Source: Lysobacterales bacterium (GTDB lineage: Bacteria > Pseudomonadota > Gammaproteobacteria > Xanthomonadales > Ahniellaceae). Taken from it: a stretch of DNA of 64,000 nt. Every line of letters starts with the position of its first letter. Within the stretch, counting starts at the first letter, position 1. Made by a program: the position numbers and the translations under genes. This document shows positions 1-64,000 of this stretch, in pieces. The notes beneath the pieces were generated by a model. It was not told the origin of the DNA, made no database searches, and worked only from the letters and a program-made list of their open reading frames with translations. The stretch spans positions 112,067 through 176,066 of the forward strand of contig JADKHK010000007.1 of the NCBI GenBank assembly GCA_016721845.1. Reading direction: 5' to 3'.

Positions 1-141
1 GCGGAAGGGAAGTTCGAAGAATGGAACTTCAAACCTGTGCCAGTGCGCGAGCACTTCGCGGTCACGGCAAAAGTGTTGAAGGAAATCGCCAATCTTCCCA
101 ACGGGGCGAGCGTGCGCCCTCAGCATCGCGGAGTGATCTAA
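1..141 (+). CDS. 3' end of an integron cassette ORF (partial; start lies left of the window), hypothetical protein
   Basis: Frame 1 is open from base 1 (AEGKFEEWNFKPVPVREHFAVTAKVLKEIANLPNGASVRPQHRGVI*). Its TAA stop (139-141) lies inside the attC inverse core ATCTAAC (136-142), a typical cassette ORF/attC arrangement. No homolog recognised. Confidence 0.45.
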   Translation, partial: AEGKFEEWNFKPVPVREHFAVTAKVLKEIANLPNGASVRPQHRGVI

Positions 142-150
142 CTATGTGCT
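136..150 (+). other. attC recombination site, left (R''/L'') half, separated from its right half by an IS
   Basis: ATCTAAC (RYYYAAC inverse core) followed by TATGTGCT. The same start (GTCTAATTATGTGTTCAAGCCGAC) is seen uninterrupted in the attC at 1982. The IS inverted repeat begins at 151. Confidence 0.6.
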
Positions 151-1592
151 ATGGACTCCTCCCCTACGTCAACCTGATTGATCCTGTTCTGCTTCATCAC
201 GGGTGGATCGGTGCAAGCGTCTATCCGTCCTCGAAGTGGCGGGATCATCCGCCGGGACATCATGGAATCCGCAGGTGTGGGGCCTATCGTTCAAGCGACC
301 TCGAGGGTCGACATAGTTATCGGCCTTGCCACACCGCGGCCGAGCCGCTGGTGATGAGGTTGATCTGATCGATCCGTTGACGTGCCGCTCTGTGGTGAAA
401 GGGTGTGGTGCGTTGACTGCGGGTATCGATCAGGCGCTGGTCATCACGATCTCCTGATCGAAGCGTTTGCCGTAGTCGGCATCGAAGCTGCGTGCGTGGT
501 GCCACGTCGCCCAGATGATGCGCACCATTTTGTTCGCAAGGCCGACTGCCGCCTTGTTGAAGCCGCGGCGTTCGGCGAGCGCGACCGCCCAGGCGCGCAA
601 ACGATCGAGCGGCTTGCCCGCAGCCTGCGCACGTTTTGCCGCCGCGAGTACCGCACGCGCCCTTGAATCAGCAGCGTGCGGCAATACACGTCGCCGCACT
701 TGCTCATGCGCCCCAGTTGTCGCGTCGATCCGCTCGAATGCTCCTTTGGCGTGAAGCCGAGCCAGCTCGACAGCACGCGACCATTCTTGAAGCGATGAAT
801 GTCGCCGACCGATGCGCGCACTGCCGTTGCCGTGACCCAGCCGATGGTCGGCAACTTCTCCAGATCGGCGATCACGCGATCGTCCTTCGCTGTCGACGCG
901 AGTGCACGATCGGCGTCGACGACGCGTTGTTCGAGTGCGCGAATCTCATCGAGCAGCGATGCGATCAGATCGCGCATGCGCTGATCGAGTGCCTCGTGAC
1001 CAAGCGCCGTGCGCATCGCCTGCTGGCCACGCTCGGCGCCTTCGGGAATCACGATGCCGAATTCGCGCAGCAAGCCGCGCGCGAGATTGATGCGTGCCGT
1101 GCGCGTCTCTTGCCACTGCTGACGCGCACGATGCAGCAACTGGATCACCTGCTGCAGCTCGGTCTTGATCGGCACCGGCTTCAGGTCGATGGCACGCGCC
1201 GCTTCGATCATCGCCAGGCAATCCGCAGCGTCGGTCTTGCTGCGCCGCACATAGGGGCCGCACGTACTGCGCCGGAAGCAGCGTCACCTGATGACCCAGC
1301 GCACTCAGCCAGCGGCCGAAATGATGCGCCGAGCCGCAGGCTTCCATCACCACCCGCACCGGTGCACGGTTCTGCCAGAACGCGATGAACTGCGCACGCG
1401 ACAGCCGATGTGAATCGATTGCCCTGCCGTCCTGATCAACGGCGAGCACCTGGAACACCGACTTCGCGAGGTCGATGGCGATGGTGGCGACAGCGGGATT
1501 ACACTTCATGGCGGACTCCTCCGGCGGTGACTGATGCCTCAACACCTTCAGACTGGCACTTCGATGCCGATGCCGCGCCGGGAGGAGTCCAT
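151..1592 (-). mobile_element. IS110-family insertion sequence of the IS1111-like, attC-targeting type (coordinates are IR to IR; true ends may extend a few bp, to about 149 and 1600)
   Basis: Perfect 13-bp inverted repeats: ATGGACTCCTCCC at 151-163 and its reverse complement GGGAGGAGTCCAT at 1580-1592. They enclose an IS110-type transposase. The flanks reconstitute one attC (ATCTAACTATGTG... / ...TTCAAGCCGAC...GTTAGAC). About 7 nt lie between the right IR and the attC sequence, consistent with the subterminal IRs of IS1111 relatives. Confidence 0.8.
430..1509 (-). pseudogene. IS110-family (DEDD) transposase, broken by two frameshifts
   Basis: Three consecutive minus-strand frames give an IS110-type transposase. 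N-terminus: MKCNPAVATIAIDLAKSVFQV...LLPAQYVRP. Middle: (Y)VRRSKTDAADCLAMIEAA...HRFKNGRVLSSWLGFTPKEHSSG...MSKCGDVYCRTLLIQG. C-terminus: ARAVLAAAKR...GFNKAAVGLANKMVRIIWATW. The junctions fall at a G4 run (1254-1257, one base too many) and a C3 run (660-662, one base too few). GGAGGA RBS lies upstream of the ATG at 1509. Confidence 0.85.
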
Positions 1593-1646
1593 CCCATCAT
1601 TCAAGCCGACGTCGCTCCGCGACGCGGCTTAACTCAGGCGTTAGAC
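1593..1646 (+). other. attC recombination site, right half (L'/R'), ends cassette 1
   Basis: TTCAAGCCGACGTCGCTCCGCGACGCGGCTTAACTCAGGCGTTAGAC. Imperfect palindrome (AAGCCGACGTCGC / GCGACGCGGCTT) ending in the core GTTAGAC (GTTRRRY, 1640-1646). Close to the aadA/Xanthomonas-type attC consensus as I recall it. Confidence 0.7.
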
Positions 1647-1650
1647 ACCA

Positions 1651-1956
1651 ATGCCAACCGTCTTCGTGTACGGGTTCAGAGGCAAGTACACCGGGTCTCC
1701 GGTGTACGACTATTCGCATCCCGAGCTCAACGCCACGCACAAATGCATGCTCTTCCTGTCGCAAGAAAGCGATCAGAGCCAGATGCACCTAGCCGGAGCC
1801 GAGTGCCTGAAGTACGGCTTCGGCGAGTACGAATTTTCCCGCGCGGGGAGGCTGGACATTGATTCGCTGAACACGGACACCTTTCGCGGCTTTTCGGGGT
1901 ACTACGAAGAGGCCCTGAGCCAGGGTAGTGCGCTGGTCTTTTATCCCAATGCTTGA
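1651..1956 (+). CDS. cassette-borne hypothetical protein (101 aa)
   Basis: ATG 5 nt after the attC core and ORF followed by the next attC. GC visibly lower than the surroundings. No family recognised (MPTVFVYGFRGKYTGSPVYDYSHPELN...). Confidence 0.6.
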   Translation: MPTVFVYGFRGKYTGSPVYDYSHPELNATHKCMLFLSQESDQSQMHLAGAECLKYGFGEYEFSRAGRLDIDSLNTDTFRGFSGYYEEALSQGSALVFYPNA

Positions 1957-1981
1957 GGTTCGCGTGCATGGCCGCGTTAGC

Positions 1982-2071
1982 GTCTAATTATGTGTTCAAG
2001 CCGACCGCCGAGGAAGTTGCTCGCATCATCCAAACACCGTCGCGCGGCGGCGGCATGACACGGCGTTAGAT
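1982..2071 (+). other. attC recombination site (about 90 bp)
   Basis: GTCTAAT (1982-1988) TATGTGTTCAAGCCGACCGCC ... CGCGCGGCGGCGGCATGACACGGCGTTAGAT, with core GTTAGAT at 2065-2071. Inverse core and core are complementary in 5 of 7 positions. GC-rich internal inverted repeats. Confidence 0.65.
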
Positions 2072-2654
2072 GGCATTTCTCGTGAACGACCCAACACAGA
2101 ACTTTGCTACGGCCGCGCGAATATTCTGTTCGGGGGTTGAAAGCCCTCCTGGTGAGCCATCGAGCGAGGTGGTCGCTGCGCTCCCGGCATCTCATGCGCC
2201 TGTACCGGGCCGCACTCGAGCTTCCGGAGCGCTTCGAGGACTTCGACGCTCCGCGTGTTTCAGACGAGGAATGGAAAGTAGTGTTTCGTCGCTTCGGGTC
2301 ACTTCCGTTCAACTACTACGCCGAGTGCTTCGATCCCCTAACCGTCCCTTGCGAGGAACCTGTCGTCTCAGATCTTGCGGACGATCTCGCGGACATCTGG
2401 AGAGACATTAAGGCGGGTCTGGTGTTGTATGAGACGGGGCACCCTGACGCAGCGGTCTGGGAATGGAAGCAGCATTTTCAGTTCCATTGGGGCATCACGC
2501 GGTCGGCGCGATGTATGCGCTGCATTGCTGGTTGGCGCAGAACCCGGACAAAATGCCATCTAACCAGCCGCTCCACCCCGACGCTTCGCGCGCAAGCGCG
2601 CTCAGCGCGGGCGAGCGCCAGCCTCCGCCGCGCGGCGGCATGACACGTCGTTAG
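2070..2654 (+). pseudogene. DUF5063-like cassette gene, apparently frameshifted at least twice
   Basis: Frame 2070: MAFLVNDPTQNFATAARIFCSGVES. Frame 2104: HLMRLYRAALELPERFEDFD...DLADDLADIWRDIKAGLVLYETGHPDAAVWEWKQHFQFHWG. Frame 2463: HHAVGAMYALHCWLAQNPDK. Joined, they read like a DUF5063-type protein (family assignment from memory). Shifts lie between about 2140 and 2190 (C-run 2183-2185) and at the G-run 2489-2492. The 3' end is uncertain: as written the last frame reads through the whole attC to the TAG at 2652-2654. Confidence 0.55.
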
Positions 2655-2656
2655 AC
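2558..2656 (+). other. attC recombination site (about 99 bp)
   Basis: ATCTAAC (2558-2564) ... CGCGCGGCGGCATGACACGTCGTTAGAC with core GTTAGAC at 2650-2656. The 3' end is nearly identical to that of the attC at 1982-2071. Confidence 0.65.
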
Positions 2657-2670
2657 CGCAGGGTGAATCA

Positions 2671-3210
2671 ATGCAGCTATCTCTGGACCAGGATTTGCAA
2701 TCCGCAATGCGACGCACACACTTGGATGGCGCACCTGGGGTCGCTGCCTCTGGCGCCGTGTGGCTAGTGTCTGCGGTAGTGTGTTTCGGATTGGGCGTGC
2801 CAAAAGCCGTGTGGGCTTTGTTGATCGGTGGAGCGCTCATTTCGCCCCTCAGCAATGTACTCAAGAAGCTGTTGGGTGCCCCCTCGGAAGCGAAGCCGAA
2901 CAACGCACTCAACCATTTGGCGCTGGCCACCACGATTTGGCTGATCGCCTGCTGCTTTATGGCCTTTGGCCTGTATCTGCACGACGAGACATGGTTCTTT
3001 CCGGCCATGATGCTGACGATCGGAAGTCGCTATCTGGTCTTTTCAATACTGTTCGGCCTAACGATCTATTGGGTTCTAGGCGGCCTGCTCATCGGCGCTG
3101 GTGCGTTAGCCTTCTACCTGTCGTCGCCGGCGTTGTACTCGGCGCTCGTCGGCGCAGCAGTCGAGATCGCTTTCGCAGTCATCCTCTTCTCCAGACTCTC
3201 ACGCCATTGA
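2671..3210 (+). CDS. polytopic membrane protein (179 aa), first gene of a two-gene cassette
   Basis: ATG 15 nt after the attC core. About five hydrophobic helices (e.g. AVWLVSAVVCFGLGV, TTIWLIACCFMAFGLYL, LTIYWVLGGLLIGAGALAF). Good third-position GC bias. Confidence 0.7.
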   Translation: MQLSLDQDLQSAMRRTHLDGAPGVAASGAVWLVSAVVCFGLGVPKAVWALLIGGALISPLSNVLKKLLGAPSEAKPNNALNHLALATTIWLIACCFMAFGLYLHDETWFFPAMMLTIGSRYLVFSILFGLTIYWVLGGLLIGAGALAFYLSSPALYSALVGAAVEIAFAVILFSRLSRH

Positions 3211-3932
3211 AAACCAACAAGTTCGCTTCATTGATCCGCGCGATCGGGCTTTTCGGTTGTCTGGCAGCACAGTCTTCGACCTTTGCCGAAACGGCGAAGA
3301 GCGAAAACTATCCGCCCGTCGAACGTGCGTCCTTCCATCAGTTGGTCTTCGCAGACGACGACTTCGCGGTCCTCGACAATCTCTATCCGCCCGGTGGCGA
3401 TTCCGGTTTTCATGCCCACTATCGCGACATCTTCTACGTCGTGATCCAGCCCGGACAGGGCGGCCGCAGCCAAAAAATTGGGGAGCCCATGGCTGCTGTG
3501 CCGAAGCCTGTCGCGGGAGACGCCGCATTTGGCGGCCTGGGCGGCGAACCTCGCCTTCATCGGGTGGTGAACGGTGACAAGAGCGCCGCCCAGTTCATCG
3601 TCGTCGAGTTGCGCCGCGCCAAACCTCTGGGAAGCACCGCTTCGTCGCGCGAGGACTCGAAGCGCTACACGCAGATTGCGGACAATCCTCGGCTGCGCGC
3701 TTGGCGCCTTGTCTTGGAACCAGGCCAGTCTACGGCGTCAATTTCGCAGATCGGCAAGGGCATCCGCATTGTCGTGCGCGGCGGCACCTTGAGCACCATT
3801 TCTCCCGGCATGCCTGACCAGATTTTGGCGTTGCGGTCTGGCGACTTTTCAGTTCAGTATCCCGGCTTCACGCGCGCACTCACCAACTCCGGCACCGAAG
3901 CGATTGAGTTGGTCGAGATGGAGCTGAAATAG
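3207..3932 (+). CDS. secreted cupin-like protein (241 aa), second gene of the same cassette
   Basis: TTG start overlaps the upstream TGA (TTGA, 3207-3210). Signal peptide KTNKFASLIRAIGLFGCLAAQSSTFA/ET. Cupin-like motif GGDSGFHAHYRD and a second beta-barrel-like half. This is only the 3' two-thirds of track ORF 2760..3932; the 5' third overlaps the membrane gene out of frame. Confidence 0.7.
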   Translation: MKTNKFASLIRAIGLFGCLAAQSSTFAETAKSENYPPVERASFHQLVFADDDFAVLDNLYPPGGDSGFHAHYRDIFYVVIQPGQGGRSQKIGEPMAAVPKPVAGDAAFGGLGGEPRLHRVVNGDKSAAQFIVVELRRAKPLGSTASSREDSKRYTQIADNPRLRAWRLVLEPGQSTASISQIGKGIRIVVRGGTLSTISPGMPDQILALRSGDFSVQYPGFTRALTNSGTEAIELVEMELK

Positions 3933-3940
3933 GACCTCTG

Positions 3941-3999
3941 CCCACTCACCCAGCATTCAAGCCGACGCCTCTTCATTCCGGCGTCAGGCCTCGCAAGAC
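3941..3999 (+). other. degenerate attC relic
   Basis: CATTCAAGCCGACGCC (3954-3969) ... GGCGTC (3980-3985) ... GCAAGAC (3993-3999). It keeps the TTCAAGCCGAC box and the central inverted repeat, but both cores are mutated (GCAAGAC instead of GTTAGAC). Confidence 0.4.
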
Positions 4000-4024
4000 G
4001 TACCCTTGGCACACAGGAGTGACC

Positions 4025-4441
4025 ATGAAGATCACCGTCTCGACCGTCGTTGCGGCTCCGTTGGACGTCGTCTGGGCTGCGTACACCACGCCCGATGACA
4101 TCAAGGTCTGGAACGCGGCCTCGCCGGACTGGCACACCACCGCGTCGACGGTGGATCTCAGGCCGGGCGGCAAGTTCTCTTCCCGGATGGAAGCCAAGGA
4201 CGGATCCTTCGGATTCGATTTCGCGGGCGAGTACACGAACATCGTTCACCTCGAGCTGATCGAGTACGCGTTCGGCGAGCGCATTGGCAGAGTCGAGTTC
4301 AAGGAAGGCCCGGATGGCGTCACGGTGACCGTCACCTTCGATGCCGAGCAGACCCATTCCGAAGAACAGCAACGTGGCGGCTGGCAAGCCATCCTGGACA
4401 GCTTCGCGCGCCACGTCTCGAGCAGGTTGGCCTCGCAGTAG
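4025..4441 (+). CDS. SRPBCC / Aha1 (AHSA1)-domain protein (138 aa)
   Basis: AGGAG RBS (4015-4019) 5 nt before the ATG. MKITVSTVVAAPLDVVWAAYTTPDDIKVWNAASPDWH...FDFAGEYTNIV...GWQAILDSFARHV is the typical AHSA1/SRPBCC pattern. Confidence 0.85.
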   Translation: MKITVSTVVAAPLDVVWAAYTTPDDIKVWNAASPDWHTTASTVDLRPGGKFSSRMEAKDGSFGFDFAGEYTNIVHLELIEYAFGERIGRVEFKEGPDGVTVTVTFDAEQTHSEEQQRGGWQAILDSFARHVSSRLASQ

Positions 4442-4454
4442 CCGCGCCTGCCGC

Positions 4455-4475
4455 TGCTCAGCTCAAACGTCAGAC
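4455..4475 (+). other. possible truncated attC remnant (R' side only)
   Basis: TGCTCAGCTCAAACGTCAGAC resembles GGCTTAACTCAGGCGTTAGAC of the attC at 1626-1646, but the core is GTCAGAC and no left half is present. Confidence 0.25.
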
Positions 4476-4485
4476 CGCACACGCA

Positions 4486-4755
4486 ATGGAGATCAAGATG
4501 GGTGCTGCATTCTGGGTGAAACGAATCCTGCTGGCGTTCGCCGTGGCGTTCTTTGTTCTTCTCGGCGCAGAGCTCGCGAAGGGACACTCGCAGATGGCGG
4601 CACTTCAATTTGCCGGGTTGTGGGGCGTTGCCACCAGCGCGATCTTCACCCTCGCCAGCTACCGCCGCTACAGGCGCAATCCGGCATGCTGGCTTGGCGT
4701 CACCGCGAGGTCCGACAAACCAATCAAGCCGAAGCCGCTTCGCGGCGCGGCTTGA
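4486..4755 (+). CDS. small membrane protein (89 aa), cassette-like
   Basis: Two hydrophobic helices (ILLAFAVAFFVLLGA; GLWGVATSAIFTLAS). The C-terminal 15 or so codons are encoded by the attC relic. No family recognised; the start could be the ATG at 4498. Confidence 0.5.
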   Translation: MEIKMGAAFWVKRILLAFAVAFFVLLGAELAKGHSQMAALQFAGLWGVATSAIFTLASYRRYRRNPACWLGVTARSDKPIKPKPLRGAA

Positions 4756-4767
4756 CTCAGGCAGCAC
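4711..4767 (+). other. degenerate attC relic
   Basis: TCCGACAAACCAATCAAGCCGAAGCCGCTTCGCGGCGCGGCTTGACTCAGGCAGCAC. The central part (AAGCCGCTTCGCGGCGCGGCTT) is an almost perfect attC-type palindrome. The R' core is lost (GCAGCAC). Confidence 0.5.
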
Positions 4768-4811
4768 GCTCGCGTCGTCGAGCGGCACTTCAATATCAAG
4801 GATGGCCGACC

Positions 4812-5204
4812 ATGCAGCTCTTGCTTGCCACTGCCGCAGTTCTGGCGACCGTCACCGGCGTGGTTCACTCTGTGCTGGGTGAGCGCCTGATCTTCCGTCA
4901 CCTGCGTGCATCCACCCTCGTTCCTTCGCTTCCGGCGAAGCCGCTGCAGGGGCGGCATGTGCGCATTCTCTGGGCCACCTGGCATCTGGCGTCCGTTCTT
5001 GCCTGGGCGTTCGCGGCCTTGCTCTGGATGCTTGCGACGCATCCCGAGGCGGTGTTGTCGTCGCGGTCGATCCTTGCTGCTGCGACGGCGGCCTTTCTGG
5101 CAGGCGCGCTCCTCGTCCTTGTCGGCACCCGCGGTCGTCATCCGGGCTGGGTCGCACTCGCCGCAGTCGGCATCCTGTCGGCGGTGACCACGAGTGGCAC
5201 CTGA
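4812..5204 (+). CDS. membrane protein (130 aa)
   Basis: Internal ATG of track ORF 4341..5204. Four hydrophobic segments (MQLLLATAAVLATVTGVV..., ILWATWHLASVLAWAFAALLWML, ILAAATAAFLAGALLVLV, WVALAAVGILSAV). Confidence 0.65.
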   Translation: MQLLLATAAVLATVTGVVHSVLGERLIFRHLRASTLVPSLPAKPLQGRHVRILWATWHLASVLAWAFAALLWMLATHPEAVLSSRSILAAATAAFLAGALLVLVGTRGRHPGWVALAAVGILSAVTTSGT

Positions 5205-5288
5205 GCACTCACCCGAGCCGGCGTCGCCCATGGTCCGCCCCGTGCTTCCGGGCTTGGACGACATCGTCGCGTCCTATGACCGGGCGAC

Positions 5289-5717
5289 GTGGGGCCGATC
5301 ATCGAGGGTCACTACGCGCTGGCCGAGCGGGCGGGCGGTCTGGCGGCGCTGGTGCCGCTGTTGGTGATGGCGTTTCGAAAGATCAAGTCGTTCAAGGGAC
5401 GCAAAGTCATCCTGCACTTCATCTTGCCCTACGTGCGCTGCACGCGCGAGGTGCTGGACATCGGCCTGTTCGCGTTGGCGGACAAGTCTCGGGTCGTCCG
5501 GGAAGACGCGCTCGCGCTGATTGCCTATTCGCTGGACGAACGCGCAATGCCGGCCCTGATCGCCCATGCCGATCATGCCGATCAGCGCGACCGCGATTCC
5601 GCCCACGCCGCAATCGACGCGATTCGCAATCGGAACCACCACCTGTTCCTGGATCGGGACCATGCCGGCAATGTCGTGTGGCGCGTGACCGATGCGTGTG
5701 GAAAGATCGCGACCTGA
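5289..5717 (+). CDS. hypothetical protein (142 aa), possibly HEAT-like helical repeats
   Basis: Strong third-position GC bias across the ORF. GTG start as in the track; the true start is uncertain. No family recognised. Confidence 0.55.
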   Translation: MGPIIEGHYALAERAGGLAALVPLLVMAFRKIKSFKGRKVILHFILPYVRCTREVLDIGLFALADKSRVVREDALALIAYSLDERAMPALIAHADHADQRDRDSAHAAIDAIRNRNHHLFLDRDHAGNVVWRVTDACGKIAT

Positions 5718-5772
5718 GTCCGCGCCGGACCCGAACACCGGCCGCAGCCCGCGCCGATACTGGAGGTCCTCG

Positions 5773-6144
5773 ATGAACATCCTGTTGTGGGTCCTGCAGG
5801 CGCTGGCCGCGCTGCTGTACGGCGCGTCGGGGGTCATGAAGGTGTTCATGTTCGAGCAGATCAGCGCGGATGTGCCGTCGTTCGGCGCCTTGCCGCGGGA
5901 GGTCTGGATGGCTCTTGGCGTCATGGAGCTCGTCTGCACGGTCGGGCTGATCGTTCCGGCCGCCTTCCATTGGCAGCCGCGACTGACGGTGCTGGCGGCC
6001 GCGCTGCTGGCGATCGAGAGCCTCGTGTTCATCGGCGTGCACGTGAAGTACCACGAGCTCGGGTCCATCCTGTTCAGCGCCGTGCTGGGCCTCGCCATGG
6101 CATTCATCGCCTACGGCCGGATGGTCCTGAAACCGATCCTGTGA
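5773..6144 (+). CDS. DoxX-like family membrane protein (123 aa)
   Basis: GGAGG RBS (5763-5767). MNILLWVLQALAALLYGASGVMKVF... plus four TM helices is the DoxX-like pattern. Confidence 0.8.
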   Translation: MNILLWVLQALAALLYGASGVMKVFMFEQISADVPSFGALPREVWMALGVMELVCTVGLIVPAAFHWQPRLTVLAAALLAIESLVFIGVHVKYHELGSILFSAVLGLAMAFIAYGRMVLKPIL

Positions 6145-6226
6145 GCGCGGTGTCGGCCGGTGAGCGATGGCTTCGAGGGCGACGGGCGGTTATCGTCGCC
6201 GGCACGTCGACCCGTTGCGAGCGCCC

Positions 6227-6424
6227 ATGACCGGACCCGCGTTTCCCGACCTGAAAGATGGCGCCCGCTGCCAGGTGGTGGGCGGGACACACGCCGGCAA
6301 GTCCGGCATGGTCACCGACATCCACACCAGCAAGACCGGGCACGTCACCCTGACCGTCGTGCAGCGGGATGGCGTCCGCTTCAAGACGCTCGCGAAGAAC
6401 GTGCGAATCATCGGCGCGACGTGA
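6227..6424 (+). CDS. small KOW-motif protein (65 aa)
   Basis: Internal ATG of track ORF 6167..6424. [21 protein letters not shown] fits a KOW motif. Confidence 0.6.
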
Positions 6425-6503
6425 ACGAACTGCGGCCCGAACCCGCATCCGCGCGGATGCCGGTGTCGGAAGGATGAATCCTGATCGGATCGGGAGTGGG
6501 CCC

Positions 6504-6904
6504 ATGCTCAAGACCTACCAAGGCAGTTGCCATTGCGGCGCGGTCCGCTTCGAGGCCGACCTCGACCTCGCCCAAGGCACCTATCGCTGCAACTGCAGCA
6601 TCTGCAGGCGCACGCGCTTCTGGCCGGCGGTCGCGCGCGAGGGCGGATTCCGCCTGCTGGCCGGCGAGTCGGAATTGACGAAGTACCTGTTCCACTCCAG
6701 GAAGAACGAACACTACTTTGCCGTCATTGCGGCGTGCGCGCGTTCGGCATCGGCACCGAGACACCGATCGGCCGGATGTACGGGGTCAATCTCGGCTGCC
6801 TGACCGACATCACCGACGAGGAATTGTCGACAGCGCCGATCACCTATGTCGACGGGCGCAACGACCAGTGGCAGCAGGCGCCCGAATTCTTCGCACACCT
6901 GTAG
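6504..6904 (+). pseudogene. GFA (CENP-V/glutathione-dependent formaldehyde-activating) family protein, single frameshift
   Basis: Frame A: [43 protein letters not shown]...[11 protein letters not shown]. Frame B: [28 protein letters not shown]...QWQQAPEFFAHL. The join is at the T3 run 6717-6719; a fourth T would give ...HYFCRHCG..., restoring the conserved Cys motif. Confidence 0.8.
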
Positions 6905-6958
6905 CCGTTGCGATTGCCGTACGGTTCGGGCGAGCACCGCCGCGTAGGGGACACGATC

Positions 6959-7565
6959 ATGAATGATGATCCGCTGTATCACGACGGCATGCGCGCGCTG
7001 CAGGACGCGCGCGAGACCCGGGCGCTGGCCGACCGCTTGGCGCAGGTCACCGTGCGTGCGACGTTCACGCCCGAGGATCGCGGCTTCATCGAGACCCGGC
7101 CGATGTTCTTCATCGCCACGGCCGATGCGCGCGGCCATCCGGATTGTTCCTGCAAGGGCGGCTTGCCCGGCTTCGTGCGCGTGCTCGACGAACGCACGCT
7201 TGCCTTCCCCGACTACGACGGCAACGGGATGTACCGGACCCGGGCAACATCGGCGTGAATCCGCATGTCGGACTGCTGTTCCCGGACTTCCAGACGCCGA
7301 AGCGGTTGCGCGTCAACGGCACTGCGACGGTCCACGCCGACGATCCGTTGCGTCAGGACTTTCCGGGATCGGTCTTCATCGTCCGCGTCGCGGCCACCCG
7401 GATCTTCCCGAACTGTCCGCGTTATCTCCACGCCATGCCGCTGGCCGAGTACTCGGCCTATGCGCCCCGGGCCGACTACACGCCGCCGGTACCGGCGTGG
7501 AAGACCTTCGAGGCCTTCCGCGACGCCTTGCCGGCACGCGATCGCAGCGACGACACCAGGGCTGA
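6959..7565 (+). pseudogene. pyridoxamine 5'-phosphate oxidase-like FMN-binding family protein, frameshifted; 3' end uncertain
   Basis: MNDDPLYHDGMRALQD...MFFIATADARGHPDCSCKGGLPGFVRVLDERTLAFPDYDGNGMYRT continues in another frame as GNIGVNPHVGLLFPDFQTPKRLRVNGTA...IFPNCPRYLH. The shift is at ACCCGGG, 7238-7244. The second frame has no stop and runs antisense into the permease gene. A further 1-nt indel near 7555 would give a TGA at 7563-7565. Confidence 0.75.
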
Positions 7566-7581
7566 GCCGGGTGGCGCCGCC

Positions 7582-8847
7582 TCAGTCGGTGCGCAAGGCC
7601 GCGATCGGGTCGAGGTCGGCGGCCTGGCGGGCCGGATAGACGCCGAAGGCGAGGCCGGTGAGGGCGCAGACGAGGGTCGCCGTGAGCACCGGGATCGGCG
7701 CCCAGCCGACGGTCCAGCCGGCGAGCCAGGCGATGGCGTAGGCGAGCACGCCGCCGAACACCAGCCCGAGCAGGGCACCGACGCCGCAGATCAGCGCTGC
7801 CTCGCGCATGAACTGTTCGATCACGTCGCGGCGACGCGCACCGAGCGCGCGCAGCAGCCCGATCTCGCGTTTCCGCTCCAGCACGTTCGCCAGCATGATG
7901 TTCATGATGCCGATGCCGCCAACCAGCAGCGATACCCCGGCGATGGCGGCCATCACGATCCGGAAGATCCGCTGCGTTGCCTGGTGCTGCTGGTAGAGCT
8001 GGGCCGGCACGATCAGCGTGTAGTCCTTCTGTCCGGCATGGCGCTGGTCGAGCATTGCCGACAGCACCTTCGAGCCGTCGACGATATGCGCGGGATCGTC
8101 GAGCTGCACCAGGAAACGGTCGATCTCATCCTCCATCGGCTGGAAGCGCAGACGCGCCAGCGCCGACCCCAGCGGCACGAAGACACGATTGCTCTCGAGG
8201 CCGAGTTGCACGCCTTCGAATTGGTCCTTGCTGAGATCGCGATCCGTGAGCACGCCGATCACCTCGAACCAGGCGTGGTTGACCTTGACCAGTTCGCCGA
8301 CCGCGCTGCGGCCCGGAAACAGGGTCTTCGCGGCCTGATGGCCCAGCACCGCGACCGCCGCGAGGCGATCATCATCGCTGTCATCGAACGCACGTCCCTG
8401 CGCGACCTGCAGCGAGGACAATGCGAAGTAGCCGGGCGTGACGCCGCTCGCGACCGCGTCGGACTTGCTGAATTCGCTGAGCACCGAATGGGTCTTGATC
8501 GCCTTTTCCGCAGCGATGCCGGTGGCGCCCGGCACCACGTCGAGCGCGGCGTCGGCGTCGGCGCGGGTGAGGCCGAGACTGCGTGCGCGCATCTCGCGCA
8601 GTGCATCTTCGTCCGGTGGCGACTCGGTCTTCGCGATCAGGTTGCGCAGTCCGAGGCCTTCGACCAGCTTCAGGGCTTCCTGCCGCGAGCCTTCGCCGAC
8701 GCCCTGCATCGCGACGATCGAGCCGACGCCGAAAATCAGTCCGAGCAGGGTCAGCAGGGTGCGCAGGCGCCGCCGCCACAATTCCTCGACGGCTTCGCGC
8801 CAATGGGTGCCGAAGCCTTGTCCGATCCGATCGAGCAAGGTGCTCAT
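7582..8847 (-). CDS. ABC transporter permease, MacB/FtsX family (421 aa)
   Basis: N-terminal TM helix, large periplasmic domain, then an FtsX-type C-terminal 3-TM bundle (IGIMNIMLANVLERKREIGLLRALGARRRDV...). Start overlaps the upstream stop (ATGA, 8844-8847). Confidence 0.9.
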   Translation of the reverse strand: MSTLLDRIGQGFGTHWREAVEELWRRRLRTLLTLLGLIFGVGSIVAMQGVGEGSRQEALKLVEGLGLRNLIAKTESPPDEDALREMRARSLGLTRADADAALDVVPGATGIAAEKAIKTHSVLSEFSKSDAVASGVTPGYFALSSLQVAQGRAFDDSDDDRLAAVAVLGHQAAKTLFPGRSAVGELVKVNHAWFEVIGVLTDRDLSKDQFEGVQLGLESNRVFVPLGSALARLRFQPMEDEIDRFLVQLDDPAHIVDGSKVLSAMLDQRHAGQKDYTLIVPAQLYQQHQATQRIFRIVMAAIAGVSLLVGGIGIMNIMLANVLERKREIGLLRALGARRRDVIEQFMREAALICGVGALLGLVFGGVLAYAIAWLAGWTVGWAPIPVLTATLVCALTGLAFGVYPARQAADLDPIAALRTD

Positions 8848-10118
8848 CCCATCCTCCGCATGCCGCCGCCACGGCCGCCGCGCGCACCGTCACCGCCGGG
8901 TGCGGCGTAGCGCTTGGCGTCGGGGTCCGCGGCATTCGCAGCCGGCGTCAGGACCACCGCGTCGCCGGCCTGCAATCCCTTGACCACTTCGCTGCGGGCG
9001 GTACCGCGCGCGCCGAGTTCCACTTCGCGCTTCGCGACCTTGCCGCCGGCGCGCACCTCGACATAGGTCTTGCCGCCTTCGGCGATCAGGGCCACGTTCG
9101 GCACCGACAAGCCCTGGCCGGATTCGCCGGTGTAGACCTCGGCGGCCATGCCCTGTCCCGGCACCAGGCGATATTTCGCCACCGCTTCCGCCGGCACGAC
9201 GGCTTTCATCAACAGGTACTTCACCGGGTTCTGGCGACTGCGCGACTGCGCCGCGCCGGCGACCCAGCTGACGGTGCTCGCGAATTCCTGGTCTGGGCGA
9301 CCGAGCGCGTGCATCTTGACGCGTGCGCCGACCTTGACGCCCTGGGCATCGAGCTGGGTCAGCGCGAACTGCACTTCCAGCGCGGCCAGTTCCGGCAAGG
9401 CGCCGAATTCCTGGCCGGCCCACATGCTGGCGCCGACCTTGGGTTTCTCGCCACCCCAGTCGGTGTTCAACACGAACACGCCTTCATGCGGCGCGCGCAG
9501 CTCCAGCGCGGCCACGTCTTCGCGGCGTCGCCGGGCATTGAGGTCATAGGTCGCGCGCTGCGAATCGAGCACCGCCAGTTCCGCGCCGCCGCGCACGCCG
9601 GTCTGTTGTTGTTGCCATTCCAGCGTCTCGTGTTTGTAGCCGAGGAAGGCAGCGTCCTGCACCGCATCGAGAATCTCGTTGCGCGCGAACATGCCGAGAT
9701 CGGCCCCGGCATAACGCTCGGCGATGCCAAGATCGACGTCGACCTTGGCGATCTCGGCGCCGACCTTGTCCTGCGCGGTCGAGAGTTCGATCTCCTTGCC
9801 CATGCGCGCCAGCACGTTGCGGCGCAGGTCGAGTTCGGCCTTGGTCAATTCGAGTTCGCCCTGCGGCGCGATGAAGCGCGCGATCAACTCGCCCTGCTTC
9901 ACTTGCGAGCCCTCGGGCACCATCCACTCCAGCTGACGTTGCGACCAGCCCTGGCCGGGCACCGACAGGGGCGTGGCCTTGGCCGAACGGACCTCGCCGG
10001 TCGCCATCACCCGCAGCGACAGCGCCGATGCCCGCACGACCTCGACCGGCGCATCCAGCGCCGCATCCTGGCCGCAGCCGGCGAGCGCGAGCAGGGGCCA
10101 CATCCGCATCCATTTCAT
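8844..10118 (-). CDS. HlyD-family periplasmic adaptor (membrane fusion protein) 3, lipoprotein (424 aa)
   Basis: MKWMRMWPLLALAGC lipobox, a coiled-coil hairpin region, beta-barrel/MP domains, and a Gly/Arg-rich tail. ATGA overlap with the upstream gene (10115-10118). Confidence 0.85.
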   Translation of the reverse strand: MKWMRMWPLLALAGCGQDAALDAPVEVVRASALSLRVMATGEVRSAKATPLSVPGQGWSQRQLEWMVPEGSQVKQGELIARFIAPQGELELTKAELDLRRNVLARMGKEIELSTAQDKVGAEIAKVDVDLGIAERYAGADLGMFARNEILDAVQDAAFLGYKHETLEWQQQQTGVRGGAELAVLDSQRATYDLNARRRREDVAALELRAPHEGVFVLNTDWGGEKPKVGASMWAGQEFGALPELAALEVQFALTQLDAQGVKVGARVKMHALGRPDQEFASTVSWVAGAAQSRSRQNPVKYLLMKAVVPAEAVAKYRLVPGQGMAAEVYTGESGQGLSVPNVALIAEGGKTYVEVRAGGKVAKREVELGARGTARSEVVKGLQAGDAVVLTPAANAADPDAKRYAAPGGDGARGGRGGGMRRMG

Positions 10119-11071
10119 GGCTGTTTCTCCGTCGCCGCGACCAGCACCACGCGGACCGGCTGACCTGGTTTGAGCGCCTGGCCCTTGGGATCGAAGCTGA
10201 CCACCGCATCGACCACCGGCACCAGTTGCGAGCGCGACTTGCTGCGCACGGCGCGACCGATCTCGCTGACCTTGCCCTCGATCGCCTGACCAGCGCCGCC
10301 TTCGACGATGACCCGGGCCTGCATGCCGACGCTGACGCGCCGGATCTCGGTTTCGGGCACGGCGACGCGCGCGATCAAGGTCGACACGTCCGGGATCTGC
10401 GCCACCGACTGGCCACGGAACACCTGCGAGCCGACATCGAATTTCTCGCCCTGCCAATTGCTCTGGTGCAAGATGATGCCGTCGCGCGGCGCCTTCACGT
10501 TCAGTTCCTGCATCGCCTTCTGCGAGCGTTCGACTTCGCCGCGCAGCTGCGTCAGTTCCGCTTCGACCAGGCGCCATTCCTGCTTGCGCTGCTCGGCGGC
10601 GGCCAGTTCGCGTCGCGTCGCAAGCGCCAGCTGCTTCTCGGCCTGTTCGCGTTCGATCACCAGTTTCTGGTAATCGACGCGGCGCACGATGTCGACCGGC
10701 TGGTCGGCCTTGCGCGTGGCCTTTTCGGCATTCGATTTCGCCTGCGCCGTGGCCAATGCCTCGGTCCGCACGCGCTCGGCGAGTTCGAGGCGCAGGCGTT
10801 CGCGCTGCGTCTCCTTTTCCTTCAGTGCACTCTGCTTTTCAGTGAGCTTGCGCATCACCTCCGAGCTGTCGAAGGCGGCCACGACTTGATCCTTCTTCAC
10901 CGGCGTGCCATCCGGCGCGAGCTGGGTCAGGGTGAGCTGCCACAGATCATCGATCGCGGGCGGCGATATCGCGGCACTCTCGCGAGCGGCGATCTCGCCG
11001 TCGAAACTGAGTTCGGCGGCTGCCAGCGACAGGCTCGCCAGCAGCAGGCTGGTCGCGATGATCGTCTTCAT
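10115..11071 (-). CDS. HlyD-family periplasmic adaptor 2 (318 aa)
   Basis: Signal peptide MKTIIATSLLLASLSLAAA, a long charged coiled coil (KLTEKQSALKEKETQRERLRLELAERV...) and a beta-barrel C-terminus. ATGA overlap at 11068-11071. Confidence 0.85.
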   Translation of the reverse strand: MKTIIATSLLLASLSLAAAELSFDGEIAARESAAISPPAIDDLWQLTLTQLAPDGTPVKKDQVVAAFDSSEVMRKLTEKQSALKEKETQRERLRLELAERVRTEALATAQAKSNAEKATRKADQPVDIVRRVDYQKLVIEREQAEKQLALATRRELAAAEQRKQEWRLVEAELTQLRGEVERSQKAMQELNVKAPRDGIILHQSNWQGEKFDVGSQVFRGQSVAQIPDVSTLIARVAVPETEIRRVSVGMQARVIVEGGAGQAIEGKVSEIGRAVRSKSRSQLVPVVDAVVSFDPKGQALKPGQPVRVVLVAATEKQP

Positions 11072-12069
11072 GACTGGGCGCCCTTCGTGGCGGCGTCCGG
11101 CGCGGCCGGCACCGACTCGACGCGCACGCTCGACGCCGGCAACAAGCCGAGGTCGGCCGAGTTCTCCAACGGAATGGTCACGGTGAAATAGCGGCCGGCG
11201 CCCATTTCCATCTTCGCTGCGGGCGCACCGGAAATCGCGCTGATGGTGGCATCGAGTTTCAGGTCGGGGCGCGCATCGAATCGCAGGTGGACCTTCTGGC
11301 CGACGGCCAATGCCGAACGATCGGCTTCCAGTGCATAGGCCTTGATCGTCATCGGGCCGCGGTCGACGATCTCGCCGACCTTCATGCCCGGCCACGCCGA
11401 GGAGCCTTCGTCGAAGCGATCGCCGCGCCACGGGTTGAAGCCATGCACGACGACACCGTCGACCTCGGCCTTCACTTCCGCCAGCGCCACCTGGGCCTGG
11501 TTGTACAACAGGTCCTGATGCAACTTGTCGATCTCCAGGCGTGCGTCTTCACGACGGCGCGTCACGGCGGCGCTCGCGGCGTCGCGTTCCTTGAGGCGCA
11601 GGGCGAGATCGCGCTCGGTGCGCACCTGCTCACCCTGGTAGCGGTCGTAGTCGAGCGCGGACAGGTGCTGCTTCGGAATCGCGGCATCGACCCGGGCCTT
11701 GCGGAACAATGCATCGGCATCGACCCAGGCCCGCTCGGCGTCGATCGCGGCGACCGTCAAGGTCGCGATCTCCTGCGCCGCCCGAGCCTCGGTCTGCTCG
11801 ATCTGCGCGGTCAGGGTCTGGATCATCGCCGCGCTCGCACCGGCATCGATGCGCACGACGACATCACCGCGCTTCACCGCCGACCCCTCCGACACGTAGT
11901 AGCGCAACACGACCGGCGAGGTGTTCGAGGGCGGGCAGTACACCGGCTGCGCATTCATCGCGACCACTTCGCCGCTGAGGATGACGCGCGACGTCGGGTT
12001 GGCGAAGACCGAGCTGCAGCACAGCACCCACAACAGCAAGGCAGGAGCGCATCGTTCAACGTTTCGCAT
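11068..12069 (-). CDS. HlyD-family periplasmic adaptor 1 (333 aa)
   Basis: Signal-like N-terminus MRNVERCAPALLLWVLCCSSVFA, a lipoyl-like motif (GSAVKRGDVVVRID) and a coiled coil. The start overlaps the ATPase 3' end by 14 nt. Confidence 0.8.
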   Translation of the reverse strand: MRNVERCAPALLLWVLCCSSVFANPTSRVILSGEVVAMNAQPVYCPPSNTSPVVLRYYVSEGSAVKRGDVVVRIDAGASAAMIQTLTAQIEQTEARAAQEIATLTVAAIDAERAWVDADALFRKARVDAAIPKQHLSALDYDRYQGEQVRTERDLALRLKERDAASAAVTRRREDARLEIDKLHQDLLYNQAQVALAEVKAEVDGVVVHGFNPWRGDRFDEGSSAWPGMKVGEIVDRGPMTIKAYALEADRSALAVGQKVHLRFDARPDLKLDATISAISGAPAAKMEMGAGRYFTVTIPLENSADLGLLPASSVRVESVPAAPDAATKGAQS

Positions 12070-12730
12070 CGGATTCCACCAGGCCGTCGCGCAGGCGCAC
12101 ATGGCGCGGCACACGTGCGGCGATGTCGTTGTCGTGGGTGACCAGGACGATGGTCTGGCCCTGGGCATGCAGTTCCTCGATCAGGCCGAGTACGTCGGCC
12201 GCGCTCTTTGAATCGAGGTTGCCGGTGGGCTCGTCGGCGAGCAGCAGGGCCGGGCTCAGGATCAGCGAACGGGCAATCGCCGCACGCTGCATCTGGCCGC
12301 CGGAGAGCTGGGTCGGGCGATGATCCATGCGGTCGGCCAGGCCGACGCGCGCCAGCAGGTCGCGTGCGCGCGCACTCACGTCCGGCTTCGGCTCCCGCGT
12401 GAAGCGCAGCGGCAGCAGGACGTTCTCCAGCACCGTCAAGCGCGGCAGCAGGTGGAAGCTCTGGAAGATGAAGCCGATCTTGCGGTTGCGCACGGTGCTG
12501 ATGGCCTCGTCGTCGAGGCGCGAGACTTCCTGTCCATCCAGCACATACGAGCCCGAGTCGGGCTTGTCGAGACAGCCGAGCACGTTCAGCAGGGTCGATT
12601 TCCCCGATCCCGAGGGTCCCGTGATGGCGACGAATTCGCCGGCGTCGACGTGCAGGGAGACATCGTCGAGCGCCCGCACTTCGGCGCCGTGCATGTCATA
12701 GGTACGGGAGATGTGTTCGACCTGGATCAC
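12056..12730 (-). CDS. ABC transporter ATP-binding protein, MacB/LolD-like (224 aa)
   Basis: Walker A GPSGSGKST, Q-loop, signature LSGGQMQR, Walker B LLLADEPT, H-loop VTHD. GTG start chosen at VIQVEHISRTY. Confidence 0.9.
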   Translation of the reverse strand: MIQVEHISRTYDMHGAEVRALDDVSLHVDAGEFVAITGPSGSGKSTLLNVLGCLDKPDSGSYVLDGQEVSRLDDEAISTVRNRKIGFIFQSFHLLPRLTVLENVLLPLRFTREPKPDVSARARDLLARVGLADRMDHRPTQLSGGQMQRAAIARSLILSPALLLADEPTGNLDSKSAADVLGLIEELHAQGQTIVLVTHDNDIAARVPRHVRLRDGLVESDAKR

Positions 12731-12858
12731 TGCGACTTCCCTGTAGCGAATGGCTACAGACCATGGGGACGCGGAAAGGTTCCGCAACGGCTGCAACGCC
12801 GGAACCGCCAGAGGTCATGCGACGGGATGGGGCGTTGGTGCATCGGGGCGGGTGCGGG

Positions 12859-14685
12859 CTAATCGATGGTGGGCAAGACCGACACCACTTCCTTCACCGT
12901 GGTCATGCCGCGCGCGATCAATTCGGCGCCAGCCATGCGCAGCGGGCGCAAGCCGTCGCGCAGGCAGGATTCGCCGAAGGCGGGGAGGTCGATGTCGGCG
13001 CGGATCTCGCGGCGCAGCTTCGGCGTCATCGTCAGCATCTCGTAGACCGCGGTGCGACCGTAGTAGCCGGTGTGGCGACAATCGTCGCAACCCTTGGCGG
13101 TGCGCGCATGCGTCGGCAAAGGCACGTCGAAACCGCGGGTCAGCGCCTGCCATGCCCCCGGGTCGACCGCCACCGGCGTCTTGCAGCGCGGACACAGCGT
13201 GCGCGCCAGGCGCTGCGCGACGATGCCGTTCACCGTGCTCTGGATCAGATAATGCGGGACGCCGAGATCGAGCAGGCGGGTGACCGCGCTCGGCGAATCG
13301 TTGGTGTGCAGGGTGCTCAGCACCAGATGCCCGGTCAGCGCGGCCTGCACCGCCATTTCGGCGGTCTCGAGGTCGCGGATTTCGCCGACCATGATGATGT
13401 CCGGGTCCTGCCGCAGCAGCGTGCGCACGCCGGCGGCGAAGGTCAGGTCGATCGAGTTCTGCACCTGCATCTGGTTGAACGCGGGCGCGATCATCTCGAT
13501 CGGATCCTCGATCGTGCAGACATTGATCGCGGGCGTCGCCAGATGCTTGAGCGTCGAATACAGGGTCGTGGTCTTGCCGGAACCGGTGGGGCCGGTGACC
13601 AGCACGATGCCGTGCGGGCGTTCGATCATCTCGCGCCACTGCGCTTCGTCGCGCGGGTTGAAGCCGAGCTCCGAGAAATTCTTGACGACCACGTCCGGGT
13701 CGAAGATGCGCATCACCACTTTCTCGCCGAATGCGGTCGGCATCGTCGAGATGCGCATTTCGACTTCGCGGCCGCCTGGCGAGCGGGTCTTGATGCGGCC
13801 ATCCTGCGGGCGCCGGCGCTCGGCGATGTCCATGCGCCCGAGGATCTTGATGCGCGATACCACCGCAGCCATCACTGGCGTCGGCAGTTCGTAGACCTTG
13901 TGCAGCACGCCGTCGATGCGAAAGCGGACTGCGCTCATCTCGCGCCGCGGTTCCAGGTGGATGTCGCTGGCGCGCTGCTCGTAGGCGTACTGCAGCAGCC
14001 AGTCGACGATGCGCACGACATGCGAGTCCTCGGCACCGAGTTCGCCGGACTTGCCGAGTTCGACCAGCATCTCGAAGTTCGGCATGCCGCGCGGGTCGGC
14101 CGTCTCGTTGCCGTCCCGCGCCTTGCGCACGCTGCGCGAAATGCCCGCGAATTCCATCAGGAAGCGGTTCACGTCGAGCGGGTTCGCGACGACGCGGCTC
14201 ACCTTGCGCCGCAGCAGGCGTTCGAGATCGGGTAGCCAGCGCGCGTCGAAGGGTTCGCTGGTGGCGATCGTCAGGGCATCGGCGCTGACGTCGACCGGCA
14301 GGATGCGATAACGCGTGGCATAACTCGGGGCGACCACTTCGCCGACACGGGCGATGTCGATCTTGGTCGGATCGATCCGCAGGTAGGGCAGGCCGGCCTT
14401 GTGCGCCAGCCATTCGGTCAGCGCTTCCAGCGTCAGGTAGCGACCGGGCTCGCGCGGGTCGGGCAGCTTGGCGTTCGCGATCAGGATCAGCGGATGCAGC
14501 TCGCCGCGACTCAGGCCCTTGCCGATGCGGATGGTCTTCGCCGCTTCGCCGGTCACCAACTGGTCGACGATCAGCGCCGCCAGCACTTCGTCCAGTTCGA
14601 CGCGCTTGCCTTCCGAAAACCTGCTCGTCGTGAACGCCGCGCGGCCTTCCATGGGCTCCGACTTGGGAGATTCGTGCTTGCTCAT
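12859..14685 (-). CDS. GspE/PulE/PilB-family secretion ATPase (608 aa), no partner genes nearby
   Basis: Walker [10 protein letters not shown], Asp box, Walker [10 protein letters not shown], His box LVLSTLHTN, tetracysteine CPRC...CDDC, and an N-terminal T2SSE_N-like region. Confidence 0.9.
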
Positions 14686-14759
14686 CGCTGGATTTTCCGC
14701 CGGGCGCAGCCTGCGCCGCGGCTATACTACGGCGCTTTTCGCCCCAGACCGGAATCCCC

Positions 14760-15659
14760 ATGACAGGCCCCACTTTCCAGGACGTGATCCAGACGCTGAA
14801 CCGCTATTGGGCGGAGCAGGGTTGCGTGCTGATCCAGCCGCTCGACATCGAAGTCGGTGCCGGCACCTTCCATCCCGCGACCTTCCTGCGTGCGCTCGGC
14901 CCGGAGCCGTGGCGTGCCGCGTACGTGCAGCCGTCGCGGCGCCCGACCGATGGTCGCTACGGCGAGAACCCGAATCGTCTGCAGCACTACTACCAGTATC
15001 AGGTCGCGTTGAAGCCGAACCCGACCAACATCCTCGACCTCTACATCGGCTCGTTGAAGGCGCTCGGCATCGACCCGCTGACACATGATCTGCGCTTCGT
15101 CGAGGACAACTGGGAATCGCCGACGCTCGGCGCCTGGGGTCTCGGCTGGGAGGTCTGGTTGAACGGCATGGAAGTCACGCAGTTCACCTATTTCCAGCAG
15201 GCCGGTGGTCTTGATTGCAAGCCGGTGACCGGCGAGATCACCTACGGCCTCGAACGCCTGGCGATGTACCTGCAGAACGTCGACAACGTCTATGACCTGG
15301 TCTGGGTGCAGGGCCCGCAGGGCACCGTCACCTATGGCGATGTCTACCACCAAAACGAAGTCGAGCAGAGCACCTACAACTTCGAACATGCCAACGTCGA
15401 TGCCCTATTCGCCTGGTTCGATACCTGCGAAGGCGAGGCGCTGAAGCTGGTCGAGAAGAACCTGCCGCTGCCGGCCTACGAGCAGGTGTGCAAGGCCAGC
15501 CACAGTTTCAACTTGCTCGATGCCCGCCGTGCCATCAGCGTGACCGAACGCCAGCGCTACATCCTGCGCGTGCGCACGATCGCGAAGGCGGTGGCCGAGT
15601 GTTACCACGCGCAGCGCGAGAAGCTCGGCTTCCCGGGCCTGAAGCACAAGGCGGCCTGA
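14760..15659 (+). CDS. glyQ: glycine--tRNA ligase alpha subunit
   Basis: [51 protein letters not shown]...; 299 aa; followed 3 nt later by glyS. Confidence 0.97.
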
Positions 15660-15662
15660 ACC

Positions 15663-17765
15663 ATGACGACACCTATCGCCCCCCTGCTGATCGAACTCGG
15701 CACCGAAGAACTGCCGCCGAAGGCGCTGGACGAACTCGCGAACGCGTTTCGCGATGGCGTTGCTGCCGGCTTGAGCAAGCGCGGCATCGCGCACACTGCG
15801 CATTCGGTGCGCGCGCTGCATTCGCCGCGCCGGCTCGCGGTCTGGATCGAAGACGTCGCCCTGCAGCAGCCCGAGCAGAAGCTCGAGCGCCGCGGCCCGG
15901 CCGCGAGTGCCGCCTTCGATGCCTCCGGCACGCCGACCAAGGCGTTGATCGGTTTCGCGCACAGTTGCGGCGTCACCGTCGAACAACTCGAAAAGATCGA
16001 TACCGACAAGGGCGCGTGGCTCGTGCATCGCGCCGTGAAGCCGGGTGAGCCGACCGCGACCCTGCTGCCGCAGATCGTCGAGGAGGCGCTGAAGGCGCTG
16101 CCGATTCCGAAGCCGATGCGCTGGTCCGACCTCGACTACCAGTTCGTGCGCCCGGCCCATTGGCTGGTGATCCTGCTCGGCACCGATGTCGTGCCGGCCG
16201 AGATCCTGGGTCTGAAGTCCGACCGCATGAGCCGCGGTCACCGCTTCCATCATCCGGAGCCGGTGTGGATCAGCAATGCCAACGACTACATCGATGCGCT
16301 GCGTGCCGCGAAAGTCCTGGTCAATCCGGCCGAGCGCGCGAATCGCGTGATCAGCGAAGTGCAGCGCGTGGCCGAAGGGCTGGGCGGCCTGCCGCGCCTG
16401 CGTCAGGAACTCGTCGACGAAGTGAAGAACCTGGTCGAATGGCCGGTCGGCATCGCCTGCACCTTCGAACGCGACTTCCTGCGCGTGCCGCAGGAAGCGT
16501 TGATCATGACGATGGAGTCGAACCAGAAGTTCTTCCCGGTGTTCGACGCGGACGGCAAGCTCACCGAACATTTCATCGGTGTCGCCAACATCGAGAGCCG
16601 CGATCCGAACGAGATCCGCAAGGGTTATGAGCGCGTCATTCGTCCGCGCTTCGCCGATGCCAAGTTCTTCTTCGACGATGACCTCAAGTCGCCGCTGGCG
16701 GCGCAGCAGGACGCGCTGCAGAGAGTCACCTACCAGCAGAAACTCGGTTCGGTCTGGGACAAGGTCTGCCGCGTCGGCGAACTGGCCCGCGTCATCGCCG
16801 AACGGCTGCGCTCGATGCACGGCCTTGGTGTCGATCCGGCGCAGGCGACGCAGGCCGCGAAGCTCGCGAAGTGCGACCTGATGACGCGCATGGTCGGCGA
16901 GTTCCCGGAGCTGCAGGGCATCATGGGCCGCTACTACGCGATCGCCCAGGGCGAGTCCGCGGAAGTCGCGAACGCGCTCGACGAGTTCTACCAGCCGCGT
17001 TTCGCCGGTGATGCGATCGCGCCGAGCCGTCTCGGTCAGGTGCTCGCGATCGCCGAGAAACTCGACACGCTGGCCGGCATGTTCGCGATCGGCCAGAAGC
17101 CGACCGGCAACAAGGATCCGTTCTCGCTGCGTCGCAATGCGCTTGGCCTGGCGCGCACGCTGATCGAAGGTGGGCTGGATCTCGATCTGAATGCGCTGCT
17201 GCGCGAAGCCATCGCCGCGATCTCGACCGACGGCCTCGATGCGAAGGCGAACGATCTCTACGACTTCATCACCGACCGCCTGCGCGGCTACTACGCCGAC
17301 CAGGGTTTGCGTGCTGATGCCTTCGAAGCCGTGCTCGCCGTGCGTCCTTCGAGCCTGCGCGACTTCGACCGCCGCATCCGCGCCATCGACGTGTTCACCA
17401 AGCAGGCGGAAGCCGAGAGCCTCGCGGCCGCGAACAAGCGTATCGGCAACATCCTGCGCCAGGCCGGTGAAAAGCAGTTCGCCATCGCCGAGCGCATCGA
17501 TGCTGCCCTGCTCGATGCCGGCGCCGAAACCGATCTCGCGAACGCGCTCGACGCCGCGATCCGTGACGTCACGCCGCTGATGGCCGAACACCGCTACGTC
17601 GAAACGATGCAGCGCCTCGCCCAACTCAAGCCGGTCGCCGATGCCTTCTTCGACGGCGTCATGGTCATGGTCGACGACCCCGCGAAACGCGGCAATCGCC
17701 TCAGCCTGCTGCGCGCACTGCGCACGCAGTTTCTGGCGATTGCGGATATCGGGTTGCTCGGCTGA
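15663..17765 (+). CDS. glyS: glycine--tRNA ligase beta subunit
   Basis: 700 aa; LLIELGTEELPPKAL N-terminus and the typical GlyS architecture, directly downstream of glyQ. Confidence 0.97.
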   Translation: MTTPIAPLLIELGTEELPPKALDELANAFRDGVAAGLSKRGIAHTAHSVRALHSPRRLAVWIEDVALQQPEQKLERRGPAASAAFDASGTPTKALIGFAHSCGVTVEQLEKIDTDKGAWLVHRAVKPGEPTATLLPQIVEEALKALPIPKPMRWSDLDYQFVRPAHWLVILLGTDVVPAEILGLKSDRMSRGHRFHHPEPVWISNANDYIDALRAAKVLVNPAERANRVISEVQRVAEGLGGLPRLRQELVDEVKNLVEWPVGIACTFERDFLRVPQEALIMTMESNQKFFPVFDADGKLTEHFIGVANIESRDPNEIRKGYERVIRPRFADAKFFFDDDLKSPLAAQQDALQRVTYQQKLGSVWDKVCRVGELARVIAERLRSMHGLGVDPAQATQAAKLAKCDLMTRMVGEFPELQGIMGRYYAIAQGESAEVANALDEFYQPRFAGDAIAPSRLGQVLAIAEKLDTLAGMFAIGQKPTGNKDPFSLRRNALGLARTLIEGGLDLDLNALLREAIAAISTDGLDAKANDLYDFITDRLRGYYADQGLRADAFEAVLAVRPSSLRDFDRRIRAIDVFTKQAEAESLAAANKRIGNILRQAGEKQFAIAERIDAALLDAGAETDLANALDAAIRDVTPLMAEHRYVETMQRLAQLKPVADAFFDGVMVMVDDPAKRGNRLSLLRALRTQFLAIADIGLLG

Positions 17766-17798
17766 TTGTCGTCGCGCAGGGCACGTCGATTGACCGAC

Positions 17799-17836
17799 GT
17801 TCTCAATTCGGCTACAAATGTAGCTGAATTGAGAAC
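17799..17836. promoter_or_regulatory. 38-bp AT-rich near-perfect palindrome: candidate operator of the wHTH-NTase gene, or the glyS terminator hairpin
   Basis: GTTCTCAATTCGGCTACA-AA-TGTAGCTGAATTGAGAAC. Arms match at 17 of 18 positions. It ends 3 nt before the ATG at 17840 and lies 34 nt after the glyS stop. Confidence 0.45.
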
Positions 17837-17839
17837 GCC

Positions 17840-18418
17840 ATGACGCTCGCGAGCCAATTGCTCGGCAACACCCGCTCGGCCGTGCTGGCCGCGATGCTGC
17901 TGCGCCCGCAGGCACGATTTCACGTGCGCGAACTGGCGCGATTGCTGGATATTTCTCCGGGCACCCTGCACCGGGAACTGAAAACGCTGACCGAGCTCGG
18001 ATTGCTGACGCGACAGGAAAGCGGTCGACAGGTCTACTTCACCGCGAACCGCGCTCATCCCATCGCCCATGAGCTTTCCGGTCTGTTGCGCAAGACCAGC
18101 GGCGTCGTCGACGTGCTGCGCGCCGCCCTGCAGCCCTTGGCCAGTGGTATCGATGCTGCCTTCGTCTATGGCTCGATGGCTGCCGGTACCGAACACGAGC
18201 GCAGCGACATCGATCTCATGGTCATCGGTGGCGTCCGATTCCGCGACGTCGTGTCAGTCCTGCACGACGCACAGCCGGCGACCGGGCGCGAGATCAATCC
18301 TTCGGTCATGGACGGCGAGTCGTTTCGGCGCAAGCGCGCATCCGGAGATCCGTTCGTCTCGACCGTCTGGCAGTCACCGAAACTCTGGGTGATCGGGGGC
18401 GCGAATGAGCTTGGATAA
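17840..18418 (+). CDS. winged-helix DNA-binding domain fused to a minimal nucleotidyltransferase (MNT/MntA-like antitoxin candidate), 192 aa
   Basis: N-terminal ArsR/MarR-like wHTH (FHVRELARLLDISPGTLHRELKTLTELGLLTRQESGRQVYF). C-terminal NTase signature YGSMAAGTEHERSDIDLMVIG (GS...DxD). Confidence 0.8.
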   Translation: MTLASQLLGNTRSAVLAAMLLRPQARFHVRELARLLDISPGTLHRELKTLTELGLLTRQESGRQVYFTANRAHPIAHELSGLLRKTSGVVDVLRAALQPLASGIDAAFVYGSMAAGTEHERSDIDLMVIGGVRFRDVVSVLHDAQPATGREINPSVMDGESFRRKRASGDPFVSTVWQSPKLWVIGGANELG

Positions 18419-18830
18419 TCTGGTGATAATCGGCCGGCTCAAGGTCCATGTCGCGGCGCAGGAGGAAATCTCGCGCTTGCTGGCGGCCGCCGAGCGCAAT
18501 TTGCGCGACGCGAAGGCCGAGACCATCAGCGACGAGACCCGTTTCGATGCTGCGTACAAGGCCGTCATGCAGTGTGCGCTTGCGGGGCTGGCCGCCGCCG
18601 GATTCCGACCGGCCACCGATGCGCCCGGCCACCACCAGACCATGGTGCAATCGTTGCCGCTGACACTCGGTGTCGATCGGGTCACCATGGTCGTGCTCGA
18701 CGCGCTCCGCAAGAAGCGCAACATCAATGACTATTCCGGCGACTTGATGGATCCCGAGTCCTTGCGGCAATGCCTCGTGGAGGCGGAAGCCCTGCTGGCG
18801 TGTGCGCGCGCTCGACTCCTCGGCGCTTGA
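18405..18830 (+). CDS. HEPN-like four-helix protein (toxin candidate), 141 aa
   Basis: Overlaps the NTase gene by 14 nt. All-helical. Motif LDALRKKRNINDYSGD sits where HEPN proteins carry R-x4-6-H; the His position is not obviously conserved, so the assignment is tentative. Confidence 0.6.
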   Translation: MSLDNLVIIGRLKVHVAAQEEISRLLAAAERNLRDAKAETISDETRFDAAYKAVMQCALAGLAAAGFRPATDAPGHHQTMVQSLPLTLGVDRVTMVVLDALRKKRNINDYSGDLMDPESLRQCLVEAEALLACARARLLGA

Positions 18831-18855
18831 GCGTGTGAACAGCCAATACCGCACC

Positions 18856-20058
18856 ATGTCGGAACCAGGCAGCGTGCCGATCAAACTGTGGACACGAGGC
18901 GTGCCGGTCGAGGACGAGGCGTTGCGGCAGGTGCAGCAGGTGGCGCGCTTGCCGGTGGTGTGGCCGCATGTCGCGGTGATGCCGGACGTGCATGTCGGGA
19001 TCGGTGCGACGGTCGGGTCGGTGGTGCCGACGCGGGATGCGATCATTCCGGCGGCGGTCGGTGTCGACATCGGTTGCGGCATGATCGCGGCGCGCACCTC
19101 GCTGCATGCCAACGATTTGCCGGATTCGCTGGCGGGTGTGCGCAGCGCGATCGAGCAGGCCGTGCCGCATGGCCGTACGACAGCACGCGGCAGTCGCGAC
19201 AAGGGTGCATGGAACGATCCGCCGAAGGCCGCGGAACTGGCATGGTCCGGGTTGGTGCGCGACTTCGAGCGTCTGTGCGAGTTGCATCCGCGATTCACGA
19301 AGACGAACAATCTGCACCATCTCGGCACGCTCGGGACCGGCAATCATTTCGTCGAACTCTGCCTCGATGAATCCGATCAGGTCTGGGTGATGCTGCACTC
19401 GGGTTCGCGCGGCGTCGGCAACGCGATCGGTACGCACTTCATCGAACTCGCCCAGGCGGACATGCGCGCTCACATCGCCAACCTGCCGCATCGTGATCTC
19501 GCCTACTTCCAGGAAGGATCGAAGCATTTCGACGACTACGTGTTCGCGGTCGACTGGGCGCAGCGCTTCGCCATGGAGAACCGCGCGATCATGATGGGCA
19601 ATACGCTTGCCACGCTGGCGGAGGCGATCAAGAAGCCGTTCACGCTGACCGAGGAAGCGGTGAATTGCCATCACAACTACGTACAGCGCGAAACCCATTT
19701 CGGCGAGCGCCTGTTCGTGACCCGCAAGGGTGCGGTGAGCGCGCAGCAGGGCCAGCTCGGCATCATCCCGGGATCGATGGGCGCGAAGAGTTTCATTGTC
19801 CGCGGGCTCGGCAATGAAGACGCGTTGTGTTCGTGCTCGCACGGTGCCGGCCGGGTGATGAGCCGGACCAGGGCCAAGCAACTGATCACGCTGGACGATC
19901 ACGTGAAGGCCACCGCACACGTGGAGTGCCGCAAGGATGCCGAGGTGATTGACGAATCGCCGGCCGCGTACAAGTCGATCGATGCGGTCATGGCGGCGCA
20001 GCGCGACCTGGTGGAGGTCGTGCATACGTTGCGGCAGGTGGTGTGTGTGAAGGGCTAG
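18856..20058 (+). CDS. rtcB: RtcB-family RNA 3'-phosphate ligase (400 aa)
   Basis: MPDVHVGIGATVGSV, VGVDIGCGM, NHFVEL...HSGSRGVG, CHHNYV, PGSMGAKSF, SCSHGAGR. All metal/GMP-His motifs of RtcB are present. No rtcA or rtcR adjacent. Confidence 0.92.
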   Translation: MSEPGSVPIKLWTRGVPVEDEALRQVQQVARLPVVWPHVAVMPDVHVGIGATVGSVVPTRDAIIPAAVGVDIGCGMIAARTSLHANDLPDSLAGVRSAIEQAVPHGRTTARGSRDKGAWNDPPKAAELAWSGLVRDFERLCELHPRFTKTNNLHHLGTLGTGNHFVELCLDESDQVWVMLHSGSRGVGNAIGTHFIELAQADMRAHIANLPHRDLAYFQEGSKHFDDYVFAVDWAQRFAMENRAIMMGNTLATLAEAIKKPFTLTEEAVNCHHNYVQRETHFGERLFVTRKGAVSAQQGQLGIIPGSMGAKSFIVRGLGNEDALCSCSHGAGRVMSRTRAKQLITLDDHVKATAHVECRKDAEVIDESPAAYKSIDAVMAAQRDLVEVVHTLRQVVCVKG

Positions 20059-20157
20059 GAGCATCGCGGGGCGGAGCCCGCTCCCACAAGAGCGGGAGCA
20101 TCACGCGGGTTACACGCGGCGTGCATAGAGTGCCCCGCGTGTGATCGGAGGTGAGCC

Positions 20158-20724
20158 ATGACGCTGCGACTGTTGTTACTGGGATGCATGCTTGGATTGA
20201 CCGGCGCGGCCCATGCGGCCCTGCCCAACGAACCCGTCGAACGCATTGATCTCGGGCGCTATCTCGGCACCTGGCACGAGGTGGCGCGTATGCCGAATCG
20301 ATACCAGGAGGACTGCGTCTCCGGCACGACCGCGACCTATCTGCGCGGTGAGGACGGCGAGATCGTGGTGCGCAATGCCTGCACGACCGGCGACGGCGAG
20401 CGCATCAGTGTCGACGGTGTCGCGCGCGAAGTCGTCTCGGGCAGCGGCAACCTGCAGGTGCGCTTCGCGCCGCGCTGGCTCGCGTGGTTGCCGGTCTGGG
20501 CCGACTATTGGGTGCTCGACCTCGATCCCGACTATCGCTGGGCCGTGGTCGGTGGGCCGACGCGCAAGTTCCTGTGGGTGCTGGCCCGCGATCCGCAACT
20601 CGACCCGGACGTCTTCGACGGCATCAAGGCACGTGCCGCGGCCCGCGGTTATGCGGTCGAGCGCTTGTGGGTGGCTGACACGCTGCGCAATGCGCCGGAG
20701 CAGCGTGTCGCGCAGGGACGCTGA
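20158..20724 (+). CDS. blc: bacterial lipocalin (outer-membrane lipoprotein Blc)
   Basis: Lipobox LLLGC; GTWHEVARMPNRYQEDC...ADYWVLDLDPDYRWAVVGGPTRKFLWVLAR is the Blc pattern. Confidence 0.9.
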   Translation: MTLRLLLLGCMLGLTGAAHAALPNEPVERIDLGRYLGTWHEVARMPNRYQEDCVSGTTATYLRGEDGEIVVRNACTTGDGERISVDGVAREVVSGSGNLQVRFAPRWLAWLPVWADYWVLDLDPDYRWAVVGGPTRKFLWVLARDPQLDPDVFDGIKARAAARGYAVERLWVADTLRNAPEQRVAQGR

Positions 20725-22005
20725 TCAGCGTTCGACGATCGCCACGACGCCCATGCCGCCGGCGGTGCAGACCGAGATCAGCGCGCGACCGCCGCCTTTC
20801 TCGTCAAGCAGCTTGGCCGCGGTCGCGACGATGCGCGCGCCGGTGGCCGCGAAAGGGTGGCCGAACGCGAGGCTCGATCCGACCACGTTCAACTTCGCCC
20901 GATCGATTTCGCCGAGCGGCTTCGCCAGACCGAGGCGCTTGCTGCAGTACTCGGCCGATTCCCAGGCCTTCAGCGTGCACAGCACCTGGGCCGCGAAGGC
21001 TTCGTGGATCTCGTAGAAGTCGAAGTCCTGCAGCGTCAAACCCGTCGCCTTGAGCATGTCCGCGACGGCCACGGTCGGTGCCATCAGCAGGCCTTCGCCG
21101 GCGACGAAATCGACCGCGGCGACACGCGAATGGGTGAGGTAGGCGAGTGGCTTCAGGCCGCGTTCCTGGGCCCAGGCTTCCGAGCCGAGCAGCACCGCGC
21201 TGGCGCCATCGGTCAGCGGCGTCGAATTGCCGGCGGTCAGGGTGCCCTTGCCCGAGCTGCGATCGAAGGCGGGCTTCAGCGTCGCGAGTTTCTCGACCGT
21301 GGTGTCGGCGCGCAGGATGTTGTCGCGCTCCAGCCCGCGGAACGGCACCACCAGATCCTTGAAGAAGCCGCGCTCATACGCGGCCGCCGCCTTGCGATGC
21401 GATTCGTAGGCGAGCTGGTCCTGGGCTTCGCGCGCGATGCCCCATTCCTTGGCCATCATTTCGCAGTGGTCGCCCATGGCCTTGCCGGTACGCGGTTCGG
21501 CCACGCCCGGAAAACCCGGCTTCAGTTCGGCGGGCGAGAATCCTTTCAGCGCCGCGCTGACGCGTTGCCCGAAGGTCTTGGCGCGATTGATGTTGAGCAG
21601 GCGGCGTCGCAGTTTCTCGCCGACCACGATCGGCACGTCCGAGGTGGTGTCGGAGCCGCCGGCGATGCCGGCCTCGATCTGGCCGAGCGCGATCTTGTTG
21701 CCGATGTGGATGCTGGTGTCGAGGCTGGTGCCGCAGGCGCGCTGCATGGTGATGCCGGGCGTCAGCGGCGACAGGCCGGAGGACAGCGCGACTTCGCGGC
21801 CGATGTTCCAGTCCGAGGAATGCTTGAGCACCGCGCCGAGCGCGACTTCGCCGAGCTGCACGCCGCTGAGGTTGAACTTCTCGACCAGCGACCCGACCGC
21901 CTTGATCGACATGCCGACATTGCCGAGGTCGAAATAGGCGGTGTTGTTGCGGCAGAACGGAATGCGCGAACCACCGAGGATGGCGACGCGGCGGGCTTGG
22001 CTCAT
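20725..22005 (-). CDS. acetyl-CoA C-acyltransferase (thiolase), 426 aa
   Basis: MSQARRVAILGGSRIPF..., active-site Cys in MQRACGTSL, C-terminal GHPFAATGARI...SVCTAGGMG. Its stop abuts the blc stop (TGATCA). Confidence 0.9.
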   Translation of the reverse strand: MSQARRVAILGGSRIPFCRNNTAYFDLGNVGMSIKAVGSLVEKFNLSGVQLGEVALGAVLKHSSDWNIGREVALSSGLSPLTPGITMQRACGTSLDTSIHIGNKIALGQIEAGIAGGSDTTSDVPIVVGEKLRRRLLNINRAKTFGQRVSAALKGFSPAELKPGFPGVAEPRTGKAMGDHCEMMAKEWGIAREAQDQLAYESHRKAAAAYERGFFKDLVVPFRGLERDNILRADTTVEKLATLKPAFDRSSGKGTLTAGNSTPLTDGASAVLLGSEAWAQERGLKPLAYLTHSRVAAVDFVAGEGLLMAPTVAVADMLKATGLTLQDFDFYEIHEAFAAQVLCTLKAWESAEYCSKRLGLAKPLGEIDRAKLNVVGSSLAFGHPFAATGARIVATAAKLLDEKGGGRALISVCTAGGMGVVAIVER

Positions 22006-22056
22006 GACGAACTCCGGATCAGGGAGTCCCGACCCTAGCAAAGCTGCGTGGAGCGG

Positions 22057-22992
22057 TCACGCCGACTGCTGGTCTTCGAGGTCAAGCTCTGTGTCCGCCG
22101 ACCGCGCGGACAGGAAGAAGGCGTCGGCATAGGCCCAGAAATGCCAGGCGGCCGGCACGGTGCGCAACATCCAATCGAGGTGTGCAGCCGCAAACGCCAT
22201 TGCCGCCTCGCGATCGGTCACCTGCAGGGGTTCGCGGATGCGCAGCTTGCGCCGGCCGGTCGCGGGATCGAGCCAGACCGCGAAGAACACGATCGGCACC
22301 TGGGCCTTCTCGGCGAGCTTGATCATGCCGCTCGGCAACTGCGCATCGCGATCGAGCAGGCGCACCGGCATCTCGCCGCCGACGCCGGGCACGTCGATCG
22401 AGGTCAGCAGGCCGGTGCCGGCCTGCAGGGCGCGCAGCATCGGGCGCGGACCGTCGCCGATGTAGACCAGGTCATGCGCGCCGGTCCGGATCACTTCGGC
22501 ATTGCGCAGCAGGGCGTACCGGTGCAGCAGGGTTTGTCCGGCAAAACTGTCCGGATCGGTGCGCACCGAGAGGCCGGCAAAGCGGCGACCGCTGCGGCGC
22601 AGCGAACGCAGCGCCCAGAACCCTGCGCCCCAATGGAAGGACAGCGTGATCAGCGCACCATCACCCGTCGGCCAGTTGCCCTCGATGTCGAAGTGGCGAT
22701 CGAGATAGCGGTCGCTGCGCCACTTCAGCAGGAACAGGTCGACCTGGTCGACGAGGTGGTACAGGCGCTGCTCGACGGCGAATCGCTGCGGATCGTCCAC
22801 GACGCCGTAGCGCTGCGCGATGGCGACGGTGGCATCGACACGCTCGCGGAAAAACCACGGCCAGCGTGCCAGCCGCCGCGCGATGCGGAAGCCGATGGAC
22901 CAGGGCAAGGCAGCGATCAGGGCCGGCACCAGCCAGCGTTCCACCAGCACGCGCAGTTCGCGGCGCAGGCGGTTCTTGCGGGAATCGATCAT
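22057..22992 (-). CDS. lipid A biosynthesis (LpxL/HtrB-like) / lysophospholipid acyltransferase family protein (311 aa)
   Basis: N-terminal membrane anchor, FHWGAGFW (HX4-type acyltransferase region), and a size and layout typical of the lauroyl/myristoyl acyltransferase family. Confidence 0.65.
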   Translation of the reverse strand: MIDSRKNRLRRELRVLVERWLVPALIAALPWSIGFRIARRLARWPWFFRERVDATVAIAQRYGVVDDPQRFAVEQRLYHLVDQVDLFLLKWRSDRYLDRHFDIEGNWPTGDGALITLSFHWGAGFWALRSLRRSGRRFAGLSVRTDPDSFAGQTLLHRYALLRNAEVIRTGAHDLVYIGDGPRPMLRALQAGTGLLTSIDVPGVGGEMPVRLLDRDAQLPSGMIKLAEKAQVPIVFFAVWLDPATGRRKLRIREPLQVTDREAAMAFAAAHLDWMLRTVPAAWHFWAYADAFFLSARSADTELDLEDQQSA

Positions 22993-23066
22993 CGATGAAT
23001 CCTATCAAAGCGCGGCGAAATCTCCTGCGACCGCTAAACTGCGCGGCTGATCGATCGGAGTCCGTC

Positions 23067-23831
23067 ATGTCCGTTGCCCTGAGTTCCTGCCCCGCCGTGC
23101 TGGCCGTCGAGCTGGTGCCCGAGGGCGCGCCGACCGCGCTGAGCCTGCCGCTCGAATCGGCGCACCTGCTCGGTGACGCGATCGCGAACGACCTCGCGCG
23201 CCTGCTGCCGGGGATCGAGACGATGGGACTCGCGGTGGCTGCGGCACTGTATGACCAGGCCCAGATCCTGCGCCCGGGCTGGCCGATCCACGGTGAACTG
23301 ATGCGCATGCACCAGCAGGCGCAACGTGGCGGCTGGATGCCGGCGATCACCAGCTTCGGTGCCTCGGCCGGGCGCATGGCCGCACCGGTGCTGGAACCCG
23401 ACCTGCGCCTGATCGGCAGCCCGCTGTTGCTGGTGCCGTTCACGCTGGTCGGGCATCACCACGATGCTCAGCAGATCGGTGCGCTGATGGAGCGCGACTT
23501 CGAGGACAAGGGGCTGGCCGACTCGGCCACCTCGCTGTTCCTCAACGAAGCCTTCTCGATCCGTAGCGAACATGCGCGCTATCTGACCTGCAACGACCTC
23601 TGCGCGCTGGCCGCGATGCAGTACGAGCACGCCGGTTTCGCACCGATCTGGTCGATCATCGAGTGCGCCTTGCTGTCGCCGCAACGGGATGAACGCGTCG
23701 AACTGGATGGCGATGTCCAAGTGGACTATCGCGGCGGCCACGTCGCCGTTCGCGGGGATGCCGCATCGCTGCCGTTCCGGCAGGCCGCCGCGATCCTGGC
23801 CGCGCACGGTCTGCCGGCCAATCCGAACTGA
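23067..23831 (+). CDS. hypothetical protein (254 aa)
   Basis: Internal ATG of track ORF 22866..23831. Good codon bias. No family recognised. Confidence 0.6.
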   Translation: MSVALSSCPAVLAVELVPEGAPTALSLPLESAHLLGDAIANDLARLLPGIETMGLAVAAALYDQAQILRPGWPIHGELMRMHQQAQRGGWMPAITSFGASAGRMAAPVLEPDLRLIGSPLLLVPFTLVGHHHDAQQIGALMERDFEDKGLADSATSLFLNEAFSIRSEHARYLTCNDLCALAAMQYEHAGFAPIWSIIECALLSPQRDERVELDGDVQVDYRGGHVAVRGDAASLPFRQAAAILAAHGLPANPN

Positions 23832-25313
23832 TCAGTCGGCGCTGACCGTCCGCGTCTTCGCCCAGTCGCGCAACTGCTGCACCGGCTCGGCCATCAGCAC
23901 CGACAGCGGTCGCGTTGCCTTCAGCTCGGCGACGACATGGCGTTGCTGCAGCGGCACGCCATCGGCGTGCGCGGCATACAGGGCCGAGACCACCGCCTGC
24001 TCGATCTCGGCACCGGAAAAGCCGGCGCTGTGCTCGACCAGCCGGTCCAGCTCGAACTCGGCCCAGTCCAGCTTGCGCTTGTCGAAATGGACGCGAAAGA
24101 TCGCATCGCGCGAGGCGGTGTCGGGCAGGTCGATGAAGAAGATCTCGTCGAAGCGACCCTTGCGCAGCAATTCCGGCGGCAGTCGCGAGACATCGTTTGC
24201 GGTCGCGACCAGGAACACCGGCTGCTTGCGTTCGGCCATCCAGGTCAGCAGGGCACCGAGCACGCGCCGCGACACGCCGTCGTCGCTGTCCGAGGTCGCG
24301 AGGCCCTTCTCGATCTCGTCGCACCACAACACGCAGGGCGACAGCGCTTCGGCATTCTTCAGCGACTCGCGCAGGTTGCGCTCGGTTTCACCGTGGTACT
24401 TGTTGTACAGCGCGCCGAAATCGAGGCGCACCAGCGGCACGCCGAAGGAGCCGGCGATGGCTTTCGCGGCCAGGCTCTTGCCGCAGCCCTGCACGCCGAG
24501 CAGCAACAGGCCCTTGGGCGGGTCCAGCCCGGCCACCTTGTTCTCGCCGAGGAAGATCGCGCGGCGCTGCTCGACCCACTGCTTCAGGCGCGCCAGGCCG
24601 GCGACATCGGCGAAGGCCGCGGTTTCGTATTCGAAATGCAGCACGCCGTCGCGGTTCAGCAACTCGAACTTGAGCTTGGCCAGTTCCGGCAAGTCGGCCA
24701 TGCCGACCGCGCCGTCGCGGAACACCAGATGGCGGGCGATGCGGCGCGCATCCGGCAGTTTCAACCCCAGCAGGTTGCGGACGATGGTCTTGAACGCGAC
24801 CGGGTCGATCTCGACGCGCTTGCCGCCATGTTCGCGTGAATACAGGAAGGCTTCGTCGCGGACGAGCTTGCCGAGCGCCGACTCGTCCGGCAGCTTCAGC
24901 GGCACCCTTACCGTATGCGACTCGATCTCCTTCGGGATCTCGATGCCGACGCCGATCAGCACCAGGGTATGCGCTGCGGCGTTCGTGCGTTCGACGATCT
25001 CGCGCAGGAAGCGCATCGTCATCGGGTAGCGCAGATAGCCATGGAAATCGCACAGCAGGAAGATCGCGCGTTCCTTCTGCTCCTTGATGAACTGCAGCGT
25101 CGCCGTGGCCTCGACGGCACCGAGCGGCGGTTCATCGAGGGTCATGTCCAGGCGCTGCAGGCCGTCGGTCAGGCTCCACTTGTACAGCGGCCGCCAGACC
25201 TTGCCGATGACATGGCGGAAGCTCTCGACGACACGCGCTTCTTCGGCGGTATCGATGGCGATGACCGGGTGACCGGCACGAATCAGGCTGGCGAGATTGT
25301 CGAGGTCGGGCAT
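23832..25313 (-). CDS. classic-clade AAA+ ATPase with a 230-aa N-terminal domain (493 aa)
   Basis: Walker A GVQGCGKS, Walker B VLWCDEIEK, second region of homology ATANDVSRLPPELLRKGRFD. One AAA module only. Confidence 0.85.
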   Translation of the reverse strand: MPDLDNLASLIRAGHPVIAIDTAEEARVVESFRHVIGKVWRPLYKWSLTDGLQRLDMTLDEPPLGAVEATATLQFIKEQKERAIFLLCDFHGYLRYPMTMRFLREIVERTNAAAHTLVLIGVGIEIPKEIESHTVRVPLKLPDESALGKLVRDEAFLYSREHGGKRVEIDPVAFKTIVRNLLGLKLPDARRIARHLVFRDGAVGMADLPELAKLKFELLNRDGVLHFEYETAAFADVAGLARLKQWVEQRRAIFLGENKVAGLDPPKGLLLLGVQGCGKSLAAKAIAGSFGVPLVRLDFGALYNKYHGETERNLRESLKNAEALSPCVLWCDEIEKGLATSDSDDGVSRRVLGALLTWMAERKQPVFLVATANDVSRLPPELLRKGRFDEIFFIDLPDTASRDAIFRVHFDKRKLDWAEFELDRLVEHSAGFSGAEIEQAVVSALYAAHADGVPLQQRHVVAELKATRPLSVLMAEPVQQLRDWAKTRTVSAD

Positions 25314-25460
25314 GGTCGGACGGGCAAGGCAAGGCCGCTACTGTGTCCGGAAACGGCTGTTTTGTCGAAGGTCGGCTGCGCCTGAATGGCGGTGCGGCGC
25401 ATCACGGTGCCGGCGCGCCCGAGCTGTATGCTTGGGCGGTCCGTTGTCCGGAGAAACCCG

Positions 25461-28400
25461 ATGAAGCATTTCACCCGCGTGCTGTGGCTCGCGACCCTGA
25501 ATATTCCGTTGCTGGTGGCGGCCGCCGAGTTGCCGAGCCGGCGCTACCAGCTCGCGCTCGATCCCGCGGCCCAGTCCGTGCAGACGCCGGCCTTGAATGC
25601 CGAGAAGGCGCTGGCCGAGGATGCGCTCGCCGACAAGGGCGCGCCGCTGCGCTACGCGATCATGCACAAGGCGGCGGTGAACCTGGCCGATCGCAGCAAG
25701 TTCGCGGTCGGGCGCTGGAGCGACGTCGATGCCGACACGCGGTTGTGGCGCACCCGCATCGATGCCCCCGGCGCGGTCTCGATCGATCTGGCACTGAAGC
25801 CCTTCCATCTGCCCGAAGGTGCCGAAGTCTGGTTGAGTGATGCCGCCGGCCAGCGCGTGCGCGGTCCCTACACGGCGGCCGACAATCCGAAGTCCGGCGA
25901 GTTCTGGACGCCCTACGTGCCCGGCGATGTCGCCTACCTCGAAGTGCTGGTGCCGAAGCGCGCGCACGACGAGTTGCAGCTCGGCATCCTGAGCGTGCAG
26001 CAGGCCTATCGTTCGATCGAGAGCGGCGATTCGCCGTTCGCGAAGTCGGGTAGCTGCAATGTCGATACGGTCTGCCCCGAAGGCAACAATTACCGCGACC
26101 AGATCAATGCGGTGGCGCGCTATTCGGTCAGTGGCGGCCTCTGCACCGGACAACTGGTGAACAACGCGGCGCAGGACAACAAGCGCTATTTCATGACCGC
26201 GAACCATTGCGTCAGCAGCCAGAGCGATGCGAACTCGGTGGTGGCCTACTGGAAGTACGAGAATCCGACCTGCCGCACGCCGGGCAGCAGCGAGAGCGGG
26301 ACGCCGATCAGCGCGGCAGGCAATTCGATCAGCCAGACCGGTGGCGCCGTGTTGCGTGCTACCTATGCGGTGGCGGACACCACCTTGCTGGAACTCAACA
26401 CCACCGTGCCGACCGCCGCGAATGCGTTCTGGCTGGGCTGGGACCGGACCGAGAACCCGGTGGCGTCGGGGGTGTCGATCCATCATCCGCAGGGTGATGA
26501 AAAACGCATCAGCTTCGAGAACCAGGCGCTGGTGATTTCCGACAACACCCCGTCCGGCGTGCCCGGCGACAAGCATTGGCAGATCAGTGATTGGGATCTC
26601 GGCACGACCGAGCCCGGTTCCTCCGGTTCGGTGCTGATGAATCCGCAGAAGCGCCTGATCGGCGTGTTGTCGGGCGGCGGTGCCGCCTGCGGCAACAACC
26701 AGCCCGACTACTACGGTCGTCTCAGCGTCGCCTGGGAAGGCGGCGGCAGCGCGGCGTCGCGGGTGAAGGACTGGCTCGATCCCGGCAACAGCGGCGCCAC
26801 CGCGATCGACGGCAAGGCGACCTGCGCCAAACCGACGCTGGCCCTGAGCCTGGAGGCGAACGCACGCGCCGGTACCGCGGCGCTGATGAGCGTGCAGATC
26901 GCCGGTGGCACCGGTCCCTACGCAGTCGAATGGGACATCGACGGCGATGGCGACATCGATCGCCGCACGGCCGGCGTCGCCAGCACCACGTCGATCCAAC
27001 CGGTCTATCCGAACAAGCGCAGCACGACCGTATCGGTGAATGTCATCGATGCGACCGGATGCAGTGCGGTGGCGTCGCAGGTTTACTCGTTGCGCGGCCC
27101 GCAACTCGCGGCCACGGCCAATGGCGATGCCAGCCAGAGCTGCGGCGATGGCGACTCCAACATCGAGCCCGGCGAAATCTGGAATGTGCCGGTGCGCATC
27201 AGCAACGCCGGCGACGACGTGATCGGCGATGGCTTTGCCGTGTTCACCGGCGGTACCGCGGTCGGGGCCGGTGGAGGCAGCAGCACTGGTGCCAGCGACA
27301 ACTTCGGGTATCGCGCCCTGGCCAGTGCCACGTCGGCCAGTTGTCGCTACCAGCCGGTCGACATGAGCGGCGCCAGCGCCCTCACGCCGGTCATCGGCCC
27401 GCACGTCACCAATGCGCCGGCGAGCGACGAAGGTTATGTCGCCGGACTGAGCGTCGGCGGGGCGTCGCCGTTCCGGTTCTATGACCGCGACATCACCAGC
27501 CTGATGATGTCGACCAATGGCTATCTGTCGACCAATGCCGCCGATGGTGGCGACGACTACACGGCCGCCTGCGGGGTCGACGACCATGCCGACGTCACCG
27601 ATGGCCGCGTGCAGGTGCTGCACGACGATCTCGTGATCCAGTCCGGCGGCAGCCTCAAGCACCAGCATTTCGGCACCTGCCCGCGCGCTTCCGATGCCGG
27701 CAGCGCCAGTCAGGGTTGCACCGTGTTCGAGTGGCGCAACATGGGCCGCTACGCGAGTGGCGGCAGCGCCACCGGCAACGCGGTGTTCCAGACCATCCTG
27801 TACGACCAGAGCTACGAGATCGTGCATCAGTACGTCACCGCCGATCCGACCAGTGGCAGCAATGCCTCGATCGGACTGCAGAGCCCCGACGAAAGCATCC
27901 GCTTCGACTATCAATGCGATGCCCCGAATGCAGCACCGTCCGGGACCGCACTGTGCTTCTTCCATCCGACCGCCTTGCCGGCGACGCTGGCCGAAGGCGA
28001 AGTGCATGTCGTCTCGACCGCGAATGCGCTGGGTGATCTGGCAGCCGCCGGCAGCGCCAACGTGACCGTGAAGGCCTATGTCGATCCGGCGGCGCAATGT
28101 GGTTCGCGTGCGGTCGTCAGCTATCTCGGCGGCGTCGGCGACTACGCCTACAGCTTCGCGCCGACCAAGGTGCTGGATGTCGCGATGCCGAACAGCGGCA
28201 ACTGCCAGGTGGCAACACAGTGCGCGGCCCAGGTGCAAAGCGTGGGAGCGCTGCCGCAACCCGGCGGCTTGTACCTGAACTTCAACCGCAGCGGCAACGG
28301 CCAGAACCTGTTCAATTACGGCAACATCCTGAGTTCCGCCTGGTTCACCGGCAAGGCCGACCGTACGCCGGTCTGGTACATCGTCAACGGCGAATGGAAC

Positions 28401-28991
28401 CCGGGACTGGCGCAGGCGCCGGCGAGCATCCTCAAGGTCACGCGGACGTCGTCGGCGCCCTTCACGACTGCAGTAGCGACCGTCGGCTCGGCCCAGTTCA
28501 CCCGTGGCGACGACGATTCGGTCTACATCAACACCTGGGAGTTCAATGGCGTCTGGGCCGCGGACAAACTGTCGCGCGCGTTCTCGCCGACCGCAGTGCC
28601 GAACCCCAACCATTCCGGCGGCTGGTTCAACTCCGGGCAGTCCGGCTGGGGCGTGGTGATCGACGAACACATCGTCAGCAACCAGGCCTCGACCGGCTTC
28701 CTCGGCTACATTTTCGACAACGCCAACGAGCCGCGCTGGGCCCTGGGCGAAGCGGTGGGCAGCAGTGGCCTGATGCTGATGAACACCTACCTCGTGCATT
28801 GCCCGTCCTGCCCGGTCTTCGAGGACTTCGGCAGCCTCCCGTTGCCGGCCGGCAACATCACCCGCAGCTACCAGTCGCAGACCACCGGGACGCTCGACAC
28901 GGCCATCGTCTTCCCGGCACCCTTGAGCGGTAGCTGGACCCGAAATGCCCTGCCGATCCAGATGATCACCCCACCGCCGAGCTCGCCATGA
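25461..28991 (+). CDS. secreted lysyl-endopeptidase (Lys-C / Achromobacter protease I)-like S1 serine protease with PKD-like and long C-terminal domains (1176 aa)
   Basis: Signal peptide MKHFTRVLWLATLNIPLLVAAA. Catalytic motifs TANHCV ... TTEPGSSGSVL. A PKD-like segment (GTGPYAVEWDIDGDGDID), a NIDO-like segment (FRFYDRDITSLMMSTNGYLS), then about 400 aa of unknown fold. Confidence 0.8.
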   Translation: MKHFTRVLWLATLNIPLLVAAAELPSRRYQLALDPAAQSVQTPALNAEKALAEDALADKGAPLRYAIMHKAAVNLADRSKFAVGRWSDVDADTRLWRTRIDAPGAVSIDLALKPFHLPEGAEVWLSDAAGQRVRGPYTAADNPKSGEFWTPYVPGDVAYLEVLVPKRAHDELQLGILSVQQAYRSIESGDSPFAKSGSCNVDTVCPEGNNYRDQINAVARYSVSGGLCTGQLVNNAAQDNKRYFMTANHCVSSQSDANSVVAYWKYENPTCRTPGSSESGTPISAAGNSISQTGGAVLRATYAVADTTLLELNTTVPTAANAFWLGWDRTENPVASGVSIHHPQGDEKRISFENQALVISDNTPSGVPGDKHWQISDWDLGTTEPGSSGSVLMNPQKRLIGVLSGGGAACGNNQPDYYGRLSVAWEGGGSAASRVKDWLDPGNSGATAIDGKATCAKPTLALSLEANARAGTAALMSVQIAGGTGPYAVEWDIDGDGDIDRRTAGVASTTSIQPVYPNKRSTTVSVNVIDATGCSAVASQVYSLRGPQLAATANGDASQSCGDGDSNIEPGEIWNVPVRISNAGDDVIGDGFAVFTGGTAVGAGGGSSTGASDNFGYRALASATSASCRYQPVDMSGASALTPVIGPHVTNAPASDEGYVAGLSVGGASPFRFYDRDITSLMMSTNGYLSTNAADGGDDYTAACGVDDHADVTDGRVQVLHDDLVIQSGGSLKHQHFGTCPRASDAGSASQGCTVFEWRNMGRYASGGSATGNAVFQTILYDQSYEIVHQYVTADPTSGSNASIGLQSPDESIRFDYQCDAPNAAPSGTALCFFHPTALPATLAEGEVHVVSTANALGDLAAAGSANVTVKAYVDPAAQCGSRAVVSYLGGVGDYAYSFAPTKVLDVAMPNSGNCQVATQCAAQVQSVGALPQPGGLYLNFNRSGNGQNLFNYGNILSSAWFTGKADRTPVWYIVNGEWNPGLAQAPASILKVTRTSSAPFTTAVATVGSAQFTRGDDDSVYINTWEFNGVWAADKLSRAFSPTAVPNPNHSGGWFNSGQSGWGVVIDEHIVSNQASTGFLGYIFDNANEPRWALGEAVGSSGLMLMNTYLVHCPSCPVFEDFGSLPLPAGNITRSYQSQTTGTLDTAIVFPAPLSGSWTRNALPIQMITPPPSSP

Positions 28992-29464
28992 TTCGACACT
29001 GGATTGTCTTGCGTCACGCCCATGCTGAAGCACAGAGCGCCGATGGCGCCGACGTGTCACGGGAACTGTCCGAACGCGGCCGTGACGAGGCCAGGCGTGC
29101 CGCCGACGCGCTGGCGAAGATGCTCGACGGCCGCGTGCCGCGCATCCTGTCTTCGCCGGCCGCACGCGCCGAGGCGACCGCGCAGATCGTCGCCGAACGC
29201 CTGGGCGATACCGTCGGCTTCAACGCACGCATCTACGACGGCACGCCCGGCACCTTGCTCGACGTATTCAATGCCACCGAGCCGACCGAGACGGTGCTGC
29301 TGGTCGGACACAACCCAGGCGTCGAGGAACTGGTCGCCTTGCTGGTCGATGGTCGCTCGCAGGCGCATCGCGGCATGCCGACCGCCGGCATGGCGGTGAT
29401 CGACGTGCCGGACGGACTGGTTGAACCCGGTCGCGGCCAGTTGCGCGCATTCTGGGCGCCCTGA
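28988..29464 (+). CDS. sixA: phosphohistidine phosphatase SixA-like (histidine phosphatase superfamily), 158 aa
   Basis: IVLRHAHAE (RHG-type motif) ... LLVGHNPG. ATGA overlap with the protease stop (28988-28991). Confidence 0.75.
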   Translation: MIRHWIVLRHAHAEAQSADGADVSRELSERGRDEARRAADALAKMLDGRVPRILSSPAARAEATAQIVAERLGDTVGFNARIYDGTPGTLLDVFNATEPTETVLLVGHNPGVEELVALLVDGRSQAHRGMPTAGMAVIDVPDGLVEPGRGQLRAFWAP

Positions 29465-29474
29465 CCGGGCACGG

Positions 29475-30026
29475 ATGCGCGCGCTGGTCCCAGCGTTGCT
29501 GATGTTGCTCTCCGCGCTGCCGGCGCGGGCCGGCGATGAACGCCACCATGTGCTTGATCCGGTCGCGTCGACGGTGCATTTCGAATTGCGCGCACTGGGC
29601 TGGTGGCCGGTGCGCGGCGATGCCCGGGCCGAGGGTACGGTGACGATCCGCGATGGCCTCGCCGTGATCGACGTGCGCGTGCCGCTGGCCTCGTTGCAGA
29701 TGAATCGCGAGGGCTATCGCGACTGGGCGCTGTCGCCGGAGTTCTTTGCGGCCGAGGCCCACCCCGAGATCGGTTTTCGGGCCGAGGCCATCCCGCTGCT
29801 GCGACTGCGCGCCGGCGGCGAGATCAGCGGCGAACTGCGCGTGCGCGGACGCACGCGCAAGGCGCGATTCACGCTGCTGGCCAGCGACTGCGCCGAGGCG
29901 GCCGCACGTTGCCGCGTGCAGGCCGGTGGCGAGCTGTCGCGACGCGACTTCGGCATGCGCACGCGTCGCTACACGCTGGGCGATCGCATCCGCATCGATC
30001 TGGATTTGCGATTGGTGTCGCCGTGA
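29475..30026 (+). CDS. YceI-family periplasmic protein (183 aa)
   Basis: Signal peptide MRALVPALLMLLSALPARA. HFELRALGWWPVRGDA...GELRVRGRTRKARF is the YceI-like pattern. Confidence 0.75.
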   Translation: MRALVPALLMLLSALPARAGDERHHVLDPVASTVHFELRALGWWPVRGDARAEGTVTIRDGLAVIDVRVPLASLQMNREGYRDWALSPEFFAAEAHPEIGFRAEAIPLLRLRAGGEISGELRVRGRTRKARFTLLASDCAEAAARCRVQAGGELSRRDFGMRTRRYTLGDRIRIDLDLRLVSP

Positions 30027-31819
30027 TCGCGCCGACACGAGTCCTGTGGGTGCTGCTGGCGATCTTGCTGGGCGGTTGCGCCGACCAGCGGCGGCTGATC
30101 CGAGAAGCCGAGGCGCTGGTCGAGGAAACGCGGCCGCTCGATACCACCTGCAGCCGCATCGATCGTTGTGCGATCGACTCGCCGGTGGTCGTCGATGCAC
30201 GCACCCGGACCGCCGACGGCCGCCACGGTGCGATCCTGCTCAGTGACGCCGAGGCAGCCCTGGTCGCGCGCGTGCACCTGATCCGCGCGGCGCGTGAATC
30301 GATCGAGTTGCAGACCTTCATCTTCGCCGACGACGACGTCGGCCTGCTGATCCTCGGCGAATTGCTGACGGCGGCGCGGCGCGGCGTGCGCGTGCGCGTG
30401 CTCAGCGACCAGATGTTTTCGATCGAGAATCGGCGCTTCCTCGCGCGCCTCGCGCGCGAGCACGCGAACTTCGAATTCCGCCTGTACAACCCGACCTTCA
30501 ACGAGGCGCGCACCGCGCCGCTGGAGTTCGCGGCCGGCATCCTCTGCTGCTTCTTCCGCTTCAACCAGCGCAGCCACAACAAGCTGCTGCTGATCGACGG
30601 CCGCTACGGCATTGTCGGCGGGCGCAACATCGAAGAGCGCTATTTCGGCTTCGGCGACGAATACAACTACTACGACCGCGACTTGCTCGTGTACGGCGCG
30701 GTCGGAGCGGCGATGCAGGCCTCGTTCGATCGCTTCTGGACGCACCCGAAGACGGTGCCGCTGGCGCAGCTGAAGGATGTCGCCAAGCGCATCGTCGAAG
30801 CCGGCCGCGATCCGCCGCCCTTGCCGGCGCCGAAGCTCGATCATGGCGACCGCCTGGTGCGCGTGCAGGCCTTGGCCGAAGATCGCGACTACCTCGGTCG
30901 CGTGCTGATCGACCATGCGCTCAGCGTGGCGGCGGTCGAGTACTTCTCCGATCCGCCGGACAAGCCGAACGTGTCCGAGCGCAGCGAACACGACGACCTG
31001 ACCGCGCTGATCGGCCGCATCATCACCGGTGCCGAGCACGAGATCGTGCTGCAGACGCCCTACCTCGTGCTGTCGAAGCCGGCGCGCAAGGCGTTTCTGA
31101 CCTTGCGTCGCGACCATCCCGACTTGCGCGTGCTCGTCTCGACCAACAGCCTGGCGGCGACCGATGCCTTTCCGGTCTATGCGATTTCGCACAAGCGGCG
31201 GCGCTATTACCTCGAATCGCTCGGCTTCGAGATCCACGAGTTCAAGCCCTATCCGGGCCGCAGCGAGGCCGCGATCGAGGCGAAGAAACCACCCGGTGCG
31301 CTGCGCTCGGCGCTGAAGATCCGCACCCGCAAGGCGGTGCCGTTGCGCCGCGACACCGTGCGCCGCGGCCTGCATGCCAAGGCGATCGTCGTCGACGGCG
31401 AGATCAGCCTGATCGGCTCGCACAATTTCGACCCGCGCTCTGAAGGGCTGAACAGCGAGAACGGCGTGATCGTGCGCGACGCCGGTTTCGCGGCCGAACT
31501 GAAGCGCGCGATCGGTGGCGACATCGGTCCCGACCAGAGCTGGGTGATCGCCAAGAAGCCGGACCGCGGCTTGCTCACGCCGATCAACCAGACCATCGAG
31601 GCCGTATCGGAGAAACTGCCGGTCTTCGACCTGTGGCCCTGGCGCTATGCGACCAGTTACGAATTGCGCCCGGAATGCGTGCCGTTGCCGCCGAAGCACC
31701 CGGATTTCCTCACCTGCTACGTCCGTGTCGGCGACTTCCCGGAAGTCGACCTCGCCGCCAAGGGCATCTACACGCGCATCATCACGGCGTTCGGCGTCGG
31801 CCTGTCGCCGATCCTGTAG
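30023..31819 (+). CDS. phospholipase D-family lipoprotein with two HKD motifs (598 aa)
   Basis: GTG start overlapping the yceI stop (GTGA). Lipobox LLGGC. HKD motifs HNKLLLIDGRYGIVGGRN and HAKAIVVDGEISLIGSHN. Confidence 0.85.
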   Translation: MIAPTRVLWVLLAILLGGCADQRRLIREAEALVEETRPLDTTCSRIDRCAIDSPVVVDARTRTADGRHGAILLSDAEAALVARVHLIRAARESIELQTFIFADDDVGLLILGELLTAARRGVRVRVLSDQMFSIENRRFLARLAREHANFEFRLYNPTFNEARTAPLEFAAGILCCFFRFNQRSHNKLLLIDGRYGIVGGRNIEERYFGFGDEYNYYDRDLLVYGAVGAAMQASFDRFWTHPKTVPLAQLKDVAKRIVEAGRDPPPLPAPKLDHGDRLVRVQALAEDRDYLGRVLIDHALSVAAVEYFSDPPDKPNVSERSEHDDLTALIGRIITGAEHEIVLQTPYLVLSKPARKAFLTLRRDHPDLRVLVSTNSLAATDAFPVYAISHKRRRYYLESLGFEIHEFKPYPGRSEAAIEAKKPPGALRSALKIRTRKAVPLRRDTVRRGLHAKAIVVDGEISLIGSHNFDPRSEGLNSENGVIVRDAGFAAELKRAIGGDIGPDQSWVIAKKPDRGLLTPINQTIEAVSEKLPVFDLWPWRYATSYELRPECVPLPPKHPDFLTCYVRVGDFPEVDLAAKGIYTRIITAFGVGLSPIL

Positions 31820-31891
31820 CGCCTGCGTCCTGCAATTGACGCTGTCCTGCCCGCTGGCTAGTCTGCGGCGGATTCTTCGCGAGGGTTTGCC

Positions 31892-32458
31892 ATGGGTTTG
31901 TCGATCAATATCGAGCTGTCGGACAGCGATCTGGACCATTTCCAGGAAGTGCTGAAGCGCGCACACGAGACCGCCGGCAGCAAGTCGTCCAGGGAAATCA
32001 CCGATGCCGCCGCGGCCTTGCTGGCCGATGCCCACGCCAGCCACGCGCCGGAATTCATCACCGAGCGCCTGGCCAAGCTCGATGCCCTGATCAACATGGT
32101 GCACGATCAGGCTTGGGGCATGCCGGAAGAAGACCGCGCGCGGGTGTTGACGGCACTGACCTATTTCGCCGATCCGAAGGACGTGATCCCGGACAACGTG
32201 CCGGTGGTCGGTTATCTCGACGACGCGATCATGATCGAGCTCTGCGTCCGCGAACTGAAGCACGAGGTCGAGGCCTACAGCGACTTCTGCTCGTTCCGTA
32301 CCCACGAAGCCGAAGAACGCGGGCTGGATCCGGCGACCATGGACCGCGCCGACTGGATGGAAGAGCGTCGCCAGGAGCTGCAGGAACGCATGCGTCGCCG
32401 CCGCGACCGCGACGGTTACGGCAGCGCGTCGGGCGTCGGTCTGTTCAAGTTCCGTTGA
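31892..32458 (+). CDS. DUF1232 (YkvA-like) domain protein (188 aa)
   Basis: DVIPDNVPVVGYLDDAIMIELC is the DUF1232 signature. Confidence 0.75.
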   Translation: MGLSINIELSDSDLDHFQEVLKRAHETAGSKSSREITDAAAALLADAHASHAPEFITERLAKLDALINMVHDQAWGMPEEDRARVLTALTYFADPKDVIPDNVPVVGYLDDAIMIELCVRELKHEVEAYSDFCSFRTHEAEERGLDPATMDRADWMEERRQELQERMRRRRDRDGYGSASGVGLFKFR

Positions 32459-32482
32459 ACCTCTGCGCCAGGTGATCGAACA

Positions 32483-32504
32483 GGGCAGCTTCGGCTGCCC
32501 TTTT
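32483..32504 (+). terminator. rho-independent terminator
   Basis: GGGCAGC-TTCG-GCTGCCC followed by TTTT, 25 nt after the stop at 32458. Confidence 0.75.
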
Positions 32505-32563
32505 CAATCGTGCGCCAACGCGGCGATGATGCAGCGCACCCGGCAACCGAACAGGCGAATCCG

Positions 32564-34369
32564 ATGCATGGCATGCACTGGCTGGAACAGGCACTGATCC
32601 TGCTGCTGGCGGCTGCCGCGGCGGTGCCGGTATTCACGCATTTCCGGCTCGGTGCGGTGCTGGCCTATCTGTGTGCCGGTGCGGTGATCGGGCCGCATGC
32701 CCTCGGTTTCGTCGACAGCGGCGAGCAGCAGCTGGCGGTGGCTGAACTCGGCGTCGTGCTGCTGATGTTCGTGGTCGGCATGGAACTCTCGCCGGCGCGC
32801 CTGTGGCTGATGCGCCGGCTGGTGTTCGGGCTGGGCTCGCTGCAGTTCGTCGCCACCGCCCTGCTGTTCGCCTTGCTCGCCCTTGGGTTCGGACAGCGCT
32901 GGCAGATTGCGGTGATCATCGGCGGCGCGCTGGCATTGAGTTCGACCGCGATCGGCGTGCAGCTGATGGCCGAACGCAAGACCCTGAATATCCAGCGCGG
33001 ACGCATGGCGCTGGCCATCCTGTTGCTGCAGGACCTCGCCGCGATCCCGGCCTTGACCCTGGTGCCCTTGCTGGCGGTCGGCGACAGTGGCGGCAGCGGC
33101 TTTTCCCTGCTCGCAGTCGGCAAGGCCCTGGGCAGTGTCGCTGCGGTGGTGTTGCTGGGCCGCTATGCCGTCCGTCCCTTGTTCCGCATCGCGGCCAAGA
33201 GCGGCAGCGTCGAGACGTTCACCGCCATGACCCTCGTGGTTGCGCTCGGCACCGCCTGGATCACCGGGTTCGCGGGACTGTCGATGGCGCTGGGTGCCTT
33301 CCTCGGCGGCATCGTGCTGGCCGATTCGGAATATCGCCACGAGGTCGAGTCGCATCTGGAGCCGTTCAAGGGCCTGCTGCTCGGCCTGTTCTTCCTGTCG
33401 GTCGGCATGGGCGTGGACTGGGCCCTGGTGTTTTCGATGCTCGGCTCGGTGCTGCTCGGGGTGGCGGTGCTGATCGCGCTCAAGGCGACCGTGATCTACC
33501 TGGTCGGTCGCCATGCCGGCGGGCTGACGGCGGCCGATGCGATCCGCATGGCCGCGGTGATTTCACAGGGCGGCGAGTTCGCTTTCGTGCTGCTGGCGCT
33601 CGGCTTCAGCGTCGGCGTGCTGCCGGCCGACGTGCGTGACCTGCTGTCGGCCAGCATCGTGCTGTCGATGGCGGCCACGCCGCTGCTGGTCATGGCCGCC
33701 GATGTCGTCGCGAAGCGCTGGGAGCCGAAAGACGAGCGACCCTACGACGAACTGCCGCAGCACGAGGCGCCACGCGTGGTCATTGCCGGATTCGGGCGCG
33801 TCGGCCAGATCGTCGGCCGCGTGCTGCGCGCCAGCCGCATCTCCTTCCTCGCGCTGGAGCACAGCGTCGAGCAGGTCGACCTGTCGCGACGATTCGGCAA
33901 CATGATCTATTACGGCGATCCCGGTCGGGCCGATACCTTGCGCGCCGCGCGCGTCGACCAGGCCGACGTGTTCGTGCTGGCGATGGACGATCCGGTCGAG
34001 AGCGTGCGTGTCGCCAAACTCGTCCGGCGCATGTATCCGCACGTCCGCATCGTCGCGCGGGCGCGCAATCGCCAGCACGTGTTCGCGTTGTGGGAAGAAG
34101 ACGTCAAGAACGTCGTGCGCGAGACCTACCTGTCCAGCCTGATGATGGCGCGCAACACGCTTGATGCGCTGGGCGTGGACACGGCGCGCGCCGAAGGTCG
34201 CGTCGAACGCTTCCGACAGCACGACGAATCGATGCTGCGCGCGCAATTCCAGATCCGCGACGACGAAGCGAAATTGATCCAGAACTCGCACGAGGCGCTG
34301 GCCGAGCTGCAGCAACTGTTCGAAGCCGACGAGCGCGAATCGAAGGCCGAAACCGCGCGCGCAGACTGA
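32564..34369 (+). CDS. CPA2 monovalent cation:proton antiporter (KefB/KefC/YbaL-like) with a TrkA-N domain (601 aa)
   Basis: Twelve or so TM helices (LGAVLAYLCAGAVIGPHALG...) followed by a Rossmann motif VVIAGFGRVGQ. Confidence 0.9.
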   Translation: MHGMHWLEQALILLLAAAAAVPVFTHFRLGAVLAYLCAGAVIGPHALGFVDSGEQQLAVAELGVVLLMFVVGMELSPARLWLMRRLVFGLGSLQFVATALLFALLALGFGQRWQIAVIIGGALALSSTAIGVQLMAERKTLNIQRGRMALAILLLQDLAAIPALTLVPLLAVGDSGGSGFSLLAVGKALGSVAAVVLLGRYAVRPLFRIAAKSGSVETFTAMTLVVALGTAWITGFAGLSMALGAFLGGIVLADSEYRHEVESHLEPFKGLLLGLFFLSVGMGVDWALVFSMLGSVLLGVAVLIALKATVIYLVGRHAGGLTAADAIRMAAVISQGGEFAFVLLALGFSVGVLPADVRDLLSASIVLSMAATPLLVMAADVVAKRWEPKDERPYDELPQHEAPRVVIAGFGRVGQIVGRVLRASRISFLALEHSVEQVDLSRRFGNMIYYGDPGRADTLRAARVDQADVFVLAMDDPVESVRVAKLVRRMYPHVRIVARARNRQHVFALWEEDVKNVVRETYLSSLMMARNTLDALGVDTARAEGRVERFRQHDESMLRAQFQIRDDEAKLIQNSHEALAELQQLFEADERESKAETARAD

Positions 34370-34372
34370 CGA

Positions 34373-35197
34373 TCAGGGGCAGGAGCCGTCGCCGCAGACG
34401 TTGTGGCCCATGTCGCGCGTTTGACCGATGCTGTATTGCGCGGCAGCCTCGCTGCCGTTGTTCTCGCTGAAATAGTTGCGGCCAAACGCGACTTGCGTGC
34501 CCCCATTGGCGCCGCTCAGTCCGAATCCGATGTTGCGCGCGAACAGGCAATCGGTGACGACGCTGCCATAGCCGACGATCAGGCCCGTCTCGTTCTCGGA
34601 GAAGACGCTGTCGCTGACCTGCAGCCGCGCGCCGTTGTTGAAGATGCCACAGTTGCCCTGGTTGCGGACACAACGGATGCCGCGCATCTGCACCGGCACG
34701 TTGGCGCCGGCATCGCTGACCACGAACGGCAGTCCGCCGGCATTGCCGAGGATGGTGAGGTTCTCGAACGAGGAGCCGTAGTTCAGCGAGAACGCGACGA
34801 TGCCGCCGCTGCCCATGCCGACCACGGCGCCGTCGTGGATGCGCAGCAAGGTGCCGGCGCCGTTCTGGACGATGCCGCGGCCCGCGACCGCGCCGGAACA
34901 TTCCAGCCCGGGGTTCAGGATGCACTGGCCACCGCCGTTGACGGTGAACCCGCCGAGGTCCAGGTCGATCCGGCTCGCGGCGATCTCGATGCCGTTGACC
35001 GCGAGACCGCCAGTGACCGTTAGGTCGGAGGTCAACCGATAGGCACCGTCATTCGCGAGCGTGACCGGAAAGCCCGGTGCATCGCCGGGAAAGCAGCCGA
35101 CCGCGACGCAGGCCTGGTCGATCTCGAATTCACCTTCGCCGAAGGCCGGACCGGCCGCGACGAACAGGGCAAGCGCCAGCAGGGGGATCGGTCGCAT
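34373..35197 (-). CDS. secreted right-handed beta-helix repeat protein (274 aa)
   Basis: Signal peptide MRPIPLLALALFVAAGPAFG, preceded by AGGAG. Repetitive G/N-rich about-22-aa turns (NGAGTLLRIHDGAVVG, NAGGLPFVVSDAGANV, NNGARLQVSDSVFSEN...). C-terminal Cys pair. Confidence 0.75.
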   Translation of the reverse strand: MRPIPLLALALFVAAGPAFGEGEFEIDQACVAVGCFPGDAPGFPVTLANDGAYRLTSDLTVTGGLAVNGIEIAASRIDLDLGGFTVNGGGQCILNPGLECSGAVAGRGIVQNGAGTLLRIHDGAVVGMGSGGIVAFSLNYGSSFENLTILGNAGGLPFVVSDAGANVPVQMRGIRCVRNQGNCGIFNNGARLQVSDSVFSENETGLIVGYGSVVTDCLFARNIGFGLSGANGGTQVAFGRNYFSENNGSEAAAQYSIGQTRDMGHNVCGDGSCP

Positions 35198-35208
35198 GGT
35201 CGGGCTCC

Positions 35209-35976
35209 TCATTCGAATCCATCACGGAACAGGCGATCGGCGACGGCAGCGCCGCTGATCGCGTCGAGATCGGCCGGCCACCAGGCCGGATTGCCGCTGC
35301 CCAGGGCGCGCAGCAGACTGAATTGCAGGTTGATCGGGTCGAATTCGATGACGTCGTGGTCGAACGCGGTGACGCCGCCGAGGACCAGGGTGCGATCGAA
35401 GGACAGCAGCAGATGACCGTTGCCGAGCACGTGCAGGGCATCGAGATCGGCATTGCGCGGCACGCCGTTGGCGTCGCCATCGAAGGCCACGGCATTGAAA
35501 CTGCTGCCGTTGAACTCGACTGCGTCCGACGCTGCGACGTAACCGAGCGGCGCCAGCGTGACCCCGCGCGTGAACGACAGCAGCAGGCGGCCGTTGCGGG
35601 TCGCGACGGCATCGACGTCGATGCCTGCAGGCAGTCCGGCGGTGCTGGCATCGAAGGCCAGCGCACAGCTGGCGTAGCGGCAGGCGACGACGTCGCCGCG
35701 CTCGGCATAGACGCCCCCGACCAGGCCGGTCTGGTCGAGCGAGAACAGCACGGTGTCGTCGTCGCGGATGTCGAGTGCGTCGAGATCGGCGCCGACCGGC
35801 AGGGTCGCCGGCACCACGAATCCGATCAGGTTGACGCCATCGTCGAGCAGATAACTGTGGTCGGGCGCGGTGGCGGTGCCGATGCGCAGCGCGATGTCCG
35901 CCGAGAACTGCAGCGGTGCGCCCGTGACGGCACCGGCGAACGCGAGGAATCCGATGGCGTGCAGGCGTCTCGACAT
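35209..35976 (-). CDS. secreted protein with 3.5 copies of an about-48-aa 'ADLDAL...LLLSF' repeat (255 aa)
   Basis: Signal peptide MSRRLHAIGFLAFAGAVTGAP. Repeats: LPVGADLDALDIRDDDTVLFSLD, LPAGIDVDAVATRNGRLLLSFT, VPRNADLDALHVLGNGHLLLSFD, WPADLDAISG. Confidence 0.7.
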   Translation of the reverse strand: MSRRLHAIGFLAFAGAVTGAPLQFSADIALRIGTATAPDHSYLLDDGVNLIGFVVPATLPVGADLDALDIRDDDTVLFSLDQTGLVGGVYAERGDVVACRYASCALAFDASTAGLPAGIDVDAVATRNGRLLLSFTRGVTLAPLGYVAASDAVEFNGSSFNAVAFDGDANGVPRNADLDALHVLGNGHLLLSFDRTLVLGGVTAFDHDVIEFDPINLQFSLLRALGSGNPAWWPADLDAISGAAVADRLFRDGFE

Positions 35977-36026
35977 GGCAGCCCCGACAAAGCACGCCAA
36001 GCATAGCCGAGCACGCAGCGTGGGCG

Positions 36027-39000
36027 TCAGTCGCGCTTCAGCAGCGCCGCCAGGTCGACATAGCCGAGCAGGATCGCGACTTCGTGCGCGGTGCGCGTAA
36101 GGCCGTCGCGACGACGCGGGTCGGCGCCGCCCTTGAGCAGGCGTTCGGCGATGTCGCGCATGCCGTGCATTGCCGCGGCATGCAGGACCGAGACGCCACG
36201 ACGATCCTGGACGTCGAGGTCGGCGCCACGATTCACCAGGCGCGTGACCAGTTCGCCCAGTTCGCGGTTCGGCGAACGCGTGCCGGCCTCGGCGCGGGCG
36301 CCGAGCAGCAGCAGCAGCGGCGTCTGCCCGTCGCGGTTTGGTGCGTCGATCGGCGAGCCGGCATCAAGCAGGCGGTCGAACATGCGGAGCGATGCGATGG
36401 CATCGTCGGCCGCGAACGCGAACTGCGCCGCCGCATGCAGGGCGGTGTTGCCGATCTCGTCCTGCGCCAGCGCCGATGCGCCGCGCACCAGCAGCACCTG
36501 GACCAGATGATCGTTGCCGAGTGCGCAGGCGACCATCAGCGGCGTCGCTCCACCGGGCAGGGCCTGGTCGATGTCGACGCCATGCGCGACCAGCATCGCC
36601 ACCACGCGTTCGAAGCCACGGCTCACCGCGGCGCTGAGCGGTGTCGCACCGGTGCGCGCCGAGAGACCGGCATCCGCGCCAGCGGCCAGCAGGTCGGACA
36701 CAATGCCTTCGAAGCCGCCGCCAGCGGCGCGCAACAGGGCCGTGCAGCCCTGCGCGTCGCGGCCGTCGATCGGCAATCCGAGTTCGCGCAGCTTGGCCAC
36801 AGCGTCGCGATCACCGGCCTGCGCCGCGGCGGGCAAGTCGGCTTCCATCAGGGCACGCCGCGGCAACTTCCAGTTCGGCCAGCGCAACAGCCTGAGTGCC
36901 TGCTCATGCCGGGCCAGCGTGGCGCGACCGAGCGGGGTTTCGCCGTCGTTCGCGCGACGCTCGGGATCGGCACCGGCGCGCAGCAAGGCCGTCAGCACGA
37001 CATCGCGTCCGGCCCCGGGCAGGCGCATCAGCAGATGCAGGGCGGTCTGGCCGCTGTGGTCGGCGGCATTCGGATCGAAGCCGCGTGCCAGCAGCAGGCG
37101 CGCGGTGCCCGGCAAGGCCGCACGCAGGGCCAGATGCAGGGCCGAGGCGCCGCCGCTGATGCGGGCATGGCCGTCGGCGCCGAGGTCGATCAGGGACTGC
37201 GCGAATGCATCGAGCCCGGCGTGTGGCGCGAAGTCGTCGTCCGCGGCATTCGCGAGCAGGGGCAGCAATACGCCGGCACCTGCAGCCGAGGCGCCGGCCT
37301 CGAGCAGGACGCGCATGCAATGCACCGGCACCGGCCGCAGCCGTGCCGCCATCTGCAGGGCTTCGCTGTCGTCGAGCGGCGCTGCGACCGGATCGAATCC
37401 GTGCGCGATCAGCATCTGCAGGATCGCGACATCATCGCGTTCGAGTGCGATGCGGAACGCGCGCAGCAAGGTCTCGACCGACGGCGGTGGTTCCAGTGCC
37501 AGCAGTTCGGCGCCGATATGGGCATGCCCCTGTTGCAACGCGTCGAGCAACAGGCGTTCGCGCTCGGCATGGTCGGGCAGCGGTTCGGCCAGTTCGTCCG
37601 GCAGCGCCAAGGTCGTCGGGCACGGCGCCTTTGGATCGATCGCGGCGACCAGGTCCCAGCGCCCGCCGGCTGCGGCGATGTCGACGGCGCTGCGGCCGTC
37701 ACGCATGCGCAGGTCGCGGTCGATGTCGAGTGCGAGCAGGGCCTTCACCGTATCCAGGTTGGCCTGTTTCGAGGCGCAGGCGAGGTGCAGCGCGTTGCGG
37801 CCCTGAGCGTCGGTCGCCGACGGATCGGGCTTGCGGAACACCAGGCGCGCGAGCACGCGATTGGCGCCGGCGCGGGCTGCTTCCATCAGCGGCGTGACGC
37901 CGTGGCTGTCGCGCGCATTCACGTCCGCGCCGGCCGCGACCAGCGCATCGGCGCAGTCGCCATGGCCGTGCAAGGCCGCTGCATGCAGGGCGCTGCGGCC
38001 GAGCTTGTCGGTCGCGGCGATGTCGGCCCGGGCCTTGAGCAGGCGTTTCAGGATCGCGGCACGATCCTCGTGGCCGCTGGCCGCGGCGATCAGCGCCGGC
38101 GTGCCGCGTGCGACTTCGGTCTTCGCGCCACGTTCGAGCAGCAGGCGCAGCACCGGTTCATTGCCGGCGCGCGCAGCGATCGCGAGTGCGGTCAGGCCCT
38201 CGCGGTTGACCTGGTCCGGCGGTGCCCCGGCATCGAGCAGCATCGCGCTGATCGTCGGATCTTCACTGAGCGCGGCGTGATGCAGCGGCGTGTTGCCATC
38301 GTGGTCGACCCGATCCGGGCGCGCGCCATTCGCGAGCAGGGTCATCACCGCATCGGGGCGGCCATGCAGGGAATCGCGGGTCGCCGCATGCAGGGCAGTG
38401 ATGCCGTTGACGGCCAGGCTCGGATCGGCCCCGTGCGCGATCAGGGCGCGCAACAGGCCCAGGTCGGACAAGGTGGCGGCGATGCACAGCGCGCTGCGCT
38501 GGTCGCGATCGTTCGGTCCGGGCGCGGCATTGGCATCGGCTCCGGCGTCGAGCAGGGCCAGCGCCTGCGGGATCTGGCCGGCTGCCGCCGCATTCAGCAG
38601 CGCCAGGCCTTGGTCAAGCGGCGTCGTGTCGGCCGCCGCGTCGGTCGCGGGGTCACCGATCGCATCGTGTGCGCCAATGAAGACCGGTGCCGTCATCGTC
38701 GTCGCAGGCGCCGCGCCGATCTCGTCCTCGGTGACGATCAACAAGGCCGCCGTGCGCCACAGGGTCAGCACGTGCACCCAAGGCGCCAGCAGCAGCGCAT
38801 ACGCGATCCATCCCGGCTGGCGCCAGGCCGGCGGCAACAGCGGCGTGAATCCGGACAACGCCGCCGCGCCCAGCACGAGTGCAATCCAGCCCAGCGCGAC
38901 CAGCACGCCGGCACCGAAATGGCGATCGCCCTGCTGGCCGGTGAGATGCAATGCGAACACCGTGCTGCGATCGAGCGCACGCAGCAGGCCGCGACCCTCG

Positions 39001-39404
39001 TAGGCGTCGTCCCAGACCAGGGCGAGGCCAGGCGCGGGCCACAGTCGCAGGGCGGCACCGATCGCGACCAGAAAGCCGCCGGACAGCACCAGCGCCAGCA
39101 TCGGCGTGCGCGACTGCAGCACCTCATGCAGCGGCCAGCCGATCATGGCCAGCACGATGGCCGCGTAGAGCAGCAGTCCGCACAGCGCGACGCTGCCGCG
39201 ACGGAACCACAGGCCGGGGAAGTCATCATCCAGTTCGTAGCCCAGCACCCGCGCCGCGCCCGCAGCCAGCGCCGGTTGCGCGAGCACGATCAGCAGCGTC
39301 GCCGCCCACGGCGGCACAAAGGCACCTGCGAGGATCAGCAGGATGCCGGGAACAAGGAAGCGCAGATCGGCGATCACCGGAAACACACGCGCGGCAGCAG
39401 TCAT
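36027..39404 (-). CDS. giant membrane-anchored ankyrin-repeat protein (1125 aa)
   Basis: N-terminal 270 or so aa with multiple TM helices. About 800 aa of ANK repeats follow (many G-x-TPLH/ALH-x-AA...G...VV/LL-x-LL-x-x-GAD units, on the order of 20). Starts 20 nt downstream of pepN. Confidence 0.85.
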   Translation of the reverse strand: MTAAARVFPVIADLRFLVPGILLILAGAFVPPWAATLLIVLAQPALAAGAARVLGYELDDDFPGLWFRRGSVALCGLLLYAAIVLAMIGWPLHEVLQSRTPMLALVLSGGFLVAIGAALRLWPAPGLALVWDDAYEGRGLLRALDRSTVFALHLTGQQGDRHFGAGVLVALGWIALVLGAAALSGFTPLLPPAWRQPGWIAYALLLAPWVHVLTLWRTAALLIVTEDEIGAAPATTMTAPVFIGAHDAIGDPATDAAADTTPLDQGLALLNAAAAGQIPQALALLDAGADANAAPGPNDRDQRSALCIAATLSDLGLLRALIAHGADPSLAVNGITALHAATRDSLHGRPDAVMTLLANGARPDRVDHDGNTPLHHAALSEDPTISAMLLDAGAPPDQVNREGLTALAIAARAGNEPVLRLLLERGAKTEVARGTPALIAAASGHEDRAAILKRLLKARADIAATDKLGRSALHAAALHGHGDCADALVAAGADVNARDSHGVTPLMEAARAGANRVLARLVFRKPDPSATDAQGRNALHLACASKQANLDTVKALLALDIDRDLRMRDGRSAVDIAAAGGRWDLVAAIDPKAPCPTTLALPDELAEPLPDHAERERLLLDALQQGHAHIGAELLALEPPPSVETLLRAFRIALERDDVAILQMLIAHGFDPVAAPLDDSEALQMAARLRPVPVHCMRVLLEAGASAAGAGVLLPLLANAADDDFAPHAGLDAFAQSLIDLGADGHARISGGASALHLALRAALPGTARLLLARGFDPNAADHSGQTALHLLMRLPGAGRDVVLTALLRAGADPERRANDGETPLGRATLARHEQALRLLRWPNWKLPRRALMEADLPAAAQAGDRDAVAKLRELGLPIDGRDAQGCTALLRAAGGGFEGIVSDLLAAGADAGLSARTGATPLSAAVSRGFERVVAMLVAHGVDIDQALPGGATPLMVACALGNDHLVQVLLVRGASALAQDEIGNTALHAAAQFAFAADDAIASLRMFDRLLDAGSPIDAPNRDGQTPLLLLLGARAEAGTRSPNRELGELVTRLVNRGADLDVQDRRGVSVLHAAAMHGMRDIAERLLKGGADPRRRDGLTRTAHEVAILLGYVDLAALLKRD

Positions 39405-39424
39405 GCCGCGCAGTATATGCGCCC

Positions 39425-42058
39425 TCAACCTGCCAGCGCCCGCGACACGATCTCGCTGGTGTCGCGCGACAGACCGGGCACGGCGGCGAGGCGTTCGAGT
39501 TCGCTGCGCATCATCGCGGCTCGGCTCGGTTCGAGGCGCCGCCAGCCGTTGAACACGGCGGCGATACGCGCCGCGATCTGCGGATTGATCGCGTCCAGCA
39601 CCGCCAGCTGCGAACCGATCAGGCGATAGCCGGCGCCGCTGGCCTCGTGGAAGCGGGCGCGATTCTGGCGCGCGAAACTGCCGAGCAGCGAACGCACCTT
39701 GTTCGGATTGCGCAGGCTGAACGCGGCATGGTCGAGCAGGGCGTGCACCCGTTCCAGCGTGCCGGGCTGCGGATTGGTCGCCTGCAGCATCAGCCACTTG
39801 TCGATCAGCAGCTGATCGTCGGCATGCCGGCGATGGAACGTTTCGGCCAGGGCCTGGGCGCCGGGCACGGCGTGGTGCATCAGTGCCGCGAGCGCGGCCA
39901 GGCGTTCGCCCATCGCGGTGGCATCGGCATACTGTTGTCGTGCGAGCGGCGCATGCGCTGCCGCGTCGGCCGCCATCAGCAGGTGCAGTGCGCGCTGACG
40001 GAAGCGCCGCGCCGACACCGGCGTCGCCGCGTAGCGACCGCGCGCGGCGTCCGCGAGGACCTCGCGCCGTGCGATCAGTGCCGCGGCCAGATGTTGTCCG
40101 ATGGCCGCGCGCAGTGCCTCGCGCACCCCGTGCAGTCGGGTCGGATCGAGTGCATCGATGCGTTCGCCAAGACTGATTTCATCGGGAGGTTCCAGGCATT
40201 CCGCGACCAGCGCCGGGTCGATGTGCTCATCCGCCACCAGTTTCGCGAGTGCGTCGAGCAGCACGGCCAGCGACGGCGAAGCATCCAGCCCGCCCCGTCG
40301 ATAGGCCGCGAGCAGGATGCGCTCGGCCAGCGTCTGCGCGGCATCGAAGCGGTTGAAGTCGTCGTGCTCATGCGCGATGCGAAACGCCAGCTCCGCGTCG
40401 CTGACCGCGAATTCGAGCCGCACCGGCGCCGAGAAGTCCTGCAGCAGCGACGCGACCGGGCGTGTGTCGATGTCCTCGAACACATAGTCGGCCACCGCAT
40501 CGGTCAGGACCAGCACGGTCTGCTCGGCGGCCTCCGTACCCGTGCCGGCACGCCGTAGCGGATACGGCCGGCCATCGGGCGCATACAACATCATCCGCAC
40601 CGGAATCGGCAGCGGCTGCTTGCTCGCCTGCCCGGGCGTCGGCGCGGTGTGCTGGGACAGGCGCAGGTGGACGCGGCGCGTCGGCGCGTCGTGGCAAAGC
40701 TCGGCCCGCAGCACCGGCGTGCCGGCTTGCGCGTACCAGAGCTTCAGCGCATCGAGATTCGCGCCGTTGGCATCGGCCATCGCGCGCAGGAAGTCGTCGC
40801 AGGTGACGGCCTGGCCATCGTGGCGATCGAAGTAGAGATCCATGCCGCGGCGGAAGCCATCGCGGCCGAGCAGGGTGCGATACAGGCGCACCACTTCCGC
40901 GCCCTTGTCGTAGACGGTCGAGGTGTAGAAATTGTTGATCTCGCTGTACGCCGCCGGCCGCACCGGATGCGCGAACGGACCGGCATCCTCGGGGAACTGC
41001 ATGGTGCGCAACTGCCGCACGTCGTCGATGCGCTTGACTGCACGCGAGCCCTGGTCGGCCGAGAACTCCTGATCGCGGAATACCGTCAGGCCTTCCTTCA
41101 GCGACAGCTGGAACCAGTCGCGACAGGTGACGCGGTTGCCGGTCCAGTTGTGGAAATACTCGTGTGCGACGACCGCCTCGACATAATCGAGATCGGCGTC
41201 GGTGGCGGTTTCCGGATCGGCGACGATGGCCTTGGCGTTGAAGATGTTGAGGCCCTTGTTCTCCATCGCGCCCATGTTGAAGTCGTAGGTCGCGACGATG
41301 TTGAACACGTCGAGATCATAGGCCCGGCCGAACTGTTCCTCGTCCCAGATCATGGCCCGTTTCAGGCTGTCCATCGCATGCGCGCAGCGCTGGATGGCTT
41401 GCGCCTCGGCGTAGATGCGCAGGCGCACATCACGCCCTTCCATGGTCCGGAAATGATCCTCGATGCAGTCGAGCCGACCGGCCACGACCGCAAACAGGTA
41501 ACTCGGCTTCGGCCACGGATCGATCCATTCCGCGAAGTGCCGACCTTCCGGCAGGCGTCCGGACTCGCCGGGATTGCCGTTCGCGAGCAGCACCGGGAAG
41601 CGTTCGCGGTCCGCTTCGAGACGCACCCGAAAGGTCGCCATCACGTCCGGACGATCGATGAACCAGGTGATGCGGCGAAAGCCTTCGGCTTCGCATTGCG
41701 TGGTCAGGAAGCTGCCGGAGCGATACAGGCCTTCGAGGCGCGTGTTCTTGTCCGGGCGGATGTGCACCTCGGTCTCGATCGTGCAGGGCGAAGGCGCACC
41801 GGCAATCGTCAGCGATGCCGCGTCGATGCGGTACTCGTCCGCAGTCAGCGCGCGACCATCAAGGCGCAGCATGCGCAACTGCAGGTCTTCGCCGTGCAGG
41901 CACAGGGCTTCGCCGTCGTCGCGTTCGGGATGCCGTTCGAGCTGCAGTGTCGCGAACACGCGGGTCTCGGCGAAGTCGAGTTCGAAGCGCAGCGCCACGT
42001 CGCGCACGCGCCAGGCCGGAGGCCGGTAGTCGATGAGTCGGGTCGGTTCGGTGCTCAT
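39425..42058 (-). CDS. pepN: aminopeptidase N (877 aa)
   Basis: GAMEN motif (NMGAMENKGLNIF) and zinc motif HEYFHNWTGNRVTCRDWFQLSLKEG. Length and N-terminus (MSTEPTRLIDYRPPAW) are typical of PepN. Confidence 0.95.
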   Translation of the reverse strand: MSTEPTRLIDYRPPAWRVRDVALRFELDFAETRVFATLQLERHPERDDGEALCLHGEDLQLRMLRLDGRALTADEYRIDAASLTIAGAPSPCTIETEVHIRPDKNTRLEGLYRSGSFLTTQCEAEGFRRITWFIDRPDVMATFRVRLEADRERFPVLLANGNPGESGRLPEGRHFAEWIDPWPKPSYLFAVVAGRLDCIEDHFRTMEGRDVRLRIYAEAQAIQRCAHAMDSLKRAMIWDEEQFGRAYDLDVFNIVATYDFNMGAMENKGLNIFNAKAIVADPETATDADLDYVEAVVAHEYFHNWTGNRVTCRDWFQLSLKEGLTVFRDQEFSADQGSRAVKRIDDVRQLRTMQFPEDAGPFAHPVRPAAYSEINNFYTSTVYDKGAEVVRLYRTLLGRDGFRRGMDLYFDRHDGQAVTCDDFLRAMADANGANLDALKLWYAQAGTPVLRAELCHDAPTRRVHLRLSQHTAPTPGQASKQPLPIPVRMMLYAPDGRPYPLRRAGTGTEAAEQTVLVLTDAVADYVFEDIDTRPVASLLQDFSAPVRLEFAVSDAELAFRIAHEHDDFNRFDAAQTLAERILLAAYRRGGLDASPSLAVLLDALAKLVADEHIDPALVAECLEPPDEISLGERIDALDPTRLHGVREALRAAIGQHLAAALIARREVLADAARGRYAATPVSARRFRQRALHLLMAADAAAHAPLARQQYADATAMGERLAALAALMHHAVPGAQALAETFHRRHADDQLLIDKWLMLQATNPQPGTLERVHALLDHAAFSLRNPNKVRSLLGSFARQNRARFHEASGAGYRLIGSQLAVLDAINPQIAARIAAVFNGWRRLEPSRAAMMRSELERLAAVPGLSRDTSEIVSRALAG

Positions 42059-42062
42059 GGGG

Positions 42063-43363
42063 TCACAGGACGCCTTCACGCTTGATCGCAAGATAACGCT
42101 CGACGAGCGCCGCCGGTAGCGCATCGCTGTCGACATCGAGCACGCTGGCGCCATGGGCGCGCAAGGCATCGTGCGCGCGCCGGCGATCTTCCAGGTACAA
42201 CGCGGTGGCACCGACCAGCAAGGCGTCGTCGAAGTGCTTCGGTTCCTGTTCGCGGGCCTGGTCCAGTGCCTTCTCGCGCAGGCTGGCGACGATCACGACA
42301 TGGCGTCGGCGCAGTTGCCGCACCGCGCCGAGCAGGTCCTCGACGTCCTCGTCGCGGACATTGGTGATCATCACGACCAGCGAACGCCGCGGCTGGCGCA
42401 GGCCGAGTTCGGTGGCCGCGGCGAGATAGTCGGTCGCCACCGGTTGCGGCTGCAGGTCGTAGATCGCGCCCAGCATCGGATCGAGCGCGCCGAGTCCGCG
42501 TTGCGGCTTGATGAAGCGCGAGGCGCCGCCGTGCGCAAACAGGCCGACCGCATCGCCCTGGCGCAGGGCGATCCAGGCCAGCAGCAGGCTGGCGTTGAGG
42601 ACATGATCGAAATGCGAATGCGCGCCATCGCGCGCCAGCATGCGCCGGCCGGTGTCGAGCAGCAGCATGACCTGCTGGTTGCGCTCCTCGCGGTAGTCGC
42701 GCGAGATCAGCTTGCGCGCGCGCTGGCTGGCCTTCCAGTCGATCTGGCGCAGGCTGTCGCCTTCGCGGTATTCGCGCAACTGGTGGAACTCGGTGCCGTC
42801 GCCACGCCGCCGCCGCAGGTGCGCGCCGAGCACGCGGCTGGCCTGGTCGGCACCGACCAGGGCCAGTCGCCGCAGCGGCGCGAAATCCGGGTAGACCTTG
42901 ACCACGGCGGGCGCGTCGACGAGACGCTTGTGCGTCCACAGACGCAGCGGCGAATGCAGCCGCAACTGGATCGGCGCGAATGGATAACTGCCGCGTTCGT
43001 GCGCGGTCACGGCGTAGTCGAAGCGCGTGCTGGCATGCGCGCGCAGGTCGACGCGGCGCGGCAGGCCGCCGACACTGAACGTCGGCGGGTGACCGTCATG
43101 GACATCGACGCGCAGCGTCCGCGCGTCGGCCGGATGCAGGCGCAAGCCGATCTCGCGGCGCACGCCCAGCGGCAGGATGTGCGGTGATTCGCGACTGGCC
43201 AGCGGCGTGCGCAAGCGCAGCACGGCCAGCGCATCGAGCGTGGCCAGTGCGACCAGCAACACCGACGCGAACAACAGTGCCGACGACGGCACGACGGCGA
43301 ACGCCACCGCCAGGCCGATCGCGGCCAGCAGCAATGCACCGGCGATCAGCGCCGGAGCCGGCC

Positions 43364-43367
<4 letters not shown>
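42063..43367 (-). CDS. DUF58 (vWA-like) domain protein, MoxR partner (434 aa)
   Basis: Two N-terminal TM helices, FHQLREYREGDSLRQIDWKASQR (DUF58 hallmark), and a vWA-like C-terminal half. Confidence 0.85.
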
Positions 43368-44343
<976 letters not shown>

Positions 44344-44347
<4 letters not shown>

Positions 44348-45465
44348 AGGCGGCGTTCCAGTTGCAGCAGGGTGGAGACAGCGGAGTGGAAGGCATCGGC
44401 GCGACCGAGACCGACCGGATGGAGGGCAAGGCGCAACGCGGCTTCCGGCAGCTGCGCGCGTTCGGCGAGTGCAGCGAGACGTGCATCGTCGGGCAGGGCC
44501 GCGATCGCCGGCTCGCGCTCGGCGATGCGTTTCTGCACGCGCGCCAGCAGGGCGCGGTGCATCGCCACCGGCTGGCCGCGACGGAACAGGAATTCGCCGC
44601 TGGCGCGTACATGTTCGAGCAGGGCGCGACGGGGCGGCAGCGTGTCGGGCAGGATCGGCCCGAAACGCTGGCTGCGCATCCACAGCCACAGCAGCAGGGC
44701 GACCAGCGCCGGCAGCAGGAACGGCCAGCCGACCCGCACGATCAGCACGTGGAACGGTTCGATGTCGACGCCGCGGAACAAATGGATGCGCTCGCGTTCG
44801 AGCAGGGGTGCGAGCAGGGCTGCGCCCAGCTCCACCGACGCCGCGTCGTCGAGTGCGCTGTTGTGCAGCATGTCCAGTTCGCTGACCAGGAAGACGCGGC
44901 CGTCCGAGTACCAGGCATGGCCATACCAGTAGCCATAGGTCTTGTCGTCGTAGCTGGCGAGCTGGGTGTAGTGCGACTCGATGTCGCCGCCGAGGCGAGT
45001 GCCGCCGCACAGGGTGTAGCTGCGCTGGTTCGACAAGGCCAGATCGAAGCAGTGCGGATCGGGCGCCAGCGGCTCGACGCCGAGTTCGTCCAGCAGCTTG
45101 CCGGCGCGACCTTCGGCCGAGGCCGGCATGCGCAGCAGCAACAGGGCGCCGCGCCCGACGAAATCGAGCAGGGCATCGACCTCGGCCTCGCGCAGGTGGC
45201 GCGGATCCAGATCCAGCACGATGGCGCTGGCGCCGGGTTCGGCGAAGTCGGCACTGCTGAAACGCAGCCGATCGAAGACGGTATGGCCACGCGCGCGCAG
45301 CGTTTCCTCCAGTGCCAGCAGGCGATTGCGCCGTGCCGCCGGGCCCGGCGGCGTGCGGAACTCGAAGGGCACCTGGTGGAAGTTCGCGATGAACCAGTAG
45401 ACGCCACCGGCGACCAAGGCCAGGCCGAGGACCGCAAGGATCAGATTGCGCGTGCGCGTCTTCAT
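44344..45465 (-). CDS. DUF4350-like membrane protein (373 aa)
   Basis: N-terminal TM helix (LILAVLGLALVAGGVYWF), a periplasmic domain, a second TM helix (WPFLLPALVALLLWLW), and a helical C-terminus. This is the position and topology of the DUF4350 member of MoxR operons. Confidence 0.65.
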
Positions 45466-46985
45466 CGCGGCAGCGGTCCGGCGCGGTCATAGCGTGCGAC
45501 CAGTGCGGCGAAGCGCGCGGCATCCGGCGGGTCATCGGCATAGGCGCTGCGCTGCCACTGACGCACGACGTCGATCACGGCCTCGCGCGCCGCATCGTCA
45601 TCGATGCCGCGGGCAAGCCGCAACACCTCGGATTCGGTCGCGCCGGGCGTCAGCATGCCGTTCGCCCGCGCCGGCAGTGCCGCACAGGTGCCGCGATACA
45701 ACAGCGCCATCGCGGCACGGACGTCGCCGCGCGCGAACAATGCCCGTGCCGCTCCGGTTAGATCGTCCGGCAAGGCATCGGGCTCGCGGTCGGCCTCGAC
45801 CTCGGTCGTTCCCGGCGGCTTGCGTCGACGCAGTCGCTCGACCATCGGCAGGCGCCACTTCGCGACATGCATCAGCACGACGGCGATCAGCAGCGCGAGC
45901 AGGATCCACAATCCGAACTTGGCGAAGAAGCCGATGATGTTGCCGATCACGCGCAGGAAGGGCCAGGGCTCGTCGGCGTTTGCGGTGTCGGGCGGCGCAT
46001 CGATGCGCTCCCAGCGTTGCAGCAGCTTCTTCTCGCCGAACTCCGGTGCGTCGAGGGTCTTCGCGACCTCACGCGCGAAGCTGGCGTCGGGCTTGTGATC
46101 GGCGAACACGTCCGCGATCGCGCGCGACTCGATCACCTCGGCCTGCCATTCCTCGTCGTCGCTCTCGGCCCGGGCCTGCGTCGTCCCCGGCAGCGCGAGT
46201 CCCGGCACCAGGACCAGCAGCAGCGCAGCAGCGCCAATGCGGCGCGCGATGCGCCGGAACGCGAGTTCGATGTCCCAGGCCTCGAGCTGGGTACGCCGAT
46301 TCAAATACAGCGCGAAGCCGGCCGCGACGAAGAACGGCTCGACGATGCTCATCGCGAAGAACGACACAGCGTTCAGCAATATCTGCGCCCAGCGCGGCGG
46401 ATCGTCCATCAGGGTCTCGAACATCACCTGTGCCGACTCGCTCAGGAAGTCGTAGGGCACGAACATCAAGGCCAGCATGAAGACCGACAGCCAGAGCGCG
46501 ACCTCGATGTGCAGCAGCACGAGGCACAGGCCGATCGCGACGGCGCTGTTCGAGGCGCGGCCGAGCAGGGTCGAGCGTGCGCGCCGTTCCGGGCCGCGCA
46601 GACCTTCGAGCAGGGCCACCGGCATGCTTAGTCCGCGCGATAGATCGATGCGCCGCCACAGCAGCCACGGCCAGACCGCGCCGAGCCGGAACTGCTGGCG
46701 CAGGGTCTGGCGCACGCTCGGCGGGTCGGTGAACACCGCACGCGACAGGATGTGCAGCACCAATTGGTCGAACCACGGTTTCAGCCACCACAGCAGCAGT
46801 CCGGCCAGCCAGACCTGGTCGATCGCGTAGGCGAGCGCGTTCAGGACCGCGAACAGCGGCAGTCCGAACAGCAGCCAGCTGCGCGCGATCACGCCGGCAT
46901 GGCGCCGGATCAGGACGAAGCCGAGGTCGGCGGCTTCCCAGGGGCTGCGGCTGCGCAGCGCGACGTGCAAACCCTCAGGCCGCAT
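45462..46985 (-). CDS. DUF4129-like polytopic membrane protein (507 aa)
   Basis: Several TM helices in the N-terminal half. C-terminal TM helix plus helical domain (ALPDDLTGAARALFARGDVRAAMALLYRGTCAAL) resembling DUF4129. Confidence 0.65.
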   Translation of the reverse strand: MRPEGLHVALRSRSPWEAADLGFVLIRRHAGVIARSWLLFGLPLFAVLNALAYAIDQVWLAGLLLWWLKPWFDQLVLHILSRAVFTDPPSVRQTLRQQFRLGAVWPWLLWRRIDLSRGLSMPVALLEGLRGPERRARSTLLGRASNSAVAIGLCLVLLHIEVALWLSVFMLALMFVPYDFLSESAQVMFETLMDDPPRWAQILLNAVSFFAMSIVEPFFVAAGFALYLNRRTQLEAWDIELAFRRIARRIGAAALLLVLVPGLALPGTTQARAESDDEEWQAEVIESRAIADVFADHKPDASFAREVAKTLDAPEFGEKKLLQRWERIDAPPDTANADEPWPFLRVIGNIIGFFAKFGLWILLALLIAVVLMHVAKWRLPMVERLRRRKPPGTTEVEADREPDALPDDLTGAARALFARGDVRAAMALLYRGTCAALPARANGMLTPGATESEVLRLARGIDDDAAREAVIDVVRQWQRSAYADDPPDAARFAALVARYDRAGPLPR

Positions 46986-47964
46986 GCACGCGCCCTCGTC
47001 CGCCGAAGCCGAGCCAAGCCAGCACCAGCAGCCAGATCGCGCCGCCGCTGCCGTATTTCACGAGGTCGGGCAGACGGGCGATCGAGGACCAGAAGGCCTC
47101 GATGAAAGCCGCCGCGAGCAGCATCACGAACACGCCGAGGATCAGCCGCGCGCCGATGTGTCCGGCCGCGAGCAGGGCGGCGACACGGCTGAGCTGCCCC
47201 GGCGCGATCAAGGCGAAGCCGAGACGCATGCCGGCGCCGCCGGAGATCACGATCGCCAGCAGTTCCGGTGCCGAGTGACCGACCACGAAGCGCCAGAACG
47301 GGCCGCCGTAGCCGATGCCGGTGAGATGGCCGGCCACGGTGCCGATCATCACGCCATTGCTGACGAGCACGATCACCGAGCCGAGGCCGACCAGCAGGCC
47401 GCTGGCGAAACTGCGGAAGCCGATGCTGATGTTGTTCATGATGTAGTGGCCGAACATCATCAGGTCGGTGCCGCTGTCGCGGCCGATGCGGTCGGTGCGG
47501 GCCGGGTCGTACATCTGCTCCATCTGCGCCAGCTGTTCGATGTCGAAGACGCTGTGCGCCAGCTCCGGCTGCACCTGCACCGCCACGATCATCGCGAAGA
47601 AGGGCAGGAAGAACAGCAGGCCAGAGGCCAGCATCCAGCCCCATTGCGCACGCACTTCGGCCGGAAATTCGGAGACGATGAAGCCGATGGCACGCCACCA
47701 GCGCGGATTCGGCGGCCGGTAGAGCAGGGTGTGGGTGCGTTCGACCAGTTGCCCGAGGCGCTCGATCAGCATCGGGCTGTAGCCACGGCGGCGCGCCAGC
47801 GCGAGCTGCTGGCACAGGCGTCGGTAGCGTCCCGGCACGTCGGCGGCATTGCAGCCGGCATCGCTCACGGCCGCGTTCGGCTTGCGCTGGTCGGCGACAT
47901 CGAGCCACGCGGCCAGTGCCTGCCAATCCGCTTCGTGCCGCGCGATGAACTGGTCCTGGCGCAT
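46975..47964 (-). CDS. stage II sporulation protein M (SpoIIM/DUF95)-like membrane protein (329 aa)
   Basis: Cytoplasmic N-terminal helical domain, then IMNNISIGFRSFASGLLVGLGSVIVLVSNGVMIGTVAG...GHSAPELLAIVISGGAG, the SpoIIM family pattern. Confidence 0.75.
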   Translation of the reverse strand: MRQDQFIARHEADWQALAAWLDVADQRKPNAAVSDAGCNAADVPGRYRRLCQQLALARRRGYSPMLIERLGQLVERTHTLLYRPPNPRWWRAIGFIVSEFPAEVRAQWGWMLASGLLFFLPFFAMIVAVQVQPELAHSVFDIEQLAQMEQMYDPARTDRIGRDSGTDLMMFGHYIMNNISIGFRSFASGLLVGLGSVIVLVSNGVMIGTVAGHLTGIGYGGPFWRFVVGHSAPELLAIVISGGAGMRLGFALIAPGQLSRVAALLAAGHIGARLILGVFVMLLAAAFIEAFWSSIARLPDLVKYGSGGAIWLLVLAWLGFGGRGRVHAA

Positions 47965-48644
47965 CAGCGACCGACGATGTGGTTGGCGTAGCCGAGCAGG
48001 CGTTGCACGGCCTGTGCGCCGCGCGCCTGGGTGACGAGGGTCGGCAACAGGCCCGCCAGCTCGATCTGGCGCGCCTCGGTCAGCTGCGGCGCGCGTTCGG
48101 CAAAGGCCACGATCACCGCCTGTTCCTCGGCCGGCAGTGCCAGCGCCGGGACATAGCCCGGCACGGCCGGAATGGCGTCGTCGTGGCGACGACGATCGGC
48201 ATGCACGACCAGGGTGCCGGCGACGAGATCGCCGAGCCGCCGCGCCTGAGGATCGATCGCGCAGCTGAAGAAGCCGAGTGCATAGCCGACCGGCAAGGCA
48301 TCGACGGTGCGCATCAGATTGCGGATCAGCGATGCGGTGAAGCCGACCGGCGTGCCGTTCGCATGCACCACCCGCAAGCCGACGACGCGCTTGCCCGGGG
48401 TTTGGCCATCCATGAACAACTCGAACAGGATCGGGTACACCCACATCAGCACGAACATCAAGATCAGCAGCAGCCCCTGGCCGGCTTCGCCGAGCAGGGA
48501 AATCATCATGGCCAGCGACATGAACACGCCGGCGCGAATCGCCAGGTCGATCAGCCAGGCCAGCGCACGCGGCGCTGCGCCCGCTGCACGCAAGCGCAAG
48601 GCGATGCCTTCCGGAGTCTCGTGCAGGGCTTCGGTATCGAGCAT
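47964..48644 (-). CDS. RDD-family membrane protein (226 aa)
   Basis: RALAWLIDLAIRAGV ... GQTPGKRVVGLRVV ... RRLGDLVAGTLVV. 1-nt overlaps at both ends (CATCA). Confidence 0.8.
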   Translation of the reverse strand: MLDTEALHETPEGIALRLRAAGAAPRALAWLIDLAIRAGVFMSLAMMISLLGEAGQGLLLILMFVLMWVYPILFELFMDGQTPGKRVVGLRVVHANGTPVGFTASLIRNLMRTVDALPVGYALGFFSCAIDPQARRLGDLVAGTLVVHADRRRHDDAIPAVPGYVPALALPAEEQAVIVAFAERAPQLTEARQIELAGLLPTLVTQARGAQAVQRLLGYANHIVGR

Positions 48645-49153
48645 CAGGCCAGGATCACGATGGTGTCGGCGAAGTCGTCGTGCAGGCACCGGCGGCTGTC
48701 GCGGAAGATCAGCAGCACGTTGAGCAGCGAGATGAAGGGTCCGATCAGGGGGATGTTGCCGATCAACGCGATCGCGAACCAGCGCATGAAGAGATAGCGC
48801 GCGAAGTCGACGCGTTCGCCATCGCTTCGCACCACGCGGATGCCGAGCAGGCGCTTGCCGATGGTCTGGCCGGTGCGATAGATCCCGACCAGATTCACGG
48901 TGATGATCGCGATGGCTGCCGCGACGATCAGCACCACCACGGCGATCATCAGGTTCGGGTTCTTCTGCGCCGCCGGCATCAGGATCGCAACGACGATCGC
49001 GACCGGCACCACAACCAGGGAATCGAGAATCGCTGCGCCCAGGCGCTGTCCGCGTGACGCCAGTGCCATGGCCGGTCCCGGCGCTTCGACATTCGCCAAG
49101 GGCGCACGGTAGGGATTGTCGTCGTCCGGAATGGGGGGTGGCACGGCGTTCAT
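48644..49153 (-). CDS. RDD-family membrane protein (169 aa)
   Basis: RLGAAILDSLVV ... GQTIGKRLLGIRVV ... CLHDDFADTIV. First gene of the string. Confidence 0.8.
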   Translation of the reverse strand: MNAVPPPIPDDDNPYRAPLANVEAPGPAMALASRGQRLGAAILDSLVVVPVAIVVAILMPAAQKNPNLMIAVVVLIVAAAIAIITVNLVGIYRTGQTIGKRLLGIRVVRSDGERVDFARYLFMRWFAIALIGNIPLIGPFISLLNVLLIFRDSRRCLHDDFADTIVILA

Positions 49154-49238
49154 GGGCCCTCCGATGGCAGAAATCGCACTTTATCAGCAGGGCACGGGGC
49201 TTCGATAAGATGGGGCACTGGACCCGAAGGACCTGCCC

Positions 49239-50186
49239 GTGATTCCGCCGACCCTGGTCGACATCGAAGCTGCGCGCCAGCGCATTTCCGCGCATGCGCG
49301 GCTGACGCCGGTGCTGCGCGACGAAGCACTCGATGCCGAGATCGGCGCGCGTCTGCATTTCAAGTGCGAGAACCTGCAGCGGGTCGGCGCCTTCAAGTTC
49401 CGCGGTGCCTGCAATGCGGTGTTTGCACTCGACGATGCCGTCGCGGCGCGGGGCGTGATCACGCATTCATCGGGCAACCATGGCGCCGCACTCGCGGCCG
49501 CGGCCGCGCTGCGAGGCATCCCCGCGCACGTGGTGGTGCCGGAAAACGCCAATGCCCAGAAGCTCCGCAACATCATCGCGGCGGGTGCCACGGTGCATCG
49601 CTGCGCGCCGAATCTGGCCGCGCGCGAGGCGCTCTGCACGGCGCTGGCGCGCGAGACCGGCGCGCGTCTGGTGCATCCTTACACCGAGCCGCTGGTGATT
49701 GCCGGACAGGGCACGGCAGCGCTGGAACTGCTCGATCAGGTCAATGGCATCGATGCCTTCATCGCGCCGGTCGGTGGCGGCGGCCTGATGTCCGGCTGCG
49801 CAATCGCCTTGCGCGCCCGCTCGCCGCACACGACGCTGATCGGCGCCGAGCCGGTCGGCGCGGATGATGCGCAGCGTTCGCTCGCGGCCGGTCACGTGGT
49901 GCCGGTGGAACGCCCGGAATCGATCTGCGATGGCCTGCTCGCGACCCTCGGCGAGATCAATCACCGTGTGCTCGCGCAGCATCGCGTCGAAGTGCTGACG
50001 GTGGACGACGGCGCCGTGCGTGCGGCCATGCGGCGCCTGTGGGAACGACTCAAGCTGGTCGTCGAGCCGAGTTCGGCGATCACCTACGCGGTACTGCAGG
50101 CGCAGCGCGAACGCTTCCGCGGTCAGCGCGTCGGCGTGCTGCTCAGTGGCGGCAATGTCGATCTGGACGCGATCCCCGCGTTCTAG
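49239..50186 (+). CDS. PLP-dependent threonine/serine dehydratase (315 aa)
   Basis: PLP-lysine motif GAFKFRGA, SSGNHGAALA, glycine loop PVGGGGLMSG. GTG start as in the track. Confidence 0.88.
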   Translation: MIPPTLVDIEAARQRISAHARLTPVLRDEALDAEIGARLHFKCENLQRVGAFKFRGACNAVFALDDAVAARGVITHSSGNHGAALAAAAALRGIPAHVVVPENANAQKLRNIIAAGATVHRCAPNLAAREALCTALARETGARLVHPYTEPLVIAGQGTAALELLDQVNGIDAFIAPVGGGGLMSGCAIALRARSPHTTLIGAEPVGADDAQRSLAAGHVVPVERPESICDGLLATLGEINHRVLAQHRVEVLTVDDGAVRAAMRRLWERLKLVVEPSSAITYAVLQAQRERFRGQRVGVLLSGGNVDLDAIPAF

Positions 50187-50196
50187 ACGCGCGCGC

Positions 50197-51180
50197 TCAG
50201 CCGGCAGACGCGATCGCGGTTGCCTGGGCCTTGCGCCACTGCATGAAGTCCGCGCGCGCCGCGGCATTGCGGCCATCACGCTCGCCGGCCAACAGGGCAT
50301 CGCGGATGCCGTATGCCTCCATGCTGCGCAGTCGAACGATTTCGCGTCGCACCTCATCGCGATTCCGATCCGACACGCCGACGGCGGTTGGCGCCCGCTG
50401 CAGTCGTACGGCATCGAGATGCTGCAATCGCCGCAATTGCCAATCGAATGCCGCGCGGGTCGGAAACAACTGCGAGCTCTCGATCTGCAAGGGATTGGAC
50501 CAGCATGCAGCGATCAGGTCCCAGCCGCGGCGATGCCGTTCCGTCGCCACGTCAGGCGGTTCATGCAGGACGACCGCATCGACCGCAAAGCGGAATCGCC
50601 GGCCTTCGCGCAGGATCACCTGCGCATGTGCATAGCAGTTGCAGCGCAGTCCGCCCCCATCCGGCACCGGCAGTTCGCAGCGCAGCGAACGCAGGAACGC
50701 GACATTGTTCGACGAATAGCATTCGAGTCGGCCATCGGGCCGGTCCCAGACGTAACCGAAATCCATCACCGTCGCCGCAATGCCGGTCGGGGTCGGGTCG
50801 TCGTAGAGGGTGAGGCCGCCGACGGCATCGGCGGTGCCTTCGCGCAACGGTGCGGTCAACCGGTCCAGCCAGTCGTCGCGCACCGGCCTGCAATCGCCGT
50901 CGAGATAGACGACAAATCGGCCGCGCGCATGGTTGGCCGCCCGATTCTTCTGCACATCGTAGTCGAGGCCTACGGCGTCGATCACGCGCACCGGAACGCA
51001 TGATGCCGCGACCAGCTGCTGCACCCGCCCGTCGCCGACGGCATCGGTGATCAGGATCTCGGCGTCGTTGCGTGCGGCGATCGTGCTCAACGCGGCGAGT
51101 GCGGCGTGCAAGCTACTGAAGCTCTGTCCATCGGTGACGTTGAACGATTCGGTGACCAGCGAAAATTCGGGCGATGTCAT
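50197..51180 (-). CDS. glycosyltransferase-like protein (GT2-like, 327 aa)
   Basis: FVVYLDGDC (DxD-like) in an N-terminal Rossmann-like half. The assignment is weak. Confidence 0.55.
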   Translation of the reverse strand: MTSPEFSLVTESFNVTDGQSFSSLHAALAALSTIAARNDAEILITDAVGDGRVQQLVAASCVPVRVIDAVGLDYDVQKNRAANHARGRFVVYLDGDCRPVRDDWLDRLTAPLREGTADAVGGLTLYDDPTPTGIAATVMDFGYVWDRPDGRLECYSSNNVAFLRSLRCELPVPDGGGLRCNCYAHAQVILREGRRFRFAVDAVVLHEPPDVATERHRRGWDLIAACWSNPLQIESSQLFPTRAAFDWQLRRLQHLDAVRLQRAPTAVGVSDRNRDEVRREIVRLRSMEAYGIRDALLAGERDGRNAAARADFMQWRKAQATAIASAG

Positions 51181-51195
51181 CACCGCATTCTAGGG

Positions 51196-52257
51196 TCACA
51201 ACTGCCCGATGGCTTCCAGCGACGCGACGCGGCGTTGCTCGGCGGCGTCGAAACTGCGCTCGCGCAATTGCGTGATGGCGCGATCACGGCCGGCGCCATC
51301 AAGGCGGACGTCGGCCCGCAAGGCATCGCGGGCCTGAACGTAGGCGCGCACTCGGGCGTCCCAGGCGGCCTGCTCGGCATCGGCCTGGGCCAGGCGTTGC
51401 GCCGCTTCGGCGCCGAACAGGGCCTCGCGCTCGCTCTGTCGCTGTGCCGGGTCCAGCCGCAGCGCGTCGAACTGGCGATTCTGCTCATCGACCAGCAAGG
51501 CCGTGTTCGCTTCCTGCATGCCCGCGCGCTGTTCCGGACTCAGGCGCGCATCAAGTTCGTCGAGACGCTGCCGGCGTGCGCGCTCGTCCAGCGCGTCGTC
51601 CGCCATCACGTCACGACGATCCAGGGTGTATTCGGTATAGCGTTCCTCGTCGCCGAAGAAGGCCTCGGCCATGGCCGTGTCGAGCAGCCGCTGGCGCAGT
51701 TCGTGGACGCGTGCGAGGCGCTCGCGCAGATCATCGCCGGGCGGGACGTTCATCGACGCGAGTGCCTGCTGGTAGTCGACGTAGCGATCGAACAATGCCG
51801 CGACGTCGGCCGCAACGACATCACCGTGCAGGGCTCGCACATGCGCGAGCAGCAACGCGCGGATCGCGGCGACATCGCGCTCGCCGAGGGCGCTCAGGAA
51901 ATAGTCGAACAGGCGGCGCAGTTCGAGACTGGCAACGACACGGCCACTCGCGTCCAGCGTCACTGCGCCATCGGGTTCGCTGTCGCGCAGCGACGCCGGC
52001 CAAGTGAGCGAAGCGGCCACGGTCGGATCCGTGGCGGACGGCGTGTCCGCTGCAGGTGCTGCGACGCGGGTTGATTCGATCGCGTCGGACGACGTCCCGG
52101 ACGGCGCGTCCACCGTGTCTGCTGCGCGGGGGCGGCGCTCTTCGGCAGCGCGTGTCTGCCACCACAGTGCCGCACCGGCCAGCAGCAACAATGCACTGAC
52201 CGCGACAACAAGACGGCCCGGTCGAGACCGGGCCGTCGCATGCTTCATGGGCATCAT
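51196..52257 (-). CDS. lipase-specific foldase (Lif / lipase chaperone), 353 aa
   Basis: N-terminal membrane anchor, RRLFDYFLSALGE motif, and a long helical Arg/Glu-rich body. Lies immediately downstream of the lipase gene. Confidence 0.88.
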   Translation of the reverse strand: MMPMKHATARSRPGRLVVAVSALLLLAGAALWWQTRAAEERRPRAADTVDAPSGTSSDAIESTRVAAPAADTPSATDPTVAASLTWPASLRDSEPDGAVTLDASGRVVASLELRRLFDYFLSALGERDVAAIRALLLAHVRALHGDVVAADVAALFDRYVDYQQALASMNVPPGDDLRERLARVHELRQRLLDTAMAEAFFGDEERYTEYTLDRRDVMADDALDERARRQRLDELDARLSPEQRAGMQEANTALLVDEQNRQFDALRLDPAQRQSEREALFGAEAAQRLAQADAEQAAWDARVRAYVQARDALRADVRLDGAGRDRAITQLRERSFDAAEQRRVASLEAIGQL

Positions 52258-52270
52258 GCCGCTGCTGCGA

Positions 52271-53203
52271 TCACAGTCCGGCGGACTTCAGCCGGTTCGC
52301 CTGCGTGCGGATCACCGACACCGGGTTCGACGCAAACAAGCCGCGCAGACCGAAGATCTGGTTGACCTCGTCGAGGTGGTTCCAGCCGTAGTCGTCGCGC
52401 AACACGACGCCGAGGTGCGAGGAGCACTGCCCGACCAGTCCGTCGTTCTGCTCGAAACCGAAGAACAGGGCCCCGGCACCCAGCATCGCGTCGCTGGCAT
52501 CAAAGACATTGGTCAGCACCGACGTGCCACCCCACGAGTAGTAGCGCACGCCGTTCACGCTGCTCGCGCCCTGGCCGCAGCGGTAGCTCGGCAGGCCCTG
52601 CGGATGGCGGGCATTGAAGGCGGCGGAACCGGACGACGAGAGCGACGCCAGCGCGCCGAGCGCGTACTGCGGATCGCTGTTGCCGGAGAGAAAGCCGATC
52701 AGGCTGGACAAGGCATCGACGAAACCGGCGACCAGCGGCCGCAACGGCGAGCCGGCCGGCAAGGTGGTGGCGAGCGCATCGGCGACCTTGCTGCCGGTAT
52801 GCGGCGAGCCGACCGAGGTGACCGAGGCGACCAGGTCCGGACGCACCGACGCGACGTAGCGCGCGGTCGGTCCGCCATGGCTGTGCCCGATCAGGTTGAA
52901 CTTCTGGTAGCCGTAGATGGCACGCAGGTTCACCAGGTCGCGGATCAGTTGTTCGCCGCGTACTTCGGTGTAGTTCGAGGCCGAGACGCTGCCGATGAAG
53001 ACCTTGGCGCCGCCGGCGCGCAGGTCGGACGGCACGCCGTACCAGTAGTCGTAGACGCCGAACAGCGAATCGAATCCGAGCAGGCCGTGCACCAGCACGA
53101 TCGGGTAACGCGTCTTGGTGTAGTCGGATTGCGCCGATGCCAGCGGCGCAATGCCGAACAGGGCGACGACGAGCAACAGTCGGGACAGCAGTGTGCGGAT
53201 CAT
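52271..53203 (-). CDS. secreted triacylglycerol lipase, family I.1/I.2 (310 aa)
   Basis: Signal peptide, oxyanion region PIVLVHGLLGF, and nucleophile elbow GHSHGG. Confidence 0.92.
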   Translation of the reverse strand: MIRTLLSRLLLVVALFGIAPLASAQSDYTKTRYPIVLVHGLLGFDSLFGVYDYWYGVPSDLRAGGAKVFIGSVSASNYTEVRGEQLIRDLVNLRAIYGYQKFNLIGHSHGGPTARYVASVRPDLVASVTSVGSPHTGSKVADALATTLPAGSPLRPLVAGFVDALSSLIGFLSGNSDPQYALGALASLSSSGSAAFNARHPQGLPSYRCGQGASSVNGVRYYSWGGTSVLTNVFDASDAMLGAGALFFGFEQNDGLVGQCSSHLGVVLRDDYGWNHLDEVNQIFGLRGLFASNPVSVIRTQANRLKSAGL

Positions 53204-53384
53204 GAGACTCCCCTGGATGTGTGCGTGGTGGCCGTCGCGCGATCTTGATCGTCACGCTGACGGCAACCGCACCATAGTGCCAAGTCGGTCACAAATCAAA
53301 CGTGTGTTTCAAGTGACCGTTTTGCACTGCAACAGGGAAGGCGACGGGCAGCGGTCCCGTGGGGCCGCCGCCCATCCGGATGCA

Positions 53385-54791
53385 TCACTTGGCGTCGACG
53401 AACTTGCCGAAGTCCTTGAGCTGCGCAACCACGGCGGCGTCACCGACGACGACGATCGACTGCTGTTCCGGCGCGAAATACTTCTGGCCGATCGCCTGGA
53501 CTTGCGCGGCGTCGACGGCACGCACCTTGGGCACGAACTCGCCGAGGAATTCGGGGGGCAGGCCGACCAGCCAGTTGTTCGCCAGCGAGCCGGCGACGGC
53601 ACCCTGCAACTGGTTGCTGATCAGGTAACCGCCGGCGATGTAGCGCTTGTTCATGTCGAGCTCGGCGGCACTCACGGCCTCGGCGCCGATGCGCTTGTAC
53701 TCGGCGAAGAACTCGCCGAGTGCGGCACCGGTGACGTCGTTGCGTACGTCGGCCGAGGCGATCAGGGCGCCACCCGCGACCTGGGCGCGATAGCCGAGTC
53801 CGGCGCCGTAGGTATAACCCTTGTCCTCGCGCAGGTTCTGCATCAGCCGGCTGCTGAAGCCGCCGCCGAGAATGGTGCTGGCGACCCGCAACGGGATGTA
53901 GTCGGCATCGGTCGCCGGCACCGCAGGGCGGCCGATGCGCAGCGCCGATTGCACGCTGCCGCTGCGTTCCAGATGCACGAAGCTGGGCGTGGCGCTGACC
54001 GGCGAAGCGGTCGTTGCAGCGGCGGGCTTCCCTTCGACCTGCCAATCGCCGAAGCGATCCTGCGCGAGCTTGAACGCGGCGTCGGCATCAATGCGGCCGG
54101 CGATGACCAGCAGGGTCTGGTCCGGTCGCAGGCGTTGCTTGTAGGCCGACACCAACTTGTCGCGGGTGATCGCGTTGATGCCGTCCTCGGTGTTCTGCGT
54201 GCGCGCATACGGATGCTCGCCATACACCGCTTTCAGGATGGCGCGCTCGGCGCGGAAGCCGGGCTGCGCTTCCGCCGCCTTCAGCCCCTGCAGCGCATTG
54301 GCCTTGGCGAGAGCGATCTCCGACTCGGGAAAGCTGGGGTGACGCACGATCTCGGCAAGCAGGCCGAGCATCGGCCCGGCATTGCTGGCGAGCGCATCGG
54401 CGGAGACGACGAGACCGTCATTGCTCGCGAATGCACCGACACCGCCGCCCAACGATTGCGCCGTCTCGGCGATGTGTTTCGAATCACGCTGGTCGGTGCC
54501 TTCGCTGAGCAGACCCGCGAGCGTCGAGGCGAAACCCGGCGTGGTCGCTTCGTCGGCGGCGAGGCCGGCGTTCTTGAACGCGAGCACGTAGTCGACGCGC
54601 GGCATGCCGTCGCGGGCGACCACCCACACGGTCAGGCCGTTGGCGAGCGTGCGCTTGGCGATGTCAGGCACCGGCAACGGCTTGTCGGCGGCGTAGGCCG
54701 GCAGGTCTTTCGGCATCACCGGCGCATCGGCGGCGTTTGCGGCAGGAACGATCAGGGCGCCGATCAGCAGGGCAAGGATGGACTTGGTCAT
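53385..54791 (-). CDS. M16-family peptidase, non-catalytic (beta-like) subunit (468 aa)
   Basis: Signal peptide MTKSILALLIGALIVPAANA. M16 fold pattern but no HxxEH. GGAG RBS. Lies 10 nt downstream of the catalytic paralog. Confidence 0.82.
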   Translation of the reverse strand: MTKSILALLIGALIVPAANAADAPVMPKDLPAYAADKPLPVPDIAKRTLANGLTVWVVARDGMPRVDYVLAFKNAGLAADEATTPGFASTLAGLLSEGTDQRDSKHIAETAQSLGGGVGAFASNDGLVVSADALASNAGPMLGLLAEIVRHPSFPESEIALAKANALQGLKAAEAQPGFRAERAILKAVYGEHPYARTQNTEDGINAITRDKLVSAYKQRLRPDQTLLVIAGRIDADAAFKLAQDRFGDWQVEGKPAAATTASPVSATPSFVHLERSGSVQSALRIGRPAVPATDADYIPLRVASTILGGGFSSRLMQNLREDKGYTYGAGLGYRAQVAGGALIASADVRNDVTGAALGEFFAEYKRIGAEAVSAAELDMNKRYIAGGYLISNQLQGAVAGSLANNWLVGLPPEFLGEFVPKVRAVDAAQVQAIGQKYFAPEQQSIVVVGDAAVVAQLKDFGKFVDAK

Positions 54792-54801
54792 GGCGGGCTC
54801 C

Positions 54802-56184
54802 TCACTTCTTCTCGGCATCGGTGGCGAGCATCGCCGCCGGTTTGCGATCGATCACGGTACGGTTGGCGACGGTCAGGTATTTCGCCGCGACGCGTTTCAG
54901 GTCATCCGAGGTTACTGCCTGGATCCAGCCCGGCACCTGGTTCGCGACCTTGGCATCGCCCCACAGCGCCTGGTATTTCGCGAGCGTGTCGGCTCGGCTC
55001 AGGAAACTTTCCAGACTGTTGTTCCAGTCCGCCAGCATCGCCGTCTTCACGCGCGCCAGTTCGGCATCGGACACGCCGTCCTTCACGATCTGCGCGATCT
55101 GCGCGTCCATTTCGGCGAGCACGTCCTCGACCTTGACGTCCGGCTTGTACAGCGCGAACAGGGTGAGCAAGGTCGGGCCGTCGTATTCGAACGGACCGGT
55201 GAGGCCGAACAGCGAATCGATGTTCAGGGCCATGGTCTTGCCTTTCACTAGCCCCTGGTACAGACGCGAGGCATCGCCACCGGCCAGCACGTCGGCGAGG
55301 ACCGCCATCGGTGCCTGGTCCTTGCTGCCGCGCTCGGCAATCTTGTAGCCGATCGCCACCGCCGGTACCTGCGCCAGCGCGTCGGATTGGGTGATGCGCT
55401 TCTCGGCGGTGTTCAGGGGTTCGTCCACGTCCGGACGTTTCGGGGTATCGCGCCGGGCGATCTTGCCGAAGTACTTCTCGGCCAGTGCGAAGCCTTGCTC
55501 CGGGGTGACGTCGCCGGCCAGCGACAGCACCGCGTTGTTCGGACCGTAGTAGTCGCGATGGAAGGCGCGCACGTCGTCGAGCTTGGCGCTTTCCAGGTCG
55601 ACGAAGCTGCCATAGCCGTCGTGATTGTTCTCCCACTTCGCGAACGCCTGCTGGCTGATGTCGATCCACATGAAACCGCCGTAGGGCTGGTTCTTCACGT
55701 TGACGCGGATCTCTTCCTTGACCACATCCTGCTGGTTCTTCAGCGTCTTCTCGTTGAAGTCGAGTGTGGTCATGCGGTCGGCTTCGAGCCACAGGATCGG
55801 TTCCAGCGCCGACACCGGCGCGATCTCGATGTAGTTGGTGAAGTCCGGGCGGGTCGAGCCGTTGTTGCGGCCACCGCCACCGGTGATGACCTTGTCGAAG
55901 GTGCCTTCCGGCGCGTTCGGCGTGCCTTCGAACATCAGGTGTTCGAACAGGTGCGCGAAGCCGGTACGGTTCTTCGGCTCGGAGCGCATGCCGACCTTGT
56001 AGACGACGCTGAGGCCCACCACCGGCGCGCTGTGGTCTTCGCTGACGACGACGGTCAGGCCGTTGTCCAGCGTCTTCACCGCGATCGGCAGGTCGAAACG
56101 GTCCGCATCGCCGGCGAAGGTGGAGGCAGAGAGGGACAGCCCGATCAAGACGGGCAGGAACTTGGGAGTACGCAACGCGGACAT
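54802..56184 (-). CDS. M16-family zinc peptidase (pitrilysin-like), catalytic subunit (460 aa)
   Basis: Signal peptide; inverted zinc motif HLFEHLMFEG. Confidence 0.88.
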   Translation of the reverse strand: MSALRTPKFLPVLIGLSLSASTFAGDADRFDLPIAVKTLDNGLTVVVSEDHSAPVVGLSVVYKVGMRSEPKNRTGFAHLFEHLMFEGTPNAPEGTFDKVITGGGGRNNGSTRPDFTNYIEIAPVSALEPILWLEADRMTTLDFNEKTLKNQQDVVKEEIRVNVKNQPYGGFMWIDISQQAFAKWENNHDGYGSFVDLESAKLDDVRAFHRDYYGPNNAVLSLAGDVTPEQGFALAEKYFGKIARRDTPKRPDVDEPLNTAEKRITQSDALAQVPAVAIGYKIAERGSKDQAPMAVLADVLAGGDASRLYQGLVKGKTMALNIDSLFGLTGPFEYDGPTLLTLFALYKPDVKVEDVLAEMDAQIAQIVKDGVSDAELARVKTAMLADWNNSLESFLSRADTLAKYQALWGDAKVANQVPGWIQAVTSDDLKRVAAKYLTVANRTVIDRKPAAMLATDAEKK

Positions 56185-56344
56185 GAATGTCGACCCGACG
56201 CAGTGAATGGAACGCACAGCCTAGCCGGCCCGGACGACGATCAAGCGGGCCATACGTCATTTCCGACACCGTTGGTCACGTTGCCGCCATTGCCCGCGAC
56301 CGGGTCGGCTCCGTACAGTCGGATCGATTGATCGGGGAAGTCGT

Positions 56345-57373
56345 TTGCGAACCGCCATCGTGCTGATGACCCACCGCTTCGATCCGTCCATCCTGGCCGA
56401 GTTCGAACGCATGCGCGCCGCGCTGCACGCAGGCGATCGCGCCTTCGTGCTGAGTGATGCCGAGGAATTGCCGGACGACCTCGCGGCGCCGGTGCATCGC
56501 TTCACGCTGGGGCGCGTGGCGACCCGGGCGAAACGCCTGGTCGGCCACGAGATCATGTGGAACCTGCACCTGGCCTGGCTCGACTTCTTCGACGCCCATG
56601 CCGACTTCGACCACTACTGGTTCATCGAGTACGACGCGGTCTATGCCGGACCGTGGCGCGACCTGTTCGATGCCTTTCGCGACCAGCCGCACGACCTGTT
56701 CTGCGCGCACTTGCGCCGACATGCCGAAGAACCGGACTGGCACTGGTGGCACGAGATCCATCCACCCGACGGCGTGCTTGACCCGGCGTCGTGCGTGCGC
56801 GGATTCCTGCCGATCGCGAGATTGTCGCGGCACGGGTTTGCCGTCCTGCGCGATCAGGTGCGCGCCGGCTGGAGCGGATTCTTCGAAGGGCTGCTGCCGA
56901 CCTTGCTGCACCTGCAGGGGCTGCGCATCGGCGATTTCGGCGGCGATGGTGCATTCGTGCCGGAAGGATTTCGCGAGCGCTTCTACACGAGCGCGAGCGA
57001 TCGAGCCGGCAGCTTGCACAATCTCGGCACCCACCGTTTCCGTCCGCCGCTCGCCTATCCGCGGATCCTGCCGGGTCGCATCTATCACCCGGTGAAGCCC
57101 GAGTCCTGCCTCGTCGATGCCGGTGTCGACGACGTCGAACGCAGTGGCGCGGCGATCGCCAATGCACTGGAGCAGATCCGCCAGCGCCGCCAGCAGCGGG
57201 CCGCGAGCGGCACGCGCGACGTCGATCTCGACACCGTGCTGCAAGCCTTGACCGGGCTCGACGTGCCGACCCTGCGCAACGCGATCGAGCGGCACGTCGA
57301 AGCGACCGCGGGCGATCACCGTTTCATCCTGCTGCGGCAGCGTCTGGAGCGACTGGTGGACGCCGCGGCATGA
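56345..57373 (+). CDS. hypothetical protein, possibly a nucleotide-sugar transferase-like fold (342 aa)
   Basis: TTG start. RTAIVLMTHRFD beta-strand start, WFIEYDAVY (a DxD-like position). Its stop overlaps the glf ATG (ATGA, 57370-57373). No family recognised. Confidence 0.6.
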   Translation: MRTAIVLMTHRFDPSILAEFERMRAALHAGDRAFVLSDAEELPDDLAAPVHRFTLGRVATRAKRLVGHEIMWNLHLAWLDFFDAHADFDHYWFIEYDAVYAGPWRDLFDAFRDQPHDLFCAHLRRHAEEPDWHWWHEIHPPDGVLDPASCVRGFLPIARLSRHGFAVLRDQVRAGWSGFFEGLLPTLLHLQGLRIGDFGGDGAFVPEGFRERFYTSASDRAGSLHNLGTHRFRPPLAYPRILPGRIYHPVKPESCLVDAGVDDVERSGAAIANALEQIRQRRQQRAASGTRDVDLDTVLQALTGLDVPTLRNAIERHVEATAGDHRFILLRQRLERLVDAAA

Positions 57374-58518
57374 ACGCATTGCTGGTGGTCGGTGCCGGCT
57401 TTTCCGGTGCGGTGCTGGCCCGCGAACTGGCCGAGGCCGGATTCGACACGCACGTCATCGACCAGCGCGATCATGTCGCCGGGCATTGCCACAGCGCGCG
57501 CGACGCCGAGACCGGCGTGATGGAACATGTCTACGGGCCGCACATCTTCCACACCAGCAACGACGCGGTCTGGCATTACCTGCAGCGCTTCGGCGAATGG
57601 ATGCCCTTCGTCAATCGCGTCAAGGCGCGCACCGCACGCGGCATCTTCAGCCTGCCGATCAACCTGCACACGATCAACCAGTTCTTCGGCACCGCGATGG
57701 GGCCGGACGAGGCGCGCGCTTTCGTCGCCCGCCTCGCGGCGCGGGACATCGATGTGCCCGCGAACCTGGAAGAACAGGCGCTGAAGTTCATCGGGCGCGA
57801 TCTGTACGAGGCCTTCTTCCGCGGCTACACGATCAAGCAATGGGGCTGCGATCCGACCGAGTTGCCGGCCGACATCCTCAAGCGCCTGCCGGTGCGTTTC
57901 AACTACGACGACAACTATTACGACAGTCGCCATCAGGCCTTGCCGAAACACGGCTATACCCGCGTCGTCGAGAACATCCTCGATCACCCGCGCGTCCACG
58001 TGACGCTGGCGACGCCGTGGGACGCCGCGATGCAACGCGAGTTCGCGCATGTGTTCCATTCGGGCGCGATCGACGCGTGCTTCGGATTCAGCGAAGGCCG
58101 TCTCGGCTATCGCACCATGCATTGGCAGCGCAGCGTCCATGACGGCGACTACCAGGGCACGGCCATCATCAACTGCCCGACGCTCGACGTGCCCTGGACG
58201 CGCGTGCTCGAGCATCGGCATCTGTCGCCGTGGGCGTCATGCGAGCGCTCGCTCGTCACGCACGAATTCAGCAAGGAGACCGAGGCCGGCGATCTGCCGT
58301 TCTACCCGAAGCGGCTCGCGGCCGATCGCGAACTTCTCGCCCGCTACGTCGCCAGGGTCGAGGCGCAGCGCAACATGACCTTCATCGGTCGCCTCGGCAC
58401 CTATCGCTACCTCGACATGCACCAGGTCATCGCCGATGCGCTGGATCTGGCGCGTGACTGGTGCGCGGCCCATGCGCGCGGTGCGCCTCGGCCGTTGTTC
58501 TCGCGACCGCCGTTGTAG
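57370..58518 (+). CDS. glf: UDP-galactopyranose mutase (382 aa)
   Basis: FAD motif VVGAGFSGAVLARELAE, GPHIFHT, FFRGYTIKQWG, FIGRLGTYRYLDMHQVI. Confidence 0.92.
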   Translation: MNALLVVGAGFSGAVLARELAEAGFDTHVIDQRDHVAGHCHSARDAETGVMEHVYGPHIFHTSNDAVWHYLQRFGEWMPFVNRVKARTARGIFSLPINLHTINQFFGTAMGPDEARAFVARLAARDIDVPANLEEQALKFIGRDLYEAFFRGYTIKQWGCDPTELPADILKRLPVRFNYDDNYYDSRHQALPKHGYTRVVENILDHPRVHVTLATPWDAAMQREFAHVFHSGAIDACFGFSEGRLGYRTMHWQRSVHDGDYQGTAIINCPTLDVPWTRVLEHRHLSPWASCERSLVTHEFSKETEAGDLPFYPKRLAADRELLARYVARVEAQRNMTFIGRLGTYRYLDMHQVIADALDLARDWCAAHARGAPRPLFSRPPL

Positions 58519-58540
58519 CCGATCGCGCGCCGGACCGATC

Positions 58541-58576
58541 GGCGCATCCGGACTCTTCCGAGCAACCGGATGCGCC
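58541..58576. terminator. bidirectional terminator hairpin between convergent glf and the BON gene
   Basis: GGCGCATCCGG - 14 nt - CCGGATGCGCC, a perfect 11-bp stem. No U-tract. Confidence 0.5.
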
Positions 58577-58600
58577 TCGTGGCGAACGGCCGCGCGACCC

Positions 58601-59209
58601 TTACTGGACGATCAGCTCGTCGGCATCCACCGTCCGCACGCCCTTGGTGTGGCTGGCGATGCGGATGGCTTCATTGCGCGCGGTCAACGACGGCACGGTG
58701 CCCTTCAGGCTGACGATGCGATCTTCGGTATCGACATCAATCTTCATGCCCGGGGTGACGTCGTCGGCGAGCAACTGGCTCTTCACCTTGCCGGTGATCC
58801 AGGCATCGCTGACTTCGTCGCCGGCTTCCTCGGCCGCTTCCCGCACTTCGCCGGAGGCCGTCGCGGTATTCGCATCCTGGCGGCGCTCGCTGCCGTCTGC
58901 GGCAATCACGATGTCGTTGTCGACCGAGCGCACGCCCTTGACCTTGCGTGCCAGTTCGGTGGCCGCCAGCTTGTCGGCCAGCGTGTCAGCGCCGCCGCGC
59001 AGCGTGACGTTGCCGTTGCGGGTGTCGACATTGATGTCGAAGCCTTCGGTGCGCTTGTCGGCGAGCAGCTCCGTTTTCACGGCAGCGGTGATGCTGGCGT
59101 CGTCGATGGTTTCCCCGAGTGAACGATCGGGTTCGCTCGCGATGACATTGCCGACGCCCAGGATGGCAGCAAAGGCCGATGCGATCAGGGTGGTGCGAAG
59201 CATGTTCAT
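58601..59209 (-). CDS. periplasmic protein with two BON domains (OsmY-like), 202 aa
   Basis: Signal peptide. Two copies of DxxITxxVKxxLxxD...IxVxTxxGxVxLxGxV...A...A..VxGVxxVxN. Confidence 0.88.
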   Translation of the reverse strand: MNMLRTTLIASAFAAILGVGNVIASEPDRSLGETIDDASITAAVKTELLADKRTEGFDINVDTRNGNVTLRGGADTLADKLAATELARKVKGVRSVDNDIVIAADGSERRQDANTATASGEVREAAEEAGDEVSDAWITGKVKSQLLADDVTPGMKIDVDTEDRIVSLKGTVPSLTARNEAIRIASHTKGVRTVDADELIVQ

Positions 59210-59276
59210 GGGGTCTCTCCTTGGTCAGACATTCAAAGGCAAGCCGCCGCTTCCGACGGCAACGGCCGGGTGCGGA

Positions 59277-59711
59277 TCAAGCCTCCAGTCGGGCCCGCAA
59301 CGCACCCACCGCGTTCGAACACGCGCGCAGTTGCGGCGCGTGGTAATTCAGGATTTGCAACAAGGTCGGATCATTCGCCGCCCGCAAGGCGTCTTCGAAG
59401 GCGAGTTCAAACTGCAGCTCGCGGTCGGCCAGGTGGCGGATGTAGATGGTCTCGTCGTCGTCGCATACGGTCGCTTTCAGATTCGTCCACAGGTTGGACG
59501 CGAAGCCGGTCACCGTGCCGACCGGCGCAATCAGCCAACGGTGGTAGCCGGCGAGCCACCGCAAGGAGCCGAGCAGCTCGCGTTTTGCGGCGGCCGTCTG
59601 CGCCACCAGTTCACGGACCCGTGCGCTGCCGAGTTCGCCGAGCGCGTCCTCGCACAGGCCGAGGCCGTCGGCTGCCAAGTGCATCAATCGCATCGCAATG
59701 GTCGTATCCAT
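59277..59711 (-). CDS. PA2169/DUF2383-like four-helix-bundle protein (144 aa)
   Basis: Internal ATG of track ORF 59277..59873. All-helical, with a HRWL...IYIRHLADRELQFELAFEDAL pattern. Confidence 0.6.
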   Translation of the reverse strand: MDTTIAMRLMHLAADGLGLCEDALGELGSARVRELVAQTAAAKRELLGSLRWLAGYHRWLIAPVGTVTGFASNLWTNLKATVCDDDETIYIRHLADRELQFELAFEDALRAANDPTLLQILNYHAPQLRACSNAVGALRARLEA

Positions 59712-59745
59712 GGGCGTGCACCTCGGTCGGAAGTCGTCGGTCCGC

Positions 59746-59913
59746 TCACGGCATCGGGGTCTTGCGCCCGGTGATGGCGGCGATCGCGAACAACACGATG
59801 AAGACGAAGAACAGGATCTTGGCGATCCCGGTTGCGGCGCCGGCGATGCCGCCGAATCCGAGTACGGCCGCAACCAGGGCGATGATCAGGAAGGTGATGG
59901 CATAACTGAGCAT
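59746..59913 (-). CDS. DUF1328 / UPF0391 small membrane protein (55 aa); absent from the ORF track (below its length cut-off)
   Basis: Own translation: [55 protein letters not shown], preceded by AAGGAGA. The GFGGIAG core is the family hallmark. Confidence 0.8.
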
Positions 59914-59997
59914 GGGAGGTCTCCTTGCGATGCTGCTGCGCTGACCGGGTTGGTCATGGCGACTGCCGCATGTTGCGGACCAATGATCAATCGCTTT

Positions 59998-61212
59998 TCA
60001 ATCAATGGCTTGGGGCGAGGCGTCGGTGGCATCCTGCACGCTGCGGTGGCTGCGGCCTTGCGAAATGCGGGGTCCGTCTTCGAGGATCAGGGCCAGCCAG
60101 CGACACGCGGTCACGTGTTCGCACACCGTCTTCAGGCAGACCAGCATCGGCACCGCCAGCAGCAGGCCGGCCAGGCCCCACATCCAGCCCCAGGCCATCA
60201 TCCAGACCAGCACCGCGACCGGATTCAGGCGCAGCTGCCGACCGAGCAGTTGCGGTGTGACCAGCTGCCCTTCGATCGTCGTCAACAGCAGGAAGGCCGC
60301 CGCTGGCATCAGGCCTTGCGACAGCGTGTCCGCCTGCTGCAGTCCGACCATCGCCAGCAATACCGCCACCACGGTCGCGCCGACATAGGGAATGAAGTTG
60401 GACAGTCCCGCAAACACGCCCCACAGCAAAGGGTCGGGCAAGCCCATCGCCCACAGCACGGCGGTCGTCAGCAGCGCGAGACCGGTGTTGATCGCGACCG
60501 TGGTCGCCAGATAGCGGGCGGTGCCATGCTGGATCTCGCGCACGATGCCGACCACGCTGCGCTTGCGTCCGAGCGTCGGCGCCAGCGTGACCGCCTTGCG
60601 CAGCAACGCGTCGCCATGCACCAGCAGGAAATAGCTCAGCAGCAGGATCACCACGGCGTTGAGCACCAGTTCCGGAGCGCGCTTCAGCATGCCCACCAGG
60701 CTGAGGTTCGCGGGGTCGGCCGTCGCGACTTGCGGCCCGCCGTTCGCCAGTTCGGCCAGCGGCGCCACGGCGCGCGAGACCTCGGCGATCGGCGAGGTCA
60801 CGGTCTTCAGCTTCTGGGTGACCGAACGTAGCAATTCGGGCGCATCGTGCACCCAGGATTGCGCAGGCTCGACCAGCGCCGACAGCAGCGCGGTCAGCGC
60901 CATCACCACCACAGCCATCAGCAGGAAGGAGGCCAGGCTGCGCGGCATCAGTGCAGACAGGCGCCCGACCACCGGCGACAGGCTGATCGCGATCAGCGCG
61001 GCCATGGTGAGCGGGATCAGCAGCGCCTGCGCCGCCCACAACACCACCAGCGCCGCCAGCAGCAGCAATGCGACGAGGCTTCGGGAGATGCTGGCGAGGC
61101 GGTCATCGCTCGCGCTGGCCGCGCGGCTCGTCGACGCTTCGGGCAAGTCGTGCATCCAGTCGGGTTCGGATCGGCGCCGCGGCCAGTCGAGCCAGGATCG
61201 TTGCGTGTTCAT
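59998..61212 (-). CDS. AI-2E (PerM/YhhT) family transporter (404 aa)
   Basis: Eight or so TM helices, with GLSNFIPYVGATV and TTIEGQLVTPQLLG motifs. ATGA overlap with the upstream gene. Confidence 0.85.
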   Translation of the reverse strand: MNTQRSWLDWPRRRSEPDWMHDLPEASTSRAASASDDRLASISRSLVALLLLAALVVLWAAQALLIPLTMAALIAISLSPVVGRLSALMPRSLASFLLMAVVVMALTALLSALVEPAQSWVHDAPELLRSVTQKLKTVTSPIAEVSRAVAPLAELANGGPQVATADPANLSLVGMLKRAPELVLNAVVILLLSYFLLVHGDALLRKAVTLAPTLGRKRSVVGIVREIQHGTARYLATTVAINTGLALLTTAVLWAMGLPDPLLWGVFAGLSNFIPYVGATVVAVLLAMVGLQQADTLSQGLMPAAAFLLLTTIEGQLVTPQLLGRQLRLNPVAVLVWMMAWGWMWGLAGLLLAVPMLVCLKTVCEHVTACRWLALILEDGPRISQGRSHRSVQDATDASPQAID

Positions 61213-61472
61213 CGTTTGCTCCTGCGTGGTTCGGCGTGCGCATCGAACGACCGCAGCAGCCGATCCAGCCACGGCCACCACGCCAGTGTTCTTGCGACCG
61301 TTCCAGGTGCGCCAAGCCAGGCACCGAGCAGCAGGCCGGCGATCGCCATCGCGACGACCGACGCGGGCGATCGGCTCAGCTGCTGCCGGCGCGCCTGCCA
61401 CGCCTGTTGATCGGCCGCGATCGCCGCGACCAGGGTCGATTGCGATCGCTGCAGTCGCTGCCAGCGGGTCAC
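61209..61472 (-). CDS. YqjK-like small membrane protein (87 aa)
   Basis: GTG start overlapping the upstream stop (GTGA, 61469-61472). Helical N-terminus (RWQRLQRSQSTLVAAIAADQQAWQ) plus one TM helix. Confidence 0.55.
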   Translation of the reverse strand: MTRWQRLQRSQSTLVAAIAADQQAWQARRQQLSRSPASVVAMAIAGLLLGAWLGAPGTVARTLAWWPWLDRLLRSFDAHAEPRRSKR

Positions 61473-61867
61473 GGCGTGCGTCCGGTCATGAGACCGCGAG
61501 TGCCCGGAAAGGTCATCACCCGCCACGTCGATCCGGCCGCGCGATGCAGCAGGACCAGCAACAGCGCCTGGGCCAGCAGCAATATCAGCCAGGCGAGGTC
61601 GGCGCGATCCATCCACGCGGCCAGCCACTGGTAGCTGCCGACCACGAGGGTGATCCACGACGACACCAGCACCAGCGCCAGCAGCGGCAGCATCCACGCC
61701 AGCCGCTGCAGCCCGAGTCGGAACAACAGGGTCTCCCGCCGCAACAGGCGTCGCCGCAACGCGACACTGCGGCGCGCCGCGACGATCAGCCCGGGCGCAT
61801 CCGGTACGGCCCGGGCGCGTGGCGCGCGATGCGGCGGGCGAACTTTCGGCTGCTCGCCCGCGCGCAT
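61469..61867 (-). CDS. YqjE-like / phage-holin-family membrane protein (132 aa)
   Basis: Two TM helices (WMLPLLALVLVSSWITLVV; LAWLILLLAQALLLVLL). Sits between the DUF883 and YqjK-like genes, as in the E. coli yqjDEK operon. Confidence 0.6.
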   Translation of the reverse strand: MRAGEQPKVRPPHRAPRARAVPDAPGLIVAARRSVALRRRLLRRETLLFRLGLQRLAWMLPLLALVLVSSWITLVVGSYQWLAAWMDRADLAWLILLLAQALLLVLLHRAAGSTWRVMTFPGTRGLMTGRTP

Positions 61868-61870
61868 GGT

Positions 61871-62245
61871 CTAGGCCTTGGCCGCGGCGCGCGTCGACCA
61901 CAAACGCGCGGCAACGAAGCCGAGCGCGACTGCCGACATCAGCACCTGGGTCGGGTGTTCGCGCGCATACGTGACGGCATGCCGTGCGGCGCCGCGGGCG
62001 CGTTGTCCGGCGGTGCTCGCCAGCTCGGACACGGCTTGCTTGGCGTCGGCCATCAACAAGCCGGCCGCAGCGAGGCTGGCCTGCAGGTCATGCGACAACT
62101 GCGCCATCGGTGCCTGCAACGCCACGGACGATCCGTTCATCACGATCGGGCGCGACGATTTCGTCGCGGTCTGTGTTCGTGCCTTGCTGCTGCGGGGCTT
62201 CGCCGTCTTGCGGGGGGTCGTCGTGGATCGGTTCTGGATACTCAT
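61871..62245 (-). CDS. DUF883 (ElaB/YqjD-like) membrane-anchored stress protein (124 aa)
   Basis: Helical N-terminus and a C-terminal REHPTQVLMSAVALGFVAARLW anchor. Confidence 0.75.
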   Translation of the reverse strand: MSIQNRSTTTPRKTAKPRSSKARTQTATKSSRPIVMNGSSVALQAPMAQLSHDLQASLAAAGLLMADAKQAVSELASTAGQRARGAARHAVTYAREHPTQVLMSAVALGFVAARLWSTRAAAKA

Positions 62246-62308
62246 CTCGATACTCCTTGCGCCGGTGACTGGGCTCTCGACCGGAACGGCCGGGCCGACT
62301 CGGAAGAC

Positions 62309-62323
62309 GCAGCAACGGTGCCA
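62309..62323 (-). promoter_or_regulatory. candidate sigma-54 (-24/-12) promoter for the DUF883 operon
   Basis: Minus-strand sequence TGGCACCGTTGCTGC. TGGCAC is perfect, GG-N10-GC spacing is correct, and the -12 element is CTGC versus TTGC. It lies 64 nt upstream of the ATG at 62245 and faces away from the sigma-54 activator gene. Confidence 0.4.
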
Positions 62324-62374
62324 GTGGCGTCGCCGGACACGATCCCAGCGCGATCAAGCGCTTGCGATTTCGCG

Positions 62375-62390
62375 CGGCGTGCAGCTTGCA
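62375..62390 (+). promoter_or_regulatory. weaker candidate sigma-54 promoter upstream of the response-regulator gene
   Basis: CGGCGTGCAGCTTGCA. The -12 TTGCA is perfect and GG-N10-GC spacing is correct. The -24 element GGCGTG has 2 mismatches to GGCACG. It lies 92 nt upstream of the ATG at 62482. Confidence 0.25.
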
Positions 62391-62481
62391 GGATGCGGCG
62401 GGTACGGTCGTGCGCACTGCCGGTCGTCAACGCGGCACCTCCGGGATAGCATCAAGGTTCGCCTCAGCCACGGGAGTCCGC

Positions 62482-63841
<1,360 letters not shown>

Positions 63842-63843
<2 letters not shown>

Positions 63844-63875
63844 AGCGGATGCCTGCGTCGGCAGGCATCCGCTTC
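63842..63875. terminator. bidirectional terminator hairpin
   Basis: GAAGCGGATGCCTGC-GTCG-GCAGGCATCCGCTTC, a perfect 15-bp stem overlapping the TGA of the regulator gene. Lies between convergent genes. Confidence 0.65.
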
Positions 63876-63884
63876 GTCAGGCAC

Positions 63885-64000
63885 TCAAGGCGAGTGGGCG
63901 AGGGCGTCGGCCTTGGCTTCTTCCTCGACCCGAATTGCCCTTGCGTCGGCAACACGGCGCTCGTGTTCGGCCAGGGCATCCGCCTCGCAGGCATCCTTGG
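63885..64000 (-). CDS. 3' end of a minus-strand gene (partial), helical/coiled-coil-like hypothetical
   Basis: Own translation of the minus strand gives ...KDACEADALAEHERRVADARAIRVEEEAKADALAHSP* with strong third-position GC bias and a stop at 63885-63887. Confidence 0.4.
   Translation of the reverse strand, partial: KDACEADALAEHERRVADARAIRVEEEAKADALAHSP

Follow-up and report, generated by a model that had tools for sequence, protein, structure and literature searches.

Do the small, same-strand genes at the left end of this DNA belong to an integron, and can that integron still exchange its cassettes? We analysed a window of 64,000 nucleotides (64 kb). A first-pass annotation had read positions 1-4770 as a gene-cassette array. 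Our results support this reading through attC homology, folding, an independent covariance model and an adjacent integrase, and the region very probably holds the cassettes of a sedentary chromosomal integron, whose host is an uncultured bacterium of the Xanthomonadales/Rhodanobacteraceae. The platform is of an ordinary kind already known and leaves current understanding unaltered. It adds one well-resolved, apparently still-active chromosomal integron from an activated-sludge-type Xanthomonadales lineage. A single array displays the whole gradient from a variable first cassette through intact proximal sites to degenerate distal sites and finally genes without attC. The visibly lower GC content ascribed to the cassettes is borne out as well (0.60–0.63 in 1-5000 vs 0.65–0.72 across most of the remaining window).

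The scheme of capture, excision and expression from the promoter Pc is established integron biology, which we apply here by inference. To capture a cassette, IntI would recombine attI, the entry point for new cassettes, with the bottom strand of an attC folded as a hairpin. Recombination of one attC with another would excise a cassette. The promoterless cassettes would be transcribed from a promoter close to intI.

Table 1. Positions of array, insertion sequence and neighbouring features in the window
Positions	Strand	Feature	Basis or remark
1..141	+	Cassette 1 ORF, 3' end, T6SS_Tdi1_C-like	weak Pfam match only
136..148	+	attC1, left part: R'' ATCTAAC and spacer TATGTG	
149..1600	-	Insertion sequence (IS), IS1111-attC group, 1,452 bp	transposase opposed to cassettes
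151..163	.	Left subterminal inverted repeat ATGGACTCCTCCC, perfect 13 bp	direct reading
270..338	-	Predicted seekRNA core, in non-coding region downstream of transposase gene	conserved motif
430..1509	-	DEDD (IS110-family) transposase gene, broken in window	
1580..1592	.	Right subterminal inverted repeat GGGAGGAGTCCAT, partner of 151-163	direct reading
1601..1646	+	attC1, right part: L'', central stem, L', R' GTTAGAC	covariance model, 46.9 bits
1651..1956	+	Cassette 2 ORF, 101 aa, without known family	cassette spans 1641-2065
1982..2071	+	attC2, 90 nt, aadA-like ends, expanded centre	covariance model, attC-like fold
2070..2643	+	Cassette 3 ORF, DUF5063 (190 aa in contig L001)	Pfam
2558..2656	+	attC3, atypical	perfect R boxes; 3' 29 nt 90% identical to attC2
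2671..3932	+	Cassette 4, two overlapping ORFs	
2671-3210	+	Cassette 4 ORF a, DUF7010 membrane protein	Pfam
3207-3932	+	Cassette 4 ORF b, 241 aa, N-terminal signal-like segment	sub-threshold cupin similarity
3943..3999	+	Possible attC remnant, statistically unsupported	24 nt 88% identical to 1593-1616
4025..4441	+	Cassette 5 ORF, AHSA1/SRPBCC, 138 aa	Pfam
4410..4475	+	Degenerate attC, R'-like GTCAGAC at 4469-4475	16.6 bits, E 0.13
4486..4755	+	Cassette 6 ORF, 89-aa small membrane protein	
4710..4769	+	Degenerate attC, L boxes and central stem kept, both R boxes lost	
4812..7565	+	Six small same-strand genes: 130 aa, 162 aa, DoxX_2, KOW-like, GFA, PNPOx	Pfam

Integrase and attachment site left of base 1

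No IntI homologue is encoded within the 64-kb window, as one would expect of a CALIN, a cluster of attC sites without integrase. We reject this very improbable explanation because an integrase gene adjoins cassette 1, both on the window's own contig and on a sister contig. The former, 223,484 bp long, encodes MBL0040401 (MBL0040401.1), a 342-aa integron integrase. Consecutive NCBI accessions follow for the cassette-1 protein (MBL0040402), whose C-terminal 46 residues are the translation of window 1-138, and for a transposase fragment (MBL0040403), which is the window ORF 444-1250 on the minus strand. Window 1-18847 is matched at 99.8% identity by the sister contig, L101, which reaches 2,416 bp further left (L101rc position 2417 is window base 1). 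This extension carries intI, a candidate attI and cassette 1. Judged from the consecutive protein accessions and the 99.8%-identical sister contig, intI appears to be located left of base 1 on the window's contig. An intact gene (342 aa) very probably lies about 0.5–1.5 kb beyond base 1 on that side, with its transcription directed away from the cassettes.

The integrase of the sister contig shares 55% identity with IntI1, and the alignment runs ungapped through the integron-specific extra domain (ALERKYPRAGHSWPWFWVF). Its catalytic residues R, K, H, R, H and Y are conserved, as read from the IntI1 alignment, and it matches TIGR02249 at 477 bits (cut-off 265). The integron thus has an IntI-clade tyrosine recombinase that carries the additional domain, encoded outside the window. 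Full-length proteins of 342 aa make up 8 of the 11 sequences of its own 90% cluster, from several assemblies.

At 130–165 nt from the intI start, outside the window, the sister contig has a candidate attI, ...GGAGAATTAGCG|TTAGAT, and a sequence like it stands ahead of another first cassette in contig L003. The candidate site would lie some 355 bp to the left of base 1, so that the window would open inside the first cassette. By orientation, intI, attI and Pc had all been expected on this side. intI was recovered from the same contig's proteins and from L101, and the candidate attI from L101; Pc was not found when the intI-attI region was scanned, simply and crudely, for a sigma-70 consensus.

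attC sites and cassettes

Direct reading of the sequence confirms all six proposed core heptamers: ATCTAAC (136-142), GTTAGAC (1640-1646), GTCTAAT (1982-1988), GTTAGAT (2065-2071), ATCTAAC (2558-2564) and GTTAGAC (2650-2656). GTCTAAT departs from strict RYYYAAC; L101 reads GTCTAAC there. One could argue that such sites are unrelated palindromes, for example REP elements or terminators, which end in TAAC...GTTA by chance. Indeed, the bare RYYYAAC...GTTRRRY pattern is non-discriminating, being no commoner than in shuffled sequence (4 matches vs 1.7 ± 1.8), and chance R-box pairs also occur at 3056-3111 and 51085-51145. The probability of this explanation is nevertheless close to nil. It is contradicted by homology along the full length of thousands of genuine attC sites, by covariance-model matches confined to the array, by the extrahelical bases of the folded sites and by the adjacent integrase.

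The covariance model was built here from 13 attC sites, all from outside the window, and was run over both strands of the 64 kb. It is small and biased to 60-nt aadA-type sites. Its four top matches all fall within 1-4770 on the plus strand. Two are significant (1587-1646 with 46.9 bits, E 4e-9, and 4717-4762 with 25.6 bits, E 8e-4) and two are marginal (4410-4475 with 16.6 bits, E 0.13, and 1982-2071 with 15.1 bits, E 0.31). The model scores the proposed sites at 2558-2656 and 3943-3989 below significance, with 8.4 and 6.7 bits, respectively. The site at 2558-2656 is statistically unsupported as an attC, perfect though its R boxes are. Among the decayed copies that had been listed, the one at 3941-3999 is statistically unsupported. 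No attC was detected by the model beyond 4770.

In a set of 17 distinct attC sites, pairing extends to 88.6% of the R/L-box cells, compared with 17–42% in slid controls. Compensatory changes occur at 8 pairs, and the R and L boxes are supported by covariation. The array contains at least two attC sites with extrahelical bases and with R' GTTRRRY at the junctions. Without its insertion sequence, attC1 is 85–88% identical to the aadA2 and qacF attC sites found on about 4,970 plasmids. Its fold is that of the aadA2 attC (z −5.3), bulged T and G included. The window's copy of attC1 is short of one T at 148 relative to contigs L004, L009 and L101. attC2 scores 15.1 bits in the window; the L101 copy, with GTCTAAC as its R'', reaches 21.7 bits. 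Sites of the attC2 family accompany other cassettes in contig L107, and no match to attC2 was found among plasmids. attC3 has neither the spacer nor the first half of L'' (fold z −1.0; 8.4 bits). The claim that two types of attC 3' end coexist is correct, with 2047-2075 and 2632-2660, the 3' ends of attC2 and attC3, being 90% identical. The degenerate site at 4710-4769 is 79% identical to 1587-1639.

Likeness to attC falls off with distance along the array. By sequence, attC1 and attC2 look functional; attC3 is atypical and the three sites after it are remnants. The sites are closely related to those of clinical aadA and qacF cassettes, a kinship that fits the long-held view that the Xanthomonadales are one source of class 1 integron cassettes.

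Cassette 1 would start at the candidate attI, and the translation of 1-138 is the C-terminus of P0253 (MBL0040402.1). A stop codon had been reported within the inverse core (139-141). This codon is likely to be artefactual: an additional C stands near 116-118 in the window, and the cassette-1 ORF of L101 stops at TGA 133-135. Of the suggested cassette contents, Pfam confirms DUF5063, a membrane protein (DUF7010) and AHSA1/SRPBCC; the cupin is sub-threshold and unproven. The frameshifts of the window are assembly or sequencing errors rather than gene decay. Single-base indels at 660 and 1254 break the window's transposase gene, which is intact (359 aa) in L004 and L101, and the frameshift in cassette 3 at 2183 is an artefact.

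The six small genes at 4812-7565 give no attC signal in the covariance model. These genes, which both of the nearest named relatives lack beside macB, may be former cassettes.

Mobility of the array and relation to other integrons

Comparison with relatives reveals the presence/absence polymorphism that the first-pass annotation had called for, and places it at the array's proximal end. One and the same 101-aa cassette is joined at G|TTAGAC to three different preceding attC sites. In the window this is attC1 with its insertion sequence, in L003 an attC of 56 nt that follows a 66-aa cassette, and in contig L008 an attC of 112 nt. Moreover, the first cassette varies among contigs that are otherwise 99.5–99.8% identical, with junctions at G|TT. 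The cassettes are thus mobile and occur in differing contexts. Short-read contigs that cross the 1.45-kb insertion sequence (L004 and L009) may be mis-joined, and we therefore excluded the left/right pairings there from the evidence.

It is also conceivable that the platform is a fossil, with an immobile array whose strain differences reflect old events or homologous recombination and not present IntI activity. The insertion sequence splits attC1, attC3 and later sites are degenerate, and the order is fixed in all contigs examined from the 101-aa cassette onward. In addition, many Xanthomonas integrons are inactive (PMC12444791). We consider a fossil unlikely, since IntI is full length with conserved catalytic residues and the first cassette differs, at G|TT junctions, between nearly identical contigs.

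A second possibility is a mobile class 1-like integron carried by a transposon or plasmid. Our integron resembles class 1 in the architecture of IntI, including the extra domain, and in the sequence and fold of attC1. A class 1 integron is defined by a near-identical IntI1 and a Tn402-derived backbone. Here, IntI is just 55% identical to IntI1, the gene tables of the flanks hold neither tni genes nor a 3'-conserved segment, and there is no Tn402 backbone, no qacEdelta1-sul1 and no resistance cassette (Pfam finds no resistance-gene family among the cassette proteins). The locus is chromosomal, with the same flanks, a GT2 glycosyltransferase gene and a macB-type efflux operon, in several assemblies, and attC2 is without a plasmid match. 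A mobile class 1-like integron is extremely unlikely.

We return to a sedentary chromosomal integron. Chromosomal integrons of Xanthomonas and other Xanthomonadales were reportedly treated by Gillings et al. in 2005. In Xanthomonas the integrons have ilvD nearby. The immediate neighbours here are the GT2 gene and the macB-type operon, and IntI is intact. Shared with the integrons of Xanthomonas and, more widely, the Xanthomonadales order are the sedentary platform and the small cassettes of mostly unknown function (PMC12444791). Xanthomonadales integrons also have homogeneous aadA-like attC sites, with degenerate sites at the far end and some genes without recognisable attC (PMC12444791).

The insertion sequence in attC1 and its predicted guide RNA

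The first-pass annotation had described the first site as split by an insertion sequence. The element is real (149-1600), with perfect 13-bp subterminal inverted repeats. Its transposase matches Pfam DEDD_Tnp_IS110 and Transposase_20 and, at 300 bits, the NCBIfam model for IS110 RNA-guided transposases; the non-coding region downstream of the gene is 149-429. The combination of DEDD transposase, subterminal inverted repeats and a long, guide-bearing non-coding region downstream of the transposase gene is that of the IS1111-attC group. Its members include ISPa25, ISKpn4, ISPst6, ISPa21, ISPa62 and ISPpu25 (Tetu & Holmes 2008; Post & Hall 2009, both as cited in PMC11187229), and insertions of this group are cited for Xanthomonadales integrons too (PMC12444791). 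The nearest plasmid relatives are ISPa25, ISKpn4, ISPa62 and ISPa21. At 48% amino acid identity of the transposase and about 70% DNA identity to ISPa25, the element is new.

As in other members of the group, the insertion lies between the R'' spacer and L'' of attC1, about 7 nt past R'' and directly before the TCAAG of L'', with the transposase oriented against the cassettes. Position and orientation within attC are those of ISPa25, ISPpu25 and ISKpn4. They are also the same in four attC sites that carry copies of the element (window/L101, the second copy in L004, and contigs L094 and L095), so one position and one orientation are fixed. The insertion would stop attC1 from folding, so that cassettes 1 and 2 would no longer be separately excisable, and it may affect transcription of the cassettes downstream.

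For ISKpn4, a seekRNA has been shown experimentally, and the seekRNA mechanism is described (PMC11187229). The motif of the predicted seekRNA is shared with ISKpn4, ISPpu25, ISPa25 and the L095 element, with compensatory changes in a 5-bp hairpin. Either side of this hairpin lie predicted guide 1, GAUAACUAUGU, the reverse complement of 311-321, and predicted guide 2, GCUUGAACG, the reverse complement of 288-296. The predicted guides match both insertion flanks, TAACTATGT on one side and GTTCAAGC on the other. Because the predicted guide fits the insertion site exactly, the element would be a handy natural test case for seekRNA targeting.

The 5 nt after GAUAAC in guide 1 are UAUGU here, matching the local TATGT spacer, compared with AAUCA in ISKpn4 and AAUGC in ISPa25. 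The copies in L094 and L095, whose transposases are 90% identical to ours, have UAUUC with AATTC; elsewhere UAUGC and AAUGC occur with TATGT and TATGC. We tentatively propose that, within the IS1111-attC clade, the left guide of the seekRNA may have diversified, tracking the spacer subtype of the attC sites in the host integron. If this is true, every integron lineage has an insertion sequence tuned to its own array, a natural reprogramming of an RNA-guided transposase against integron recombination sites.

The L095 contig, a 174-kb JGI metagenome contig, holds a complete integron with the same attC family, whose last attC carries the insertion sequence with the 90%-identical transposase. Its IntI is 59% identical to IntI1. 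Unlike the locus described here, it lies beside rluB and rne and has other cassettes. An extra IS5-like element is inserted there at an R' box.

Integrase and putative attachment site left of the array

Our results show that the cassette array at the left end of the window belongs to a complete sedentary chromosomal integron with aadA-like attC sites. Such integrons have long been known in Xanthomonadales (PMC12444791). The first-pass annotation had predicted that intI, attI and Pc lie left of base 1; within the window, a tblastn search with IntI1 found no IntI homologue. The window ORF 444-1250(-) is identical to MBL0040403.1, a protein from a 'Xanthomonadales bacterium' MAG on a contig of 223,484 bp. 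On a contig of the same length, an exact-sequence cluster look-up placed its neighbors in accession number, MBL0040400.1 (GT2 glycosyltransferase), MBL0040401.1 (integron integrase, 342 aa) and MBL0040402.1 (135 aa). The C-terminal 46 residues of MBL0040402.1 are the translation of window 1-138. Since MBL0040400-MBL0040403 are consecutive accessions, the order should be GT2, intI, cassette-1 protein, insertion sequence (IS) transposase.

The sister contig L101 (GCA_016722385.1, 144 kb, 'Rhodanobacteraceae bacterium') also places intI on the left, as predicted. It encodes an identical MacB, its reverse complement is 99.8% identical to window 1-18847, and it reaches 2,416 bp further left. This extension contains intI, which is directed away from the array and has its end 515 bp from base 1. 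Some 355 bp to the left of base 1 stands ...CCGTCGGAGAATTAGCG|TTAGAT, where cassette 1 begins and which we read as a putative attI. The third predicted part, Pc, was not found by a simple promoter scan; it would be expected left of base 1. The L101 IntI aligns with IntI1 at 55% identity and without a gap along 314 residues, a stretch that takes in the extra domain specific to integron integrases. Its score on TIGR02249 ('integron integrase', cut-off 265) is 477 bits. The catalytic residues R, K, H, R, H and Y are kept according to our reading of the alignment, and the enzyme may still be active. We rejected two other readings of the locus, a class 1 integron and a CALIN, that is, an attC cluster without an integrase.

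One member of the 90% IntI cluster, HWT14787.1 on a 7.4-kb contig, is labelled as coming from the MAG of a 'Patescibacteria group bacterium', a label that most likely stems from mis-binning and does not name a real host. For the 46-aa fragment encoded by window 1-138 no homologues were found, and the exact 26-mer of window 16-41 is absent from the genome and metagenome contig collections searched.

attC sites and the extent of the array

Direct reading of the sequence places all three pairs of core heptamers where they had been claimed (see the table of features), and an ORF listing confirms small ORFs on the + strand after each site. The lower GC content of the cassettes is also borne out (0.60-0.63 in 1-5000 vs 0.65-0.72 over most of the remaining window). 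Repeat finding pairs 1587-1639 with 4710-4762 (79% identity) and 2047-2075 with 2632-2660 (90% identity). The bare pattern RYYYAAC...GTTRRRY does not discriminate, with 4 matches in the window vs 1.7 +/- 1.8 in dinucleotide shuffles. Rfam gave 0 matches in the window at the gathering threshold; we know of no attC family in Rfam.

We built a covariance model from 13 attC sites, all from outside the window, giving it only the R and L boxes as structure. Nine of these sites belong to class 1 integron cassettes (qacF, aadA2, aac(6')-Ib, blaOXA-17, blaGES-5, aac(6')-IIa, catB11 and two unnamed) and four to the metagenome contigs L095 and L003. In an unfiltered search of both strands of the whole 64-kb window, the four best matches all fall on the + strand within the claimed array; the next matches have E > 2 and are scattered. 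For the individual sites the outcome is mixed: the right part of attC1 and the degenerate site nearest the array end are recovered, attC2 and the other degenerate site are marginal, and neither attC3 nor the proposed decayed copy at 3943-3989 is supported.

Features of the array and its right flank, with covariance-model scores for attC sites
Feature	Position	Strand	Details
attC1	136-148 and 1601-1646		split by IS; cores ATCTAAC 136-142, GTTAGAC 1640-1646
attC1 right part, model match	1587-1646	+	46.9 bits, E 4e-9
attC2	1982-2071	+	15.1 bits, E 0.31; cores GTCTAAT 1982-1988, GTTAGAT 2065-2071
attC3	2558-2656		8.4 bits; cores ATCTAAC 2558-2564, GTTAGAC 2650-2656
Possible decayed copy	3943-3989		6.7 bits
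Degenerate attC	4410-4475	+	16.6 bits, E 0.13
Degenerate attC	4717-4762	+	25.6 bits, E 8e-4
IS	149-1600		perfect 13-bp subterminal inverted repeats 151-163 and 1580-1592
IS transposase gene	430-1509	-	359 aa, intact in related contigs L004 and L101; Pfam DEDD_Tnp_IS110, Transposase_20
Predicted guide motif	270-338	-	non-coding, downstream of transposase gene
Six small genes	past 4769 to 7565	+	130-aa, 162-aa, DoxX_2, KOW-like, GFA, PNPOx

Without the IS, attC1 is 60 nt long (136-148, a missing T, and 1601-1646). Matches to it occur in 4,970 plasmid records, most of them 80-90% identical, with at least 80% of the query covered in 4,307. Two annotated matches lie where an attC is expected: one after aadA2, between intI1 and qacEdelta1, the other after qacF in the array intI1-qacF-qacF-blaOXA-17-aac(6')-Ib. 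Folded as single-stranded DNA, the bottom strand of attC1 takes the same fold as the aadA2 attC (z -5.3 vs -6.1 for aadA2): the R boxes form a stem, the spacer stays unpaired, the L-box stem bears a bulged G, and a T is the second bulge. In 17 distinct attC sites, drawn from the window and from contigs related to it, pairing of the R and L boxes reaches 88.6% vs 17-42% with slid partners, and eight pairs carry compensatory changes, in an alignment that was fitted to the model and is therefore biased towards the structure.

attC2 has no matches in plasmids, and searching metagenomes for the type-2 attC 3'-end pattern recovered only the present array. The attC2 site type is not private to this array: it also occurs in related contig L107 beside other cassettes, there with the canonical L' GGCTTAACAC. 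The R'' of attC2 reads GTCTAAT in the window and in contigs L003 and L004; L101 has the canonical GTCTAAC (window position 1988), and with this C the model score is 21.7 bits vs 15.1 in the window. In attC3, inspected by eye, both R boxes are perfect and the 3' half is of the attC2 type, but the spacer is missing along with the initial half of L''; such an atypical site is of doubtful function. The DUF5063 ORF (2070-2643) has no stop before attC3 and runs through about 85 nt of the site, ending in L'; its last 48 or so residues lie beyond the Pfam match. Chance R-box-like pairs without L boxes or significant model scores occur at 3056-3111 (GCCTAAC...GTTAGCC, within the DUF7010 gene) and 51085-51145 (GCTCAAC...GTTGAAC).

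Judged by its attC sites, the array extends to about 4769. Beyond it come six small genes, up to the start of a convergent macB-type efflux operon at 7565. The model detects no attC signal in 4770-7650, the stretch that holds these genes. Next to macB, neither of the two closest named relatives (a Lysobacterales MAG and Aerolutibacter ruishenii, 69-71% MacB identity) has counterparts of them. The six genes may be old cassettes.

Cassette order in related contigs and assembly errors

Metagenome contigs 99.5-99.8% identical to the window share a fixed order from the 101-aa cassette onward (101 aa, DUF5063, DUF7010, 241 aa, AHSA1, 85/89 aa, 130 aa, on to the macB operon). Upstream of the 101-aa cassette the contigs vary. 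The window and L101 have the Tdi1-like cassette with the IS-split attC1; L003 has a cassette of 66 aa whose attC measures 56 nt, and an attI-like sequence stands before this cassette; and contig L008 has a 112-nt attC built like that of GES-5. All three contexts join the identical 101-aa cassette at G|TTAGACACCAATG, a shared junction that marks exchange of cassettes by the integrase at the end proximal to attI. The presence/absence polymorphism for which a check had been suggested is found at this proximal end of the array.

Contigs L004 and L009, short-read assemblies that cross the IS, were not counted as proof of shuffled cassettes, since such assemblies can be wrongly joined across a 1.45-kb repeat. 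L002 appeared to lack the DUF5063 cassette, wrongly, as the DNA is present. A difference at 5224-5657 in L001 (4678-4699) and L006 is a ragged internal deletion rather than a cassette excision; it removes most of the 162-aa gene in some strains and leaves a 20-nt remnant. The attI-like regions L003 1-66 and L101rc 2010-2066 are more diverged than the cassettes behind them, in arrays that are otherwise 99.6% identical: about 30 of 34 positions agree near the crossover, and further upstream the sequences are unrelated.

Gene decay could be invoked for the broken reading frames of four genes, those for the transposase, DUF5063, GFA and PNPOx. We rejected this explanation. The window differs from other assemblies by single-base indels at 148, 660, 1254, 2183, 5290, 6716, 7241, 7555 and about 116-118, which break the frames of these four genes and of the 162-aa gene and shift the cassette-1 stop. 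All but the last are contradicted by every short-read contig covering them, and L101 shows exactly nine gaps against the window, namely these eight and 116-118, which L101 alone covers. The frameshifts are therefore errors of long-read MAG assembly. By the same reasoning (an extra base near 116-118), the stop codon described inside the inverse core (TAA 139-141) is probably not the true one; this should be TGA 133-135.

The insertion sequence and its predicted guide motif

The IS within attC1 is a new member of the IS1111-attC group. Its closest plasmid relatives, ISPa25, ISKpn4, ISPa62 and ISPa21, are all attC-targeting IS1111 elements, and its transposase is 48% identical in amino acids to that of ISPa25. 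ISPa25, ISPpu25 and ISKpn4 occupy the same attC position in class 1 integrons, about 7 nt past R'' and directly before TCAAG, and like the window IS are oriented against the cassettes. Such an insertion would have cost attC1 its function.

The window IS has a predicted guide motif in common with these three elements; its own version reads, in RNA sense, GGCCGAUAAC-UAUGU-CGACC-CUCGA-GGUCG-CUUGAACG-AUAGGCC. Across five IS elements, compensatory changes occur in the inner hairpin. The segments flanking the hairpin correspond to TAACTATGT, left of the insertion point on the top strand, and to the complement of GTTCAAGC on the right. The same two-flank arrangement has been described for the seekRNA, or guide RNA, of ISKpn4 (PMC11187229), and the window IS may likewise produce a seekRNA. 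Across elements, the comparison is suggestive of a guide that tracks the attC spacer, with few independent cases.

Guide (5 nt after GAUAAC in the IS) and attC spacer (after TAAC)
Element or contig	Guide	Spacer
Window, L101, L004	UAUGU	TATGT
L107	UAUGC	TATGT
L094, L095	UAUUC	AATTC
L108	AAUGC	TATGC
ISPa25	AAUGC	AAGTC
ISKpn4	AAUCA	AATTCA
ISPpu25	AAUCA	AACTCA

L095, a 174-kb JGI contig, contains another complete integron (9700-16000), which shares the attC family and bears an IS whose transposase is 90% identical. The IntI encoded there shares 59% identity with IntI1, and the model gives 67-70 bits to three 60-nt attC sites. One attC has an IS5/IS1182-like element inserted at its R' box, and the IS1111 element occupies the last, decayed one; the same IS5-like junction occurs at the right end of L004. 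In contig L010 (300-410) the IS1111 element is cut short on its left by an adjoining IS3-family element, whose end meets it at the equivalent of about window position 156. On L094 (9800-14600) a second copy of the IS1111 relative of L095 lies in a small attC cluster (three model matches, 36-49 bits). No integrase was found within 10 kb on either side, and the cluster may be a CALIN. It adjoins a BrnT/BrnA toxin-antitoxin pair and a Transposase_mut gene.

Follow-up and report, generated by a model that had tools for sequence, protein, structure and literature searches.

The window, a stretch of 64,000 nucleotides, opens within the first cassette of an integron whose intI (intact, 480 bits on TIGR02249, cut-off 265) and attI lie directly upstream. 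The attC site of this first cassette after attI is interrupted, and the features involved are listed here, with the edges of the inserted element placed from three full copies, the neighbouring empty attCs and the allele of the same cassette in G011, a relative from another genus.

1 to 141, plus strand: 3' end of the cassette 1 ORF (137 aa), which starts upstream of the window at C7:111794
136 to 148, plus strand: left part of attC1, R'' ATCTAAC (136-142) and spacer TATGTG
149 to 1599, minus strand: insertion sequence of 1451 bp, very probably of the IS1111-attC group; edge at 148/149 uncertain by ±1 nt
151 to 163, no strand: sub-terminal inverted repeat, transposase-distal (right) end
164 to 429, minus strand: non-coding region of 266 nt, 3' of the transposase stop codon
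269 to 339, minus strand: predicted seekRNA core, outer arms 329-339 and 269-280, GCC/GGC closing stem
289 to 296, minus strand: predicted seekRNA internal-loop guide 2, RNA GCUUGAAC, on the opposite side of an inner hairpin at 296-310
311 to 319, minus strand: predicted seekRNA internal-loop guide 1, RNA UAACUAUGU, from alignment with ISPa25 and ISKpn4
430 to 1509, minus strand: transposase gene (DEDD/RuvC-like and Transposase_20), stop codon 430-432, broken as assembled
1580 to 1592, no strand: sub-terminal inverted repeat, transposase-proximal (left) end
1593 to 1599, no strand: terminal extension of the left end, 7 nt, CCCATCA on the plus strand and TGATGGG in transposase sense
1600 to 1646, plus strand: right part of attC1, L'' (TTCAAGCCGAC...), central palindrome, L' and R' GTTAGAC (1640-1646)
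1651 to 1956, plus strand: cassette 2 ORF (101 aa), no family match
1982 to 2071, plus strand: attC2, intact, 90 nt, the empty-site comparator (GTCTAATTATGTG/TTCAAGCCGAC)

The cassette 1 product has a weak T6SS_Tdi1_C-like match, under the cut-off, and its stop codon (TAA, 139-141) falls within the R'' core of its own attC. Joining 136-148 to 1600-1646 gives a canonical 60-nt attC, with the insertion between R'' and L'' and with cores ATCTAAC ... GTTAGAC that fit RYYYAAC ... GTTRRRY; the right part is approximately 85% identical, by eye, to the qacL attC of a class 1 integron. Under DNA parameters, the rejoined bottom strand is predicted to form a hairpin at -18.2 kcal/mol (z = -6.5 relative to shuffles), consistent with the proposal, made in an earlier note on this DNA, that the reconstructed empty site is a normal attC. 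The uninterrupted allele that the same note suggested looking for in relatives is present in G011, which carries cassette 1 at 92% identity with the unbroken junction ATCTAACTATGTG/TTCAAGCCGAC, and the two genomes share a cassette boundary at G/TTAGAT.

IS1111 family members have perfect or near-perfect repeats of 11-13 bp, a 3-bp right extension and no target duplication, and give rise to a circular intermediate whose abutted ends create a junction promoter. Other hallmarks are a DEDD transposase, sub-terminal repeats with asymmetric extensions, among them a left extension of 7 (or 6) bp, a non-coding region downstream of the gene, and site- and orientation-specific insertion (PMC11187229). 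We find that the repeats at 151-163 (ATGGACTCCTCCC) and 1580-1592 (GGGAGGAGTCCAT) are 100% complementary over 13 nt, as the earlier note had it, and that the same repeats stand at the edges of every copy compared. The spacing of about 7 nt that it gave between the repeat on the right-hand side of the window (1580-1592, the left end of the element) and the attC sequence is likewise exact, with CCCATCA (1593-1599) preceding TTCAAGCC. Its description of an IS1111 relative with sub-terminal repeats is upheld by the repeat sequence and 7-nt extension, which match ISPa25 and, with the differences in letters given below, ISKpn4. The right-end extension is 2 nt (CT) in the window copy if the attC spacer is taken at its usual length of 6 nt, which the G011 allele has, and 3 nt (TCT) in most sister copies. 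No target-site duplication is seen, the rejoined flanks being identical to the G011 allele and to the neighbouring empty attCs. Only about 70 nt of the element lie upstream of the transposase ATG (1509). The predicted circle junction reads ...GAGTCCATAG(A) joined to TGATGGGATGG. By eye, an ISPa25-like junction promoter is not obvious in the element, as the distance from the junction to a -35-like TTGACG in the right end is about 4 nt greater than in ISPa25.

The IS110-type transposase proposed between the repeats is borne out by three minus-strand ORF pieces that match DEDD_Tnp_IS110 (PF01548) and Transposase_20 (PF02371), both of which score above cut-off in an intact, 92%-identical copy from a congener (homologue of 359 aa); this copy also matches NF033542, "IS110 family RNA-guided transposase", with 298.6 bits against a cut-off of 140. 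The best named protein match is ISPa25 at 48.6% amino acid identity, followed by ISKpn4, ISPa62 and ISPa21, with the ISKpn4 group at 46-50%; all are attC-targeting, and the best named matches thus stay inside the IS110/IS1111 group. Identity to ISPa25 of less than 50% makes this a different IS by any naming rule. In a tree with a polytomous backbone and four outgroups only, the window lineage and the ISKpn4/ISPa21/ISPa62 clade are sisters (83/85), next to the ISPa25 group, and the non-attC IS1111 members IS1618, IS5708, IS5075 and IS4321 split off at 100/99; one row (L105), a spurious ORF on a very long branch, is to be disregarded. The IS1111-attC group is reportedly attributed to Tetu & Holmes 2008 and Post & Hall 2009. 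A search by six peptide words, rather than by alignment, reveals no close named relative in the ISfinder set of the PMC11187229 supplement.

The transposase gene is read from the minus strand, the cassette ORFs from the plus strand, and all copies share this orientation relative to attC. Four further copies are found in the genome, two full-length and two truncated, each at the same attC position, which answers the earlier suggestion to look for them; copies in this genome and in G004 and G007 follow the R'' TAAC at a distance of 5-7 nt and immediately precede (T/A)TCAAGC, and insertions at the equivalent attC position are present in several congeners. Such recurrence at one position, by several independent insertions in four other attCs and in congeners, argues against chance. 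attC-targeting ISs are known to insert near the attC 5' end, antisense to the array (PMC3001079), and position and orientation here are identical to those of real ISPa25 and ISKpn4 insertions into class 1 integron attCs, in agreement with the claim of a precise insertion into attC in one orientation. The attC target of the element carries TAACTATGTG/TTCAAGCC. The three full-length copies are at least 99% identical, and those on contig C13 are flanked by both short and long attC types. Statements on the fraction of sites occupied are approximate, as our first attC pattern returned 5 sites and missed a cluster at C13:902-910 kb. Contig C2 was considered as an IS-free allele of the C13 array and rejected, since the genes there are unrelated and the contig is a divergent haplotype.

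The non-coding region downstream of the transposase gene contains a predicted seekRNA whose two internal-loop guides match, in silico, the two flanks of the insertion. Guide 1 (UAACUAUGU) matches 9 nt of one flank, cTAACTATGTg, and guide 2 (GCUUGAAC) is the complement of gTTCAAGCc, 8 nt across the insertion point on the other strand. The top-strand match lies 5' of the bottom-strand match, which is the guide order of IS1111 seekRNAs (PMC11187229). In public genomes, 111 stretches share a conserved 37-nt core, with compensatory changes in both the inner hairpin and the outer stem. RNAalifold missed the outer stem, since lineages are offset by 1-2 columns in the MAFFT alignment, and the stem was scored sequence by sequence in its place, which gives 57 of 66 sequences with an outer helix of 7 bp or more, compared to 3 of 66 when shuffled, and a minimum free energy of -34.2 kcal/mol. 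Base 5 of the guide covaries with the target (T in both, 8; T in guide only, 2; T in target only, 4; T in neither, 43; Fisher p = 1e-5), in counts that take in related, non-independent elements. A scan of window positions 1-2200 against Rfam (E ≤ 1) matches no family, so that no curated seekRNA or bridge-RNA family covers the predicted RNA.

Guide 1 reads TAACTAT in the window, compared to TAACAAT in clinical elements, and mirrors the local attC sequence. We consider it about evenly balanced whether this is a lineage with a naturally re-tuned guide, TAACTAT for TAACAAT, that tracks the chromosomal attC family of its hosts (CTAACTAT...), other guide bases also varying from species to species within the genus; if so, it would be a minor example from nature of a guide and its target co-evolving, with an integron parasite on one side and the integron recombination sites on the other.

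Together these features make it very probable that 149-1599 belongs to the IS1111-attC group as an unnamed insertion sequence, with an IS110/IS1111-type transposase and a downstream seekRNA that matches the attC flanks; the element is a new lineage of a well-known attC-targeting IS1111 type. Other kinds of attC invader are almost certainly not what lies here. Antisense insertion close to the attC 5' end is also seen in group IIC-attC introns (PMC3001079), but the only Pfam matches are the two IS110-type transposase domains, with no reverse transcriptase, and Rfam returns no intron RNA; an IS110 element with an upstream bridge RNA fits poorly with sub-terminal repeats and a non-coding region downstream of the gene, which are features of IS1111 and not of IS110. 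We rejected the intron reading and that of a chance repeat around a stray transposase on the transposase domains, the Rfam result and the finding that every copy is bounded by the same repeats.

It is rather improbable, though more credible than another kind of invader, that the two flanks form a chimera, created by homologous recombination between two IS copies in different attCs, in which case the original site would not be recovered by removing 149-1599. To the right of the IS, the attC body is of the short 60-nt type, but cassette 1 in G011 continues into a long 90-nt body, a difference by which the two flanks may not be halves of one original attC. The copies on C13, at least 99% identical over 1.45 kb and flanked by both attC types, would provide partners for such an exchange, and the attC fold test is not discriminating here, since the right side of the insertion point holds all three of L'', L' and R'. 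Against this, attC bodies may differ between cassette alleles for other reasons, the R'' ATCTAAC pairs better with the local R' GTTAGAC than with the G011 R' GTTAGGC, and we identified no reciprocal chimera. Near-identical copies in different arrays may shuffle cassette arrays by homologous recombination, which, if real, could explain how one cassette comes to have different attC bodies in two genera.

The earlier note also called the element dead on account of two frameshifts. The frameshifts are indeed in the assembly, a +1 in the G-run at 1254-1257 and a -1 at ~660 relative to the intact congener copy, but death is unproven, as repeats in this assembly are rich in indels. We lean slightly towards an element that is alive, in which the frameshifts here and in the C13 copies are long-read assembly errors that conceal three functional copies of an active IS. 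Both other full-length copies, on C13, are frameshifted too, leaving no intact copy in the genome as assembled; together with at least 99% identity among copies, which points to recent transposition, this fits assembly error better than old decay. The lesions are located in a G-run and in CG repeats, and indels are about as numerous as substitutions (5-7 gap-opens and 4-7 mismatches per copy pair). Self-BLAST finds the same elsewhere in the assembly, with 0 mismatches and 8 gap-opens in a 1.38-kb repeat, 9 mismatches and 6 gap-opens in a 5.4-kb repeat, and 123 mismatches and 122 gap-opens in haplotig-like small contigs; indel-rich differences of this kind mean that the frameshifts may be artefacts. 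Long unique ORFs in the window, of up to 1201 aa, are nevertheless uninterrupted, so that errors are not everywhere, although ORF continuity gauges assembly quality only crudely, given the many spurious ORFs that come with high GC, and self-BLAST of repeats is the more informative. The C13:902-910 kb attC cluster has several perfect targets (CTAACTATGTGTTCAAGCCGAC) that stand empty, as would fit an inactive element, and the two truncated relic copies establish that decay does occur in this genome. That the lesions are real we regard as plausible but somewhat the less probable.

By analogy with ISKpn4 and ISPst6, the element would have been excised as a circle, which an RNA-transposase complex would then have inserted, without target duplication, into the attC of the cassette at attI, where the R''-spacer meets L'', antisense to cassette transcription. 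The RNA is presumably made and used. Integration of the cassette at attI would have come first, with the IS arriving later. The 1.45 kb now separating R'' from R' should keep attC from forming the hairpin recombined by IntI; with the split attC disabled, cassette 1, the IS and cassette 2 would be fused into one unit. A block to recombination of cassette 1 is a reasonable inference, and experimental evidence on IS insertions blocking cassette recombination is limited (PMC11616780).

IS1111-attC elements are the best-known integron parasites, and their RNA guidance has been known since 2024. The window element leaves the existing understanding of this class unchanged, and adds to it an unnamed lineage from an environmental Rhodanobacteraceae-like genus and a clean natural pairing of occupied and empty sites. 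The one-base guide change that fits the local attC family would be a natural test case for the programmability of seekRNAs, and the position beside attI and an intact integrase is convenient for asking how far such insertions freeze arrays or alter expression of downstream cassettes.

Among known systems, group IIC-attC introns also have the 5' part of attC as their homing site and an orientation antisense to cassette transcription (PMC3001079), but belong to the retroelements and bring a reverse transcriptase and a ribozyme, neither of which is present in the window element. The non-attC IS1111 outgroup members are alike in family-level features and differ in target, with about 30% amino acid identity. 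ISKpn4, ISPst6, ISPa21 and ISPa62 are much closer, sharing architecture, target position, orientation and guide order, and the seekRNA core is found in their non-coding regions too; their repeat (ATGGACTCTCCCC) and left extension (GGCTGTA) are unlike those of the window element, and their guide 1, TAACAAT(C/G)A, fits class 1 and Pseudomonas attCs (CTAACAAT). For ISKpn4 and ISPst6 the seekRNA was experimentally shown by Siddiquee et al. 2024 (PMC11187229), and both their RNAs and their transposition are known from experiment, whereas the window element is known from its sequence.

The likeness to ISPa25, exemplified by an insertion in the blaOXA-17 attC on the P. aeruginosa plasmid NZ_CP137509.1, extends to the details. 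That host is a clinical class 1 integron, in contrast to the chromosomal integron of an environmental Rhodanobacteraceae-like genome here. The two elements differ in guide 1 (TAACAATGC in ISPa25, TAACTATGT in the window element) and in the inner hairpin (CGGCC/GGCCG versus CGACC/GGTCG). Their sub-terminal repeats are equal over 12 nt (ATGGACTCCTCC), their left extensions are both of 7 nt (TGATGGA in ISPa25, TGATGGG here), and both are inserted antisense, 6 nt after the R'' TAAC and before an L'' (T/C)TCAAG, with a downstream non-coding region that contains the same 37-nt seekRNA core and fold.

A 1451-bp insertion sequence (IS) splits attC1, the attC site of an integron's first cassette, between window 148 and 1600. 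The perfect 13-bp inverted repeat that the earlier note had described is real (arms at window 151-163 and 1580-1592), and between the arms three minus-strand ORF pieces match DEDD_Tnp_IS110 and Transposase_20, both IS110/IS1111 transposase domains. The flanks, with slashes marking the element ends, read ...ATCTAACTATGTG/CT-ATGGACTCCTCCC ... GGGAGGAGTCCAT-CCCATCA/TTCAAGCCGAC...GTTAGAC, with 7 nt before the attC sequence. Given the usual 6-nt spacer TATGTG, the outer extension of the right repeat is 2 nt (CT) here and TCT in most sister copies, which leaves a 1-nt uncertainty in the boundary, unless this copy has lost a base.

Integron features and IS copies (C7, contig carrying the window; C13 and C8, other contigs of the genome)
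C7:110527-111555, minus strand: intact intI, a 342-aa open frame about 500 bp ahead of the window start
C7:111714: attI-type GTTAGAT, after intI
Window 149-1599, 1451 bp: IS element with minus-strand transposase, from copies and flanks aligned with neighbouring uninterrupted attCs
Window 1651-1956: cassette 2 ORF, downstream of attC1
Window 1982-2071: attC2
Window 2558-2656: attC3, with more cassettes beyond
C13:195148-196597: further full-length IS copy, at least 99% identity
C13:197756-199208: further full-length IS copy, at least 99% identity
C13:998077-998610: truncated IS copy, right end and 530 nt kept
C8:113568-113771: truncated IS copy, right end and 205 nt kept

Because an intact intI, whose product scores 480 bits on TIGR02249 (cut-off 265), and an attI-type site lie just ahead, the array's first cassette is the one whose ORF ends at window 141, and the IS-split attC belongs to it; the cassettes run antisense to the transposase gene. 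The first-cassette protein (C7:111794-112207) weakly resembles the C-terminal domain of Tdi1, a T6SS immunity protein, scoring below the cut-off (24.7 against 27.4 bits), and the ORFs of cassettes at window 2104-2643 and 2671-3210 match DUF5063 and DUF7010, both families of unknown function, which are typical content of chromosomal integron cassettes.

Rejoining 136-148 to 1600-1646 yields a normal attC, as the earlier note had said, a 60-nt site with cores ATCTAAC and GTTAGAC that folds into one imperfect hairpin (-18.2 kcal/mol, z = -6.5; bottom strand, DNA parameters), stronger than in the intact neighbour attCs. A natural uninterrupted allele is found in G011, a genome from the same family but a different genus, which has the same first cassette (92% identity over 500 nt) with the same G/TTAGAT start boundary; there, ...GGAGTGATCTAACTATGTG continues straight into TTCAAGCCGAC..., which verifies where the IS inserted and that it duplicated no target bases. 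The attC body that follows TTCAAGCCGAC is of the long 90-nt type in G011 and of the short 60-nt type in the window, so the two window flanks may not be halves of one original attC. IS copies located in separate attCs could have recombined to give this, a cause that we consider improbable. Unlike its counterpart here (window 1-148 and 1600-1646), the G011 cassette (locus L152, G011:C1:1603754-1604330) sits within an array, with an attC before it, and not at attI. These differences in a shared cassette indicate cassette exchange across genera, and possibly an attC swap.

The 1.45 kb of IS between R'' and L''-L'-R' should keep the hairpin recognized by IntI from forming in single-stranded DNA, so that cassette 1 could not leave alone; it would instead behave as one unit with the IS and cassette 2, between attI and attC2. 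The IS most likely arrived after the cassette had integrated at attI, since integration there needed a working attC. Lying antisense behind the first cassette, the IS could also reduce Pc-driven transcription of downstream cassettes; we infer these effects on excision and transcription, for which experimental evidence is limited (PMC11616780).

Both truncated copies still adjoin an attC R'' half-site, gcctaactatgYgt, with unrelated genes on the opposite side, and appear to be remnants of cassette arrays that have disappeared. A second integron-like array outside the window (C13:194600-199260) retains an attI region and the first few intI codons, about 73% identical to those of the C7 integron; it lacks the integrase gene, a gene for a DUF4344 metallopeptidase lies upstream, and two of its four attCs carry full IS copies. 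A third cluster, also outside the window (C13:901800-910400, minus strand), has at least 10 attC sites and no integrase nearby; several of these attCs have the perfect target CTAACTATGTGTTCAAGCCGAC, none holding an IS. Element matches occur in eight of the nine same-genus genomes searched, among them an intact 92% copy in G004 (359-aa transposase), four 79% copies in G007 (one intact) and many short right-end fragments. These fragments cover only the initial 50-130 nt at the right end of the IS and are scattered in G001, G002, G004, G005 and G008 (e.g., G002:C7:22024-22108 and G008:C541:1754-1839).

The earlier note had called the element dead on account of two frameshifts, which is correct for the sequence as assembled. 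Relative to G004, the window copy has gained one base in the G-run at 1254-1257 and lost one at about 660, and from the ATG at 1509 the true frame is lost after about 85 codons; the C13 copies show +GC and -GC at another site, one C13 copy has an extra base within a sub-terminal repeat, and none of the full-length copies is intact as assembled. This state may, however, be an artefact of unpolished repeats. Indel events are as many as substitutions among the three full copies, and self-comparison of the assembly gives the same signature for other repeats (0 mismatches and 8 gap-opens over 1.38 kb; 9 and 6 over 5.4 kb) and for haplotig-like small contigs (123 and 122 over 13 kb), while the unique long ORFs of the window are intact. 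Such a pattern is expected of a long-read assembly whose repeats were left unpolished, and we therefore find it somewhat doubtful that the frameshifts are real, even though the many empty perfect target sites in the C13:902-910 kb attC cluster and the two clearly truncated copies favour real inactivity. Contigs C1, C2, C4, C6, C9, C10 and C12 duplicate parts of C13, C3 and C8 at 94-98.6% identity, with gap-opens about equal to mismatches, which points to strain-variant haplotigs and to indel errors left over from long reads. Contig C2 represents another haplotype of C13:189-207 kb, in which unrelated genes, one HNH-like and one antitoxin-like, replace the second array.

The seekRNA, the guide RNA of IS1111 elements, is encoded in the non-coding region 3' of the transposase gene (PMC11187229). 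Aligning the non-coding regions of the window IS, ISPa25 and ISKpn4 uncovers a conserved core, reading in the transposase sense (window 324-288) GCCGATAAC-TATGT-CGACC-CTCGA-GGTCG-CTTGAACG, and two guides are predicted in silico.

Window 311-319: predicted guide 1, UAACUAUGU, matching cTAACTATGTg on one side of the insertion point
Window 289-296: predicted guide 2, GCUUGAAC, the complement of gTTCAAGCc, which spans the insertion point

The top-strand match comes first, as in the published order. A scan of one genome per species finds the core pattern in 111 stretches, mostly from the Pseudomonas group and some from Lysobacteraceae and Rhodanobacteraceae. Double changes (GATC/GATC, GACC/GGTC, GGCC/GGCC) preserve pairing in the hairpin that separates the guides, and the outer helix, with at least seven compensatory arm pairs, reaches at least 7 bp in 57 of 66 unique sequences vs 3 of 66 with the 3' arm shuffled. 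A 79-nt segment of the window element has a minimum free energy of -34.2 kcal/mol, with the guides opposite each other in an 11+11-nt internal loop; no Rfam family matches the predicted RNA of the window IS. Elements with a TAACAAT guide adjoin attCs reading CTAACAAT, and this genus's TAACTAT elements adjoin CTAACTAT. Predicted guide and target co-vary: guide position 5 and target are T/T in 8 cases, T/other in 2, other/T in 4 and other/other in 43 (Fisher p = 1e-5, which overstates independence, the elements being related). Positions 273 and 278, the only substitutions from the C13:195148 copy in the non-coding region, both lie in the 3' arm of the predicted outer stem and by reading keep pairing (U-A to U-G), towards the arm variant of G004 and G007. 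The locus is of modest value as a natural pair of occupied and empty sites, as a one-base guide change mirroring the host attC family, and as a warning that the "dead" state may stem from the assembly.

Among annotated plasmids, the closest matches at DNA and protein level are ISPa25 (48.6% aa identity), ISKpn4, ISPa62 and ISPa21, all attC-targeting IS1111 elements, in line with the earlier note's assignment; IS1618 and IS5708 follow at about 40%, and IS5075 and IS4321 at 30%. A maximum-likelihood tree joins this lineage to the ISKpn4/ISPa21/ISPa62 clade as its sister (83/85), with the ISPa25 group adjacent, and separates the four non-attC IS1111 members at 100/99. The best database proteins are unnamed metagenome sequences, 88-90% identical to the transposase; a word search did not find its peptide words in the ISfinder set (supplement of PMC11187229), and no named element closer than these four was found among annotated plasmids, database proteins and that set. 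The element belongs to a well-described kind, as a new lineage without a name, and both the observation and the interpretation in the earlier note are correct; its repeat, 7-nt extension and site features fit the IS1111 family description (PMC11187229). ISPa25 inserted in the blaOXA-17 attC and ISKpn4 in the qacL attC share with it a near-identical sub-terminal repeat (ATGGACTCC...), a transposase-proximal 7-nt extension, insertion between the R'' spacer and L'', and antisense orientation, consistent with the insertion of IS1111-attC elements near the attC 5' end on the antisense strand (PMC3001079).
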